Source: Ardenticatenales bacterium (GTDB taxonomy: Bacteria > Chloroflexota > Anaerolineae > Epilineales > Epilineaceae). Taken from it: a stretch of DNA of 64,000 bases. Position numbers and translations under genes: made by a program. A model generated the notes under the pieces. That model saw only the letters and a list, made by a program, of their open reading frames with translations. It was not told where the DNA came from and did not search any database. The stretch lies in contig JADYYS010000005.1 in NCBI GenBank assembly GCA_020853525.1, positions 55,262 to 119,261 on the forward strand, in the 5' to 3' direction. Below, piece by piece: positions 1 to 64,000 of this stretch (positions are counted from its first letter, which is position 1; each line of letters starts with the position of its first letter).

Positions 1-1
1 C

Positions 2-208
2 GTGATCGACCGACTGCAGCCGATCCTCCACAATTTCCTCACCGGCGGCGAGCGCTGGCTGGCCCACGGCATCTCGGTCGAGCAGGTCCGCACGATCAAC
101 CTGCCCGTGACGGACGGGGTGCCGCCCCTTGGAGACGTCGTGCGGCGGATCATCGCCCACGCCGCCGCGGCCGGGTGGCTGGTCGACGACGACGCGCCGG
201 AACGTTGA
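2..208 (+). CDS. 3' end of an unidentified gene, truncated by the window edge
   Basis: The frame is open from the window edge to TGA 206-208. No diagnostic motif in the 68 aa visible. Confidence 0.35.
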   Translation: MIDRLQPILHNFLTGGERWLAHGISVEQVRTINLPVTDGVPPLGDVVRRIIAHAAAAGWLVDDDAPER

Positions 209-2700
209 ACGGCGGGCCGACGACCGACGGTGTGCGCCCGGGCACCGGCCGCGGGGCGGCCGCCGACACGCCCGACGCCGCCACGGTGAATCGCTTGCCC
301 CGTGGCTGGATCGTCCGGCTACCGTACGGACGGCCGCGGCGCGATCTCGTCGCCCTCGCCCTCGTCCTGACGTGCCAGCTCGTGCTGGCGACGGCGTACG
401 CCCGGGCGACCCCGCCGTGGGAGACGCCCGACGAGCCGTGGCACATGGGTTATGTCACGTGGCTGCGGGCCACGCATCGGCTGCCGCCGCTGACGGCCGA
501 GATGCTGGACACGCCGCTGCGCCAGGAAGCCAGCCAAGCGCCGCTGTACTACGTGCTGGCGGCGGCGGCGACGCTGCCGTGGTCGTTCGGCTCGGACGAT
601 CTGGCACGCGCGTTCGTCGAGAACCCGACGCGCTTCAAGGGGGTCGGCCTTGCGCCGCGGCAGCACAACTACGCGCTTCACGGCCCGTGGGACGACCCCA
701 CCGTGCCGATCATTCGCGCGCTGCGGGCCGCACGCGCCGTCGCCGCGCTGTTCGGCCTGCTGGCGGCATGGGCGACCTGGCGATTGGCCCGCACGCTTCG
801 GCCCGACCGGCCGTGGTTCGCCGTCGCTGCCGGAGCGTGGGTCGCCTTCACGCCGCAGGTCCTGTTCCTGTCCGCCGCCGCCAGCAACGACACCGCGGTG
901 GCCGCGCTGGCGACGCTGGCGCTGACCGCGGCCATCGCGTTCCCGGATCGACCGGGCGACGGGGCGGCGGCGCGGCTCGGGGCGTGGTACGGGCTGGCGG
1001 CGCTGGCGAAGTCGAGCGCGCTGGCGCTCGGGCCGATCGTGGCGGTCAGCGTGGTGTTCGGCGCCTGGCGCAGCCGATCGTCGCGCGGCGTCGCGGCGGG
1101 CGTGGTGCGTTGGGGGGCGATCTCGCTCGTCGCGGCCATGGCGACGGGCGGGTGGTGGTACGTTCGCAATCTCGTTCAATACGGGACGCTCTTCGGCCGA
1201 TCGCTCCACCTGGCGATGCCGTGGGCCCACCGCGTGCCGCACAGCCTGGCGCGTCTGGCGCGCGACGATGCGTTCGACCTGCTGTTCATGTCGTACTGGG
1301 GTGTGTTCGGCTGGGGCACGGTCCGGTATCCGCGCTGGGTGTACGACGGCGCGCAGCTCGTCGTGGCGGCGGCGGCGGTCGGCGGCGTGGTGGCGGGTGC
1401 GGCGTGGTGGCGCGCGCGTCGGGTGGGGGGCACCGGCGAGCATGGTACGGGCGATGGCGGCGGCACCGGCGTTGACGGCGATGGCGGAGTGGGCAATGGG
1501 GAGCGGATGGGCGAAGGGCGTCCGTGGTGGGGATACGGGCTGTGCGGCGGGTGGTCGGCCGTCTCGATCGTGACGCTCATCGTGTGGATGCGGCAGGTCG
1601 AAGCGAACTGGGGGCGGTTGCTGTTCCCGGCGCTGGGCGCGCTCACCGTCCTGATCGTGGCGGGCCTGGTACGGCTCGCGCCGCGCGGCACATGGGCGGC
1701 GGTCGCGATCGGCGGGCTCGTCATCTGGTCGGTGACCGGCCCGCCGATCGCGCTGCGCAGCGCCTACGGTCCCCCGCGGTACTTGTCGGAGGACGAAGTC
1801 CGAGCGCTCGACGACCGCGTGGACTGGCGCATGGACGACGCCGTGACGCTTCTGTCGTTCTCCGCGCTCGAACCGACGGCGGCGAACCCGGGCTTCTGGC
1901 CGGTGCGCCTTTGCTGGCAGGCGATCCGGCGCCCCGACTTCGAACCGAGCGCCTTCGTTCATATCGTCGGCGCGGCGGACGCCATCGTGGCGAGCTACGA
2001 CGGCACGCCCGGCGGCGGGACGTGGCCGGGCGGGGCATGGCGGCCGGGGGAGGCGGTGTGCGAGCGCATCGACGTGGCGATCGGTCAGCCGGGGCAGCCG
2101 GTTCCGGCGCCGGCCGTCTACCGTGTGGCCGTCGGCATGTTCGACCGCGACAGCCAGGAGCGGATGGCCACCGTCGATCGCGATGGCCTGCCGGTCGTCG
2201 GCAACTTCGTCGGGCACGTAAAGGTGCGCGGAGCCGGTGGTGAGCGATCCGAGGATTTCGTCAGGGACGACGTCCGATTCGGCGACAACGGCGTCGACAT
2301 TCGGCTCGTCGGCACTTCGGCCGTGCCCACGTCGGTTTGCGCAGGCGAAACGCTGGAGTTTACGCTCATGTTCAACGTAGACGCCCCGCCGGCCGAGGAT
2401 CTGCAGCTCTTGGTTCACCTTCGCCGGGTGGGTTCGACAGCATCCGTGGCACAAGCGGACGGTCCGGTCATGCAGGCCGGGCTACCCTACCCGTCGAGCG
2501 CATGGGCGCGAGGCGAACACCTGGACGATGTTCGCACGATCGAAGTGCCGCCGGACACCGAGCCGGGCGCGTACGTCGTTGCCGTCGGCTTCTATCGTCT
2601 GAGCGATGGGTTGCGGCAGCCGGTGCGCGTGTCCGGTACGGACGTCGCCGACCGCGCCTACGAACTGCGCGCTCCGATCGAAGTGCGGCCGTGCCCGTGA
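205..2700 (+). CDS. GT-C fold membrane glycosyltransferase, ArnT/PMT (GT39/83)-like, with a soluble C-terminal domain
   Basis: The N-terminal half is polytopic, with a first-loop DE motif (WETPDEPWHMGY) as in ArnT/PMT enzymes, followed by a ~350-aa non-membrane C-terminal domain. Start is uncertain: GTG 175 (track) or TTG 205, which overlaps the upstream stop as TTGA. Confidence 0.6.
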   Translation: MNGGPTTDGVRPGTGRGAAADTPDAATVNRLPRGWIVRLPYGRPRRDLVALALVLTCQLVLATAYARATPPWETPDEPWHMGYVTWLRATHRLPPLTAEMLDTPLRQEASQAPLYYVLAAAATLPWSFGSDDLARAFVENPTRFKGVGLAPRQHNYALHGPWDDPTVPIIRALRAARAVAALFGLLAAWATWRLARTLRPDRPWFAVAAGAWVAFTPQVLFLSAAASNDTAVAALATLALTAAIAFPDRPGDGAAARLGAWYGLAALAKSSALALGPIVAVSVVFGAWRSRSSRGVAAGVVRWGAISLVAAMATGGWWYVRNLVQYGTLFGRSLHLAMPWAHRVPHSLARLARDDAFDLLFMSYWGVFGWGTVRYPRWVYDGAQLVVAAAAVGGVVAGAAWWRARRVGGTGEHGTGDGGGTGVDGDGGVGNGERMGEGRPWWGYGLCGGWSAVSIVTLIVWMRQVEANWGRLLFPALGALTVLIVAGLVRLAPRGTWAAVAIGGLVIWSVTGPPIALRSAYGPPRYLSEDEVRALDDRVDWRMDDAVTLLSFSALEPTAANPGFWPVRLCWQAIRRPDFEPSAFVHIVGAADAIVASYDGTPGGGTWPGGAWRPGEAVCERIDVAIGQPGQPVPAPAVYRVAVGMFDRDSQERMATVDRDGLPVVGNFVGHVKVRGAGGERSEDFVRDDVRFGDNGVDIRLVGTSAVPTSVCAGETLEFTLMFNVDAPPAEDLQLLVHLRRVGSTASVAQADGPVMQAGLPYPSSAWARGEHLDDVRTIEVPPDTEPGAYVVAVGFYRLSDGLRQPVRVSGTDVADRAYELRAPIEVRPCP

Positions 2701-4922
2701 GCACGCAGCCCCGCTCGCCGCGGCCCGTGCCGGCGTCGCGGCTCGCGGGTTGCGCGGTCGCAGCCCTGACCCTGCTGGCGATCGCCATCCGGCTGCACGC
2801 ACTGGAACACCAGCCCCTGTGGAGCGACGAGGGCCTCAGCCTCCACCGCGCCGGTCTCGGCCTGCTTGATCTCCTGCGCGGCCGGATCGTCGTCGACGGC
2901 TTTGCCACGACGGATCCCATGCCGCCGCTGTACTTCCTGGCGCTGGCCGCGGGCCGGTTCGTGCTCGGCGCCGGCATCTGGGCACAGCGCTTTGTCGGCG
3001 CCGCGCTCGGCGTAACGGCCGTGCCGCTGGCCTGGGTCGCCGGCCGCCGCCTGTTCGGCCGCGGTGCCGGCATCGCGGCGGCGATCGTCATCGCCGTCGC
3101 ACCGTTCGTCGTCTGGTACGGCCAGGAGCTCCGACCGTACGCCGTGGTCATCCCGTGTGTCCTCGCGCTGACGGCGTTGGCGGCCGGCCACGGCGATCCG
3201 ACCGCGCGGGCGCGGCGCTGGGCGGCAGCCTCGGCCGTCGGCGTGCTCGTCCACCCGTTCGTCGGGTTCGTGGCGCTGGCGCAGGCGCCCTTCGTGCTGC
3301 CTTCGGCGTGGCGACGGGCGGCGCCGCGTCGGCGGTGGGCGGCGGCGGCCATCGCGGGCGCGGCGGCACTCGTCGCGCTGCCGCGGCTGGCGGCGATCCT
3401 CGGCGGGCCGACGCAGGTGGACTTCGCGCCGGTGGACGCGCTTGTCGTCATGCGTCAGGCGCTGGCGGCGTTTGCGGTGGGCATCTCGCCGTCGCTGGAT
3501 CACCCGATCGCCCGCAGCGCTCCATTGGCGCTGCTGGCGATCGCCGGCGCCGGCGTCGGCCTCTCGGACGCGCGTACGCGGCGCGGCGCGGCGCTGACGA
3601 TCGCCGGCCTCGCCCTGCCGATCGTCGGCGTGCTCTGTCTGTCCGCCGTCAACCCCCTCTACAACGGCCCGCGGCATGTCCTGCCGGCCCTGCCCGCGTT
3701 CGCGCTCCTTGTCGGGGCGAGCGCCCGGCTGCCGACGGCGATCAGGCGCGGGTTCGATCGGCGCCGGCCCGATCGGCGCGGGCTCGATCAGCACGGGCTC
3801 GATCGGCGCGGGCTCCATCAGCGCGGACTCGATCAGCGCGGGCTCGATCAGCGCGGGGGCGCAGCGGCGCTGCCCCTTGTCGGGAGGACGGCCACCATCG
3901 CGTCCGTCGCGTCCGTCGGATCCGTCGCGGCCCTGCTGGCGGCCGCGACGATGGGGCTGGCCGTGTCGTGCGCCCAGCTGCAGCGCCAGTTCGGCGCTTC
4001 GGATTATGTCAAAGACGATCTCCGGAGCCTCGTCGCCGACCTGGCGGTGCGCTATGTGCCGGGGGACCGGATCGTCCTGCACGACGCCCTGATCGGCTTC
4101 ACGTTCGACGCCGAGGCGGCGGCGCTCGGCGTCGTGCTGCCATGGGTTCCGGTGCCCCACTTCCCGAACGAGGATCGACACGCGGCGGAGGCGCGGCTGC
4201 TGGCGATGGTGCCGGCGGCCGGCGGGCGGGTCTGGTTCGTCGACCGGCCTTCACCGCGCGGCGGGTTCGAGGGCGAATCGCTCGTACAGGCCGCCGACAA
4301 GCGGTGGGACCTCGTCGAGCGGCGGCAGTACGCGCGGATGTGGTTGCGGGTCGGGCTGCGCGAGTACCGGGTGGGCGGTTGGCCGACGCAGGTTTCGCCG
4401 CGGGCGGCGACGGGCGCCATCGTCACGTGGTCGAACGGGCTGGCGTTGAACGACGCGGCCTTCGAGCGGCCGACCGTCGCGGCCGGACAGCGGCTCGGGC
4501 TGGTGACCCGCTGGCAGCCGCACGCGCCGCTGGCGGGTGAGGTGGACTTCGAGGTCCGGCTCCGGGACGCGCAGCACGGACGGGCGATCAGCCTCGGCGC
4601 GGACCAGCTGCTGCGCGATCGCGACCTCGAGGACACGCCGCCGGGCTCGATCGTCGAGATCGCGCTGCGGGCCGGCGTACCGATCGACACGCCGCCGGGA
4701 CCACACGACGTTCAGCTTCGAATCCGCGACGCACGTGTGAGCAGCATGCCCGTCGAGCCAGGCGCGAACGGATCCGACGACAAGAGCGGACCCGACGAGA
4801 ACTGGCGTAGCGTGGCGCGCGTCGATGTTGGGCCGCCGGTGCTGGCACCCCTTGCGCTTCGACGGCTGGCGAGGCGCGAGACGTCGGGTTTGGCGACGGA
4901 AAGCCCGGCCGGCGGCCCATGA
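2697..4922 (+). CDS. GT-C fold membrane glycosyltransferase (GT39-like), paralogous in architecture to the upstream gene
   Basis: GTG 2697 overlaps the upstream stop (GTGA). First-loop motif PLWSDEGLSLHRAG, many TM segments, then a repeat linker and a soluble C-terminal domain. The track ORF start at 2337 lies inside the previous gene and is unlikely. Confidence 0.6.
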   Translation: MSTQPRSPRPVPASRLAGCAVAALTLLAIAIRLHALEHQPLWSDEGLSLHRAGLGLLDLLRGRIVVDGFATTDPMPPLYFLALAAGRFVLGAGIWAQRFVGAALGVTAVPLAWVAGRRLFGRGAGIAAAIVIAVAPFVVWYGQELRPYAVVIPCVLALTALAAGHGDPTARARRWAAASAVGVLVHPFVGFVALAQAPFVLPSAWRRAAPRRRWAAAAIAGAAALVALPRLAAILGGPTQVDFAPVDALVVMRQALAAFAVGISPSLDHPIARSAPLALLAIAGAGVGLSDARTRRGAALTIAGLALPIVGVLCLSAVNPLYNGPRHVLPALPAFALLVGASARLPTAIRRGFDRRRPDRRGLDQHGLDRRGLHQRGLDQRGLDQRGGAAALPLVGRTATIASVASVGSVAALLAAATMGLAVSCAQLQRQFGASDYVKDDLRSLVADLAVRYVPGDRIVLHDALIGFTFDAEAAALGVVLPWVPVPHFPNEDRHAAEARLLAMVPAAGGRVWFVDRPSPRGGFEGESLVQAADKRWDLVERRQYARMWLRVGLREYRVGGWPTQVSPRAATGAIVTWSNGLALNDAAFERPTVAAGQRLGLVTRWQPHAPLAGEVDFEVRLRDAQHGRAISLGADQLLRDRDLEDTPPGSIVEIALRAGVPIDTPPGPHDVQLRIRDARVSSMPVEPGANGSDDKSGPDENWRSVARVDVGPPVLAPLALRRLARRETSGLATESPAGGP
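3747..3851 (+). repeat. Imperfect 15-nt in-frame tandem repeat (~7 units, consensus cgcgggctcgatcag) encoding (R/H)(R/Q)GLD pentapeptides
   Basis: Read directly from the sequence: RRGFDRRRPDRRGLDQHGLDRRGLHQRGLDQRGLDQRG, between the TM domain and the C-terminal domain of the second GT-C gene. Confidence 0.9.
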
Positions 4923-5020
4923 ACCGCCGTTCGCCTGCAATGCCCGCCTTGTCAGCCGCGCGCCCATCGACTACGCTAGCCGCAGCGCCGTATCGCCCTC
5001 ATCTGCGGGCCGTCTGATCC

Positions 5021-8000
5021 GTGATGTCATTGTTTGCGCCGCCGAAGCAGCCGCCGCAGCCGCATCGCACCCTCCGCACCGCATCCGCGCCGTCCAGGCT
5101 GCCGGTCGCGCGCCATGCCCTGCGCGCCGTGATCGTGGCCGCGGCGATCCTGGCCACGATCCTCGACATGTCGGCCCGTCGTACGCCATCGACCACGCAA
5201 GCCTCCGACCCGGCACCCGACCTGCGAGGCAGCTGGCGCAGCGTTGCCAACGGCGACCGTGTGAACGCGATGCACAAGGACGGCGACACGCTGTGGGTCG
5301 CCGCCGATGCCGGCGGGCTCGTGCGCTGGTCCGTGGCCGCCGGCACGTACGTGCAGTACCTGCATCCGCAGACCCCGCTGCCGGACAACACGGTGTTCGA
5401 CGTCGCACCGGCGGTCGGGGGGGGGGTGTGGGCCGCCACGGCCCGCGGGCTCGTGCGCTTCGTACCGGAGCGCGAACAATGGCAGGTCGTCACGCCCGCG
5501 ACGTCGCCCGGCATGCCGGCGCGCGTCGTGACCGCCGTGGCGCCGCTGGCGGACGGGACGTTGTGGGTCGGCTTCGCGCAGGAGTGGGACGCCGGCGCGC
5601 CCCACCCGGCGTCGAAGGACGGCAGCGTGCGCGGCGCCTTCCGGTCGGGCGGCATTGCGCGCTTCGACCCGGCCGCCAACGCGTGGTCGTCCGCCAGCCA
5701 GGCGGAAATCGTCACGCTGCCCGGCGATCCGCTGGCCGATCCGCGGTTCAAGACGCTGCCCTCGGACAACGTCACGGACTTGGCGCTCGACTCCGAGGGA
5801 ACGCTCTGGGTCGGGACCCGGCCGTACTACGCCTGGGACGCCAGCAACTGCCACGAGAGCGACTGTCTCGGGCAGACGGACTTCTGGGTGCTCACGGGCG
5901 GCGGTCTCGCGGCGGCCAAGGAAGGCGCGTGGCGGCGCTGGTATCCGACGGCCGAGACGGACACGGCCTGCTACGACCGCACGATCTGGTCGCTGGCCGC
6001 GGACGCCGACGGGCGGATGTGGGCCGCCACGCAAGGTCACGGCGTCCTGTTGATGCGCGGTTTCGGCCAGGCGTGGTCGTGCTCGAGCGGACAGGCGTAT
6101 TACATCAAGCCGCGCGGCCGACCGGACCCCGGCGTGCGCGGGCTGCAGGGCAACGTCGTCCGCGCCGTCGCGGTCGAGGCCGGCACCGGTCGGATCTGGC
6201 TGAGCCAGGGCGAGGGCACGGACGTCGGCCTTGGCCTGACCGTCCTCGACCCGAAGGCCACCTATGACGATTCGCCCGGGTCGCCGAGCTGGTTCGACTC
6301 GGACGATGTCTACACCCCGTGGAGTATCGGTGAGCCGTCCGCGCGCAACCGCCGTGCATCGGCGATCGTGATCGACGACGGTCGACCGATCGTCGGCACG
6401 ATCGATGACCGTAGTGGGGACGGCGACGGGGTGTGGCTGGCCGGACACGCGGCCGAGCCGCCGGCACCGCCGGACTGGCGAGCGCTGCGAACCGCCGACG
6501 CCGGGCTGCCGTCCAACCAGATCACCGCCCTGGCGGACGACCCGCTCGGCCAGACGACGTGGTTCGCCACGAAGAACCGCGGCGTCGCACGCTGGCAGCG
6601 GGCGTCCGACACTTGGACGTGGTGGCGCGCCTTCCGCGAGGTCGGCCGCGCGGCGCAGGTCACGCGTGCAGCCGTCAAGGGCGAGGCGACGGCCCTCGTC
6701 GGCATTCCATCGGCGGCGGCCTTCGAAACGTTGTTTCCCGAGGCGCTCGACCTCGTCCGCCTGGGGAGCTCACCGACGATCCACACCGTCATGGCGTTCG
6801 CTCCCGATAGCGACGGACTGAGCGGCCGGCTGACGCTCTCGCCGACGCTGAACGCCGATCTCGCGGTCGGGGACGCCGTCGTGCGCGTGACGCGCGGACC
6901 GGCCGGCGACCGGGCCACGCAGATCACGCTCCGCAACGGCAGCGAGCCCTGGATGTCGGCGCTGCGCAACGATGCGCTGTTCCAGATGACGGGCACGCCG
7001 CCGAGCTGCCCGGACTACCCGGACTGCTGGCTCGACGGTGGCCTTGCCGGCCTCGTCGACGACGTATGGCGGGTGTACGACCCGCGCAACAGCCCGCTCG
7101 ACTACCGCGAGGCGGTCGCCGTCGAGGCGGACCGCGACGGGCGCGTCTGGGTCGCCGACGGCAATCTCGTGGCGACCGGCTTCGGGCTGGCCGTCCTCGA
7201 CCCGGCCGCCGGCACGTGGCGCAAGCACCAGGTGACGGCCGACTTCAATGCCGGCAACGGCGTGAGCGACCTGGCGATCGATCCCGAGACCGGTCACGTC
7301 TGGACGGCGCACTATCCGGTGGAGCGGCGCGTGGCGATCGGGCCGGGCCAGCCGGAGCAGATCGTGGTCGCCGGTGGCGGCGTTGCCCGGTTCGACGGCA
7401 GCCGCTGGAAGTCCTGGACGAAGAAGGACAGCGCTTCGACGATGGGCACGTACGGCGACTACGGCGTCTACAACGCGGTGACCGTCGACCGGTCGCGCGG
7501 CACGGTCTGGGCCGGCGGCTGGTCGACGCTCGGCAGCGTCTTCCATTGGCCGCGCGGCGAGAACGTGCATGCCCAGTTGGACGCCTGCCCGCTGGCCACG
7601 TGCCGCGCGCGCGACTGGGTCGGCAAGCGCTGGCTGAACGACGGGCTCGTCAGCGCGCTCGGCGTCGACCCGACCGGCCGGTTGTGGGTCGGGACCCATC
7701 GGCACGGGCGGGGCGTGCTGCCGCCGATCGGCGGCGTCAAGCTGCTCATCGGCGACGCCTGGCACCACGTGTCGCCGGACGCGAGCGGGATCCCGTCCGG
7801 CCAGATCGCCGCGGTCGAGGTCGACAGCCCGTCGGCCTGGATCGGGACGCTGCGGCACGGTGCCGCGGTGTACGAGGAGGCGGTGGTGCCCACGGCCACG
7901 CCAACCGCATTCGTTCCGACGGCGGCGCCCACGTTGACGCCGACGCGGACACCCGACCCGTCACCGTCACCCTCCCCGTCGTCTTCCCCGTCGCCCGACG

Positions 8001-8239
8001 CGAGTCCGACGGGCGGAGGGACGGAGCCGACGCCGACCGATCCTGCAGACCCTACCCCATCGCCCACGGCGACGATGCCGATCGAGGCAACGCCCGACCG
8101 CCCACCGAGCGCGACAGCGGCCGCCACGCCGCCGATCGAGGCGACGCCGTCGCCCGCACCGACGTCGCTCGGCCGCTGCCCGGCGACGGGGTGCGTGATC
8201 CACCTGCCGACGCTTTGGCGCCTCAACCGGCGGCGGTAG
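5021..8239 (+). CDS. Large membrane-anchored or secreted beta-propeller protein (two-component-regulator-propeller-like repeats) with a Pro/Thr/Ser-rich C-terminal linker and a short basic tail
   Basis: N-terminal hydrophobic anchor (AVIVAAAILATIL). Recurrent repeat cores: DGTLWVGF, EGTLWVGT, DGRMWAAT, TGRIWLSQ, DGRVWVAD, TGRLWVGT. About 100 aa of PT/PS-rich linker, ending ...CVIHLPTLWRLNRRR. Confidence 0.6.
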   Translation: MMSLFAPPKQPPQPHRTLRTASAPSRLPVARHALRAVIVAAAILATILDMSARRTPSTTQASDPAPDLRGSWRSVANGDRVNAMHKDGDTLWVAADAGGLVRWSVAAGTYVQYLHPQTPLPDNTVFDVAPAVGGGVWAATARGLVRFVPEREQWQVVTPATSPGMPARVVTAVAPLADGTLWVGFAQEWDAGAPHPASKDGSVRGAFRSGGIARFDPAANAWSSASQAEIVTLPGDPLADPRFKTLPSDNVTDLALDSEGTLWVGTRPYYAWDASNCHESDCLGQTDFWVLTGGGLAAAKEGAWRRWYPTAETDTACYDRTIWSLAADADGRMWAATQGHGVLLMRGFGQAWSCSSGQAYYIKPRGRPDPGVRGLQGNVVRAVAVEAGTGRIWLSQGEGTDVGLGLTVLDPKATYDDSPGSPSWFDSDDVYTPWSIGEPSARNRRASAIVIDDGRPIVGTIDDRSGDGDGVWLAGHAAEPPAPPDWRALRTADAGLPSNQITALADDPLGQTTWFATKNRGVARWQRASDTWTWWRAFREVGRAAQVTRAAVKGEATALVGIPSAAAFETLFPEALDLVRLGSSPTIHTVMAFAPDSDGLSGRLTLSPTLNADLAVGDAVVRVTRGPAGDRATQITLRNGSEPWMSALRNDALFQMTGTPPSCPDYPDCWLDGGLAGLVDDVWRVYDPRNSPLDYREAVAVEADRDGRVWVADGNLVATGFGLAVLDPAAGTWRKHQVTADFNAGNGVSDLAIDPETGHVWTAHYPVERRVAIGPGQPEQIVVAGGGVARFDGSRWKSWTKKDSASTMGTYGDYGVYNAVTVDRSRGTVWAGGWSTLGSVFHWPRGENVHAQLDACPLATCRARDWVGKRWLNDGLVSALGVDPTGRLWVGTHRHGRGVLPPIGGVKLLIGDAWHHVSPDASGIPSGQIAAVEVDSPSAWIGTLRHGAAVYEEAVVPTATPTAFVPTAAPTLTPTRTPDPSPSPSPSSSPSPDASPTGGGTEPTPTDPADPTPSPTATMPIEATPDRPPSATAAATPPIEATPSPAPTSLGRCPATGCVIHLPTLWRLNRRR

Positions 8240-8317
8240 CACAGTACTCTGTCACTGAACACGGTTCGGATATCCGATACAAGCAGCGATCCGCAGACTC
8301 TGCCGTGACAGAGCGTG

Positions 8318-9241
8318 CTAGCCGTCGATCCCCATCATCCGCCCGAACTCCTCCGCCAGCTCGAACGCGGCGCGAACGTTGCGTGGGTTGCGGGAGTTCA
8401 GGTACTCGACGTTGATCCCGAGCCGGTCGGCCGGGATCCCGATCTCGCCGGCAAACGTCGAGAGGCGCTCCCAGACGAGCGTGAGCTGGGCGATCGAGGC
8501 GTCCACCATGCTGCGGGCGCCGCGCAAGGTTCGCTCGACGTCGCGCGGCACGTAGACGCCGAGGGCACGCAGCGCGAAGTTGAGGTCGTCCTCGCCGACG
8601 AAGGGCGAGAACGTCAGGAAGATCTTGGGGAACTGATCGAGCGGGATCGTACGGACCATGTCGAGCAGCAGGCAGCTCATCCACTCGCCCTCGTACAGAA
8701 GCTGCGTCGTGTAGAACGAGAGCTTCGACTCGGCGATCTTGAGCTGCAGCCGCGCGAGCTCGTCGTAGCTGGCCGGGCGCGGAACGAACTCCTTGCGGCG
8801 CGTCGGAATGATGATGCCGCCGCAGTGGAATCCGCGGCCGCGGGCGATCTCGGAAGCTTTCGCGACGTCGAGGGCCTGCTCGCCGTAGCGCTTCTGCGAC
8901 GCGTCGCCGCCGACGAGGACGACGTCGCGGACCCCCATTGCCTCCGCCGCATCCAGCCACGCGGCGAACGGCTCGGCCTCGGTGGCGACGCTCACGCGGT
9001 ACAGGCTCAGCGGCTTGGACGCCTGCGTCTGCAGCCAGCGCGCAAAGTCCAGATTGCCGACGCGCTCAACGCTCGAGCGGTGGAACTCCCCGTCGTCCTG
9101 GATGTCCGGCACGGAGAGCGCATCGAAGCGCGTGTACGCCCGCAGGCAGTGCTCAAGGATGGCGTACGCCTTGTCGCGGTGCTGAATGAGCGGCGGCGTG
9201 GCTTCCATGATGACCCGGGCGTCGGCGAGATAGCTATCCAT
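8318..9241 (-). CDS. Methylenetetrahydrofolate-reductase-fold (MetF-like) protein
   Basis: Its pattern resembles MetF: GVRDVVLVGGD (cf. GIRHIVALRGD), LQLKIAESKLSFYTTQLLYE (cf. LKRKVDAGANRAITQFFFD), IFLTFSPF, INVEYLN. ATG 9241 overlaps the rmlC stop (ATGGATAG). The upstream part of the track ORF is inside rmlC. Confidence 0.45.
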   Translation of the reverse strand: MDSYLADARVIMEATPPLIQHRDKAYAILEHCLRAYTRFDALSVPDIQDDGEFHRSSVERVGNLDFARWLQTQASKPLSLYRVSVATEAEPFAAWLDAAEAMGVRDVVLVGGDASQKRYGEQALDVAKASEIARGRGFHCGGIIIPTRRKEFVPRPASYDELARLQLKIAESKLSFYTTQLLYEGEWMSCLLLDMVRTIPLDQFPKIFLTFSPFVGEDDLNFALRALGVYVPRDVERTLRGARSMVDASIAQLTLVWERLSTFAGEIGIPADRLGINVEYLNSRNPRNVRAAFELAEEFGRMMGIDG

Positions 9242-9791
9242 CGAAGGCCACGAGGCGGTCGGGCGCGATGTCGCGCAGGAACGGCAGCGCCGCATCCTTG
9301 TCGGACACGATCGGTGACGTGGAGGGCCACGGGATCGCGAGGTCGGGGTCGTCCCACCGAACGCCGAACTCCGCGGCAGCGGCGTAGCCATCCGTACACT
9401 TGTAGCTGAAGACCGCCGACTCGGTTCGGACGAGGAAGCCGTGCGCGAATCCGGCCGGCACCCAGAACTGGCGGAGCGTCTCGCCGCTCAGCTCGACGGC
9501 CGCCCACTTGCCGAACGTCGGCGAGCCGCGGCGCACGTCCACCGCCACGTCCCACACGGTGCCTTCGAGCACGGTCACGAGCTTGCCCTGCGGTCGCGGG
9601 TTCTGGACGTGCAGCCCGCGCAGCACGTCGCGCCCCGAACGAGAGACGTTGTCCTGCACGAACGTCGACGGCAGACCGAGCGCGGCGTAGCGTTCGGCCT
9701 GCCATGTCTCGACGAACCAGCCCCGGCCGTCGCGGAAGACGCGCGGTTCGAGGATCAGCACGCCCGGGAGAGCCGTTGGAATGACGTTCAC
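9234..9791 (-). CDS. rmlC: dTDP-4-dehydrorhamnose 3,5-epimerase
   Basis: Cupin epimerase signature: LILEPRVFRDGRGWFVETW...RGLHVQ...GKLVTVLEGTVWDVAVDVRRGSPTFGKW...VPAGFAHGF. GTG start at 9791 gives 185 aa. Confidence 0.9.
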   Translation of the reverse strand: MNVIPTALPGVLILEPRVFRDGRGWFVETWQAERYAALGLPSTFVQDNVSRSGRDVLRGLHVQNPRPQGKLVTVLEGTVWDVAVDVRRGSPTFGKWAAVELSGETLRQFWVPAGFAHGFLVRTESAVFSYKCTDGYAAAAEFGVRWDDPDLAIPWPSTSPIVSDKDAALPFLRDIAPDRLVAFDG

Positions 9792-9858
9792 GATCGGCGA
9801 TTCTATCGCGTTGGGCCGCTGTCTCCTAGTACACCACCACCGGACATGCGCGGAGTGG

Positions 9859-11892
9859 CTACCGGAGCGCGGATCCTGGAGATTCTGCTGTGGTTGTGGA
9901 CGTGCCGGCGGCGGCCGAACCGATGGCCAGGCCGCCCACGTGCTGGATGGCCAGCACGGACGGGCGCGGCGGCGCCGTGCCGTCCGGGAAGAGGCTCGAC
10001 GGCGCCGCGAACGTGCTGCCTTCGCCCGGGTGCTGGATGGAAAGGAAGAGCGTGGTGTCGTTGGGCGTGAACGCGTGGCCCGTAACCTCGGCGCCGGCCA
10101 CGGCGCTGAAGAACCGCCGCACCCGGCCGCGCTCCGGACCGTCGACCGACACGACGAACAGCCCGTCGTTGATGCCGAACGCCTCGGCCTGCCCATCCGT
10201 GGCAATCCAGAGGTTGCCCGCGTGATCGAACGCCAGGTTGTCCGGGCAGCTGATCCGCGAGATCCCCCCGGTGGTCGGGTAGCCGGCGAAGTACGTCGTC
10301 GGATCCGCCGGGTCGCCGCAGACCAGGAAGAGCTGCCACCGGAATCGCCGCCCGGCGTGATCGTCTCCGTCCTCGATCAGCTCGATCACGTGCCCGTGCT
10401 TGTTCTCGACCCGCGGGTTCGCGGGGTCCACCTTGGGCTGGCCGGGTACACCGCGCTGGGCATTCTTCGTGAGGGCGATGTAGACCGTGCCGTCCGGCGC
10501 GATCTCGATGTCCTCCGGCCGATCCATCTTCGTCGCACCGACGAGATCGGCGGACTTGAGCGTGTTGATCAAGACGTCGCCCTGTGTGGGAAGACCGTTG
10601 ACGCTCGTAAGCGGACCCTGCCCATGCACGAGCGGCAGCCAGTCACCGCTCCCGTTCGCGTTGAAGCGCGCCACGTGCAGCGTTCCCTCGTCGAGCAAGT
10701 CGCGGTTGGCCGTGCGGTCGTGCGGGTTGAAACGGCCGCGGGTCACGAACTTGTAGACGTACTCAAAAGCCGTATCGTCACCGGAGTACAGCGCCACCTG
10801 CCCCCCCCGGGCGACGACGGAGTTCGCCGCCTCGCGCCGCATCCGACCGAGTGCCGTCCGTTTGCGCGGCACCCACTTGGGATCGTACGGATCGACCTCG
10901 ACGACCCAGCCGAAGCGATAGGGTTCGTGCGGGTGGCGGCCGAGGTCGAACCGGTCATCGTGCCTCTCCCATGCCCACTTGGAAGCGCCGATCGCGACCC
11001 CTGAGCGGGCATGATTGAGCAAGTCCTCGTCGTCGCCTGTCAGGCTCCGACGGTTGCCGAACGCGTCATGGAAGTTCTCCTCGGCGGAGAGCACCGTCCC
11101 CCACGGCGTGCGCCCGGCGGAGCAGTTGGCGAACGTGCCGCGCACGGTGCGGCCGAGCGGGTCGGCCGCCGTGCGCAACAGACGGTGTCCAAGCGCCGGA
11201 CCGGTGAGCTGGCACTCCGTTGTGCCGGTGATCCGCCGGTTGTATGGGCTGCCGAGCACCGGTCGCCACTCACCCCCTTCATGGACGACCTCAACGATCG
11301 ACAGGCCAAGGCTCTCGAGCTGCACGGCCACCTGCTGGGCGGTCGGCAGCGCGGCGTTGTAGTTCGGAAACATCAGCTCGGGATTCGTGTACTCGTGGTT
11401 CACCACGAGCAGTCCGCGCCGCCACGACTCGGAGGTCCGCGGGAGCGGAAAGTAGCCGACGAAGTCACAGTTGTAGCCGAACTGGCGCGCCTGCGCCGCG
11501 GCCGTCTGCCGCAGCGGGTCGAACGCCGGCGCATCGGGGAACAACGGGTCGCCCCACCGTAGGAGGACCGAGGCGCGATGCCCATCGGCCAGCGCCATCC
11601 GGTCGCCGGTCGTGCTCGCCACGTGCCCGAAGCCAAGCCGGCTCTCGGCCGAGGGTACGACGCGGTTGTGGACGGTCGGCAGGTAGATCGTGAGCCCCGC
11701 CATGGCCGTGCTGCGCAGGAAGTCACGTCGCGACCAGCGTCGCGCGACGACGTCGGCGAACGGTTCGCCCGTTCCACCCGCGCTCAACACCCCGTCGTCC
11801 GGCTCTTCGATCTCGATGTCAGGCATCGGGTGTGGTCGTCCACGCGGCGGGGTGATGAATCGTACGCGATCCATGATCGCGCTCGCTGTCAT
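9859..11892 (-). CDS. phoX: PhoX-family (DUF839) alkaline phosphatase with a twin-arginine signal
   Basis: Tat motif SRRDFLRST. PhoX-typical segments: RWGDPLFPDAPAFDP, QFGYNCDFVGYFPL, LLVVNHEYTNPELMF, IQHPGE. Start is ATG 11892 or ATG 11826. Confidence 0.8.
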   Translation of the reverse strand: MTASAIMDRVRFITPPRGRPHPMPDIEIEEPDDGVLSAGGTGEPFADVVARRWSRRDFLRSTAMAGLTIYLPTVHNRVVPSAESRLGFGHVASTTGDRMALADGHRASVLLRWGDPLFPDAPAFDPLRQTAAAQARQFGYNCDFVGYFPLPRTSESWRRGLLVVNHEYTNPELMFPNYNAALPTAQQVAVQLESLGLSIVEVVHEGGEWRPVLGSPYNRRITGTTECQLTGPALGHRLLRTAADPLGRTVRGTFANCSAGRTPWGTVLSAEENFHDAFGNRRSLTGDDEDLLNHARSGVAIGASKWAWERHDDRFDLGRHPHEPYRFGWVVEVDPYDPKWVPRKRTALGRMRREAANSVVARGGQVALYSGDDTAFEYVYKFVTRGRFNPHDRTANRDLLDEGTLHVARFNANGSGDWLPLVHGQGPLTSVNGLPTQGDVLINTLKSADLVGATKMDRPEDIEIAPDGTVYIALTKNAQRGVPGQPKVDPANPRVENKHGHVIELIEDGDDHAGRRFRWQLFLVCGDPADPTTYFAGYPTTGGISRISCPDNLAFDHAGNLWIATDGQAEAFGINDGLFVVSVDGPERGRVRRFFSAVAGAEVTGHAFTPNDTTLFLSIQHPGEGSTFAAPSSLFPDGTAPPRPSVLAIQHVGGLAIGSAAAGTSTTTAESPGSALR

Positions 11893-11916
11893 TCCGACAT
11901 TCGATCGGCGGCACGG

Positions 11917-11945
11917 AGTTTAGGCGCCTGCCAAACGTCGGTCAA
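11917..11945 (-). promoter_or_regulatory. Sigma-70-like promoter candidate for phoX (TTGACC-17 nt-TAAACT)
   Basis: On the minus strand: -35 TTGACC (11945-11940), 17-nt spacer, -10 TAAACT (11922-11917), about 25 nt upstream of ATG 11892. Confidence 0.4.
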
Positions 11946-12201
11946 CGCCCTCTCTCCGCCCCAACGGACGATCGACTGTCGCCATTGCGACCTCCCGACC
12001 CGACGCCACGACGACGCGATGCCACGGCTGGGCCACCAGCGCTCCGCCGCGGCATCTTGCCGGTCGCGGCGATTGGCATACACTCAGGCGCGGCGCCGGG
12101 CAATGCCTGGCGCTGATCGTGTTCGCTCCGCGCGCGGGTGGACATTCGGGTCGTCGGACCTGCCCGCCATACGGTGAACCCGCCACAAGGTGACCCCAAC
12201 C

Positions 12202-13614
<1,413 letters not shown>

Positions 13615-13707
13615 GCACGACTTGCCGTCGGCACAACGGGCGCGTTCGAATCCGAGTTCGCGTCATCGCGCCGAACATACGCTGCATGCGATCGTCGAGC
13701 AGAGACG

Positions 13708-13748
13708 AGCGAAATGGGCCGGCGCACGTGGCGCCGGCCCATTTCGCT
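13708..13748. terminator. 18-bp perfect GC-rich hairpin between convergent gdh and the giant surface-protein gene (candidate bidirectional terminator)
   Basis: agcgaaatgggccggcgc-acgtg-gcgccggcccatttcgct read directly. There is no clear U-tract on either strand. Confidence 0.5.
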
Positions 13749-13779
13749 TGCTGCGCGATTGCGCGGTCGCGCTGCGCGA

Positions 13780-16700
13780 TCAGCGCTTGAAGCGGTAGCC
13801 GAACGGAAGGTAGATCTGGTTGCCGCCGGTCGTCGGCGGTCGCGTCGGCGTCGGGACCGGGCCGACGGAGTCGCCGGTCTCGGCCACGAGGATGTGGCCG
13901 TTGGTGGTGTCCGTCTCGATCCGGACGCCGCTCACGTCGGCCATCGACCAGTCCGCCCGCGGCGGTACGTCGCCGACGCCGAAGCTGAACGCGCCGGTCG
14001 GATCCGAGCCGCGATCGAAACCGATCGTCCGCCCGCTCGCGAGCCGCAGGTAGACGCGGATCTGGCGATCCGCCGTCGTCGTGCCGCGGATCGTGCTGGC
14101 GGGGCCGGGGCTCCAGTCGAAGTCGAGCTCCTCGACGGCGATGTCGGCCGTGTCGCCGCTGGCCTCGAGGTGGACCGTCATGCCGGGCTCCAGCGACAGC
14201 GCCTGACCGCCGGCGTCCTTGACGCGGACGTCGAACCGCCCGGCGGCGTTGGCCACACCGGCCGCGTTGCCGCGTGCGGTGCCGTCCGCCGCCTTGACCG
14301 TCACGACCACCGGACTCGACGGCAGCGCCTGGCCGGCGACGCGGTCCGTGTGGACGTAGACCTCGCCGCGCGCGCGGTACGCGTGGCGATAGACGTAATG
14401 CCCGTCGGCGGTGAACATCCCGATCTCGAAGCCGTCGCCCGGATCGCGCTGGAATCCGGGGATCGGCTGGAACTGGAACCGGCCCTGGGCATTCGTCAGC
14501 GCGAACTGCACGCCCCCACCGCCGCCGGGGCCGCCCCCGCCCGGCCCGCCGCCGGTGAGGTCGAGGCACCCGCCGGCCGGGAACTTGCGCAAGACGATGG
14601 TGCCGGCCGGGAGCGTGCCGGTGAGCTGCCCGGTCGTCCAGTTCACCGAGACCGTGAGCGGGGGCAGCGTGACGCTGACGTCCTTTGCCCCGAGCTTGGC
14701 CTTGACGATCTGGCCCGCCGCCGTCGTGACCGCCGCGCCACCCTTGGTCAATTCGAAGTCGAACTGCGAGTTGTAGCCGGCCGGCCCCTCGGCATGACCG
14801 AGTGCCGCACCACCGGCGTCGCTCAGATCCGCCGTCACGGCATCACGCGGCGCCCCGACGAGGCCGCAGGCGTGGCTGCCGCCGTGCTGGGCGACCAGGA
14901 TCGGCACGTAGCGCGTCATCGAGACGCGGTGGCCGATCGGCACGCGGTAGATCAGGTTGGCCCGCGAGCCGGGCTGGACGTTGTAGGGAGGTTGGAAGCT
15001 CTGCGTCCACGTCCCGTCGGCATTGATCGTCGGTTCGGCGTTGCGGTTGCCGCCGAAGCCGCCCCCGCCCCCGCCCGGCCCGCCGCCGATGACCGGCCGC
15101 GCGATCGCGTCGCCGACGTTCAGCTCCAGGTGGCCGCCGGGCGTCGCCCGCCCGGAGACGCTGTTCGCCTCCTCGTCGAACGCCACGGTAAGCTCGGGAA
15201 TCGTCATCTCGAGCGTCTCGGCCGGCGCTCCGGCCGGGACGACGCGGACGATGTCGCCCTGCTTGGGACGAACGCGCTCGCCCGTGCCGTCGACCATCGT
15301 CACGGAGAAGATCGCGTCGACGTCCGTCTTGGCCGAGCCGGTGTACAGCGTCCGGCCGCCCGAGAGGACGGTGACGGCGACATCCGCTAGCGGCCGCCAC
15401 GACCCGACGAGCGTGCCGGTGTCGAGGTCGAGGCGCAGGCCGGGCACGAAGATCTGGCTGAGGATCGTATGGCCGCCCTCGTCGATGTTGAACGTGATGC
15501 TGTCGTTGTGCTGGAGGTCGAACGTGCCGCTGAAGCTGTGGCTGAAGTTCCCGGTGCCATCCGAGACCGCCTCGGCCGTCGCGTCGTCGCCGATGAGCGG
15601 CCGGACGACGTCGATGCCGACGGTCTTGCCCGGCGCGGTGACGCCGTTCACGAGGTCATCGGCCACGAACGCGACGCCGCGCAGCTCGGGGACGACGAGG
15701 TTGAACACGTCGTCGCCGACGGTCGCGCGCAGTGTGTCCCCGACCTGGATCCGCACGGGCTGGTCGGTCGTGTCGGTCAGGTTTACGAACCAGTTGCCGC
15801 CAAAACCGCCTCCTCCGCCGCCGCCGGGGCCGCCGCCGCCCCCGCCGATGTTCGCCAGGCCCGTCGCCACGACGACGCCCTTGTTGTCCACCAGCTGCAG
15901 GCTCGCCGAGCGGCTGGTGGGTCCGTTGCCGCTGACGAACGTGTCGTTGATCTCGAGCGACATCCGCACCGCCGCCCACGACGAGACGAGTTCGTGGCCG
16001 CTCAGCAGGCGGACCGCCACCTCGCCCGCCATCGGGTCGTCGATGTCCAGCGTGCCGGCAAAGTCAGCCACGTACCGACCGGAGGTGTCGACGGGCACGG
16101 TCTTGCGGGTCGTCTGGCCGCCCAGCTGGCGCGACACCGTCACGGTCGTGCCGGCCGGCGCCTCACCGGAAACGCGGTCGGAGGCCTTGTCCGTCATCGC
16201 CGTGACGTTGCCCACCGGAATGATGATCGGATCGCCCGCCACGAAGTTCACCTCGACGCGGTCGCCGACGGCGATCGCGTTCGCCCCGCCGAAGGCGACG
16301 CCGTACGCGCCGGCGTTGTTCGAGACATCGTCGTCGATGGCCTTCTGCGTGCCGTTGGCCGCGCGCAGCGTGACGGTGACGAGCGTGCCGGGATCCGCCA
16401 CGCCTGTCACCTGGCTCGTGTGGATCCCGACGCGGACCTGCTCGATCGCGTCGATCGTCACGATCGTGAGGCCGGGCGCCACCTCGACCCCGACGCGGAT
16501 GCGCCAGCCCGGTCCGATCGGGTCCGTGCCCGGCATCGTCACGTTGAAGGTGCCGTCGGCGGCGGTCGTCGCCGTGGCCGTGGGCGGCGTGCCGCCGAAC
16601 GGCGAGAGCGCCTCGACCGTCACCTTCATGCCGGCCGGTGCGCGGCCGGCCACCTTGCGATCCGAGGTCGACACCTGATCGATATACACTGCCGGCGCGA

Positions 16701-17640
16701 CGCCGCGCAGCGTGCGGGTGCCGCCGGGAAGGGCGCTCGTGACCGTCACGGTGACGGTGTCGCCAACGCGCAGCGGCTGCAGCGCGGTCGGCCCCCCGCC
16801 ACCGCCGCCGCCCCCGCCTCCCCCGCCGGCGGCAACGTTCCAGTTCGCCGTCGGCCGCACGGTGGCGACCTGTCCGCGACCGCGCGCAGCCCCGTTCGGG
16901 GCGCTGAAGCCGACGTTCACCCGGTCGCCCGGCGTCACCGAGCCACTGATCGCCCGCGCGCCGATGGCCGCCGTGGCGCTGAGAGCCACGTAGCGGGCCG
17001 AGAACTTGTTGCCGTCCGCGGTCGTGATCGTCGCCTGGCCGCCGTGACCGGCGACCAGGTCACGGCCGGCAAACGTGGTGTTGAACGTTCCGTCCGCGGC
17101 GGCCGTGACGGTGTTCGTCATCGCCGCCGTCACGTCCGGCCCGGCGTTCAGCACCACTTCGACGCTTGCGCCGGCCGGCGCCTTGCCGACGACCTTGTCG
17201 CCGTCGATATCGATGTCGGCCGCCAGGTCGGGCACGGCCGCGGTCTGCTCGGCAGCGCCCTGGGGTGTCAGGGCGATCGTGTAGCCGCTGTTGATGAACG
17301 GTCCGCGGTTGTTGCCGCCGCCCATGCCGCCACCCGCACCTCCGAATTGGATCCGGACGAACCCCTGCGCATCCGACACGCTCGGCTGCCCGTTGGCGCG
17401 AACGGTGGTCCCCTCGCGCAACTGGGCCTGCACGACGGTCGACGGTGTCGTCCGCCATGTCAGCGCATTGTCGTGCATCGACGCGCCGATGCCCGTCGCC
17501 GCTTGAACGGTTTGCTGCTGCGTCATCGCCATGGCCGGAGCCGACGGCCCTTGCCATGGCGTGGCACCGGCGCTGACGGCGCCGACTACGGCCACGGGTA
17601 ACATCAGACGCAGCACACGCCACGCGGTGGGTCGGAGCAT
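13780..17640 (-). CDS. Giant secreted repeat protein (1286 aa): bacterial Ig-like/beta-sandwich repeats interrupted by five poly-glycine tracts
   Basis: ATG 17640 is preceded by AGAGG. Signal peptide MLRPTAWRVLRLMLPVAVVGAVSAGA. Recurring repeat starts: VVGKAPAGASVEVV, VAGRAPAGMKVTVE, VSGEAPAGTTVTVS, VNGVTAPGKTVGIDVV, VSGRATPGGHLELNV. Gly runs of up to 12. Ends PTPTRPPTTGGNQIYLPFGYRFKR. Confidence 0.7.
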   Translation of the reverse strand: MLRPTAWRVLRLMLPVAVVGAVSAGATPWQGPSAPAMAMTQQQTVQAATGIGASMHDNALTWRTTPSTVVQAQLREGTTVRANGQPSVSDAQGFVRIQFGGAGGGMGGGNNRGPFINSGYTIALTPQGAAEQTAAVPDLAADIDIDGDKVVGKAPAGASVEVVLNAGPDVTAAMTNTVTAAADGTFNTTFAGRDLVAGHGGQATITTADGNKFSARYVALSATAAIGARAISGSVTPGDRVNVGFSAPNGAARGRGQVATVRPTANWNVAAGGGGGGGGGGGGPTALQPLRVGDTVTVTVTSALPGGTRTLRGVAPAVYIDQVSTSDRKVAGRAPAGMKVTVEALSPFGGTPPTATATTAADGTFNVTMPGTDPIGPGWRIRVGVEVAPGLTIVTIDAIEQVRVGIHTSQVTGVADPGTLVTVTLRAANGTQKAIDDDVSNNAGAYGVAFGGANAIAVGDRVEVNFVAGDPIIIPVGNVTAMTDKASDRVSGEAPAGTTVTVSRQLGGQTTRKTVPVDTSGRYVADFAGTLDIDDPMAGEVAVRLLSGHELVSSWAAVRMSLEINDTFVSGNGPTSRSASLQLVDNKGVVVATGLANIGGGGGGPGGGGGGGFGGNWFVNLTDTTDQPVRIQVGDTLRATVGDDVFNLVVPELRGVAFVADDLVNGVTAPGKTVGIDVVRPLIGDDATAEAVSDGTGNFSHSFSGTFDLQHNDSITFNIDEGGHTILSQIFVPGLRLDLDTGTLVGSWRPLADVAVTVLSGGRTLYTGSAKTDVDAIFSVTMVDGTGERVRPKQGDIVRVVPAGAPAETLEMTIPELTVAFDEEANSVSGRATPGGHLELNVGDAIARPVIGGGPGGGGGGFGGNRNAEPTINADGTWTQSFQPPYNVQPGSRANLIYRVPIGHRVSMTRYVPILVAQHGGSHACGLVGAPRDAVTADLSDAGGAALGHAEGPAGYNSQFDFELTKGGAAVTTAAGQIVKAKLGAKDVSVTLPPLTVSVNWTTGQLTGTLPAGTIVLRKFPAGGCLDLTGGGPGGGGPGGGGGVQFALTNAQGRFQFQPIPGFQRDPGDGFEIGMFTADGHYVYRHAYRARGEVYVHTDRVAGQALPSSPVVVTVKAADGTARGNAAGVANAAGRFDVRVKDAGGQALSLEPGMTVHLEASGDTADIAVEELDFDWSPGPASTIRGTTTADRQIRVYLRLASGRTIGFDRGSDPTGAFSFGVGDVPPRADWSMADVSGVRIETDTTNGHILVAETGDSVGPVPTPTRPPTTGGNQIYLPFGYRFKR

Positions 17641-17651
17641 CGGGAGCCTCT

Positions 17652-17683
17652 TTCTGTGTGGGTCGGATTCTGTGTGGGTCGGA
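17652..17683 (-). repeat. Perfect 16-bp tandem direct repeat (2 x ttctgtgtgggtcgga) in the leader, immediately upstream of the giant protein's RBS
   Basis: Read directly. The repeat ends 12 nt from ATG 17640. It is a candidate regulator-binding or leader element. Confidence 0.6.
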
Positions 17684-17884
17684 CCGGGTCGACAGGAACC
17701 GGCGATCGGGAAGCGGGGACACCGTCTCAGGACGTGCAGCAACGGCGCCGGCAGCGGGCGCACGACGGACTTGCCCCGTCCGGATGTCGCACTAGGCTGC
17801 CATAACGCCAAGCGGTGTGCGCAGGCTAGTCAGGCTTCGGACCAAATTGTAAAGAATCCGTAAACGCGCGCATAGGACGGGCAG

Positions 17885-19147
17885 TTACCGCAACCACGCG
17901 ACCCGAACGGCCGCAGCCAGCGACGCGGGCGCTGACGTCAGCCGTTCCGGCGACGGTGTCGAACCTTGGTACAGCCCGTTCCGCCCGCCGCCGCGTCCAT
18001 CGAGCACCGCAAACAACGTGTCGGCGACGGCCCGCATGCGTCGATCGTCCGTGGTGGCGGCGGATGCGATGACGACGCGCCCGTCCGGAGCCGTCCCTCC
18101 GGCGACGACGACGACGGATTCCGGCCGCAGCGCGGTTACGGCGCGCGCGATCGCCGTCAGCCGCGCCGCCGAGGCGCTCGCTTCATGGGCGATCAGCATC
18201 GTCGGCGGGTCGTCCGGCGAGGGCTCGGCCCGTGCTCCGTCATCGCGCATCAGGGCAATGCGCTCGGCGGTCAACCGAACGATCTCCGCCTCAAGCTCGT
18301 CCGCTCGGCGCTCCGCCGCTGCCAGGCGCTCCCCCCGCGCCCGCATCGCGTCGAGGAGGGCGTCGTCGGCGGCGCCGAGTGCCCGCCGAAGCGCCGCCGT
18401 GCGCGCCTCGTGCTCCGCCAGGCGCCGCCGGACGCGGCCGCCGGCCACCCAGGTCAGCCGCATGCCGCCGCGCAGCCGCTCCGCCCCCAACAGCGACAAC
18501 GCCTCGACCTCGGCCGTGTTGGCGACGTGCGTACCGCCGCACGTCGCGACGTCGAGCGTGCCGATGGAGACGAGGCGGACCGGACCGCTGTGTGCCTCGG
18601 GCAGGCCGCGGGACCGAACCGCACGCCCGCCGAGATCCGCCCGATCTACGTACGTGCTCCCCACGGCGTGGGCCGCGCGCAGCTCGCTCGCCACCGCCGC
18701 CTCGAGCGCATCGAGCTCGTCCCGACCGAGCTCGCGCACGGCGACCTCGATGTCCGACGTCTCCGGACCGAGGTGGAATGCCGTCGTCTGCCAGCCGAAC
18801 CGATCGGCGGCGACCGCTGTCAGGACGTGCTGCCCGGTGTGCTGCTGCATGTGGTCGAATCGGCGGGCCCAGTCCAGCTCGACGCGAACCGGGGCGTTCG
18901 TCGCGGGACAAGCCGCACCGGCTTCCAGGACGTGGCGGACGACGCCCGCCACCCGCTGTACGTCGGTGACGAGCCGGCCGTCGACCGAGCCGCGGTCGGA
19001 AGGCTGGCCGCCCCCCTCCGGGTAGAGGACGGTGTCGACGAGCTCGACCCACGGGCCGTGGACGTCGTCGCCGCACGCGGCGACGGTGGTCTCGATCGCG
19101 GTACGATACGGTTCGCGCAGGTAGGCGGCGGGAACGTGGGCTGCCAT
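17885..19147 (-). CDS. alaX: Alanyl-tRNA editing protein (AlaX-L type, Ala/Thr-tRNA synthetase second additional domain)
   Basis: N-terminal LYPEGGGQPSDRG. Zinc motifs HMQQHTGQHVL and CGGTHV. Confidence 0.8.
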   Translation of the reverse strand: MAAHVPAAYLREPYRTAIETTVAACGDDVHGPWVELVDTVLYPEGGGQPSDRGSVDGRLVTDVQRVAGVVRHVLEAGAACPATNAPVRVELDWARRFDHMQQHTGQHVLTAVAADRFGWQTTAFHLGPETSDIEVAVRELGRDELDALEAAVASELRAAHAVGSTYVDRADLGGRAVRSRGLPEAHSGPVRLVSIGTLDVATCGGTHVANTAEVEALSLLGAERLRGGMRLTWVAGGRVRRRLAEHEARTAALRRALGAADDALLDAMRARGERLAAAERRADELEAEIVRLTAERIALMRDDGARAEPSPDDPPTMLIAHEASASAARLTAIARAVTALRPESVVVVAGGTAPDGRVVIASAATTDDRRMRAVADTLFAVLDGRGGGRNGLYQGSTPSPERLTSAPASLAAAVRVAWLR

Positions 19148-19220
19148 GCGTTGGCCTCGCGGGTGGGTGTCGATATGCGCGCGGGAAGCTGGCTCGGCCC
19201 GGTGTTATACTGCCCGACGG

Positions 19221-19991
19221 ATGGATCGAACAGGACCACAGCGAGCGAGCACGCCGGTGACCGCGAACGACACCGCCGATCAGCCCCGCGAATCCCGCGC
19301 CATCGACGCCGCCAAACAGGCGGCCGGCGAGGCGGCTGCGGCGCTCGTCCACAGCGGCATGCGCCTCGGCCTCGGCACGGGCTCGACGGCCGACTGGGCG
19401 ACGCGCGCCGTCGGGCGCCGGCTGGCGACGGGCGAGATCCACGACATCATCGCGGTCCCGACGTCGACGGCCACCGAGCGACTCGCGTCTGCGCTCGGCA
19501 TCCCGTTGGCCACGCTCGCCGTCGTGCCCGAGCTCGATCTGGCCATCGACGGCGCGGACGAGATCGATCCGTCGATTGACCTGATCAAAGGGCTCGGCGC
19601 GGCGCTCCTGCGGGAGAAGATCGTCGCGCGGGCGGCCGCGCGGTTCGTCGTGGTGGCGGACGGGAGCAAGGTGGTCGATCGACTCGGCATGCGGGCCCCA
19701 CTGCCGGTGGCGATCGTCCCGTTCGCGTGGCAGACCCACCTGCGCGCCATCCGCGCCCTCGGCGCCGAACCGGCGCTGCGTCTTCGACCCGACGGGGACG
19801 CCGTCGTCACGGACGACCAGCTCCTGATCCTCGACTGCCGGTTCGCCGCGGGCATCGCCGACGGCGCCGGTGTCGAGCGCGCGCTGCGCGAGCGGCCCGG
19901 CATCGTGGCCACCGGTCTGTTCCTCGGTCTGGCGGATACCGCGTTCATCGCCACGGCCGACGGGGTGACGGTCCGCACGCGAACGCGTTGA
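19221..19991 (+). CDS. rpiA: Ribose-5-phosphate isomerase A
   Basis: GLGTGSTA, DLAIDGADEID, IKGLGAALLREKIV, FVVVADGSK. The track start at 19146 overlaps the alaX start; ATG 19221 is preferred, and a later GTG is possible. Confidence 0.85.
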   Translation: MDRTGPQRASTPVTANDTADQPRESRAIDAAKQAAGEAAAALVHSGMRLGLGTGSTADWATRAVGRRLATGEIHDIIAVPTSTATERLASALGIPLATLAVVPELDLAIDGADEIDPSIDLIKGLGAALLREKIVARAAARFVVVADGSKVVDRLGMRAPLPVAIVPFAWQTHLRAIRALGAEPALRLRPDGDAVVTDDQLLILDCRFAAGIADGAGVERALRERPGIVATGLFLGLADTAFIATADGVTVRTRTR

Positions 19992-21145
19992 CACCGCCGC
20001 TGATCGTGGCGGTCGACGCCAGCCCCGTCCGGCCGGGAACGGGCGGCGTCGGACGGTACGTGGCCGAGCTGATCGCCCACCTGCCCGACCGGGCCGCCGA
20101 CCGCTCCTTGACCGTCTTGCCGCTGACGAATCGACCGGACACCTGGCTCGCCCGGTACGAAGTCGGCCATGACCTGAACGCGCGCGCGCACGTCGCGCCG
20201 CCGCCGCCGGTCGTGATCCGCCGGCCGACCCTTGCCTGGCTGCAGTGGGAAGCCGCCCGGCAGGCACGGCAACCGGGCATCGCGCTCTTTCACGCGACGA
20301 CCGGGCGCGCGCCTCTTCGCTTCGACCGACCGACGGTGCTCACCGTTCACGACACGGCCGTGATCGACGTACCGTCGCTCTTTCCGTACCGCGAACGCTG
20401 GCTGGCCGGCCTGTGGCTGCGCGCATCCGTGCCGCGGGCGGCGGCCATCGTGTGCGTCTCGCGCTCGACCGGCGCGGCGGTCCTCCGGCGCTGGCCGTCC
20501 GTCGCTCCCCGGCTGCGGATCATCCGACCGGGCGCGGGCGGGCGCTGGTTGCAGTCGCCCGCGCCGCTGCCGGTCGAGCTCGCCGGAATCGTCGGTCGGC
20601 GATGGTGGCTGCATGTCGGGGCGTGCACCGTCCGAAAGAACGTCGTTCGGCTCGTCGAGGCGTATGCGCATGTCCATCGCCGGGTCGGCGAGCCGCTGCC
20701 GAACCTGATCCTCGTCGGCCCGGAGGGCGACGCGGACGTCGCCGTGCGTGCGACCGCCGCCGTGCTCGGCGCAGCCGAGCGCGTTCATCTCGTCGGCCCG
20801 GTCGACGACCCCACACTTCACGCGCTGTACGCGGGCGCCGAACTGACGGCCTGCGTGGGGCTGCACGAAGGCTTCGGGCTGACGGCGCTCGAGGCGCTGG
20901 CCGCGGGATGCCCGGTCGTATCGTCCGGCCGCGGCGGGTTGAGCGACGCCGCGCCGTGCGGGGCGCTGGTGGCCGACCCGACGGTGGGCACGGCGCTCGA
21001 AGACGCGCTCGCGGCGCTCGGTACGCATGCGGCGCTGCGCGCGCGGTTGGGTGCGGAAGGGCGCGCGCATGCCGCGAGCGCCACGTGGCGCCATGCGGCG
21101 GCGGCGACGGCGGAGGCATACGCGATGACAGCGGCCGGCCGATGA
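19988..21145 (+). CDS. Glycosyltransferase family 4 (GT-B, 'group 1')
   Basis: IVAVDASPVRPGTGGVGRYV at the N-terminus; C-terminal EGFGLTALEALAAGCPVV motif. TTG 19988 overlaps the rpiA stop (TTGA). The upstream part of the track ORF is inside rpiA. Confidence 0.75.
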   Translation: MTPPLIVAVDASPVRPGTGGVGRYVAELIAHLPDRAADRSLTVLPLTNRPDTWLARYEVGHDLNARAHVAPPPPVVIRRPTLAWLQWEAARQARQPGIALFHATTGRAPLRFDRPTVLTVHDTAVIDVPSLFPYRERWLAGLWLRASVPRAAAIVCVSRSTGAAVLRRWPSVAPRLRIIRPGAGGRWLQSPAPLPVELAGIVGRRWWLHVGACTVRKNVVRLVEAYAHVHRRVGEPLPNLILVGPEGDADVAVRATAAVLGAAERVHLVGPVDDPTLHALYAGAELTACVGLHEGFGLTALEALAAGCPVVSSGRGGLSDAAPCGALVADPTVGTALEDALAALGTHAALRARLGAEGRAHAASATWRHAAAATAEAYAMTAAGR

Positions 21146-21243
21146 GCAGCGGAGCAACCCTTGCGCATCGCCGCCAAACTCCGCACAATGCGTTGTGAGT
21201 CCGTTCGTCCGTTCCGCCGTCGCCGAGAGAGAGCCCAATCCCC

Positions 21244-21948
21244 ATGTCACGAGCCTCAGATGCCCTGCGTCGCTGCTTCCTCACCGCCGGCCTGAGCGAC
21301 TCCGCGCTCGAGACGCTGGCCAACCTGACCCAGCGCCGGCAGATCGCGGCCGGCGCCATCGTCTTCGTCGAGGGCGAGCGGGGAAGCGAGCTGTTCATCG
21401 TCGACTCGGGCGAAGTGCGGATCACGACGACATCTCCGACCGGGCAGGTGTTGACGCTGGCGAGCCTCTACCCGGGGGATTCCTTCGGCGGCTTTGCGTT
21501 GCTGGACGGCGAGCCGCGCAGTGCCACCGCGACGGCGATTGCGGACAGCACGCTGGTCGCACTCCATCGCGACGCCTTCTTGGACACCGTGCACACGAAT
21601 CCCACCGCCTGTGACGCCGTGCTGCACAGCCTCGCGGAGATGGTGAGGTCCATGAACAAGCGCCTGCTGGACGACCAAACCGACCCGCCGGCGCGCGTCG
21701 CCAAGGTCCTCCTGGCCCACGTCGAGCGCCACGGGGTACCCGGCGAACGCAGCGGGGTCATGATCAAGCATCCCCTCAGCATCGACGATATCGCCTCGAT
21801 GGCGGATCTGTTCGCGTCACAGGTCGACAAGGTGCTCGAGAAGTACCAGTACGAGAGCGTCGTTGAGCGGGGGCCCGAGTACTGGACAGTCCTGCGCATG
21901 GATGCGCTGAGCGAGGCGACCAAGAGCCCCATGCATCGCACGGACTGA
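21244..21948 (+). CDS. Crp/Fnr-family transcriptional regulator
   Basis: cNMP-binding domain (GERGSELFIVDSGEVRI...FGGFALLDGEPRSATA) plus a C-terminal HTH region (SIDDIASMADLFASQVDKVL). Confidence 0.85.
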   Translation: MSRASDALRRCFLTAGLSDSALETLANLTQRRQIAAGAIVFVEGERGSELFIVDSGEVRITTTSPTGQVLTLASLYPGDSFGGFALLDGEPRSATATAIADSTLVALHRDAFLDTVHTNPTACDAVLHSLAEMVRSMNKRLLDDQTDPPARVAKVLLAHVERHGVPGERSGVMIKHPLSIDDIASMADLFASQVDKVLEKYQYESVVERGPEYWTVLRMDALSEATKSPMHRTD

Positions 21949-22005
21949 TCGCACGGACGGATCGCACGGATTGATCGGAGCATCGTCCGGATCGACGGGC
22001 GTCCG

Positions 22006-23247
22006 CTACCGGACCCGCACGCGCCATCTGTGGCGGGCCACACGCCACGAGTCGGCGACGTGAAGTGCGTAGGCGAGCGGCCAGCGCGGCGATGAAGCGA
22101 GGCGCGGATACCGATCGGCCAGCGCGCTGCGCGGCGGCCAGCAGATCCAGCGGAGAACCGTGCCGGCTTCGCGTGCGTTGCGCGGCCACATGCGGGGGAT
22201 CTCCAGCAGCGGCCTTCGAGCGGTCGCGGACCCGGCGCGGGAAACCTGGTCGATGTCGACGTCGTCCGCCCAACGCAGCAGCGGCACCCGAACGCTTCGG
22301 GCGAGGACTTCGAGCACCGTGCACGGCACGGGCGCGTCGATCTCGCGGGCGGCCAGGCAAAGCGCCGGCCAGATGAACCGAGCGGCATGCGGCGTCGCCG
22401 CCACGTCGATCACCCGCTGCCACGTTCGATCGGTGGCGCGCGCTGCGACGACGCCGACATCGACGAGGGACAGCAGCCGCAGCCGTCGGCCGAGCGCATC
22501 CACCGTCGCGTGCGCGGCGACGTGGAGCAGCATCATCGCCTCGTCCGGCCAAGGATCGGCCGGCCTCGCGGCAGCCGCTTCCGGCGATGCGAGCAGCGCA
22601 CCGACATCCAGCGTCAGCCCCCGGAACCCCTCCAGGATGCGCGGATGGACCTCGACCGGACGCGGGTTGTCCGGATGTTCGCCGCGCCGGTCGACGACGG
22701 TGGCACCCGGCAGGGCATACGAGGCGTGTTTCCAGCTCGTTGAGGTGCGTCGATAGCCCATTGCGCTCAGCGCGGCGTGCGCCGCGCGGGCATGCGCGGA
22801 CGGCACCCACAGGTCGGTGTCCGCCATCGGCCGCAGCGCCGGGTCCGGATAGGCATGGTCGGCCAGCCATGCGCCCTTGAGCGGCCGCCATGGCACGCCG
22901 GCGGATGCGAGGGCCACGGCCATCCGCCCCCGGTCGGCCGCGAGCACGGCAGATCGCTGTGCCACGCGCCGCGCCGTGTCCGCCAAGCCGTCGGCGACAG
23001 CCGCCGGTGCCAACGGACCGAGTGTCGGCGCGATGAGCGCGGCGACACCCTCGGCCTCGGCCCAACGGACGACTGCCTCGGCTGCCGGATCGTCGTATGC
23101 CGCGAGGGTCCCGGCCACGGCGCGGGCAGCGGCACGCTCGTCCGCCCCGGTGGCCGCAGCCAGCGCCAGCCTCCCGGCGGCGCGCGCGAGGACACGGCGC
23201 TGCGCCCTGCCAAGGCTTGTCGGCGGGGTGAACGGCACGGCCGTCAC
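22006..23247 (-). CDS. Uncharacterised nucleotidyltransferase family protein (NTP_transf_5-like)
   Basis: Core LKGAWLADHAYPDPALRPMADTDLWVP...ALSAMGY resembles the 'uncharacterised nucleotidyltransferase' family. Start is uncertain (GTG 23247, ATG 23367 or track start 23544). Confidence 0.55.
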   Translation of the reverse strand: MTAVPFTPPTSLGRAQRRVLARAAGRLALAAATGADERAAARAVAGTLAAYDDPAAEAVVRWAEAEGVAALIAPTLGPLAPAAVADGLADTARRVAQRSAVLAADRGRMAVALASAGVPWRPLKGAWLADHAYPDPALRPMADTDLWVPSAHARAAHAALSAMGYRRTSTSWKHASYALPGATVVDRRGEHPDNPRPVEVHPRILEGFRGLTLDVGALLASPEAAAARPADPWPDEAMMLLHVAAHATVDALGRRLRLLSLVDVGVVAARATDRTWQRVIDVAATPHAARFIWPALCLAAREIDAPVPCTVLEVLARSVRVPLLRWADDVDIDQVSRAGSATARRPLLEIPRMWPRNAREAGTVLRWICWPPRSALADRYPRLASSPRWPLAYALHVADSWRVARHRWRVRVR

Positions 23248-23480
23248 GGCCGTTTCATCCCGTGGACCGGCTGGAGGACTGCCGGCTCGCGGCGGCTCCG
23301 CTTGGCCGGTTGGACGGACGGCTGCTATGGTAGGTCGTGATTGGGTCCGCCCCGACCCGCCGAGCATCTTGCCGACGGAACGAGAGCAGGGCGAGGGTCG
23401 GCAGTCGAATGCGCCCCGCCGACAGGACGCGGTGGCCGAGTTGCACTGTGCCTCGGACGCCGCTCGGAGGAGCGTGACCC

Positions 23481-25802
23481 GTGCGACGACCTTCTGGGTG
23501 GGTGAGCATCGTTCTTGTCGCGTGCATGCAGCTGTGCTTGGCATGGTCGATCGAGAACGCCGGCTGGGTGCCCGGCCTCACGATCCTGACCCCGGTCGTC
23601 CTCGGCGGCGTGGTCGTCGGCGCCGTGTTGTCGGCGTGGCGCTGGATGCCGGTGCTCGTCGCACACGGCTGGAGCGCCGTCATCGGCACGGCGTGCACAT
23701 TCTACCTGGCCACCGGCCTCGTGTCGGACTATCAGAGCGCCCCGCCCGGCTTTGACGCCCTGCCGTTGACCGACCGCTTGGCGTACGTGCGCAACCTGTA
23801 TCTTGCCTGGCCCAACGTCGCCCGCAGCGGCATGCCGCTCACGAGCGACCAGTCGGACATGATGGCGCTGTTCTTCACGATCACGATGGCGCTGCTGCTG
23901 TGGCTGCTGGCCTATATCTGCACCTGGTTCGCCGAACGCTACATCAGCTGGTCCGGCGCCGTGCTGCCGAGCGGCTTCGCCCTCGTGTTCAGCCTCTATT
24001 CGGCACGGCTCAACGGGTACGCGGCCTATATCGGCTTCTTCATGCTGTGCGCGTTCCTGCTGGCCGCCCGCACGCATATCGCGCTCCGACTCGAGCGCTG
24101 GCAGGCCGAGCGGATTCACCACGGATCCGGGATGGAGTTCGACTTCCTGCGCGACAGCCTCGTCGTCGCCGCCGTGGCGATCGCCGTGGCGTTCGTTCTG
24201 CCCGGGCGCATCCAGAGCGCGCTCCTTCGCGACCTGCCGGCGACGTGGTCGGCCATGTCCGAACGCACGCGCAAGCTGTCCGGCCGGTACTTTCCGAACC
24301 TGAACTACCCGCTCCGCGGCGAGGGCAACAGTTTCGGCAATGCCATGCCGCTCACCGGCAGCATCGAGCTCGGCAGCCAGCCGGTGTTCGACGTCGAGCT
24401 GGAGGGCCAGAACGGTGTCCCGGCGCGCTACTTCCGCATGGCGGTCTTCGACACCTGGGACGGGCAGGGTTGGCGACGGACACCCGACAACCAGCGCACG
24501 GCGACTGCACTGGAACCGGTCGGCGACACGTGGGCGGCATCCCGTGCGGTGACGCAGACGGTACGCACGCTCAAGCCGGGGGTTACGCAGCTGTACGCGC
24601 TGGCCGCCCCGGACCGGTTCGATATCCCGACCACGCTCGAGGTCGCCGGCAGCGGTCGGGACGTGCTGGCAATCGAGAGCGGGACCGCCCTGCCGCAGGG
24701 AGGTCAGTACTCCGTCTGGTCGAACCTCAGCGCGGCGAGCAAGTCGGAGCTTCAGGGTGCAGAGCGCGCCGGCGATCCGGAGTGGGTGACGGCGCGCTAC
24801 CTGCAGTTGCCGGAGTCCGTGCCCCAGCGCGTGCGCGATCTGGCGGTCACGATCGCCGGCGAACAGCCGACGCGCTGGGATAAGGCACAGGCCATCGAGG
24901 CATACCTGCGCCGATCCATGCGCTACACGGAGACGATCCCCGACCCGCCGCGCGGCCGGGACAAGGCGGACTGGTTCCTGTTCGACATCCAGCAGGGATA
25001 CTGTGACTACTACAGCACGTCGTTCGTCGTGCTGGCGCGCAGTCTCGGCATCCCGGCCCGGCTCGCCGCCGGCTACGCCGGAGGCGAGCAGCTGGGCAGC
25101 GGCTCCGTCCGCCGCCTGCACGACTTCGACGCCCATACCTGGCCCGAGGTCTTCTTCGCCGACTACGGCTGGATCGAGTTCGAGCCGACGGCCAACGAGC
25201 AGGCACTCGACCGCCCGGCAACGGCCGACGATGCCCGCGACCTTGCGTCACAGTCGCCGCCGGCGTCCGGCGATTCGGCGCGGCCGCCGGAGGACCTGTT
25301 GCCCGAGGAAGACCAGCGGCCGCCGGCGGCCGAGCAGTCGCCCGCGCGCAGCCAGTCCGCTGCCCTCGCCGCGAAGGGCTTCGGCAGATGGTGGCCGCTG
25401 CTGGCCGTGATCGCCGTCGCCGCCGGGGGCGTGGCCGGCGGCCGATGGTGGTGGCGGCGCCCGCTGGCCGGGATGAGCGCCGCCGAGCGCAGCTACGGGC
25501 GGGTCGTGAGGGTTGCCCGCTGGATCGGCGTCGGGCCGACGCGCGCCGAGACCCCGAGCGAATACAGCCGACGCTTGACCCGGAAGATTCCCGAGGCGGA
25601 CGAGGAAATCTCCACGATCACACAGGCCTACGTGGCCGAGCGATTCGGCCGCCAGCCATCCGACGGACTGTCGGATCGGCTCGAGGCAGCCTGGCAACGG
25701 GTGCGGCGCATCGGACCGTCGACCGCCGTCCGGACCGTTCGAGAGCGGTGGATCGCGCGCCGCAACCAGCGGTCCGCCGGCGATCCGGACGGTACGACCT
25801 AG
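23481..25802 (+). CDS. TgpA-like membrane transglutaminase (N-terminal TM domain + transglutaminase core + DUF4129-like C-terminus)
   Basis: GTG 23481 is 8 nt after GGAGGAG. Multiple TM helices. Cys-His-Asp core region QQGYCDYYSTSFVVLARSLGIPARLAAGY...HDFDAHTWPEVFFADYGWIEFEPT. A late TM helix plus ETPSEYSRRL region. Confidence 0.85.
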   Translation: MRRPSGWVSIVLVACMQLCLAWSIENAGWVPGLTILTPVVLGGVVVGAVLSAWRWMPVLVAHGWSAVIGTACTFYLATGLVSDYQSAPPGFDALPLTDRLAYVRNLYLAWPNVARSGMPLTSDQSDMMALFFTITMALLLWLLAYICTWFAERYISWSGAVLPSGFALVFSLYSARLNGYAAYIGFFMLCAFLLAARTHIALRLERWQAERIHHGSGMEFDFLRDSLVVAAVAIAVAFVLPGRIQSALLRDLPATWSAMSERTRKLSGRYFPNLNYPLRGEGNSFGNAMPLTGSIELGSQPVFDVELEGQNGVPARYFRMAVFDTWDGQGWRRTPDNQRTATALEPVGDTWAASRAVTQTVRTLKPGVTQLYALAAPDRFDIPTTLEVAGSGRDVLAIESGTALPQGGQYSVWSNLSAASKSELQGAERAGDPEWVTARYLQLPESVPQRVRDLAVTIAGEQPTRWDKAQAIEAYLRRSMRYTETIPDPPRGRDKADWFLFDIQQGYCDYYSTSFVVLARSLGIPARLAAGYAGGEQLGSGSVRRLHDFDAHTWPEVFFADYGWIEFEPTANEQALDRPATADDARDLASQSPPASGDSARPPEDLLPEEDQRPPAAEQSPARSQSAALAAKGFGRWWPLLAVIAVAAGGVAGGRWWWRRPLAGMSAAERSYGRVVRVARWIGVGPTRAETPSEYSRRLTRKIPEADEEISTITQAYVAERFGRQPSDGLSDRLEAAWQRVRRIGPSTAVRTVRERWIARRNQRSAGDPDGTT

Positions 25803-25878
25803 TACAGCACCACTGTAGATTCTTGGGACTCCCCAATCTGGTCGCCGCCCAAGGCATGTTCAGTGGTGGTGTACTAGC
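25800..25878 (+). repeat. Copy A of a ~79-nt hairpin repeat element (MITE-like or structured RNA)
   Basis: tagtacagcaccactg-N45-cagtggtggtgtactag, identical to 43028-43106. 16-nt inverted termini. Its first three bases are the TAG stop of the TgpA-like gene. Confidence 0.85.
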
Positions 25879-25906
25879 ATCGGGCGGCGACAACGCGGCC
25901 CGCGTC

Positions 25907-25934
25907 TTGCTTAGGCGACCTCGTCGGATATACT
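25907..25934 (+). promoter_or_regulatory. Sigma-70-like promoter candidate for the PPIase gene (TTGCTT-16 nt-TATACT)
   Basis: -35 at 25907-25912 and -10 at 25929-25934. GGAG at 25955-25958 precedes ATG 25966. Confidence 0.4.
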
Positions 25935-25965
25935 GCGGCGTCCCACCCACCCACCGGAGCAAGAG

Positions 25966-27069
25966 ATGAAAGTGAAACACGCGCTGCGGCGCGATGGTTG
26001 GATCGTGCCCTCCTGTGCCGTCCTTCTCCTCGGCCTCGTCGCCGGCTGCCGGCCGAGCGGAGGGGCGGACGACGGCAATCCGACCGCGCGCGAGAACGCG
26101 TCGGGTCGCGCCGACGTCGGGGCCGATGCCGCGTCGGATGACGCGTCGGCGCCGTCCGACAACGGCAAAGCCATCGTCGGCGCCGGCGACGACACGGGCG
26201 CGGCGGACGGCAGCGCGCCCGCCGATGCGTCGATGGCCACCGAGCTTGCCGCCTCCGTGAACGGCCAGCCGATCCCGCTCCAGGACTTCCAAACCCAGGC
26301 CCTCGACACGCAACGATATTATGTCGACAAAGGTCTCGACCCCAACACCGACGCCGGTCAGCGCCAGCTGCTGGCGCTGCGCCGTGACGTGTTGAGCGAG
26401 ATCATCGACCAAGCGCTGATCGAACAGGAGTCGGCCCGGCGTGGGATCACGGCGACGAACCAGGAGGTCGAGGTCAGCCTCGCGGCGTACCGACAGCAGG
26501 CCGGCGGGACGGCCGACTTCGATGCGGCGCGGGCGGCCACAGGCGTCTCGGAGGCCGATGTCTTTGCGATGGAGCGCCAGGCGATCGTCGGCCGCAAGTT
26601 CGTCGAGGAGATCAGCCGCGACGTGCCGTCGACCGCCCTGTTCGTCCACGCCCGACACATCCTGTGTGCCGCCGAAGCGGACTGCACGGCGGCATTGGCC
26701 AGGCTCGACGCGGGCGAGGCGTTCGAGACGGTCGCGGCGGACACGTCCAAGGACGAGGTCTCGGCGAGCGGCGGCGGCGACCTCGGCTGGGTGCCGATCA
26801 TCGAGGGCTTCAGCAACCTGCCGAGCGCCGAACTCGAGGCCGTGATCGCCGGCCTGCAGTCCGGCCAGCGCTCGGGTGTCGTGAAGACCGATTTCGGCTT
26901 CCACATCGTCGAGGTGACCGAGACGGACCCGGCGCGAGCCATCGATCCGGAGCTTGCGCTGAAGTTGCGGGAGCAGCGCGTTCAGGACTGGCTGGCTGAG
27001 CAACATCGGACGGCGGACGTCGTGATCTACATCTCCGACCTGAAGGACGCGCTGGATTCCGGCAACTGA
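25966..27069 (+). CDS. Peptidyl-prolyl cis-trans isomerase, parvulin (PpiC/SurA/PrsA-like) lipoprotein
   Basis: Signal plus lipobox LLLGLVAGC; SurA-like N-terminal region; PpiC domain HARHILC...GGGDLGWVP...GVVKTDFGFHIVEV. Confidence 0.8.
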   Translation: MKVKHALRRDGWIVPSCAVLLLGLVAGCRPSGGADDGNPTARENASGRADVGADAASDDASAPSDNGKAIVGAGDDTGAADGSAPADASMATELAASVNGQPIPLQDFQTQALDTQRYYVDKGLDPNTDAGQRQLLALRRDVLSEIIDQALIEQESARRGITATNQEVEVSLAAYRQQAGGTADFDAARAATGVSEADVFAMERQAIVGRKFVEEISRDVPSTALFVHARHILCAAEADCTAALARLDAGEAFETVAADTSKDEVSASGGGDLGWVPIIEGFSNLPSAELEAVIAGLQSGQRSGVVKTDFGFHIVEVTETDPARAIDPELALKLREQRVQDWLAEQHRTADVVIYISDLKDALDSGN

Positions 27070-27083
27070 CGTCGTTTCGGCAC

Positions 27084-27755
27084 ATGGCGGACACCGCCAA
27101 GGAGCACCGCTTGGACATCCGATGGCTCGCTGAGGGTTGCGTGGAGCTGCGCACGGCCGGCGCCGTCGTGCTGATCGACCCGCCGCCGCTGCCGTCGACC
27201 GGCGTCGCGGCGGCGGCCGAACGGGCCGACGTCGTGACGGTGAGCCGGCGGGCCATGGTGCCGGCGGGCGGTCACGCGGCCCGCTGGATCGATGGGCCGG
27301 GCGAGTACGAGAAGGCGGGCGTGTTCGTCATCGGCGTGCGAACGCTGCCCGCGCGGTTGGGTCCGCTGGACGAGCGTCAGGTGAACACGGCCTACGTCTT
27401 CAGCGCGGACGATGTCACGGTGTGCCACCTGGGGGCTACCGACCACGTGCCGTCCGAATCGGAGCTCGATGCCCTCGGCCGGATCGACGTCCTCCTGCTG
27501 CCGATCGGCGGCGCCGGGCGCCTGCCGCCGGCCAAGGCGGCGGAGATCGTCGGCAAGCTCGAGCCGAGCATCGTCATCCCGGTCCATGCTGCGCTGCCTC
27601 TCGACGACCCGCCGGCGGCGGAGCGCGAGGCGCTGGCGCACTTCCTGGCAGCGATGGGCGCCAGCGACGTCGTCACACAGGACAGCTACCGCGTTGCGGT
27701 CGACCGGCTGGCGGATGACACGACCGTCGTGCTGCTCAGGTCGATCCAACCTTGA
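27084..27755 (+). CDS. MBL-fold (beta-lactamase-like, Lactamase_B_3-type) protein, degenerate metal motif
   Basis: The pattern VLIDPP...VCHLGATDHVP...DVLLLPIGG...PSIVIPVH resembles UPF0173/UlaG-like MBL-fold proteins. No canonical HxHxDH was seen. Confidence 0.5.
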   Translation: MADTAKEHRLDIRWLAEGCVELRTAGAVVLIDPPPLPSTGVAAAAERADVVTVSRRAMVPAGGHAARWIDGPGEYEKAGVFVIGVRTLPARLGPLDERQVNTAYVFSADDVTVCHLGATDHVPSESELDALGRIDVLLLPIGGAGRLPPAKAAEIVGKLEPSIVIPVHAALPLDDPPAAEREALAHFLAAMGASDVVTQDSYRVAVDRLADDTTVVLLRSIQP

Positions 27756-28489
27756 TCCTGCCGCGTTGCGGCGCCGTGCCGCCGTTGCGCGGCGTGCTGC
27801 TCGATGCCGGCCAGACCCTCATTCGCGAGCTGACGCCACCGGGCACCGTGGCCGCCGAAGCCGCGGCCGCCGTCGGTGTCGACGTGCCCGATGCCATGCT
27901 GGCCGAGGCGATGGCCTCGGCCTCGGCCGACATGGCCGGGCGCTGGCACCGCGGCCCGTTCTGGCACAGTGAGGCCAACGTGCGGCGGTTGTTCACGGGC
28001 GCCTATGCCGACGCACTCGCGCGCCTCAACGGGACGGCCGCGGTCGACCCGCGCTGGACCGCGTTGGCCGACGCGATCTACGAAGCCTACGGCCATGCCC
28101 GGCATTGGCAGTTGTTCGAGGACGTCCCCGAACTGCTGGAAGCGCTGGTTCGGGCCGGCATTCCGGTCGCCGTGGTCTCCGACTGGGGCCACGGCCTCGA
28201 GGCGATCCTGCTGGACCTGGCCCTCGGCCATCACCTCCACTCGATCGTCGTATCGTCACGCGTCGGGATCGCCAAGCCGGAGCCCGAGCTCTTCGCGATG
28301 GCCCTCCAACGGCTTGGCATCGACGCGGCTGGTGCCGTGCACGTCGGCGACACGTATGTCAAGGACGTCGTCGGCGCCCGTGCGGCCGGCATCGCCGCGG
28401 TGCTCATCGACCGGGAGCGTCGGCACGAACGCCTGGACTGCACGGTGGTCCATGACCTGCGGGAGCTGATCGATCTGCTCGCGCTCTGA
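27752..28489 (+). CDS. HAD-superfamily hydrolase, subfamily IA
   Basis: Motif I variant LLDAGQTLI, motif II VVSDW, motif III/IV KPEPELF...HVGDTYVKDVVGARAAGI. TTG 27752 overlaps the upstream stop (TTGA); GTG 27776 is an alternative. Confidence 0.8.
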   Translation: MILPRCGAVPPLRGVLLDAGQTLIRELTPPGTVAAEAAAAVGVDVPDAMLAEAMASASADMAGRWHRGPFWHSEANVRRLFTGAYADALARLNGTAAVDPRWTALADAIYEAYGHARHWQLFEDVPELLEALVRAGIPVAVVSDWGHGLEAILLDLALGHHLHSIVVSSRVGIAKPEPELFAMALQRLGIDAAGAVHVGDTYVKDVVGARAAGIAAVLIDRERRHERLDCTVVHDLRELIDLLAL

Positions 28490-28547
28490 CGCTCTGGTGC
28501 TCTGACTCTCCGATGCCGCTTGCCGCGCCGGTCGGCTTCGAGCAACT

Positions 28548-31500
28548 TCACCTGCGGCAGCGCAGCGCCTCGAACACGGCATCGAAGGCGCCGTCGATGG
28601 CGGCGACGTCCACGGCGCGCACGAGCCCGCTCTCCGGACGCACGATCCGCCCCAGCAGCGCGAGATCGGCATCCTCCCCCAGCGCGATCGCGTACAGGGC
28701 GCTACCGCGACCGGTGAGGGCGTCGGCCGCCGCCGTCACGTCGGACGCCGGCGCCGAAGCGCGTCCGTCCGTCAGGAGCACGACGGCACGGAACGCGTCC
28801 GAGCGGGCCTCATCCGCCAGCATCCGATCCGCCGCGACCAACGCCCGGTCGATCCGCGTTCCCGGCGCCGCGGTGACCTCCGCCAAGCCGCGCGCGATGT
28901 CGGCTTCGTCCGCGGTCAGGTGGACATGCACGCGCGCTTCCTCGGCGAACGCGACGAGCCCGGCACGCGCGCCGCTGCCCGCCAAACGCGCGGCAAAGCT
29001 GCGGACCGCCGCCTTCGCGACGTCGAGCTTCGTGCCTGATCCCGGCAGCGCCGCCTCGCCCATGCTGCGCGATGCGTCGAGCACGAGGACGACGTCCCCG
29101 GGCGGAGGTCGGACGCACGCGCCGACGAAGCCGATCGGCAGGTAGGCCCGGCGCGAGAGAGAGGCGCGGTCCCAGACCTTCACCATCGGCACCGGGAAGG
29201 CAAGGTCCTGCCCCCAGCCCGTGCCGTCCTGCCCCGTCACGCGCGCTGCGACGTTCGTCCGACGGAGTCCCGAGGTCGTCGGCCGGACGGCATAGCGCAG
29301 CTGGACGGTTGCCGTCAGCGGCACGACCGACAGGTGCCACGTCAATCGGCGCTCGCTCTCGTCCCACGTTGCGGGCGGTTGGGCCGAGCCCTCGATGAAG
29401 ACCATGTCGGCCGGCAGCGTGTCGGTGACGACGGCCGGCGCCAGGAGATGGGGTGCCGGCGCCTCTGCCGCGATCACGCCGGCCAGCACCGCCGCGCCTG
29501 CTGCGTCCGGGTCGACGAACACATGCCCGTCCCCGACGAGGCCGGCGAGCGCCCGCGTGTGCTGAAACGTGTAGGAGCGCAGCGGCACGGCCAACGCGTA
29601 GAGCGGGACGCCGCGGTCGGCGAGCGCGCGGGCGGCCGTCTGCGGGTAGTCCTTCAGCTCGCCGTCCGTCACGATGAGCACGACGGTGCGTGCCGCGTTC
29701 GAATCGCGCACGATCTGGTCGGCGGCGGCGAGCGCTCCCGCCAGGCGCGTGTCGCCGCCGGCCGAAAGGGCCGTGACGGCCCGTGCGATGCGCGAAAGGT
29801 CGGCGGTCAACGGCTCGACCACCCGGCCGTCATCGGCATACGTGACGAGCGCGACGCGCACACTGCGGCCGTCCAGTGCGGCCAGCACCCCGATGACGGC
29901 CTTCCGCGCGCGCTCCACGGCACCGTCCCAGCTCATCGAACGCGACGTGTCGACGGCGAGCACGACGTCCGTCTCGGATCGGCGGGCCGGGCACGTGCCG
30001 CCGGCGGTGAGCGTGACGGTCACCGCCTCGCCGCGCCGAACCACCGCCGGAGCGGCCCGCTTGTCCGTCGCGATCAGGCACGCCGTCGGCGGCGAGGCGA
30101 CCGCCGGCTCGATTCCGTCCGGGGCGAACACCCAGACGCCGCCCTGCACGATCCGCCGTCCTTCCGGAGCGTCGCCCGGCGCAGGCGGCGCGTCGCGCAG
30201 GAACGAAACCGCCACGCGCCCGTCGGGCAGGACGGCGATGTCCGTGGCGGCGCTCGGCAGCGGCAGGCGCCAGCGGGCAGCGAGCCGGCCGTCGGGCGCA
30301 TAGCGCAGGCCCCAGCCGTGGCGGCCGAGGACGAAGACGTCCTGGCCGGCGCCGGGCGCGTGCGCCACGGCAAGCGCCATCGGGGTATCGTGCACCGCAA
30401 ACCCGTGCACGAGACGGCCGGTCAGGTCTGCGACGACGATGCGGCGGCCGCCGGCATCGGCCAGGTAGGCCACATCGTCGCCGAGGGCGATGTCCACCGG
30501 CAGGTTGCCCAGCAGCGACTCCGTCGACCATCCGATGGCGGCGGATGCGACGTCGTCCGTGGCCGCCGCGGCGCGATCCAGGTCGACGAGGAGGACGCTC
30601 GACCGGCCGACATCCAGGATCGCCAGGCGATCGGCATGGGCGTCGAGGGCGGCGAGGTGGGGCGTGCTCGGTGGGGTCGACGGCGCAAGCGGAGCTGTCG
30701 GCTCGATCGCCCCGAGCCAGAGCTGCCACGCCGGCAGCGACCCGGATGCGCCAATACGGCTGGCCGTGACGAGCTCGGGCGCGCCCTCGAAGACCCATTC
30801 GCGGCGCGATGCGAGATCGATGGCCCAGCGGGCGTCGGACGGCGTCTCGAACCAAACCTGATCGTCGCCGCACACACCGACCTGTCGGATCGGCGCGCCG
30901 TGGTCGCCGAGGCGGAGGATGGATTGCGGCTCGGCGCCGGCGCGCCCGTACGAAACGGGCGCGCGACCCGGGCCGGACACGGCGTCGAAGCGCCCCTGCA
31001 GCACGTCGAGGTCGCGATCCGCCGCGATGCGGATCGGCGCCAGAGGGCCGGCCAGGGCGGGCCGATCGAGCGATCCATGCAGCGCCGGCGGCGGACCGCC
31101 CGGTGCTGCCGAGAGGTCGACGATCCCCTGAAAGGAGCAGTGCGCGAGCGCAGCGACGAGCGTGCGATCCGGCCCGGCGGTCAGTGCGAGCTGGCGGCCG
31201 AAGTACGGCAGACTGAGCGCGCCGGCCGGAGCCGTCCAGATCGGCTCGCGGTCGCCGAGTGCGAACACGTCCGCCTGACGCGACACGAAGACGCGCTCGC
31301 CGACGGCGACGTCGTCCGCGGCGTCGAACGGCGTCGTGCGCCGCCAGACGAAGGCGGCATCGAACGTGACGACACCCTCGACGGCACTCGGTTCGCCGGC
31401 CTGCGCGGGGCGCGCACGGCTGACGGACGGACGCTGTGTCGGTTCGGGTCCGGGGTCCGTTCCGGCAGGCAGCGGCAGCCAGTTCACCACATGCACATCG

Positions 31501-32225
31501 CCGTTGGGCGCGACATCGAGCGCCATCGGCAGATGGAGGACCGGCCGCTCGATGACGTCGCTCGGCACACCGCCCGCCGTGAAGACGTCCAGCCCACCCG
31601 GCAGGCGCGGCACCGGGCCGCGCACGGGCGTCGGCGGCACGCGCGGCCGGGTGCGGGCGAGGACGACGCGGCCGTCCCGCAGCAGGCCGACATCGCGGTA
31701 GGCGCCGTCGGTCTCGAACCGGTGTGCCACAGCGCCGGACGGCGCGAGCACGACGACGAGGGAGCGCCGCTGGCCGCCGTCCGTCTCGCGGACGCACAGG
31801 AGCGCGATGTCGCCCGTCCCATGCCGGACGGCCAGTCGCTGCGGCAGCCAGCCGTCGGCCGGCGGGACGCCGTGCTCGCCGAGCGGCCAGACGCTCACCG
31901 GCGTGCCGTCGGGCCGCAGTCGATGCAGCGCCGACTGCTGCCCATCGAGGACGAGTCGGTCCCCGCCCGGGGCCAGCGCCACATCGACGACCTGGGCGAA
32001 CGCGCCGGCGCGCAGCTGCCATGGGTGATCCGACCATGTTGCCGCAAGGCGATAGGTGATCGCTTCGTCCGCCGCCTGTCCGCGCGCCGCCTGTCCGCGC
32101 GCCGCCTGTCCGCGCGCCGCCTGTCCGCGCGCCTCATTGCCGACGCCCGCACACGCGCCGAGGACAAGAACCGCGGCCACTTGCCGGGCGGCTCGCAGTC
32201 CGGCAGCGCGACGATGGGCCGTCAC
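28548..32225 (-). CDS. Large lipoprotein: NHL/beta-propeller-like N-terminal region + vWA - beta-sandwich (DUF11-like) - vWA
   Basis: GTG 32225 is in frame. Signal plus lipobox-like VLVLGAC. (ARGQA)x4 tether. Propeller-like repeats (DVALAPGGDRLVLDG, LDVAPNGDVHVVN). Two vWA domains with MIDAS DxSxS (VLAVDTSRSM, VLVLDASRSM). The upstream 106 codons of the track ORF are rejected. Confidence 0.7.
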   Translation of the reverse strand: MTAHRRAAGLRAARQVAAVLVLGACAGVGNEARGQAARGQAARGQAARGQAADEAITYRLAATWSDHPWQLRAGAFAQVVDVALAPGGDRLVLDGQQSALHRLRPDGTPVSVWPLGEHGVPPADGWLPQRLAVRHGTGDIALLCVRETDGGQRRSLVVVLAPSGAVAHRFETDGAYRDVGLLRDGRVVLARTRPRVPPTPVRGPVPRLPGGLDVFTAGGVPSDVIERPVLHLPMALDVAPNGDVHVVNWLPLPAGTDPGPEPTQRPSVSRARPAQAGEPSAVEGVVTFDAAFVWRRTTPFDAADDVAVGERVFVSRQADVFALGDREPIWTAPAGALSLPYFGRQLALTAGPDRTLVAALAHCSFQGIVDLSAAPGGPPPALHGSLDRPALAGPLAPIRIAADRDLDVLQGRFDAVSGPGRAPVSYGRAGAEPQSILRLGDHGAPIRQVGVCGDDQVWFETPSDARWAIDLASRREWVFEGAPELVTASRIGASGSLPAWQLWLGAIEPTAPLAPSTPPSTPHLAALDAHADRLAILDVGRSSVLLVDLDRAAAATDDVASAAIGWSTESLLGNLPVDIALGDDVAYLADAGGRRIVVADLTGRLVHGFAVHDTPMALAVAHAPGAGQDVFVLGRHGWGLRYAPDGRLAARWRLPLPSAATDIAVLPDGRVAVSFLRDAPPAPGDAPEGRRIVQGGVWVFAPDGIEPAVASPPTACLIATDKRAAPAVVRRGEAVTVTLTAGGTCPARRSETDVVLAVDTSRSMSWDGAVERARKAVIGVLAALDGRSVRVALVTYADDGRVVEPLTADLSRIARAVTALSAGGDTRLAGALAAADQIVRDSNAARTVVLIVTDGELKDYPQTAARALADRGVPLYALAVPLRSYTFQHTRALAGLVGDGHVFVDPDAAGAAVLAGVIAAEAPAPHLLAPAVVTDTLPADMVFIEGSAQPPATWDESERRLTWHLSVVPLTATVQLRYAVRPTTSGLRRTNVAARVTGQDGTGWGQDLAFPVPMVKVWDRASLSRRAYLPIGFVGACVRPPPGDVVLVLDASRSMGEAALPGSGTKLDVAKAAVRSFAARLAGSGARAGLVAFAEEARVHVHLTADEADIARGLAEVTAAPGTRIDRALVAADRMLADEARSDAFRAVVLLTDGRASAPASDVTAAADALTGRGSALYAIALGEDADLALLGRIVRPESGLVRAVDVAAIDGAFDAVFEALRCRR
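32071..32130 (-). repeat. Perfect 4 x 15-nt in-frame tandem repeat (gccgcctgtccgcgc) encoding (ARGQA)4
   Basis: Read directly. It lies just after the predicted lipobox cysteine of the 1225-aa vWA lipoprotein. Confidence 0.95.
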
Positions 32226-32346
32226 GATCCGGCCACCGAATCGGCGGCCACTTCGGTCCGGCCGGTCGGATTCGGCCGGCGGCGGATCGGCCGGACGCGC
32301 GGCCTGCGCGCCCGGCCGATCCGCCGCCGGCCTGGCTGCGACCTCG

Positions 32347-34113
32347 CTAGCGCCTTTCCGCCCACGGGATGAACCGGCGCACGACGGGCAGCGGCGGCGG
32401 GGGCGGATCGGTGGGCGGCACCGGGACGGTCGGCGGCACGGTCGGGAGGACCGGCGTGAGCGTCGGGGCGCCCGGCGTGGGCGGGCAGACGTTGGCGAGC
32501 GGCGTGAAGTTGCCGCCCAATTCGACGTACATCGTGATGACATCGCCGCCGAGCGCGATCGCCCGGTAGCCGCCCGGCTCGGCGACCTTGCGCAGCACGC
32601 CGTGCTGCACGATCGGGCCGATGCCGATCGCGTAGTGGTGGAAGCCCCTCGACCGCAGGTTCTTGGCGTGCTCGATCGCCCGGTTCGGGGCCGGCATCAT
32701 CGGACCGTCGGTGACGGAGACCGTGATCTTCGTCGTTTCGGGGCGGCTGCGCGCGCTGGACAGTTCACGGCGGACCTCCTGGAAGCCGAGGTCGAGGCGG
32801 GCCGCCTGATCCTGCATCGCCACCCGGCGCACGCCGTCGACGATGGCGGCCTTGTCATGGGTCAACGGCTGATAGAGCGTCGCGATGCTGCCGAAGCCGA
32901 TGACCGCCGCGGTGTCCTGGCCCATGTCCATCATGTCCAGCACGCGCGAGACGCCTTGCGCGATCGCTTCCTTCGAGTCCAGGCCCGAGAGCGACGCACC
33001 GAGCAGGCACGTGCTGTCGTCCACGAGGAAGTAGACCTCGAGCGGCCGCCGCGGGCACCCGCCCGGCACGATCACGCGCGGCACCGGGAAAAACTCGCTG
33101 CCCCGCAGGCCCTTGCGGTCGAAGAAGATGCCCTCGGCGATGACGTTCGTCGGGTGCTCGCCGGGCTCCTGTGGTTCGAGGAGGTAGCTCAGACCCGGCT
33201 CCGGTATGTCCCCGGGGAACTGCCACGTCAGCACGGTCCGAAGTGAGCCGGTCTCGGTCGACACGACGGCCGGCGGCACGGACGATCCGTCGATGTAGCG
33301 CATGTTGCTCGGCACGATGTCGTACACCGTCAGCGATACGACCGCGTTCTTTTGAAGCTCGGTCGCCAGCGTGACGAAGAGGGCCTCGAGGTCGGCCGGG
33401 TTCGGTACGTTGAAGTAGTAGCTCGGTTCGCTCGCCGCCGGCAGCAGATCCGGATCGCACTGGCCGCCGGCGCAGACGGTGACGACGACGATCCCGGCGT
33501 CCTTGGCCCGCTGCGCCGCCACCGGGATGGGATCGGCCGGAACGGTGTTCTTCCCGTCCGTCAGCACGATCATCGCCGTCTTCACGCCCGGCCGGGCCTC
33601 GGCGACGATGTGCGCACGCGCGACATCGATCGCCTGCGAGACGTTCGTCTTGCCGCTCGTGATCTCGACGTCAAGCCCGACCGCCACTCGGCTGCGGTCG
33701 AACGTCAACGGCACGGCGACGCCCGCATCCTGGTTGAACTTCACGAGGCCGACGCGCGACGTGTTCGTCATGGCGGCGACGAACGCGATGCCGGCCTCCC
33801 TGGCCCGTCGGATCTTGTCGTTGTCGCCCATCGACGCCGACACGTCGAGCACCATCATGACGTCGATCGGCGCCTTCTCCTGCGGGCACGCCGATTTCAG
33901 CGTGAGCGTCACCCGCGTCGTCTGGCCGAGCTCGAGGACCGTCGGCGCCGCCCACTTGTCCACCTCGGCCGTGCACGCGCTGGCTTCAACGAGGTCGGCG
34001 CGCGCGCCGTGGCGCATCGCCAGACCGCCGAGCGCGCCGGCGGCCGCGAGGCAGAGCCCTGCCGCCGCGGCGGCCAGCGGCCGACCCGTCCGAAATCGCT
34101 TGATCACGCCCAT
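32347..34113 (-). CDS. Secreted double-vWA protein (vWA - DUF11-like beta-sandwich - degenerate vWA) with a Pro-rich C-terminus
   Basis: N-terminal signal. vWA 1 has MIDAS VLDVSASMG. LTVYDIVPSNMRYIDGS...LTWQF resembles a DUF11-type fold. vWA 2 is degenerate (FLVDDSTC). Pro-rich tail ending RRFIPWAERR. Confidence 0.75.
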   Translation of the reverse strand: MGVIKRFRTGRPLAAAAAGLCLAAAGALGGLAMRHGARADLVEASACTAEVDKWAAPTVLELGQTTRVTLTLKSACPQEKAPIDVMMVLDVSASMGDNDKIRRAREAGIAFVAAMTNTSRVGLVKFNQDAGVAVPLTFDRSRVAVGLDVEITSGKTNVSQAIDVARAHIVAEARPGVKTAMIVLTDGKNTVPADPIPVAAQRAKDAGIVVVTVCAGGQCDPDLLPAASEPSYYFNVPNPADLEALFVTLATELQKNAVVSLTVYDIVPSNMRYIDGSSVPPAVVSTETGSLRTVLTWQFPGDIPEPGLSYLLEPQEPGEHPTNVIAEGIFFDRKGLRGSEFFPVPRVIVPGGCPRRPLEVYFLVDDSTCLLGASLSGLDSKEAIAQGVSRVLDMMDMGQDTAAVIGFGSIATLYQPLTHDKAAIVDGVRRVAMQDQAARLDLGFQEVRRELSSARSRPETTKITVSVTDGPMMPAPNRAIEHAKNLRSRGFHHYAIGIGPIVQHGVLRKVAEPGGYRAIALGGDVITMYVELGGNFTPLANVCPPTPGAPTLTPVLPTVPPTVPVPPTDPPPPPLPVVRRFIPWAERR

Positions 34114-34171
34114 TCGTGCCTCCGTCTGCGATGGTCCAAGCGCGCCGAGGTCGTCACCCGGAGCGCGGGGG

Positions 34172-36277
34172 TCAGTACCCGGTCCGTGCGGAACGCTCGT
34201 TCAAACGCCTCGATCGGCCCGTCCCCACGTCGTCGCGGAGCGAGTACTGGTGGCTATGACGCTTAACACCGCCAAAATGGGTCATGGCATGTTCCGCCGG
34301 CGGCTCGCGGCCGCTTGCCGCGGTCGGGGGCTCGCGCTCGAAGATCGCCACGCCGCCCTGTGCGTAAACCTGCCTCAAGTCGGGCTGTTCGCGCAAACGC
34401 GCCGCCGAGAACCCATCCTCGAGGCTCGCCCCGGCACCGACATACGCGTAGTCGGCGCCCGAAGCGGTGAACACGTCCGAGAGCTGCGCCGCGCTGAGCG
34501 CTTCGATGTCGGCGACCGTCCGGCACAGCGCACCGACCTGTCGGACGACCTCGGGGTCGCCGTACGTGTACAACGCCGCCGGCACCGTCGTCTGACGCCC
34601 GGTGAGCAAGGGCAACCAATAGCCGCCGTCGACGCCGCGGTACGTGCCGTACTGCCAGTGCTTCGTGCCGATCACGAATCGCGCCGCCGCGGGCGTGTTG
34701 GCGCGCACCCACGCCATCGCGTCGAGGTCGGCGCGGCGCAGCAGCACGGTGTCGGCACGCACGACGTCCGACTGCTGCGCCGCACCCTGCCACGTCGCGA
34801 GCACGGCGGCGGCAGCTACGACCCACGGCACCACACCCGGCCGCCGCGTGCGGGCCGCCGCCAACCGCCCCGCCCCCTCGGCGAACAGGGCCACACCGAT
34901 GGCCACCGGCATGAACAGGCTGATCGTGAGGGCCGACGGCGGCAGCATCCAGGATCGTGGCAACCCGAAGTACGGGAGGGCAACGGCGAGCGCCGCGAGG
35001 CACAGCCATGCGCCGACACTGGTCGCGGCGGCGTTCCGGCGCAGGAGCGCCCAGACGAGTCCGGCCATGCCCACGGCCAACCACAGCGCGTTCTGGCGCT
35101 CGGTGAGGTGCCACATCTGGATATCGTCCACGCCGGTCGGACCCACGTACCAGTCGGCGGAGGCCTGCTGCAGGTGCCGGATTCCGGGCAGCAGGTGCCG
35201 CCAGAACCACGGCATGACGAGCGCGATCGCCAGCATCGCCGTCGCGGCGAGCCGGACAAATGCCGTGCGCACGGCCGCGCGCATCGCGGCCTCGCGGGGG
35301 CGCAGCGCCAGCCAGCCGACGAGGACGACGGCACCGAGTGCGTAGAAGATCATCACCCGGTAGTGGACCAGCAGGAGCCCCGCGGCGGCCAGGGCGGCGG
35401 CCACGACCCGCCGCAACGGCGTCCGCTGGTTCGGGCGATCGACGGAGCGCATGATCGACTCGGCCAGCGTCAGATCGGCCGGCTCCGGTCGGATCGCATC
35501 GATGAGCAGCATGAGCGCCGCGGGCAGGACCACGAGCCCGGTCAGCTGCGTCTCGCGGCCCCAGCTGAGAAAGTACGCCGGAAAGAAATAGAGGCCCGTC
35601 GGCACCGCGGCCGCCCAGATGCTGGCAGTCGGCGAGACGCCGAGGCGGCGCGCCAACAGCCAGGTCGTCAGGCTGGCCGATGCGTTGATCGTCTGCCCGA
35701 GCCAGAGCACGGCAAGGCGCGCCGGAACGTTCGCGAGGACGGCGACGACGGCGGCGACGGAATGAAAGCCGAAGTGGTAGTAGTAGCCGTCGACCGCAAG
35801 GTAGGGCCGGTAGCTCGTCGGCACGGCGCCGCGGTCGATGAACAGCTGCGCCATGAGGGTGTGGTGGTAGCCGTCGACCCACGGCGCGGCCACGAGGTCG
35901 ACCGCCTGACTTGCCCGCAGCGCCACCGCCGTGGCGAGCACGAGGAGCAGGCCGATGCCCGCCGCCGTGCGCTCATGGCCGGCGCCCGTGCGCCGACGCT
36001 GGAACAGCCGCGCACCCCACACGACCGTGACGGCGGCGCACAGGCCGAGCACCGCAGCCAAGCCCGCCCACGACCATCGGATGCCGGCGGTCGATGCCCA
36101 CAACACGGCGACCGGAATCGTCGCGAGGCTGACGCCGATGGACAGCGCCAAGCGGCCGATCCCGCGCGACGGGTGGCGCAGCAGCGTGAGCACGGCCGAT
36201 CCGGGCAATGTCAGACATGCGCCGACCGCGGCGGCCAAGCGCAGATAGCCCAACGGGTCGGCAGCCAGCTCGTTCAT
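34172..36277 (-). CDS. Polytopic membrane protein (~14 TM) with a C-terminal extracytoplasmic domain; possible GT-C-type glycosyltransferase
   Basis: Hydrophobicity pattern throughout the first ~480 aa. Loop motif APWVDGYHHTLMAQLF...DGYYYHFGFH. Soluble ~200-aa C-terminus. Family assignment is not secure. Confidence 0.5.
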   Translation of the reverse strand: MNELAADPLGYLRLAAAVGACLTLPGSAVLTLLRHPSRGIGRLALSIGVSLATIPVAVLWASTAGIRWSWAGLAAVLGLCAAVTVVWGARLFQRRRTGAGHERTAAGIGLLLVLATAVALRASQAVDLVAAPWVDGYHHTLMAQLFIDRGAVPTSYRPYLAVDGYYYHFGFHSVAAVVAVLANVPARLAVLWLGQTINASASLTTWLLARRLGVSPTASIWAAAVPTGLYFFPAYFLSWGRETQLTGLVVLPAALMLLIDAIRPEPADLTLAESIMRSVDRPNQRTPLRRVVAAALAAAGLLLVHYRVMIFYALGAVVLVGWLALRPREAAMRAAVRTAFVRLAATAMLAIALVMPWFWRHLLPGIRHLQQASADWYVGPTGVDDIQMWHLTERQNALWLAVGMAGLVWALLRRNAAATSVGAWLCLAALAVALPYFGLPRSWMLPPSALTISLFMPVAIGVALFAEGAGRLAAARTRRPGVVPWVVAAAAVLATWQGAAQQSDVVRADTVLLRRADLDAMAWVRANTPAAARFVIGTKHWQYGTYRGVDGGYWLPLLTGRQTTVPAALYTYGDPEVVRQVGALCRTVADIEALSAAQLSDVFTASGADYAYVGAGASLEDGFSAARLREQPDLRQVYAQGGVAIFEREPPTAASGREPPAEHAMTHFGGVKRHSHQYSLRDDVGTGRSRRLNERSARTGY

Positions 36278-36292
36278 CCGCTGGCCGGCGCG

Positions 36293-37141
36293 TTAGGCGC
36301 GCGCGCCGACCAGGCGGTGGTGGACGCCGTGGCGGACGAGGAGCCAGAGCGACACCGCAACGACGGTGAGCACGGCCAGGATCTGGGCGACCGGCACGCC
36401 GGCCGTCGTCCAGGCATCGGGCCGCTGCAACTCGACGAGGTAGCGTCCGACGGGGTACAGGATCAGGTAGGCGAGCGCGACATCGCCCTTGCGCAGCCGC
36501 TCGGGCCACTGCCGCACGATGTAGAGCAGGATGAAGAAGACGAGCAGGTTCCAGAGCGACTCGTAGAGGAACGTCGGGTGGAACCGGACCTCGTCCGGCA
36601 GGCTCGCGAATTGCGGCAGACGATTCTCGGCCGCGATCGGCGTACCCCACGGCATACGCGTCGGCGTGCCGTACAGCTCCTGATTGAACCAGTTGCCCCA
36701 CCGCCCGATCGCCTGGCCGAGCGGCGCACCGAGCGCCGCCATGTCACACCATTCCGGGAACGAGAGGCGCATGAATCGGGTGTACAGCCACAGTCCGAGC
36801 ATGCCGCCGGCGATCGCGCCGTAGATGCCGAGCCCGCGCAAGCCGCCCTTCCAGAAGCTGATGATCGACAGCGGATTCTGGAAGTACTCGTTGCGCACGG
36901 CGGGGTCCACGTTCGCCGGCAGGGAGAACACGTGGTACAGCCGCGCCCCGAGCAGCCCGAGGATCATCATGACGATCAGGGCGTTCCAGATGTGATCGGG
37001 GTTGAGACCCCGTCGTTTGGCCTCGCGGTCGGCGACCGTGGCGCCGGCGAGCGTGCCGAGCGTGATCATGATCCCGTACCAGAAGACCTCGCGGCCCAGG
37101 TAGGGGATGGTGAACGCGACGGGATCGGGCGGCATGGGCAT
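36293..37141 (-). CDS. lgt: Prolipoprotein diacylglyceryl transferase
   Basis: GREVFWYGIMITLG, GARLYHV, GGLRGLGIYGAIAGG, GQAIGRWGNWFNQELYG, HPTFLYESLWN. ATG 37141 is preceded by AGGAGA. Confidence 0.9.
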   Translation of the reverse strand: MPMPPDPVAFTIPYLGREVFWYGIMITLGTLAGATVADREAKRRGLNPDHIWNALIVMMILGLLGARLYHVFSLPANVDPAVRNEYFQNPLSIISFWKGGLRGLGIYGAIAGGMLGLWLYTRFMRLSFPEWCDMAALGAPLGQAIGRWGNWFNQELYGTPTRMPWGTPIAAENRLPQFASLPDEVRFHPTFLYESLWNLLVFFILLYIVRQWPERLRKGDVALAYLILYPVGRYLVELQRPDAWTTAGVPVAQILAVLTVVAVSLWLLVRHGVHHRLVGARA

Positions 37142-37160
37142 ACGACGGCTCTCCTGGGTC

Positions 37161-37877
37161 TTACGGCTGGGTTGGCGTCTCGACCGCGGCGGCAGGCGGC
37201 GGCGCGGCGGGGTTCGGGACATACGTTCGGAGGATCTCGCGCACCCGGATCTCGTTCGCCCGCCAACTGCCGTCCTCGACGCTGATGTTCACCATCGAAA
37301 ACGTCGTGCCGTCGATCTGGAAGAGCGCCAGGCTGTGCATCCCGACGCCGGACGAGCGGGCATACTGGATCTCGATCCGCATCGCCTCGCCCTTGCGCTC
37401 GATGACGGTCTCACGGCTGACCTCGCGGTAGCCGGGTTGGTCCATCCAGCCGGTGACGTCGCGGAGCACCTGGTTGATCGTCGTGCCGAGGCTGCTCGGC
37501 TTCTTCCCGTTGTCCCATTGGGTGATGCTCATGAGCGCATCACCGTTCTCCGGCGCCAGGAACACCGTTCCGACCTTCACGAACGGATTCTTGGCCGGAT
37601 CGAGCGGCTGGCGGCTCTCCAGCCAACCGTCCGGCACCTCGATCTTGAACAGACCGCTCGGATCTTCGAACGGCGACGAAGCGCCGATCAGCACAGGGAC
37701 GGGCTCGAGCTGCGGCTGGATCGGCGGCGCGACCGTCATCTCGATGACCGTCGCGCCATCGCTCGGTGGAGCGCCGGGCGTCACGGTCGGCGGATCGACG
37801 GCGCGGCAGGCCACGGCGAGGAACGGAACGGCAAGAAGGAACAAAGCGCTCGCGGGGCGAACGCGCGGGCCGGGCAT
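37161..37877 (-). CDS. Hypothetical lipoprotein
   Basis: ATG 37877 is 6 nt after GGAG. Signal MPGPRVRPASALFLLAVPFLAVAC (lipobox-like). No recognised catalytic motif. The stop is 19 nt from the lgt start. Confidence 0.55.
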   Translation of the reverse strand: MPGPRVRPASALFLLAVPFLAVACRAVDPPTVTPGAPPSDGATVIEMTVAPPIQPQLEPVPVLIGASSPFEDPSGLFKIEVPDGWLESRQPLDPAKNPFVKVGTVFLAPENGDALMSITQWDNGKKPSSLGTTINQVLRDVTGWMDQPGYREVSRETVIERKGEAMRIEIQYARSSGVGMHSLALFQIDGTTFSMVNISVEDGSWRANEIRVREILRTYVPNPAAPPPAAAVETPTQP

Positions 37878-38159
37878 GTGCATCTCCACAGGCTGGCTTG
37901 GGGGTCTGGCCGGCGCGCGCCGAGGCGCGTTCGAGGCACGACGCCGCCGTGCCGGGCACGACGGCGAGACGTCTGGGAGGGCGGCCGGGCGAGCATAGCA
38001 GAACCGGCCGATTCGGGGAAGATGCCGCGCGGCGCCGGCGCGGCATGCGGGCGTGGTCCGCCGGTGGCGACCGCCGCGTCCGCACGACCGACGCGCGTCG
38101 GCGGAGGCGAGACCGGTCGTCGCGACGGTCCTGGCGCCTGGGCCAGAACTCCGCAACGC

Positions 38160-38214
38160 GACACACCCGGGGCGGCCACCAGAGTGCGGAACGCGGAGAA
38201 TGTGCAGTGGCGGC
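38160..38214 (-). repeat. Copy D: 5'-half (about 55 nt) of the hairpin repeat element, in opposite orientation
   Basis: The minus-strand sequence gccgccactgcacattctccgcgttccgcactctggtggccgcc... matches copy B (42946-43000) at about 43/55 positions. It starts 3 nt after the stop of the C39-like gene. No 3' inverted arm was found. Confidence 0.6.
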
Positions 38215-38217
38215 GAA

Positions 38218-39432
38218 TCAGGGCGACGGCGGCGCACCGGCATCCGTCGCGCGCAGCGCACGTGCCGGCGCTTCGTACAACGGGTTCAGCTCGACCGCAC
38301 GTCGCCAGAGCGACCGTGCCCCGTCGATGTCGCCGGCCGCCTCGCGCGCCCGCCCAAGCCAGTACACCGACTCCTCGAGGTCGGACGCGTTCGCCAGGTT
38401 CGCCTTCGCCAGCGACTCGACATCGGACCAGCGCCCGGCCGCACCGTACGCTTCGAACGGTCCGAACTGGTACCACAGCATCCGCCACGGCAGGCCGATC
38501 GCCCGCGCCCGGTCGAACGCGTCCGCCGCACCGGCCGGATCCCCGGTCGCCTGCAAGCTGGTGCCGAGGTTGAACCAGCCGAAGGCGTCCGGTGCGCGCT
38601 CGACCTCGTCTGCAGCCGTCGCCGCCGCATCGAACCACATCGCGGCGCCCCCGGGTCCGGCCAAGGCGACCTCCGCCGCGCGCGATGCCGGGAGGATCGC
38701 CAGATACGTGCGGTTGAACGCGCGCCAGTCGCGGTCGAAATCGGCATACGACTCGACGACGTTCGGCCCTTCGTAGCTGTCGGCCATCCGGAGCGTGCGC
38801 GCCGCGGCATCGTAGCCGACGACGAGCCGGTAATGCCCCATCTCGTCGCCCGGATCCGGCTCGAACCACGTCTCGACGATCGTCGGTACGCCGGCGGCGA
38901 CGAGCGCTTCGAGCACCTCGATGCGCCCGCCCGCCCGCAGCGCCGTGATGGCGCCCCGCTCCTGCGCATAGCGTGCCAGCTCGTCCGGGCCGACGTTCTT
39001 GTCGTCCGGGTTCGGCTTCAGCCGCACGGCCGCCGGCGCCTGGCCTTCATCCAGGCCGATCACGCTCAGCGCCATGCTGATCGTCGCCGGCCCGCAGTTG
39101 TTCCATGTTTGATAGGCATGCGTCAGCGGCCCGAGCTCCGCCGACAGTGGGCGAGGCACCGACGACGGGGTCGGCACCGCATTCGTCGCCATAGCCGACC
39201 GGGCGGCGGGCGTGGGCGGCGGCGCGACGGTCGCTCCGAGCGTGTCCGGCGGCGGTAGCGCCACCGGCGTCGCGGCGGAGCGCACGAGGGCGCGCAGGCG
39301 GTACGGCACCGCCTGCATCCGGGGCGGAAGGTGCGGGTACGCCGCACGCCACAGGCGCGACGACGCGCCTGTGGCCACGAGGACGCCCAACGCGATGGCC
39401 AGCCCGAGTCCGACGGCCGCAGTACGGCGCAT
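38218..39432 (-). CDS. Peptidase C39-like (papain-fold) domain protein with C-terminal TPR repeats
   Basis: N-terminal TM or signal. C39_2-like core QTWNNCGPATISMAL...GHYRLVVGYD. TPR-like C-terminus (WFNLGTSLQATGDPAGAADAFDRA...YWLGRAREAAGDIDGARSLWRRAVELNP). ATG 39432 overlaps the upstream stop. Confidence 0.7.
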   Translation of the reverse strand: MRRTAAVGLGLAIALGVLVATGASSRLWRAAYPHLPPRMQAVPYRLRALVRSAATPVALPPPDTLGATVAPPPTPAARSAMATNAVPTPSSVPRPLSAELGPLTHAYQTWNNCGPATISMALSVIGLDEGQAPAAVRLKPNPDDKNVGPDELARYAQERGAITALRAGGRIEVLEALVAAGVPTIVETWFEPDPGDEMGHYRLVVGYDAAARTLRMADSYEGPNVVESYADFDRDWRAFNRTYLAILPASRAAEVALAGPGGAAMWFDAAATAADEVERAPDAFGWFNLGTSLQATGDPAGAADAFDRARAIGLPWRMLWYQFGPFEAYGAAGRWSDVESLAKANLANASDLEESVYWLGRAREAAGDIDGARSLWRRAVELNPLYEAPARALRATDAGAPPSP

Positions 39433-40130
39433 CACGCCTGCACTTCCGCGGCCCGCTCGTTGGCGGTGTCGGGCTTGCCCTCGGCGGCACCGCGCTCGCG
39501 ATCCTCGACGGACGACCGGTTGGGGGCGATGCGTGCACCGGCACCCTCGGCGTCCCCGGCCTGCTGCCAGACGTCGACGACGCGGCTGAGTGCGGTGGCC
39601 CACGCGCCGAAGGTGGCGGCGACGACGACCGGCACCAGGAAGCCCGTGAGGAGACCCGCTCCGATCGCCAGCGTTCGCTCCAGCCTGCCGAACCAGCCGG
39701 CCTGCGTGCGGACCCCGATGCCCGCCGCGCGTGCGCGGGTGTAGCTGACGAGGATCGAACCGGCGAAGAAGGCGATTGCCCAGCGAACGAGGGTCACGTC
39801 ACCGGTTCGCTGGGCGTGCAGCACGAGGCCGAAGCACACGAGCGACTCAGACACGCGGTCGACGACGCTGTCCAGGAAGGCGCCGAAGCGCGACGTGCGG
39901 TCGGTCTCGCGCGCGACGGCGCCGTCGAGCGCGTCGAACGCGCCGGCCAGTGCGAGGGCGACGCCGGCAGCCCAGGTGGTATCGAACGCAGCGAGGCACC
40001 ACACGACCGGCACGTGGAGCACGACGCCGAAGACGGTCAGGGCGTTCGGGCCGACTCCCAGGCGGGCAAGGGCACGCGCCACCGTCCGCAGGACCGGCTG
40101 TGCCAACCGCCGGGCGGATGGCGTCCACAT
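39432..40130 (-). CDS. CDP-alcohol phosphatidyltransferase family protein
   Basis: Signature DALDGAVARETDRTSRFGAFLDSVVDRVSE (DGx2ARx8Gx3Dx3D). ATG 40130 overlaps the prfB stop. Confidence 0.85.
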   Translation of the reverse strand: MWTPSARRLAQPVLRTVARALARLGVGPNALTVFGVVLHVPVVWCLAAFDTTWAAGVALALAGAFDALDGAVARETDRTSRFGAFLDSVVDRVSESLVCFGLVLHAQRTGDVTLVRWAIAFFAGSILVSYTRARAAGIGVRTQAGWFGRLERTLAIGAGLLTGFLVPVVVAATFGAWATALSRVVDVWQQAGDAEGAGARIAPNRSSVEDRERGAAEGKPDTANERAAEVQA

Positions 40131-41273
40131 CAGGCCGCGCTCCCGCCGCCGGTGGGTTGCTCGATCGGTTCGCCCAATTGGTGCCGCAGCCAGGCATCGA
40201 TGAACAGATCGATGTCCCCATCGAGTACGGCCTGCGTTCGACCGGTCTCGACGTCGGTGCGATGGTCCTTCACCATTTGATACGGGTGCAGGACATAGGA
40301 CCGGATCTGGTTGCCCCACTCGGCGGACACGTGCTGGCCCTTCAGCCGTGCCTGCTCCGCCTCACGCTTCTCGATCTCGACCTCGAGCAGCCTCGCCCGC
40401 AGGATCTTCATCGCCGTGTCGCGATTCTGCGCCTGTGACCGCTCGTTCTGGCACGTGACGACAATTCCGGTGGGCAAGTGGGTCATCCGCACCGCGCTCG
40501 ACGTCTTGTTCACGTGCTGTCCCCCGGCGCCGCTGGCTCGGTAGATGTCCACGCGCACGTCCTCCTCCCGCAGGTCGACCGCCACATCGTCGGCGATGAG
40601 GGGCGAGACCTCGACGAGCGCGAACCCGGTCTGGCGACGTGCGGCCGAGTCGAACGGTGAGATCCGCACCAGGCGGTGGGTGCCCCGTTCGCTCTTGAGC
40701 AGGCCGTAAGCGCTCCGTCCCTGGATCGAAACCGTCGCGCTCTTGATGCCGGCCTCCTCGCCGGGAGACCGGTCGAGGATCTCGCACTGGAAGCGGTGGC
40801 GATCCGCCCAGCGCTCGTACATCCGCAGCAACATGTCCGCCCAGTCCTGGCTGTCCGTGCCGCCGGCGCCCGCGTGAATGCTCAGGATCGCATCGTGGTC
40901 GTCGAACTCGCCCGCAAACAGCAGCGAACGGTCCATGTCGGCCAACATCGTGCTGATCGCCGTGACCTCGTCCTCAAGCGCCGCGGCCATCGTCACCTGG
41001 CCGGCGTCCGACTCGAGGGCCGCCAGCTCGGCCAGCTCGCGCGCCTCCTTGATCCGGACCTCGACGGAAGTCCAGCGATCGACGTCGGATCGCAGCTCCG
41101 TCAGCCGGCGCATCGTGCGGCGGGCGGTTTCGGGATCGGACCAGAAGTCGGGGCGAAGCGTCGCCAGCTCGAGTGCGTCCGCCTCGGTCGTGCGTGCGGC
41201 TAGGTCAAAGACGGTTGAGGACGCGACGCAGCCGGTCCTCGAGTTCGGACAAGCGGGCGATGATATCATCCAT
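40130..41273 (-). CDS. prfB: Peptide chain release factor 2, requiring a programmed +1 ribosomal frameshift
   Basis: Frame 0 reads MDDIIARLSELEDRLRRVLNRL, then TGA (41207-41205) within CTT TGA C (41210-41204). The +1 frame continues DLAARTTEADAL... and carries SPF and GGQ motifs. ATG 41273 is 8 nt after AAGGAG. Confidence 0.9.
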
Positions 41274-41949
41274 GGTCATGGCTCCTTGCGACGAAGCGCC
41301 GGGCGGCGCTGTGCCGAGTGTAGCATCGAACCCGCCCGGCGCACCGCTCGACGATGCGACGGATGCGGCGGCCGTTGGATCGACGGACGCCGCGTCGACG
41401 GCGCGGCGCGATGCCCTCCGCGGCACGGCGCTGAAGCGGTTCAACCGCGGCGTTCGCCGGGCGGCGCGGGATGGCGGCCGCGAGGTCGTCCTCGTGCTCG
41501 AGAACATCAACTACCCCGTAAACGTCGGCAGCCTGTTCCGGATCGCCGACGGCTGCGGTGCCCGCGTCGTCCTGGCGGGCACGACACCCGATCCGACGAC
41601 GCCGTCCGCGGCCAAGGTGGCGCGCGGCCATCACGTCCACCTCGGCTGGACACGCACGGACGACGTGGTGGCGACGCTGCGGGACCTGGCACACGGCGGA
41701 TGGTGGGTGGCGGCGATCGAGCTGGCGGCCGACAGCGTGCCCTACCACGCTGTCGCGTACCCGCCGAAGGTGGCGCTCGTCCTCGGCAACGAAGATCACG
41801 GCGTCACGCGCCGGGCTCTCGGAGCCTGCCACGCCGCATTGTTCGTCCCGATGCTCGGGCGGGGCGCGTCGCTGAACGTGCACGTGGCCGCCGCGATCGT
41901 CGCCTATCGGGCGCTGTTCCCGTCGGAGGCGAGCAGCCCGTCGACGTAG
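41272..41949 (+). CDS. SpoU/TrmH-family RNA 2'-O-methyltransferase
   Basis: VLVLENINYPVNVGSLFRIADGCG...LVLGNEDHGV...VPMLGRGASLNVHVAAAIVAY. Start is uncertain (ATG 41272/41278 or a later GTG). The 3' end overlaps convergent ftsY. Confidence 0.75.
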   Translation: MVMAPCDEAPGGAVPSVASNPPGAPLDDATDAAAVGSTDAASTARRDALRGTALKRFNRGVRRAARDGGREVVLVLENINYPVNVGSLFRIADGCGARVVLAGTTPDPTTPSAAKVARGHHVHLGWTRTDDVVATLRDLAHGGWWVAAIELAADSVPYHAVAYPPKVALVLGNEDHGVTRRALGACHAALFVPMLGRGASLNVHVAAAIVAYRALFPSEASSPST

Positions 41950-42926
41950 GCGGACGCGTCGAAGGCCGCCAGATCGTCCATCCCCTCGCCCGTGCCGATG
42001 TAGGCGATGCGGATCCCGAGTTCGCGGCAGATCGGGAAGGCGATGCCGCCCTTGGCGCTGCCGTCGAGCTTGGCGAGCACGAGCCCGGTGACGTGCGTCG
42101 CGGCCGTGAACTGGCGCGCCTGTGCCAGCCCGTTCTGGCCCGTCGTGGCATCGAGAACGAGCAGCGTCTCGTGCGGCGCGCCCGGCACCTCGCGTCCGAT
42201 GATACCGTTCACCTTGGCGAGCTCGGCCATCAGGTTGTGCTGCGTGTGCAGACGACCGGCCGTGTCGACGATCACGACGTCCGCCCGCGCACCCGCCTGC
42301 GAGCGCAACGCGTCGAACACGACGGCGCCCGGGTCGCCGCCGGGCGTGCCCTTGATGATCCCGACGCCGGCCCGGTTCGCCCAGGCCTCCAGCTGGTCGA
42401 TCGCGGCCGCGCGGAATGTGTCGGCCGCCACGAGCAGCACCGAACGGCCGGCTGCGGCGTGCCGCCGTGCCAGCTTGGCCGCCGAGGTCGTCTTGCCGCT
42501 GCCGTTCACGCCGACGAGGAGGATCACCCATGGGCGCGGCGGCGCGGCCGGAGCGCCGTCCGCGGTGGCCCACTCGCTGCCGGCGCCCGGATCGCCGCCG
42601 CCTTGCAGCGCACGGACCATCACCGCCCGCAGCAGCGCCGGCAGCTCGTCGGCGCGCCGGACACCGGCCTGGCTGGCGCGGGCACGCAGCGCATCCACGA
42701 GCGCAACGGCGGTGCCGGCGCCGACGTCGGCGGCGATCAGCTGCGTCTCGAGCTCGTCCCACGTTTCGGTCGTGATATCGATCGGACCGAAGACCGCGCC
42801 GAGCCGGCTCAGCCAGCCCCGGCGGGTCGAGGCCAGCGCGGCGTCGTGCGACGCCGTTTCCGGCGGCGGATCGGCGGCGGACGGTGCCCCGGCACGACCG
42901 GACCGGCCAAATAAGCGTTCGAACAC
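41904..42926 (-). CDS. ftsY: Signal recognition particle receptor FtsY
   Basis: GVNGSGKTTSAAKLA, DTAGRLH, LAKLDGSAKGG. GTG 42926 is 8 nt after GAGGAGG and gives MFERLFG..., preferred over the track start at 42953. Confidence 0.9.
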   Translation of the reverse strand: MFERLFGRSGRAGAPSAADPPPETASHDAALASTRRGWLSRLGAVFGPIDITTETWDELETQLIAADVGAGTAVALVDALRARASQAGVRRADELPALLRAVMVRALQGGGDPGAGSEWATADGAPAAPPRPWVILLVGVNGSGKTTSAAKLARRHAAAGRSVLLVAADTFRAAAIDQLEAWANRAGVGIIKGTPGGDPGAVVFDALRSQAGARADVVIVDTAGRLHTQHNLMAELAKVNGIIGREVPGAPHETLLVLDATTGQNGLAQARQFTAATHVTGLVLAKLDGSAKGGIAFPICRELGIRIAYIGTGEGMDDLAAFDASAYVDGLLASDGNSAR

Positions 42927-42939
42927 GCGTCGAGCCTCC

Positions 42940-43018
42940 TCGTACCCCACCACTGCAGATTCTCCGGGTTCCGTACTCTGGTAGCCACCACGAGCATGTT
43001 CAGTGGTGGGGCACTAGT
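42940..43018 (+). repeat. Copy B: diverged (~76% identity) full-length copy of the hairpin repeat element
   Basis: tcgtaccccaccactg-N45-cagtggtggggcactag. Same length and architecture as copies A and C, with one compensatory A-U to C-G change in the terminal stem. Confidence 0.8.
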
Positions 43019-43027
43019 ACAGCCCCC

Positions 43028-43106
43028 TAGTACAGCACCACTGTAGATTCTTGGGACTCCCCAATCTGGTCGCCGCCCAAGGCATGTTCAGTGGTGGTGT
43101 ACTAGC
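43028..43106 (+). repeat. Copy C of the hairpin repeat element (identical to copy A)
   Basis: Identical base for base to 25800-25878; the identity extends to 43026/25798. It is preceded by a 10-nt fragment (tacagccccc) resembling the element's own 5' end. Confidence 0.85.
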
Positions 43107-43160
43107 TTCGTGGCGGCCGGCAAGGATAGCACGCGTCTCGCAGAGGGCGTAGGTCCGGGA

Positions 43161-43169
43161 TGGTATAAT
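43161..43169 (+). promoter_or_regulatory. Extended -10 promoter candidate for argS (TGgTATAAT)
   Basis: Perfect TATAAT at 43164-43169 with a TGn extension, about 59 nt upstream of GTG 43228. No good -35 element. Confidence 0.35.
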
Positions 43170-43227
43170 CGCGCGTCGATTCGGGAGTCGATCCGGCGGC
43201 CGATCCGACCGCCGTTCTTGGGGGCGC

Positions 43228-45138
43228 GTGCACGTGAAGAGCATCGAGGACATTCTGTCCGAGCGCGTTCGGGATGCTGCTGCGGGTGCGCTTGGCATGC
43301 CGGTGGACGGGGCGGTGCACCTCGAGGTGTCCAATCGCCCCGATCTCGGCGACTTTGCCACATCGGTCGCCTTCACGTTGGCCAAGGCTGCCCGCCGCCC
43401 GCCACTGGCGGTGGCGGAGCTGATCGCTGCGGCGCTGGGGGGCGCAGCCGGCGACGGCGCCATGATCGCCGGCGCGTCGGCCAGCGCGCCCGGGTTCGTG
43501 AACGTCCGGCTGAGCGCCGCCGAGCTGTCACGTTCGGTCGACGGGATCTGCCGAGCGGGCGGTCGCATCGCCCAGCGTGCGCCGACGGGCGACAAAGTGG
43601 TCGTCGAGCACACGAACATCAACCCGAACAAGGCCGCGCACGTCGGCCACTTCCGCAACGCCTGCCTCGGCGACTCCGTCGTGCGGATCCTGCGGCGCCT
43701 CGGCCACACCGTCGAGGTTCAGAACTACATCGACGACACCGGGGTGCAGGTGGCGGATGTCGTCGTCGGGCTGCGGTTCCTCGAAGTGCCGCCGCAGGGG
43801 GATCAGCCGTTCGATCGATACTGCTCGGACGTATACGTGGCCGTCCAGCACGCGTATGCGGCCGATCCGGCGCTCCTCGCACGGCGGCGCGAAGTGCAGG
43901 CGTCCGTCGAGGAAGGGCACGGACCGCTCGCCGCGTTCGTGCACGACGTGGCCGGTCGGATCGTCACTGCCAACCTGGCGACGATGGCGCGCGCCGGGAT
44001 CGGATACGACGTGCTGACCTGGGAGTCCCATATCCTCGGCCTCGGCTTCTGGCAGACCGCCTTCGAGCGCCTCCGCGACGGCGGCGCGCTGCGATTCGAA
44101 ACGGATGGGCCGAACGCCGGGTGCTGGGTTGTTCCGTTCGGCGCCGGCACGGTCGAGCTCGAAGGCAAGACCGTGAGCGAGGACAAAGTGCTGGTGACGA
44201 GCCAGGGGACGATCACCTATACCGCGAAGGACATCGCCTACCAGCTCTGGAAGTTCGGTCTGCTCGGCCGGGACTTCAGCTACCGGCTGTGGGGCGCTCA
44301 GGCCGACGGCCGACCGCTTTGGACGACCGCCCTCGACGACGGCAGCCCGGACGCGCCCGCGTTCGCACACGGTGACCGCGTCGTGAACGTCATCGACGTG
44401 CGGCAGTCCTATCCACAGCAGGTGGTGTACGAGTGCTTGCGCCGACTGGGCTTCGCCGCGCAGGCGGATCGATCACACCACCTGGCGTATGGCGTCGTCA
44501 ACCTGAGCGCCGCGGCGGCACGCGAGCTCGGCGTGGCGGTCGATGAGGGCCAGGCAGTGGTGGCCATGAGCGGCCGCGGCGGCATCCAGGTGTTCGCCGA
44601 CGAACTGCTCGACCGCCTGGCGGCGCGCTTGGCCGAGCGAACGGCGGATCCGGACGTGGCCTCGGCCGTGGCGGTCGGCGCGGCGCGGTACTACATGTTG
44701 AAGTGCGGCAACACCCAGGACATCGCCTTCGACTTCGACGACGCGCTTCGGACGACCGGCGAGACCGGCGTCTACCTGCAATACGCCCTCGTCCGTGCGC
44801 GCGGGATCCTGCGCCGCCTGGCCGAGGCCGGCGTGTCCGCCGCCCCCGCCCCGCCGCCGCCCGTGCTCGCCGACGCCGACCGTGCCCTCGTGCTGCACAT
44901 GCTGCGCTGGCCGCGCGCGCTGGCCACGGCCGGCGACGCGCTGACGGCGCAGCCCGTCGCCAAGTTCGCGTTCGAGCTCGCCGCGGCGTTCAGTGCTTTT
45001 TATGACAACACGGGTCCGATCGTCCAGGAGACGGATGCCGGCGTGCAAGCGTGGCGGGCCGGCCTCGTCCAGGCGTTCGATCTCCTGTTCGGCGACGTCC
45101 TCGACACGCTCGGCATTCCGGCGCTCGACCGGATCTGA
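43228..45138 (+). CDS. argS: Arginine--tRNA ligase
   Basis: Class I HIGH region HTNINPNKAAHVGHFRN. Anticodon-binding C-terminus ending ...LGIPALDRI, typical of ArgRS. Confidence 0.9.
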   Translation: MHVKSIEDILSERVRDAAAGALGMPVDGAVHLEVSNRPDLGDFATSVAFTLAKAARRPPLAVAELIAAALGGAAGDGAMIAGASASAPGFVNVRLSAAELSRSVDGICRAGGRIAQRAPTGDKVVVEHTNINPNKAAHVGHFRNACLGDSVVRILRRLGHTVEVQNYIDDTGVQVADVVVGLRFLEVPPQGDQPFDRYCSDVYVAVQHAYAADPALLARRREVQASVEEGHGPLAAFVHDVAGRIVTANLATMARAGIGYDVLTWESHILGLGFWQTAFERLRDGGALRFETDGPNAGCWVVPFGAGTVELEGKTVSEDKVLVTSQGTITYTAKDIAYQLWKFGLLGRDFSYRLWGAQADGRPLWTTALDDGSPDAPAFAHGDRVVNVIDVRQSYPQQVVYECLRRLGFAAQADRSHHLAYGVVNLSAAAARELGVAVDEGQAVVAMSGRGGIQVFADELLDRLAARLAERTADPDVASAVAVGAARYYMLKCGNTQDIAFDFDDALRTTGETGVYLQYALVRARGILRRLAEAGVSAAPAPPPPVLADADRALVLHMLRWPRALATAGDALTAQPVAKFAFELAAAFSAFYDNTGPIVQETDAGVQAWRAGLVQAFDLLFGDVLDTLGIPALDRI

Positions 45139-45242
45139 GCGATCGTTTCGGAGCAGCCGTTCGACGGTTTCGTTCAGGCGCGCCGCCCGGTGCGCTTGAC
45201 AGTGCGCCGGCCGGTGCCCACCAGCGTCAGGGAGCCGAGCGT

Positions 45243-45740
45243 GTGAGGCAGAAGAACATCCTGAGCCAGCGGATCATGACGCTCACCGGCCTCACCGCCG
45301 GCCCGAACGGGCCGTTCGGCGCTGCGGGGGGCGAGGTCGCACAACGCCTCGTCGACGGCTGGGCAGCCGAGCGACGTCTCCTCCAGCGGCTGCTGGACGA
45401 GACGAAGGGTGATGACGTGCTGGCCACCGTTGCGATGTGGCACGATCGGACGACGGCGTTCCTGGCGAAGGCCGGCGAGGGCGAAGGCTCGTGGCGCGAC
45501 CGTGACGGCCATCTCTGGGTCGGCAGCGACGTGCTGCGCGTTCTGGAGGACGTGCGGCAGCGGATCGACGCATGGCAGGCCGAGGCGGAACCGGCGCCGG
45601 CGGCCGGCGTCGGCGGCGGCGTGCGCGAGGCCGTGCGCGAGGCCGAGCTCGCGGCGCTGCGCGAGGCGCTCGGCGACGACGATGCTGACCTCGCCGAGGC
45701 GCTCGAGGACGACGATCCCGACGAGCCGGCGCTCCCCTGA
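45243..45740 (+). CDS. Hypothetical protein (165 aa) with an acidic C-terminus
   Basis: GTG 45243 is 8 nt after GGAG. Coding-like frame, no recognisable domain. The stop overlaps the next gene's ATG. Confidence 0.5.
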   Translation: MRQKNILSQRIMTLTGLTAGPNGPFGAAGGEVAQRLVDGWAAERRLLQRLLDETKGDDVLATVAMWHDRTTAFLAKAGEGEGSWRDRDGHLWVGSDVLRVLEDVRQRIDAWQAEAEPAPAAGVGGGVREAVREAELAALREALGDDDADLAEALEDDDPDEPALP

Positions 45741-47365
45741 TGCGGACGCCGGCGACGTTCGTCTTGCGGCGCGCCCGGATCCACCGCTTCGACGGCGCCG
45801 AGCCGGCCACGGCGCTGGCCGTGCGCGAGGGGCGCATTGCGGCCATCGGCAGCGACCAGGACGTCTGGCGTGTCGTCGGCAGCGACACGCCGACGGTCGA
45901 CCTGCGGGGACGCGTGGTGCTGCCGGGGTTGATCGACGCGCACGTGCACTGGTGCACGTATGCCATCGCCCGACGCAGTCTCCAACTGGCGGGTGAGGAC
46001 GGCCTGCCCGACGTGCTCCGCCGCGTGCGCCAGCATGCGTCCGACCGGCCCGCCGGGCAGTGGATCACCGGCCGCGGTTGGGATCACAGCGCATGGGGAC
46101 GATGGCCGACCGCGGCCGACCTCGACGCCGTCACACCCCTTCATCCGGTGGTGCTGACCCGCAAGGACGGCCACGTGGCGTGGCTGAACAGCGCGGCGCT
46201 TGCTGCGTGCGGAATCGACGACGCGACCCCTGACCCCGAGGGTGGAGCGATCCAGCGGGCGGACGGCCAGCCGACGGGCCTGCTGATGGAGACGGCGCTT
46301 CGGCTGGCCAACGCGGCCGTCCCGCCGCCGGACACATACGCCCGCCAGGCCGCGATGATCGACGCGTGGCGGGACGCATGGTGCCGCGGCCTGACGAGCT
46401 TGCACGACATGGGCTTCCAGCGCCAGTCCCTCTTTCGGGACCTGGCGACGCTCCGCGATGCCGGCGAGCTCGGCCTGCGCTTCGTGTGGTACCTGCCGGA
46501 AACGGAACTCGATGAGGCCATCGGGCTCGGCCTCCGCTCGGGTCTTGGCGACGGCTGGCTGCGCGTCGGCGGTCTCAAGCTCTTTCTCGACGGCACCCTC
46601 GGCGCACAGACAGCCGCTATGCTGGCGCCGTACGATGGTCAAGCGGACAACGTCGGTCTGCCGACGATGAACGGCCCGGCGTTCGTCGATCTCGCCGGAC
46701 GGGCCGCGGCGGCCGGACTGGCCACGGCCGTGCATGCGATCGGCGACGGGGCGAACCGCACGGCCCTTGACGGCTTCGCCGACGTCGCGGCCACCGTGCC
46801 GGGCGCCTCGGCCATGAGGCAGCGGATCGAGCACTGTCAGATCGTCGCACCGGAGGACATTCAGCGCTTCGTTCAGCAGAACGTCACGGCATCCATGCAG
46901 CCGATCCACTGCACGGCGGACCACGTGATTGCCGAACGATACTGGGGCCTCCGCAACCGGACGAGCTATGCCTGGCGATCGATGTTGACGTCGGGCGCGG
47001 CGTTGGCCTTCGGCTCGGACGCACCCATCGAGTCGCTTGACGTCTTTGCCGGGGTTCATGCGGCCGTGACCCGTCAGACGGCGGTGGGCGAACCGCGCGG
47101 CGGCTGGCATCCCGAGCAGCGGGTGACGGTGCGGGAAGCGCTGCACGCCTACACGGCCGGTGCTGCGTACGCCGCCGGACTGGAGAACGAGGTCGGCTCG
47201 CTCAGCGTCGGTCGACAGGCCGACCTGATCGTCGTCGACCGCGACCCGCTGTCCGTTGCCGCGCCTGAGCTGCTGACGATCAAGGTGCTCGGCACGATGA
47301 TCGAGGGCATCTGGGTCTGGCAGGCGGCCGGCGCCGACATCGCCGGCCCGCGCCACGACAGCTGA
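45740..47365 (+). CDS. Amidohydrolase-family metal-dependent hydrolase (Amidohydro_3 / YtcJ-like)
   Basis: LPGLIDAHVHW near the N-terminus; HAIGDGAN, IEHCQ, ASMQPIH and AFGSDAPIE motifs of the TIM-barrel amidohydrolases. Confidence 0.8.
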   Translation: MRTPATFVLRRARIHRFDGAEPATALAVREGRIAAIGSDQDVWRVVGSDTPTVDLRGRVVLPGLIDAHVHWCTYAIARRSLQLAGEDGLPDVLRRVRQHASDRPAGQWITGRGWDHSAWGRWPTAADLDAVTPLHPVVLTRKDGHVAWLNSAALAACGIDDATPDPEGGAIQRADGQPTGLLMETALRLANAAVPPPDTYARQAAMIDAWRDAWCRGLTSLHDMGFQRQSLFRDLATLRDAGELGLRFVWYLPETELDEAIGLGLRSGLGDGWLRVGGLKLFLDGTLGAQTAAMLAPYDGQADNVGLPTMNGPAFVDLAGRAAAAGLATAVHAIGDGANRTALDGFADVAATVPGASAMRQRIEHCQIVAPEDIQRFVQQNVTASMQPIHCTADHVIAERYWGLRNRTSYAWRSMLTSGAALAFGSDAPIESLDVFAGVHAAVTRQTAVGEPRGGWHPEQRVTVREALHAYTAGAAYAAGLENEVGSLSVGRQADLIVVDRDPLSVAAPELLTIKVLGTMIEGIWVWQAAGADIAGPRHDS

Positions 47366-47368
47366 AGC

Positions 47369-48361
47369 GTGGCCGAGCATGCCGTTCGCACCGCACGGGG
47401 GGTGTTGCTGCCCGTCGTCGCGCTCGTGACCGCCGTGCTGGCGATCAGCACGTCCGCCATCCTGATACAGGCCGCGCGCGCCGAAGTGCCGGCCCTGGCG
47501 ATGGCCACGTGGCGGATGGTGCTTGCCGCGCTCGCGTCCGGCTCGTTCGCCCTGGCATCGCCGCGCGCCCGGCGTGAGCTGGCGTCCATCGACCGCCGCG
47601 GCTGGACCTTGGTGGCGCTGGCGGCGTTCTTCCTGGCATCGCACTTCGGCCTATGGGTGCCGTCCGTCACGGGCACCAAGATCGTGAGCTCGGTGGCGCT
47701 CGTCACGACGAGCCCGCTGTGGGTCGCCGTGCTTGCGCCACGCTGGATCGGCGAGAGCGTGGGCTGGCAGCTGCGCGCCGCAGTGCTCGTCGGGTTCGGT
47801 GGTGCGATCACGATCATGCTCGGCGACGCGATGTCGTTCGGGCGCAGCCACTTGATCGCCGACGGGCTTGCGCTCGGCGGGGCGCTCGCCGTGGCCTGCT
47901 ACTTCATGGTGGCCCGCCGGCTGCGGCAAGTGCTCTCGCTGCGCTCCTTCCTGGCGGCCGTGTACGCCGCATCCGCCTTGATCCTCCTCGCCGCGGCGCT
48001 GACCGCCGGCACCCCGCTCGGCGGATGGACCGCGCGCTCCTGGCTGCTGGTCGGCGCCTTTGCTCTCTTCCCTCAGCTCATCGGCCACAGCACGCTCAAC
48101 TGGGCGCTCGCCCGACTGTCGGCCACCTACGTGGCGGCAGCGACGCTGTTCGAGCCTGTCGGCAGCGCGGTCCTCGCGTTCTGGATCTTCGGACAGGTGC
48201 CCGTGCCGACCGCCTGGGCCGGCGGTGCCCTCGTCCTGCTCGCGCTCGGCTGGGCGACGCTGGCGGAACGCCCGGCCGTGCGCCGCGCCGCCGCAACGAC
48301 GAACGTCCAGGCTGCGGCGGGCATGCCCACCCCGGAGGATGACGATGCCCCACTCCGCTGA
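47369..48361 (+). CDS. EamA/DMT-superfamily transporter
   Basis: About 10 TM helices in two repeated halves. No soluble domain. Confidence 0.75.
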   Translation: MAEHAVRTARGVLLPVVALVTAVLAISTSAILIQAARAEVPALAMATWRMVLAALASGSFALASPRARRELASIDRRGWTLVALAAFFLASHFGLWVPSVTGTKIVSSVALVTTSPLWVAVLAPRWIGESVGWQLRAAVLVGFGGAITIMLGDAMSFGRSHLIADGLALGGALAVACYFMVARRLRQVLSLRSFLAAVYAASALILLAAALTAGTPLGGWTARSWLLVGAFALFPQLIGHSTLNWALARLSATYVAAATLFEPVGSAVLAFWIFGQVPVPTAWAGGALVLLALGWATLAERPAVRRAAATTNVQAAAGMPTPEDDDAPLR

Positions 48362-48755
48362 CGTTCACGCCTTCCCACTGCGCGTCCGCTACGCCGAGAC
48401 CGACGCGGCCGGGCTCGCCCATCACGGCAGCTATCTGCCGTGGTTCGAGGCCGCGCGGGTGGAGTGGCTGCGTGCGCACGGCATCGTGTACGCCGAGCTG
48501 GAGCGGGAGGGCTATCACCTGGCCGTCGTCGAGGCGTTCATCCGCTACGTGGCCCCGGCCAGGTTCGACGATGCGCTGTTGGTGCGGACCGGACTTGTGG
48601 ACATGCGCAGCCGCGAGGCAACGTTCGTCTATGAGGTCGTCACCGACACGGCCCATCCGCGCCAGCTCGCGAACGGCCGAACCCGCCACATCTGCCTGTT
48701 TCGCGGACAGGTGGCCAAGCTGCCCGAGGCGGTGCGCCGGCTGGCGGGCGCGTGA
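48345..48755 (+). CDS. Acyl-CoA thioesterase, YbgC/4HBT hot-dog family
   Basis: RVRYAETDAAGLAHHGSYLPWFEAARVEWLR motif. ATG 48345 is 6 nt after GGAGG and overlaps the end of the EamA gene. Confidence 0.8.
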   Translation: MPHSADVHAFPLRVRYAETDAAGLAHHGSYLPWFEAARVEWLRAHGIVYAELEREGYHLAVVEAFIRYVAPARFDDALLVRTGLVDMRSREATFVYEVVTDTAHPRQLANGRTRHICLFRGQVAKLPEAVRRLAGA

Positions 48756-48785
48756 GCCCCCCGCGCACCCGGCGCTGACGGCCCG

Positions 48786-49286
48786 CTACCCGCCCTGCAG
48801 ATGCTCGTCGATCATCCGCCCGACGACATCGACCGCGGCATCGAGGGCAAGCGAGAGCTCGCCGCAGAGCATGACGCGCGCCTGCTCGAACAGACGAGCC
48901 TCCGTCGGCGAGAACACGCGATCGCGGCCGCGCGCCGCCAAGTCGCGCACGAGCATGGCCAGCACGTCGAGGTTGCCGGTGCGCAGCCGGTCGGCGATGG
49001 CCGCCTGCCGCGTCTTGAAGTCGTCGGGCAGCGCGTCGGCCGCGGACTGGAGGGCTTCGAGCGCGCTCGTGGCGGCCGTCGGGATCGCCACGGCGCGCAA
49101 GCCGATCGTCGACGCCGTGCGAACCGGAACGAGCACGCGCATCGGCGGCGCGACGAGCTGGATCGCGTAGTAGCGATTGAAGTCCTCATGCAGCGCCGGC
49201 CGTTCGATCGCAATGACGATGCCGGCGCCATGCGCCGGGTGGAACACACGGTCGCCCACGCCGAACGGCAGCTCGTCGTCAAGCAA
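48786..49286 (-). CDS. carD: CarD/CdnL-family RNA-polymerase-binding transcriptional regulator
   Basis: N-terminal Tudor-like FGVGDRVFHPAHGAGIVIAIE...YYAIQL. About 166 aa with TTG 49286, which overlaps the upstream stop. Confidence 0.8.
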   Translation of the reverse strand: MLDDELPFGVGDRVFHPAHGAGIVIAIERPALHEDFNRYYAIQLVAPPMRVLVPVRTASTIGLRAVAIPTAATSALEALQSAADALPDDFKTRQAAIADRLRTGNLDVLAMLVRDLAARGRDRVFSPTEARLFEQARVMLCGELSLALDAAVDVVGRMIDEHLQGG

Positions 49287-49923
49287 GGGGCACCACGTCC
49301 ACGGCTTGCGGGCCACGGCCCGTATGCTCGATCTCGTACTCGACCGGCGTACCCTCCCGCATCGCGGTGGGGTCGGCCAGAAGGATGCCGCTGGCATGCA
49401 GGAACAACTCGCCACCCTCGTCGTCGGCGATGAATCCGTAGCCCCTGGCCGGATCGAACCACTTCACGATGCCGACATACCGCACGCGCAGCTCGGTCTG
49501 CCGCGGCGGGTGTCGGTCCGGTCGGCCGCCGGTGCCACCGCCGGGGCGCCCACCGGGGCGCCCACCGGGACGCCCGTGCCCGGCGCGAGGCGGACCGCCG
49601 TCCCGGCCGCCGGATCGCCCGCCACGCCGGTCGTCGCCCGCGCCGCTGCGACGAACACCCGGGCCAGAGGGCATGGGCCCGCGTTCGGCGGCGCGCGGTC
49701 GATCCGCGTTCCCCGCCGCCGGTTGGCGCTCCTGGCGCGGCTCATCGGCGTCCACCAATCCGGTCTCGACCGGCTGGACGTCGGCGCTCTTGCAGCGCGG
49801 GCAGAAGAGCAGCGTACCGCTCTCCCACAGGCCAAGCTCAGCGCGCTGCCGCTGTTCGCGGACGGTGAAGACAAACCGGTAACCACATGCGCCACAGCGC
49901 ATCGGCTGATCCCGCAAGGCCAT
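49279..49923 (-). CDS. Zinc-ribbon + Arg/Gly-rich linker + C-terminal cold-shock domain protein
   Basis: ATG 49923 is 7 nt after AGGAGA. CxxC...CxxC (CGACGY...CPRCKS). Linker RRGGRSGGRDGG...GRPGGRPGGRPGG. CSD motifs GIVKWFDPARGYGFI and LFLHAS. Confidence 0.7.
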   Translation of the reverse strand: MALRDQPMRCGACGYRFVFTVREQRQRAELGLWESGTLLFCPRCKSADVQPVETGLVDADEPRQERQPAAGNADRPRAAERGPMPSGPGVRRSGAGDDRRGGRSGGRDGGPPRAGHGRPGGRPGGRPGGGTGGRPDRHPPRQTELRVRYVGIVKWFDPARGYGFIADDEGGELFLHASGILLADPTAMREGTPVEYEIEHTGRGPQAVDVVPLA

Positions 49924-49978
49924 TGGGCCGTCTCCTGATCGTGATACGACGGGGCGCAACGCGCCCGCCGTTGGTCAT

Positions 49979-51496
49979 CTACTCGTCGTCGACCCCGGTG
50001 CCCGATTCGTCCGGCGCATCGCTTTCGACGCTGCTCGCGACCTCCGTCGGTTCGTCCGCCGTCGGATCCGCATCCGGTACCGCGGGTTCGACGTGTCGCA
50101 GGTGCTCGGGTACCCGCTTCAGGCTGAGGCCAAGTCGCTGGCGGTCCGGATCGAGCGCGATGATCTCCACCGTGACGGTCTGCCCGGCGCGTACGGCCTC
50201 CGATGGATGGCGCACCGGCACGTCGGACAGCTCGGAGACGTGAATCAATCCCTCGAGGTGATCCTGGAGCCGCACGAACGCCCCGAAATCGGCCATGTTC
50301 ACGACGACGCCATCGACCAGCTCGCCGACGTAGTGTTCCTCCGCCGCGATCGCCCACGGATCCTTCAGCAGGCGCTTCATACTGAGGCTGATCCGTTTGC
50401 GCTCCCGGTCGATCGAAAGCACCTGTACATCGACCTCGTCGCCGATCTTCACGATGTCGCTCGGACGACGGTTCCGATCGAAGCTCATCTCCGAGACGTG
50501 GACCAGGCCATCCGCGCCGCCGAGATCGATGAACGCCCCGAACTCGGCGATCGAGGTGACGCGGCCCCGCCGCACGTCCCCCTCGTTCAGATCGCCGAGC
50601 AGTTGGCGCTTGCGCTCGGAGCGCCACTCGCGCGCGGCCTGCCGTTCGCTCATGATGAGCCGGCGCTTCGCCCGGCTGACCTCGACGACCTTGACGACGA
50701 TCCGCTCGCCGACGAACTCGGCCATGCGCTCCGGACCGCCTTCCGGCATCGGACGGGCCATCTGGCTGCGCGGGATGAATCCCTGCAGACCCCCGAAGCC
50801 CACGAGCAGTCCGCCGCGATTGAACCCGACGATCTCGAGCTCGACCACCTGCCCGTTCTCGAGCAACTCCTCCGCCCGCGTCCAGTCCTCGCCGGTCAGC
50901 GCCTGAGACAGCGAGAGGACGATCTCCCCGTCCCGGCCGTCCGGCCGCATGACGACGAGCTGGATCGTGTCGCCCGGCTGCACGGCATCCCACACGGCCT
51001 TCGGCACGCGGGCGATGTCGCTGGCCGGGACGACGGCCTCCTGTTTTGCGCCGAGGTTCACCGTCAGCTGATCGCGCGACTTGCTGACAACCGCGCCCTC
51101 CACGACGTCGCCGCGCTGATAGCGACTCGGGAGGAAGTCGCCTTCTTCGAGGAGCAACGCCATCATCGACGTCCCCTCGGCTTCGGCCCGCGCCGCAAGA
51201 TCCTCCATCGACGAACCCGACTCGTCCGGCGCGCGCAGCTCCGCGATCGGCGGAGCGGGTGCGGGCCCGTCGTCCGCATCGCCTCCGCTGAGATCGTCGA
51301 CCTGTGTCCCCGCGTCCGTCGGCTCACCGTCCGTTGTGTCCGGCACTGCTGTGTCCGGCACTGTCGTGTCCGGCGACGTAGTGTCCGGCGATGTGCCGTC
51401 CATGGCGGTTTCGGCGTCGGTGCGCTCCTCGGCCGGTGCGTCCGGGAGAATCGCCGGGCCCTCGACGTCTTGCGTGTCGTCAGCGTCGTCGTGCAT
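49979..51496 (-). CDS. rpsA: 30S ribosomal protein S1 (four S1 domains) with an acidic, repeat-containing N-terminal extension
   Basis: S1 domain cores: GDVVEGAVVSK, GQVVELEIVGFNRGGLLV, GDVRRGRVTSIAEFGAFIDL, GELVDGVVVNMADFGAFVRL. The N-terminal ~100 aa is D/T/P-rich. Confidence 0.85.
   Translation of the reverse strand: MHDDADDTQDVEGPAILPDAPAEERTDAETAMDGTSPDTTSPDTTVPDTAVPDTTDGEPTDAGTQVDDLSGGDADDGPAPAPPIAELRAPDESGSSMEDLAARAEAEGTSMMALLLEEGDFLPSRYQRGDVVEGAVVSKSRDQLTVNLGAKQEAVVPASDIARVPKAVWDAVQPGDTIQLVVMRPDGRDGEIVLSLSQALTGEDWTRAEELLENGQVVELEIVGFNRGGLLVGFGGLQGFIPRSQMARPMPEGGPERMAEFVGERIVVKVVEVSRAKRRLIMSERQAAREWRSERKRQLLGDLNEGDVRRGRVTSIAEFGAFIDLGGADGLVHVSEMSFDRNRRPSDIVKIGDEVDVQVLSIDRERKRISLSMKRLLKDPWAIAAEEHYVGELVDGVVVNMADFGAFVRLQDHLEGLIHVSELSDVPVRHPSEAVRAGQTVTVEIIALDPDRQRLGLSLKRVPEHLRHVEPAVPDADPTADEPTEVASSVESDAPDESGTGVDDE
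51336..51395 (-). repeat. Imperfect 4 x 15-nt in-frame tandem repeat encoding (T/S)(S/V)PDT-type pentapeptides in the rpsA N-terminal extension
   Basis: Plus strand gtgtccggcactgct/gtgtccggcactgtc/gtgtccggcgacgta/gtgtccggcgatgtg. Protein TSPDTTSPDTTVPDTAVPDTT. Confidence 0.9.
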
Positions 51497-51531
51497 GGTC
51501 CTCTACTTCTCGAGCAGTCGGTTGAGTGGGA

Positions 51532-56025
<4,494 letters not shown>

Positions 56026-56218
56026 GGATCCTGTCCTCCGTTGGTTGTTGCCGCAGGCGGGCGCGGCGCGCAGCTGGCGGTCGGCAAGTGCCCGTTCCGG
56101 CCAGCGCCGGGACGGGTGCGCACGGGCATCGAACGTAAGGAAGGCGCCGCCGGGCGGACGGCGCCGGTCTCGTCAAGGGATCGGGGAAATGACGAGCATG
56201 CGGGCTGAGCCCGAGGGG

Positions 56219-56248
56219 ATTATAGCCGCCGGGGCGCACGCCGGTCAA
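56219..56248 (-). promoter_or_regulatory. Strong sigma-70-like promoter candidate for rpoC (TTGACC-18 nt-TATAAT)
   Basis: On the minus strand: -35 at 56248-56243 and -10 at 56224-56219, implying a ~185-nt leader before TTG 56025. Confidence 0.45.
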
Positions 56249-56291
56249 CTGCGTCCTCCCGGAAGGATGGGACGGGTCGAGGCGTTCGGCT

Positions 56292-56320
56292 TTGACCGCG
56301 TCCGGCCGGCGCCCTAGACT
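56292..56320 (+). promoter_or_regulatory. Sigma-70-like promoter candidate (TTGACC-17 nt-TAGACT) for the downstream hypothetical gene
   Basis: -35 at 56292-56297 and -10 at 56315-56320, about 50 nt upstream of ATG 56370. Confidence 0.4.
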
Positions 56321-56369
56321 TGCCCGCTATCGCCCCGCCCACCCTCCGCCCAGTCACGGAATTCACCCC

Positions 56370-57050
56370 ATGATCTACCGCGCACCAGAGCGCTCCACGC
56401 CCGCGCGAGGCCGCGCGGTGACGCACGAGCTCGCGGCGCTCCTCGTCGGCATGGCCCTACTGGCGGCCGTGATCCTGCAGTTCGCCTGCGCCGGTGCGGG
56501 TCCGGATGCGTCTGCCGGCCGGTGGATCTGCGTGAACAATGCCCGCCTTGCCGCGCTGCGCCCGGCCACGCCGACGCCGACCGGCACCGCGCGTGCCGGC
56601 CGCGGCGGGGCGATTCGCCCCATCGCCCAGGCCACCTCGATCGTTCCGTCCGCGCCGACCATGTCCGCGATTGGATCCAAGGCGCCCGACACCGAGGGCT
56701 TGTTCGGATCGTGGCCAACGCCGACGGTCAGCCCCCAGAACGACGCGTTGGGCTATCCCGGCGCCGGCCGCAATCCCTCCCGCAGCCTTCCGTCGCCCAG
56801 CGTCCCCGTGCCCGACCCCTTCGATGCCCGACGAACGACGCTCACCGCCCTCGCTGCCGAGGGTCTGGCGGCCGCGACTGCCCGCGCGTTGGCGAATCAG
56901 TCCGCTGCCACGGCCACCGTCACCGCAACCACTTTCACCACGACGGGCACCGCGTCGCCCACACCGACGCCGGGGCCCGGTACGCCGTCGGTCACGCCGG
57001 GTCCCACCCCAACCGACACCGCATCCCCGACGGAAACCGGCTATCCGTAA
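56370..57050 (+). CDS. Hypothetical membrane-anchored or secreted Pro/Thr-rich protein
   Basis: ATG 56370. One N-terminal hydrophobic helix (LAALLVGMALLAAVILQFAC), then a low-complexity T/P/A-rich sequence. Coding status is moderate. Confidence 0.45.
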   Translation: MIYRAPERSTPARGRAVTHELAALLVGMALLAAVILQFACAGAGPDASAGRWICVNNARLAALRPATPTPTGTARAGRGGAIRPIAQATSIVPSAPTMSAIGSKAPDTEGLFGSWPTPTVSPQNDALGYPGAGRNPSRSLPSPSVPVPDPFDARRTTLTALAAEGLAAATARALANQSAATATVTATTFTTTGTASPTPTPGPGTPSVTPGPTPTDTASPTETGYP

Positions 57051-57072
57051 GCCCTCGCCGGAGAGCCCCACC

Positions 57073-58683
57073 ATGACACCGGCCGCGGGGCGCGTTCAAG
57101 CTGCCGTGCCCGCGGGACCAGCCGGACTGGAAATCGTCCGGCACCAGTTGGCCGCGGTGTGTGACGCGATGGGTGCCACGCTCATGCGCGCCGCCAGTTC
57201 GCCGAACATCAAGGAGCGCCTGGACTTCTCCTGCGCGGTGTTCGACGGTGACGGCCGTCTGCTGGCACAAGCCGCGCACATACCGGTCCACCTAGGCGCG
57301 CTGCCCGCCGCCGTCGCCGCGGCGGCCGCCGCCGGCCCGTGGCGGCCGGGCGACGCCGTCCTCCTCAACGACCCGTACGCGGGGGGCAGCCACCTCCCCG
57401 ACCTGACGCTCGTGACGCCCGTGTTCGACGTCGGCGGCCCGGCGCAGCGGCAGGCTCGCCCCGTCGCCTTTCTCGTCAGCCGAGCCCACCACGCGGACGT
57501 GGGCGGCATGGCGGCCGGCTCCCTGCCCAGTGCCGACGATCTGTTCGGGGAAGGGCTGATCCTACCCCCGGTTCGCCTGGTCGACCGCGGGCGGCGCGTC
57601 GCCGACGTTTGGCGGATCGTCGCGGCGAACAGCCGGACACCGGATGCGCGGTGGTCCGACCTCGAGGCGCAGGCATCCGCGCACCGAGCCGGTGAGGCTC
57701 GGCTCACCGCGCTCCTCACGAGCGAACCCGCCTTCCTCTCGCGCGCCGACGCGCTCCTGGCGTGGAGCCACGCGCTCGCCGCGGCACGGCTTGCCGCACT
57801 CCCCCACGGCACGGCCTCCTTCGGCGACGCGCTCGACGACAACGGCCGGACCGCCGCGCCGTTGCCCGTCATGGTCAGGGTGCATGTCGACGGCCGGCGG
57901 CTGGCGTTCGACTTCGCCGGCAGCGCCCCGGAGACGATCGGCGGCTTGAACGCGCCGCTGAGCGTGACGCGATCCGCCGCGCTGTACGTGGCGTGCTGTC
58001 TCATGCCGGACGTGCCCATCAACGACGGGCTCTTCCGGGTCGTGGAGGTCAGCGCGCCGGCGGGGAGCATCGTGAACCCCGCCCGTCCCGCAGCCGTGGC
58101 TGCCGGCAACGTCGAGACGAGCCAGCGGATCGTCGACGTGCTGCTCGGCGCGCTCCACGCGCTCGGTGTGCCCGGGATCCCGGCTGCCAGCCAGGGCACG
58201 ATGAACAACCTGCTGGCCGGCGGTACGGACGCGGACGGTCGGCCATGGGCGTACTACGAGACGATGGGCGGCGGCGGCGGCGCCGCGCCCGGACATGCCG
58301 GGACCAGCGGCCTCCAGGTCCACATGACGAACACGCGCAACACGCCCATCGAAGCGCTCGAGTCGGCGTATCCCATCCGCGTCGAGACGTACGCGGTCCG
58401 CCGCGGCTCGGGCGGCAGCGGGCGGTGGGCCGGCGGCGACGGCGTGGTCCGTCGGCTGCGATTCCTGGCGCCGGCCCAAGTCACGCTCGTCACCGAACGC
58501 CGACATGTCGCACCGTGGGGCCTCGCCGGCGGCGGAAGCGGCGCCGTCGGCGAGAACCGGTGGTGGCGCGCCGGGCGCGCACGGCGGCTCCCCGGCAAGC
58601 GGACGTTTCGCGTGGGCGCAGGCGATGCCGTGGAGGTGCGATCGCCGGGCGGCGGCGGGTACGGCGAGCCCGAGGTCGGCTGA
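57073..58683 (+). CDS. Hydantoinase B / oxoprolinase family protein (HyuB-like)
   Basis: LEIVRHQLAAVCDAMGATLMRAASSPNIKERLDFSCAVFD...IPVHLGA, and GGGGYGEP near the C-terminus. The track ORF start at 56539 lies in the previous gene. Confidence 0.8.
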   Translation: MTPAAGRVQAAVPAGPAGLEIVRHQLAAVCDAMGATLMRAASSPNIKERLDFSCAVFDGDGRLLAQAAHIPVHLGALPAAVAAAAAAGPWRPGDAVLLNDPYAGGSHLPDLTLVTPVFDVGGPAQRQARPVAFLVSRAHHADVGGMAAGSLPSADDLFGEGLILPPVRLVDRGRRVADVWRIVAANSRTPDARWSDLEAQASAHRAGEARLTALLTSEPAFLSRADALLAWSHALAAARLAALPHGTASFGDALDDNGRTAAPLPVMVRVHVDGRRLAFDFAGSAPETIGGLNAPLSVTRSAALYVACCLMPDVPINDGLFRVVEVSAPAGSIVNPARPAAVAAGNVETSQRIVDVLLGALHALGVPGIPAASQGTMNNLLAGGTDADGRPWAYYETMGGGGGAAPGHAGTSGLQVHMTNTRNTPIEALESAYPIRVETYAVRRGSGGSGRWAGGDGVVRRLRFLAPAQVTLVTERRHVAPWGLAGGGSGAVGENRWWRAGRARRLPGKRTFRVGAGDAVEVRSPGGGGYGEPEVG

Positions 58684-58703
58684 ACCGACGCCGTTCGGCC
58701 GCT

Positions 58704-59750
58704 CTACGGAGCGATGGATCCCGACGGGACCGTGGCCGTCGGCCGGCAGGCGTCGACGGCGGCGCCGACCTCGCCCGTCAACCGCGGTACGACGTAGAGG
58801 ATCAGACCGAAAGCCAGCACCCAGCCGGCCACGCTGGCCAGCAACGGCCGGTCTCGCAGCAGGATGTCTTCCGGTGCGCCGCCCATGCCGCGTGCCTGTA
58901 CCAGAAACAGGTAGCGCAGGATGGCGTAGATGACGAACGGCACGGTCAGGAGGATGAGGTTGGCGCTCACGCCGCGCGGGCGCGCCGGCGTCGTGATCGC
59001 ATAGAGGCAGTACGTCACGACGGTGACGGACGCGGCCAACAGGATGAACTGATCGAGCAACGGTTCGGTGTAGTCTTCGAGGCTGCGGCGGTGCCCGCCG
59101 GCGCTCTCGGCCAGAACGTGAAGCTCGTGTCGACGCTTGGCGAAGCCCTGGAACAGCGCCAGGTTGATCATCGAGACGTACAGATAGGGCGAGATCGGAG
59201 TGTCGATCGCCGCACCGCCGGCCAACACACGCAACACGAAGCCGCCGGCGATCGCCAGGACGTCGACGATGACCCAGTGCTTGAGCACGAACGTGTAGCT
59301 CAGCTGGAGGACAAGGTAGCCGACGAGTGCCACCACCACCAGCGGACTCGGCACGGCGACGGCGAGGCCGTCGGCCGGCCGACCGGTCGCCAGCCAGACC
59401 GTTGAGCCGAGCCCGACCAGGATCAGGACGATCGACAGCACGATCGCCAGCCCGGCGCTCATCTCGCCGCTGGCCAGCGGGCGGTGACGCTTCTCGGGGT
59501 GCCGCCGGTCGTTCTCGATATCGGCGAGGTCATTGATCAGGTAGACCGCGCTCGAGATCGCACAGAACGAGAGGAACGTGATCACCGTGCTGGCGAGCTT
59601 CGGCCCACAGGCCAGCTGCTGGGTGAGCAGGAGCGCCGCGAAGACGAAGGCATTCTTCGTCCACTGCCGCGGGCGCATGCCGGCAAGCACCGCCCGCCAA
59701 CGCGGACGGCGGCGCCGCGGCGCATCGACGGTCGGGCTGGGCGGTGGCAC
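58704..59750 (-). CDS. UbiA-superfamily prenyl-phosphate phosphoribosyltransferase (decaprenyl-phosphate phosphoribosyltransferase-like)
   Basis: RPRQWTKNAFVFAALLL and YLINDLADIENDRRHPEKRHRPLASGE (NDxxDxxxD). About 8-9 TM helices. Start is 59750 or the internal ATG (MRPRQW). Confidence 0.75.
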   Translation of the reverse strand: MPPPSPTVDAPRRRRPRWRAVLAGMRPRQWTKNAFVFAALLLTQQLACGPKLASTVITFLSFCAISSAVYLINDLADIENDRRHPEKRHRPLASGEMSAGLAIVLSIVLILVGLGSTVWLATGRPADGLAVAVPSPLVVVALVGYLVLQLSYTFVLKHWVIVDVLAIAGGFVLRVLAGGAAIDTPISPYLYVSMINLALFQGFAKRRHELHVLAESAGGHRRSLEDYTEPLLDQFILLAASVTVVTYCLYAITTPARPRGVSANLILLTVPFVIYAILRYLFLVQARGMGGAPEDILLRDRPLLASVAGWVLAFGLILYVVPRLTGEVGAAVDACRPTATVPSGSIAP

Positions 59751-59819
59751 GGCGCGATTCTACGGGCTCGACCCGGACACGGTCAACGCCGCACGGTGCT
59801 GCGCTACCATGTTCGGCCG

Positions 59820-60650
59820 ATGGACACCCCTCGCACCGGTACGCGCTGCCGACTCGACGAGCTTCTCGTCCTGCGTGGCCTGGCGGAGAGCCGCACGCGC
59901 GCGCAGTCCTTGATCCGCGCCGGCGACGTCACGATCGACGGGCACCGGAGCGACAAGCCGGGCATGCCGGTGCGGCGCGACGCCCTGATCACCGTGCGGC
60001 CGGCGAAGCGGTTCGTCGGTCGGGGCGGCGACAAACTCGAAGCCGCGCTCATTGCGTTCGGCTGGGATGTCACCGACCGGGTTGCTCTCGACGTCGGCGC
60101 ATCGACCGGCGGCTTCACGGACTGCCTGTTGCAGCGCGGCGCACACCACGTGTACGCGGTGGATGTCGGTCGCGGTCAGCTGGCGTGGCGACTGCGGACC
60201 GATCCGCGCGTGACGTGCCTCGAGCGCACGGACATCCGCGCGCTGGAGACGTTGCCCGAGGCGCCGACGATCGCCGTGGTGGACGTCGCGTTCATCTCGC
60301 TCCGGCTCGTTCTGCCGGCGGTATGGGGCCTCGTGGCGCCCGGCGCCGGCGTGATCGCGCTCGTCAAGCCGCAGTTCGAGGCCGGTCGCGCCGAGGTCGG
60401 GCGCGGCGGAGTCGTGCGCGATCCGGCCGTTCATCGGCGGGTGCTCCACGACGTGCTGCGCCACGCCGAGGAGGCGCACTGGCAACTGGAGGGCGGCCTG
60501 CCCTCGCCGATCACCGGCGCGGACGGCAATCGCGAGTTCCTCATCGCGCTGCGACGACCGGCGCCCGACGAAGTGTGCGCGACGGCTGCCCCAGACCGCG
60601 ACGACGTGATCGAGGCCTGCCTGCGAACGCCCGAAGCGCGCGTGCCCTGA
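59820..60650 (+). CDS. tlyA: TlyA-family rRNA (cytidine-2'-O)-methyltransferase
   Basis: S4 domain (RLDELLVLRGLAESRTRAQSLIRAGDVTIDG), FVGRGGDKLEAAL, SAM motif LDVGASTGGFTDCLLQRGA. Confidence 0.85.
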   Translation: MDTPRTGTRCRLDELLVLRGLAESRTRAQSLIRAGDVTIDGHRSDKPGMPVRRDALITVRPAKRFVGRGGDKLEAALIAFGWDVTDRVALDVGASTGGFTDCLLQRGAHHVYAVDVGRGQLAWRLRTDPRVTCLERTDIRALETLPEAPTIAVVDVAFISLRLVLPAVWGLVAPGAGVIALVKPQFEAGRAEVGRGGVVRDPAVHRRVLHDVLRHAEEAHWQLEGGLPSPITGADGNREFLIALRRPAPDEVCATAAPDRDDVIEACLRTPEARVP

Positions 60651-60662
60651 CGGGGCGCGAAC

Positions 60663-60697
60663 ACAGGCGCCCGCTGGACTCGCCAGCGGGCGCCTGT
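60663..60697. terminator. 15-bp perfect hairpin between convergent tlyA and rpsI (candidate bidirectional terminator)
   Basis: acaggcgcccgctgg-actcg-ccagcgggcgcctgt read directly. No U-tract after it on either strand. Confidence 0.5.
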
Positions 60698-60721
60698 TCA
60701 TCCGCTTCCAAAAATGACGGA

Positions 60722-61156
60722 CTAGCGCTTCGTGTACTGCGGCGCCTTGCGGGCACGCTTGAGACCGGGCTTCTTGCGTTCCTTCTCGCGCGGGTCGCGC
60801 GTCAGGAACCCGCCACGGCGGAACGTGTTGCGATTCTCTTCGTCGGACAGGACGAGCGCACGGGCAATGCCCTGCATGATCGCGCCCGACTGCCCCGTGA
60901 TGCCGCCGCCCTGGACCAAGGCGGTGACGGTGAACGCGCCGACGTTGGCCGCCCCGATGGGGGATAGCACCGTGGCACGGTCACGCTCGCGGCCGAAGTA
61001 ATCCTCCAGCGGCTTGCCGTTTACGAGCACGGCCCCATTGCCGGCCGGATAGAAGCGCACCTGGGCCGAGGCTGACTTGCGCCGGCCAAGCCCATAAAAG
61101 TAGCGGCCGTCCAGGTTGACGGCCATCGTCGCTCGTCGCGTCGCGGTCTGTGCCAT
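60722..61156 (-). CDS. rpsI: 30S ribosomal protein S9
   Basis: GGGITGQSGAI..GIARAL and C-terminal KKPGLKRARKAPQYTKR. GGAG is 9 nt upstream of ATG 61156. Confidence 0.95.
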   Translation of the reverse strand: MAQTATRRATMAVNLDGRYFYGLGRRKSASAQVRFYPAGNGAVLVNGKPLEDYFGRERDRATVLSPIGAANVGAFTVTALVQGGGITGQSGAIMQGIARALVLSDEENRNTFRRGGFLTRDPREKERKKPGLKRARKAPQYTKR

Positions 61157-61218
61157 GTGCTCTCACTCCTGATTGCGTGCGCTTCAACAACTCGCTGTCG
61201 CCGCGCGCACGCAGCCGA

Positions 61219-61665
61219 TCAACCGAGGGATGTGTCGATGACGAGGATCAGCGGCTTTTGGGCGGCATGCGGATGCTCGGACCCGCCATACACCCTGAGC
61301 TTCTTGATCATTGCGCGGCCGAGGCGGTTCCGCGGCAGCATGCCCTTGACGGCCAGCTTGAGCACCCGATCGGGATGCTTATCCATCATGGACGCCAGGT
61401 TCGATTCGCGCAAGCCCCCCGGGTACCCGGAGTGCGTATAGTACATCTTGTCGGCCATGCGCGCCCCGGTGGTGGCGATGCGCGATGCGTTGACGACGAT
61501 CACGTGATCGCCGAGGTCGAGGTGCGGCGTGAAGTCGGGCCGGTGCTTGCCCCGCAGGCGCTGCGCGATGGCCGACGCCAGACGCCCAAGGTTCTGGCCG
61601 TCCGCATCGACGACCCACCAGTTTCGTTCCACGTCCGACAGCTTCGGCGTGTAGGTTCGCATCAT
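61219..61665 (-). CDS. rplM: 50S ribosomal protein L13
   Basis: RNWWVVDADGQNLGRLASAIAQRLRGKHRPDFTPH. GGAGGGG is 6 nt upstream. The start overlaps the truA stop (ATGATG). Confidence 0.95.
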   Translation of the reverse strand: MMRTYTPKLSDVERNWWVVDADGQNLGRLASAIAQRLRGKHRPDFTPHLDLGDHVIVVNASRIATTGARMADKMYYTHSGYPGGLRESNLASMMDKHPDRVLKLAVKGMLPRNRLGRAMIKKLRVYGGSEHPHAAQKPLILVIDTSLG

Positions 61666-62465
61666 CGTTCTTCCCCTCCCGTCGGCGCGCGCATCTCTGC
61701 ACGCGCGATGAACTCAGTCTCAGATGGATAGGTCACTCGCGTCAACGTGAGACCCCACGCCGGCGCCCGCCACGCCGTCGGAGCCCCGGCCTGCCCGGCC
61801 AGCACCGCCTCTACCGTCTCCGGCGGCCACTTGCCGCGTCCGATGTCCAATAGCAGCCCCACCGTCCGCCGCACCTGATGCCGCAAGAAGGCATTTCCGA
61901 CGAACCACAAGTCCACAAAATCGCCTCGCCGGACGACGTCCAACCGATCGAGGCGGCGCACCGTGATCGCCGATCCGCCCACGGGTCGACCCAAGGCGGC
62001 GAAGTCATGGCTGCCGATCAGTTGCACGGCCGCACGGGCCATCGCGTCGACATCGAGCGGGAACGGCACGTGCAGCGAGGTCCGACGCACGAGCGGTTGC
62101 CGGACCCGGCGGCACCAGAGTCGGTAGCGATACGTCCGTGTGGCGGCACTGTAACGTGCATGGAATCCCGGCGGCGCCTCGGACACGCGCAGGAGCGCCA
62201 CATCGCGCGGCAAAAGCGCATTCACCGCACGGCGCACGTCCCCCGGTTGACCGATCCATCGACTGTCAAAGTGCATAACCTGCCCTGACGCGTGCACCCC
62301 GGCGTCCGTCCGTCCGGCACCGACGACGCGCACGTCTTGACCCATGAGCTCCGTGAGCGCAGCTTCGATGACGCCTTGGACGGTGCGTGCTCCGGGTTGG
62401 CGCTGCCAACCCGCGAACGCGGAACCGTCGTAGGCGACGCGCGCCCTCAGCCGTCGTTCCGTCAG
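61662..62465 (-). CDS. truA: tRNA pseudouridine(38-40) synthase TruA; 5' end placed at a non-canonical CTG
   Basis: Catalytic GAGRTDAGVHA. The conserved N-terminus RLRARVAYDGSAFAGWQRQPGARTVQG is encoded in frame upstream of the first ATG (62345), with no ATG/GTG/TTG available. CTG 62465-62463 overlaps the rplQ stop (CTGA). Confidence 0.75.
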   Translation of the reverse strand: MTERRLRARVAYDGSAFAGWQRQPGARTVQGVIEAALTELMGQDVRVVGAGRTDAGVHASGQVMHFDSRWIGQPGDVRRAVNALLPRDVALLRVSEAPPGFHARYSAATRTYRYRLWCRRVRQPLVRRTSLHVPFPLDVDAMARAAVQLIGSHDFAALGRPVGGSAITVRRLDRLDVVRRGDFVDLWFVGNAFLRHQVRRTVGLLLDIGRGKWPPETVEAVLAGQAGAPTAWRAPAWGLTLTRVTYPSETEFIARAEMRAPTGGEER

Positions 62466-62812
62466 TCGACCAACTCCAAGTACACCATCGGTGCGGCATC
62501 GCCCTTGCGCGGGCCAAGGTTGACGATCCGGGTGTAGCCGCCCGGTCGTTCGCTCATGTCGGGACCGATCACATGGATCAGCTTGTCCACGATGTCCTGG
62601 TCCTGGATCTCACGCATGATCATCCGCCGGGCATGCAGATCCCCCTTGCGGGCGAACGTGATCAGCTTCTCCGCCTCACCTCGCACGGCGTCGGCCTTGG
62701 CCGACGTCGTCCGGATCCGCTCATGCCGGAAGAGGTCGCTCATCAGGTTGCGAAACATGGCGCGCCGGTGACCGGTCTTGCGCCCGAGCTTGTGACCGAA
62801 TTTCGCGTGCAT
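62462..62812 (-). CDS. rplQ: 50S ribosomal protein L17
   Basis: MHAKFGHKLGRKTGHRRAMFRNL... GGAGGG is 7 nt upstream of ATG 62812. Confidence 0.95.
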   Translation of the reverse strand: MHAKFGHKLGRKTGHRRAMFRNLMSDLFRHERIRTTSAKADAVRGEAEKLITFARKGDLHARRMIMREIQDQDIVDKLIHVIGPDMSERPGGYTRIVNLGPRKGDAAPMVYLELVD

Positions 62813-62815
62813 CGT

Positions 62816-63811
62816 CTAACCCTCCGCCCCTTCGGCGATCGGCACGGCCTCGGAAGGCAGTTCGCGCCCGGGAATGTACTCCATGTAACCCTTGCCCTCG
62901 AGGGCTTCGATCAACTCATCCAGCGACTTCTGGCCGAAGTTCCGGATGAGCAGCATGTCGTCGAGTCCGTGCGACATGCGTTCGAGGATCTCGCCCACCC
63001 GCGTCAGTCCGGCTCGCTTGAGGCAGTTGTACGCCCGCACGGAGAGCGAGAGCTCTTCGATAGCGGTCTCGTACACATGCTTGGGGATTCCCTGCCGCTC
63101 GACCTCGATCTCGGGCATCGGCTCGGCACCGAACCCGGCGATGATCCTGAACTGGTCGACCAGCAATGCCGAAGCCTTGCGAAGCGCGTCCTCCGGGCGG
63201 AGCGTGCCGTCCGTCCAGACTTCGAGCGTCAAGCTGTCATAGTTCGCCAGCTTGCCGACGCGCGTCTTCATGACCTGGTGGGTCACGCGCCGAATCGGGC
63301 TGAAGATCGCATCGACCGGCAGCTCGCCGATCTGCAGCTTGCCGCGATCCTCGGCAGGCGAGTAGCCCCGACCGCGGCGCACGATGAACTCGAGCTGCAG
63401 CGCCGCCTCCCGCGAATCGAGCGTCACGAGCGGCTGCTCCGGGTTGGCGATCTCAAGGTCGCTCGGCAGCTGGATATCCGCCGCCGTAACGAGCCCTTCG
63501 CCGTGCGCCATCAGGTTCAGGCGCCACTCGCCCACGCCGTTGTCCGACATCGGCCGAAACCGGACCTCCTTGAGGTTCAGCAACAGCTGCGTCGAATCCT
63601 CGCGCGTGTGCGGGATGACGGAGAACTCGTGGTAGACGTCGGCCACCTTGATGCTGGTGATCGCCACACCGTCGAGGCTGCTGAGCAGCACCCGTCGCAG
63701 CGCGTTGCCGAGCGTCGTGCCATAACCTCCCAGCAACGGGCGAACCGTGATCTGTGCATAACGGTCTGTTGAGCGCTGAATCTCAACCCGCGTTTGGTCC
63801 AATGACAGCAT
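62816..63811 (-). CDS. rpoA: DNA-directed RNA polymerase subunit alpha
   Basis: GYGTTLGNALRRVLLSSL in the N-terminal domain; C-terminal domain ELSLSVRAYNCLKRAGL...NFGQKSLDEL. ATG 63811 is preferred; the track start at 63868 is an alternative. Confidence 0.9.
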   Translation of the reverse strand: MLSLDQTRVEIQRSTDRYAQITVRPLLGGYGTTLGNALRRVLLSSLDGVAITSIKVADVYHEFSVIPHTREDSTQLLLNLKEVRFRPMSDNGVGEWRLNLMAHGEGLVTAADIQLPSDLEIANPEQPLVTLDSREAALQLEFIVRRGRGYSPAEDRGKLQIGELPVDAIFSPIRRVTHQVMKTRVGKLANYDSLTLEVWTDGTLRPEDALRKASALLVDQFRIIAGFGAEPMPEIEVERQGIPKHVYETAIEELSLSVRAYNCLKRAGLTRVGEILERMSHGLDDMLLIRNFGQKSLDELIEALEGKGYMEYIPGRELPSEAVPIAEGAEG

Positions 63812-63957
63812 GTTCTCCAAAGCACCTTCTCCGCTGTTCCCGGCACTTGCTTGTGCCGCATCCCCCAACCCTCACCCAGCACACCGCCCCAGGGTTCGCC
63901 GTCGGCGCAGATGGTCCGTCGGACCACGCGGCCCGATCGTCGGGCGACGCGACCGGA

Positions 63958-64000
63958 CTATACGCGCCGCTTCTTGCGCGGGCGGCAACCGTTGAATGGA
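63958..64000 (-). CDS. rpsK: 3' end of 30S ribosomal protein S11 (window-truncated)
   Basis: The minus-strand frame reads ...PFNGCRPRKKRRV then TAG (63960-63958), the characteristic S11 C-terminus. Confidence 0.7.
   Translation of the reverse strand, partial: PFNGCRPRKKRRV

Follow-up and report, generated by a model that had tools for sequence, protein, structure and literature searches.

A probable, recently active CTAG-inserting MITE in uncultured wastewater Chloroflexota of the Ardenticatenales

In a 64-kb stretch of DNA from an Ardenticatenales bacterium (hereafter, the window), two loci situated 17 kb apart carry one and the same 81-nt sequence. Our analysis of these and related loci indicates, with a probability of roughly 85%, that this repeat is a recently active, CTAG-inserting MITE of uncultured wastewater Chloroflexota (Ardenticatenales), moved by an IS630/Tc1-mariner-type transposase supplied in trans. 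Its presence in some strains and absence from the same site in others is direct evidence of mobility, and its insertion is specific for CTAG.

Identity and anatomy of the repeat

Pairwise comparison confirmed that positions 25798-25878 and 43026-43106 match base for base, as the initial annotation had stated, over exactly 81 nt without a difference, and that the first bases outside this stretch differ on both sides (25797 a vs 43025 c; 25879 a vs 43107 t). Here, the unit itself spans 79 nt from CTAG to CTAG, and comprises a first CTAG (25799-25802), inverted termini of 17 nt, and a second CTAG (25874-25877). The termini of copy wA (TAGTACAGCACCACTG and CAGTGGTGGTGTACTA) pair with a single G.G mismatch, which had been noticed beforehand together with the CTAG at both ends, and those of the L007 copy are perfect. 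For the family, the terminal consensus reads GTAC(C/A/T)(C/G)C(A/G)CCACTG ... CAGTGG(T/C)G(G/T)(G/T/A)GTAC. A 21-position pattern of the family gave five matches in the window and none in shuffles, which rules out chance. With a length of 75-79 nt, a G+C content of ~60%, and no coding capacity, the element has the dimensions of a short (<300 bp) MITE.

Moreover, the interior is conserved across the subfamilies, with two small hairpins lying within the terminal stem, plus a central palindrome (GGTGGCCACC) whose counterpart in a sister family is TCGGATATCCGA. Both of the interior pairings put forward earlier (CUUGGG with CCCCAA, or with CCCAAG) are indeed present. Another inner pairing that we considered (AGAKU/ACUCU plus a 4-bp hairpin) holds in some subtypes only, and was set aside. 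Conservation of the interior, accompanied by a little covariation, is unusual for a MITE, and this observation runs against our best explanation.

Copies in the window and in related DNA

The identical loci had originally been described as a founding pair, a view that did not hold, as a third copy lies directly 5' of the second and three more are found elsewhere in the window. This gives six copies, with wF of the sister family included (Table 1).

Table 1. Copies of the repeat and associated features in the window
Feature	Position	Strand	Remarks
wA	25799..25877	+	Young 'TACAGC' subtype, 79 nt; adds 77 nt to the empty allele
TgpA-like transglutaminase gene	23481..25802	+	Its TAG stop was the target of the wA insertion and is now within the wA 5' CTAG
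wB	43027..43105	+	Identical to wA; lies between FtsY and ArgS, two divergent genes
wC	42939..43017	+	'TACCCC' subtype, 74% identical to wA; directly 5' of wB
CTAGTACAGCCCC	43014..43026	+	13-nt duplicate of the wA/wB-subtype 5' end, between wC and wB; possibly a lone end fragment or a scar left at the junction
wD	9826..9904	-	Old copy; 5' CTAG lost (CACG), 3' CTAG intact
wE	38143..38221	-	Old, degenerate; 5' CTAG now CTGA
wF	8237..8321	-	Sister ('F') family; stem CTCTGTCAC/GTGACAGAG
Empty CTAG target	17792..17795		Occupied in two related MAGs by a young copy of the 'TACTCC' subtype (L027 1653-1731, L028 480-558, L029 462-540)
Empty CTAG target	32347..32350		Stop of gene 32347-34200 (-); F-family copy at the same site in GCA_016703025.1 (L027 16402-16482)
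Promoter-like TTGCTT-16-TATACT	25907..25934	+	SurA-like PPIase gene 25966-27069; hexamers 25907-25912 and 25929-25934

About 25 distinct main-family copies were identified in 463 kb of related Ardenticatenales (Chloroflexota) wastewater-metagenome DNA. Young, near-identical subfamilies are specific to each lineage: the L009 copy is 1 nt different from wA and wB, and the three 'TACTCC' copies in the C/D lineages are 1-3 nt apart. The sister family has different termini and the same CTAG target. Old copies, namely wD, wE, and L021b, decay freely. We also considered L008 and L009 as an orthologous site on account of their similar 3' flanks, but found no longer homology between these loci. When the GTDB genome representatives were searched with the 21-position pattern, which misses the 'TACTCC' subtype, there was one match only, an A+T-rich one in a Victivallaceae MAG that we judged to be chance; in general, some subfamilies escape the strict pattern with which we scanned the large collections of genomes and metagenomes.

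As the source is a metagenome assembly, and one Logan unitig begins inside the element (at 25849), the identity of the two loci might be explained by simple segmental duplication or by an artefact of assembly. However, the identity extends no further than the CTAG-bounded unit, the flanks on either side being unrelated, the empty sites described below are precise, and family copies are present in five independent assemblies from four sources (ENA, NCBI, JGI, and Logan), from which we conclude that the repeat is not an assembly artefact. The probability left to this explanation is negligible.

Filled and empty sites

Most directly, we observed five pairs of filled and empty sites in strains that are 90-97% identical in DNA, and at these five sites the empty allele has a single CTAG (or CTGG), as against CTAG...CTAG when filled. 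In fact, L010, which over 12 kb is 97% identical at the nt level, lacks wA and has only the one CTAG that forms the TgpA stop (...GGTACGAC CTAG CGTCGGG...), at the place where the window has two CTAGs 71-73 nt apart; wA is absent in L027 and L011 as well. The entire wB and wC block of 167 nt is absent in L022-L025 and L026, whose flanks abut at CTGG, and L033, compared by gene spacing, matches L022 between FtsY and ArgS. Similarly, wD is absent in L016/L020, in which PhoX ends in ...CTAG followed by GAG, and its site is filled in L021. Two further CTAGs are empty in the window and filled in relatives (Table 1). The L010 empty site and the four other pairs thus bear out the earlier proposal of a non-autonomous transposable element with CTAG ends, and the single CTAG in L010 likewise upholds the view that the TAG stop of TgpA was preserved upon insertion.

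The wF site is more complex. Here, the element occupies the whole convergent intergenic gap, with the Reg_prop-like gene (5018-8239, +) and the MTHFR-like gene (8318-9241, -) each ending in TAG at the wF ends, and three lineages have three different occupants between outer boundaries common to all. Simple cut-and-paste alone does not account for these three occupants, which is an observation against our best explanation.

CTAG targeting and gene ends

All intact ends are CTAG, this being the case for 13/13 at the 5' side and 17/17 at the 3' side. In the window, CTAG occurs 16 times, compared with the 171 expected from base composition, and so is ~10-fold rarer in this 71% G+C genome; element ends make up 7 of the 16. 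The terminal CTAG serves as the stop of a neighbouring gene in about two thirds of the copies (9/13), with six on the same strand and five on the opposite one. Since CTAG is rare, and much of it consists of C plus a TAG stop, insertions fall at gene ends, with the copy in either orientation and the stop preserved. A co-orientation of copies with the downstream gene, seen at first in 4/4 window loci, vanished with more copies. We also noticed tandem and nested arrays with a common CTAG, in which the CTAGs of old copies have received new ones. As every insertion makes two new targets, elements accumulate side by side.

There are various outcomes for the adjoining genes. Because the 5' CTAG of wD has been lost, the PhoX reading frame continues into the element for 43 nt, up to an internal TAG (GGTAGCC). 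At the 5' end of wE, the altered CTGA still serves as the stop of a TPR/C39-peptidase gene. The 5' CTAG of wC has decayed to CTCG, and this copy adjoins the AGGAGG ribosome-binding site of FtsY. Ahead of the PPIase gene, the two promoter-like hexamers reported by the initial annotation are present with their 16-nt spacer, and a consensus promoter scan made no call at this site. These hexamers are kept in relatives without the element, and therefore the promoter-like site is not part of it.

The orientation of the copies also bears on whether the unit is primarily a structured RNA under selection (a 3'-UTR stabiliser, a terminator, or a small RNA), with its spread being secondary. The element does fold well (z = -5 to -7), RNAalifold recovers the outer stem and two small hairpins, one inner pair is changed from C-G to G-C in four sequences, and G.U cells exceed A.C cells (27 vs 11). 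However, both strands fold equally well, the G.U excess being without a strand difference in folding energy, and orientation relative to the adjoining gene is ~50:50. Moreover, Rfam gave no match at the gathering threshold or even at E<=1, the elements have neither a U-tail nor a terminator-like call, and covariation beyond the termini is thin, with one or two events between subfamilies. The free decay of wD, wE, and L021b, along with the existence of closely related strains without the copy, also speaks against selection on an RNA. Given the missing Rfam match, terminator tail, and orientation bias, and the thin covariation, the structured RNA or terminator alternative raised earlier is not supported, and we rate it as very improbable.

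Proposed mechanism and parent transposase

Returning to the MITE reading, our best guess for the enzyme is an IS630/Tc1-mariner-type DDE transposase. Encoded elsewhere in the genome, it would bind both inverted termini, excise the element, and insert it at the TA in the centre of a CTAG, with the TA being duplicated upon insertion. As the first base of the element is G and its last is C, each junction would again read CTAG, and later mutation of a terminal CTAG could allow the upstream gene to read into the element, as in PhoX. According to Tenzen & Ohtsubo (1991), cited in PMC2170065, IS630 prefers a TA within CTAG, and the repeat family displays the same preference. Insertion of IS630-family elements duplicates TA (PMC2170065), and TA ends with terminal inverted repeats are typical of bacterial MITEs (PMC2229807).

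None of the 20 window ORFs scanned against Pfam, a subset of those in the window, contains a transposase domain, which agrees with the initial annotation for the ORFs covered. Nor did the window or the related loci examined contain an autonomous element whose termini match, and BLAST of the element against plasmids gave no match. Viral contigs scanned with the 17-nt terminus yielded two solo matches, L014 (with the match forming the 3' end of a 648-aa ORF) and L015. Neither has a second terminus, and both were rejected as a parent IS and treated as chance or remnants.

As for the duplication, the junctions fit C-TA-[G...C]-TA-G, and a 4-bp CTAG duplication yields the same sequence because the target is palindromic and the element ends are G...C; we infer that TA is duplicated, and not the whole CTAG. 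Alternatively, the same MITE could have an IS5-group parent that duplicates all four bases of CTAG, in which case the element proper would be TAC...GTA with 71-73 nt. One CTAG in the empty sites and two in the filled ones fit this 4-bp duplication equally, and the IS5-derived MITEPsy1 duplicates CTAG or YTAA (PMC3189936). Yet the termini would then begin TAC/GAC, unlike the GGAAGG of MITEPsy1, and a YTAA-type flank is seen in no copy, the intact ends all being CTAG. IS5-group ends usually begin with GG or GA, and we consider such a parent unlikely.

Mobility through the CTAG ends is conceivable with no transposase at all, by way of a C^TAG-cutting nuclease and ligation or a single-strand hairpin intermediate, with precise excision and re-use of sites. 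This would suit the full CTAG sites at both junctions, the different occupants of one site in different strains, the accumulation of copies at sites, the small hairpins in the conserved interior, and the strong CTAG avoidance in the genome. CTAG avoidance is common in bacteria. However, such a route is speculation with no enzyme candidate, and every one of these observations is also produced if an IS630-like element has G...C ends and adjacent copies recombine with one another. We rate this route as highly improbable. From the conserved interior, the hairpins, the compensatory C-G/G-C switch, the palindrome, and the differing occupants at the same CTAG, it could also follow that a precisely excising, CTAG-retargeting enzyme mobilises the element only by way of a folded single strand (DNA or RNA), and that the element is not a passive MITE only. 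We regard this as improbable, but if true, it would be a mechanism so far undescribed for CTAG-specific elements.

Significance

The element is a well-documented, ordinary kind of mobile element, and current understanding of transposons is unchanged by the finding. What it provides is a clean demonstration, at the level of sequence, that MITE activity is ongoing in an uncultured Chloroflexota lineage of activated sludge (Ardenticatenales). It also illustrates a 'safe-harbour' logic, by which, in a high-G+C genome, targeting of the TA within CTAG brings a G...C-ended element mostly to TAG stops, where it rebuilds the stop in either orientation and makes new targets for later copies. Gene ends are occasionally remodelled in the process, as with the C-terminal extension of PhoX and the two copies adjoining the FtsY ribosome-binding site. 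In practical terms, these repeats break short-read assemblies of such MAGs, and they are usable as presence/absence markers at the strain level.

Comparison with known systems

IS630 of Shigella sonnei and MITEs of its family, among them RUP of Streptococcus pneumoniae, resemble the repeat in their TA target, preferably in CTAG, in a short, non-coding unit with terminal inverted repeats, and in having many near-identical copies that tend to insert beside or into other mobile elements (PMC2170065; PMC2229807). They duplicate TA, as the repeat probably does. While RUP is tied to IS630-Spn1 by termini that match those of the transposase gene, the repeat here is without a cognate IS found. Moreover, the repeat is G+C-rich (~60%) and 75-79 nt long in a host of the phylum Chloroflexota, whereas RUP and the IS630 MITEs are A+T-rich, with RUP measuring 107 bp.

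Correia/NEMIS (Neisseria) and ERIC (enterobacteria) are, like the repeat, small TA-flanked inverted-repeat elements at gene ends, which upon co-transcription fold into a long hairpin and may become fused to reading frames (PMC2229807). They share no sequence similarity with the repeat and differ from it in being A+T-rich and 100-155 nt in length. IHF sites or promoters are also described in them, and Correia RNA is processed by RNase III. MITEPsy1 (IS5/ISPsy2-derived, Pseudomonas syringae) likewise inserts at CTAG and duplicates its target, and is ~100 nt with 18-nt inverted termini (PMC3189936). It differs from the repeat in its additional use of YTAA, its GGAAGG termini, and its known parent IS, and probably also in the 4-bp length of its duplication. 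Lastly, REP/BIME sequences with RAYT transposases share with the repeat a short, G+C-rich, hairpin-forming character and an intergenic, often clustered location at the ends of genes. Target duplication and CTAG ends are absent from REPs, whose conserved GTAG/GGAG head is recognised as a hairpin by a Y1 HUH enzyme. The repeat, by comparison, does have a target duplication, and carries GTAG in one subtype only and internally. Its precise filled/empty pairs with CTAG at each side argue for a DDE-type integration.

Family membership and host lineage

The 81-nt match proposed in the initial annotation was borne out base for base: 25798-25878 matches 43026-43106 over exactly 81 nt, beyond which the adjoining bases differ at both ends. 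Also confirmed were the inverted-repeat termini of the unit (16/17 nt, with a single G.G mismatch), each set in a CTAG (25799-25802 and 25874-25877 in copy wA; 43027-43030 and 43102-43105 in copy wB). Rather than founding a family, this pair belongs to a larger one, with copies wC, wD, and wE and the sister-family copy wF likewise in the window (Table). Here, a degenerate 21-position pattern gave five matches in the window and none in shuffles, and 463 kb of related DNA contained 25 distinct main-family copies.

Copies in the window and occupants of the MTHFR/Reg_prop intergenic site in related lineages
Feature	Position	Strand	Remarks
wA	25799-25877	+	
wB	43027-43105	+	
wC	42939-43017		74% identical to unit; directly 5' of wB
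wD	9826-9904	-	Older copy
wE	38143-38221	-	Older copy
wF	8237-8321		Divergent sister-family (F-family) copy; MTHFR/Reg_prop occupant in the window
MTHFR/Reg_prop occupant, L021	2237-2317		Degenerate main-family copy; flanks ~97% identical to the window's
MTHFR/Reg_prop occupant, L028-L032	10921-10999 (L028)		Main-family copy, opposite orientation

The window has a G+C content of 70.8%, and proteins 90-100% identical to its own occur in the MAGs GCA_016703025.1 and GCA_963852785.1 (named 'Ardenticatenales bacterium' by their source) and in wastewater metagenome assemblies, with remoter homologues in Anaerolineae/Chloroflexota. A strict pattern, which misses at least one subtype, returned no true family members among the GTDB species representatives and seven copies in one JGI metagenome, Ga0138256.

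Filled and empty sites

Mobility was demonstrated by five comparisons of filled and empty sites in syntenic loci of relatives. At the wA site, locus L010, whose identity with the window is 97% across 12 kb, has GGTACGAC CTAG CGTCGGG in place of the GGTACGAC CTAG-(73 nt)-CTAG CATCGGG of the window. The lone CTAG of L010 is the stop codon of the TgpA-like gene, in agreement with the earlier claim that insertion had preserved this TAG, and the site is also empty in L027 (~90% identity) and L011 (~77%). All 167 nt of the wC and wB block are absent from L022-L025 and L026, with the L022 flanks joining at CCTC-CTGG-CTTC; L033 agrees with L022 in gene spacing. At the wD site, the PhoX gene of L016 and L020 ends element-free in CTAG followed by GAG. 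Conversely, two CTAGs that are empty in the window are filled in relatives: the one at 17792, also empty in L010, is occupied by a 79-nt copy in L027, L028, and L029, and the one at 32347, the stop of gene 32347-34200, by a sister-family insertion of 75 nt in L027. Gains have therefore occurred in both directions between strains. Moreover, the young subtype of the window lineage is TACAGC (wA and wB are identical, and the L009 copy differs by 1 nt) and that of the related MAGs is TACTCC (three loci with 1-3 differences), a pattern typical of successive bursts, with different master copies as their sources. The suggestion of a MITE was thus strengthened by the five comparisons, and we assign the element to this class with high confidence.

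The convergent MTHFR/Reg_prop intergenic site has three different occupants in three closely related lineages (Table), all sharing the outer boundaries CTAGCAC ... GTAC-NNNN-CTA. These differences could have arisen if copies entered a hot CTAG repeatedly and neighbouring copies then underwent recombination or inversion with one another.

The CTAG target and adjoining genes

Among the 25 distinct main-family copies, all intact ends are CTAG (13/13 at the 5' and 17/17 at the 3' side), other ends being found only on visibly decayed copies. Base composition predicts 171 CTAG sites in the window; there are 16, seven of which are element ends. In nine of the first 13 copies, a terminal CTAG provides the TAG stop of a neighbouring gene; the stop is supplied by the 5' end on the same strand in six cases and by the 3' end on the opposite strand in five, and so orientation is random. 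Copy wF terminates two convergent genes simultaneously. The copies lie at gene ends because CTAG is the target, and much of the CTAG surviving in this high-G+C genome is probably C plus TAG at stop codons.

Each insertion restores CTAG on either side, so that newer copies go in next to older ones, as with wC and wB in the window, a partial and a full copy in L007, three consecutive elements behind the TPR/C39-peptidase gene in L022/L033, and a young copy ahead of the old wD orthologue in L028/L029/L030. Decay of a terminal CTAG affects the adjoining gene: the 5' end of wD has become CACG, and PhoX extends 43 nt into the copy, up to the in-frame TAG of GGTAGCC. At wE, an end changed from CTAG to CTGA remains a stop and is lost as a target. 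Judging from the gene called in L022 and from an alignment, the AGGAGG ribosome-binding site of FtsY directly adjoins the wC/wB block, and the FtsY transcript would therefore start in, or pass through, these elements.

The promoter-like TTGCTT-16-TATACT noted earlier is indeed present upstream of the PPIase gene (25907-25934), though it is independent of the element, being kept in relatives that never had one. A promoter-like sequence with an extended -10 also precedes ArgS (TGGTATAAT, 43150-43165), and both are conserved in 77-91% identical relatives.

Other indels, repeats, and stray matches

A 77-nt segment of L010 (1921-1997), missing from the window at 17878-17884, is bounded by the 7-nt direct repeat CGGGCAG and has an internal GCGATTGG repeat. 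Having no CTAG or inverted termini, it is not of the MITE family; the window lineage may have lost it by slippage, or it may be an insert of another type. Likewise unrelated, as its ends lack CTAG, is an 89-nt insertion with a tandem CGCCAGATCCGACA that is present in L027 (11117-11206) and missing from the window, L010, and L002; it is flanked by the PPIase and lactamase_B genes, at about 27080 in window coordinates. Two in-frame 15-nt tandem repeat arrays lie in coding regions: 3745-3872, within a PMT_2-like glycosyltransferase ORF (2244-4922), and 32070-32144, which is CGCCGCCTGTCCGCG x4 at the 5' end of a large VWA gene and differs in copy number in L027. ARAGORN called a 91-nt tRNA-Trp (1104-1194, plus strand) and a 95-nt tRNA-Arg(CCT) (11504-11598, minus strand, within PhoX), both inside long high-GC3 reading frames; Rfam at gathering score gave no tRNA at either position, and both are probably false positives.

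The 3' flanks of different-subtype copies in L008 (1335-1355) and L009 (1720-1740) share ~17 nt (TCC..CGCCAACGTCAC) in otherwise unalignable loci. Homologous genes with a conserved C-terminus, each independently hit at its stop codon, may account for this. In the IMG/VR contig L015, which is of lower G+C, a match to the 17-nt terminus runs directly into GTAGCCAC (6423-6447, minus strand), resembling the family 5' terminus fused to the internal GGTAGCCAC motif with a loss of ~25 nt; the contig is unrelated, and the match could be a remnant or due to chance.

Structure and mechanism

When folded, the element has a terminal stem of 17 bp around a less regular interior, where RNAalifold, applied to 15 distinct copies, proposed an inner stem plus two hairpins of 3 bp each. 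Among these, terminal-stem pair 8-72 occurs as C-G, A-U, U-A, and G-C, and inner pair 27-35 switches from C-G to G-C in four sequences. Such covariation might suggest the structured RNA or terminator that the initial annotation had offered as an alternative. However, symmetric terminal changes are expected of transposase binding sites, and the inner switch corresponds to one or two between-subfamily events. The ratio of G.U to A.C cells is 27:11, with the structure chosen on the same strand, and folding is equally good on both strands. Moreover, an Rfam search of the unit gave no match, no terminator-like site was found at the elements, orientation relative to the adjoining gene is random, old copies decay freely, and close relatives do without the copy. 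A primary role as RNA is thus not supported.

In line with the initial annotation, no transposase domain was found among 20 ORFs of the window, and no isolated element termini were found in any locus examined. The junction C-TA-(G...C)-TA-G fits the IS630/Tc1-mariner mechanism, which duplicates TA, and IS630 itself favours TA inside CTAG (PMC2170065, referring to Tenzen and Ohtsubo, 1991). The same junction sequence would result if all 4 bp of CTAG were duplicated, as happens with the IS5-group MITEPsy1 (PMC3189936); this is a possible alternative, though the element termini are unlike IS5-group ends. Provisionally, we therefore regard the element as IS630-like. It is not a new mechanism, but has a neat target logic that preserves stop codons. 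Co-transcribed copies will form hairpins, much as is known for other bacterial MITEs (PMC2229807).
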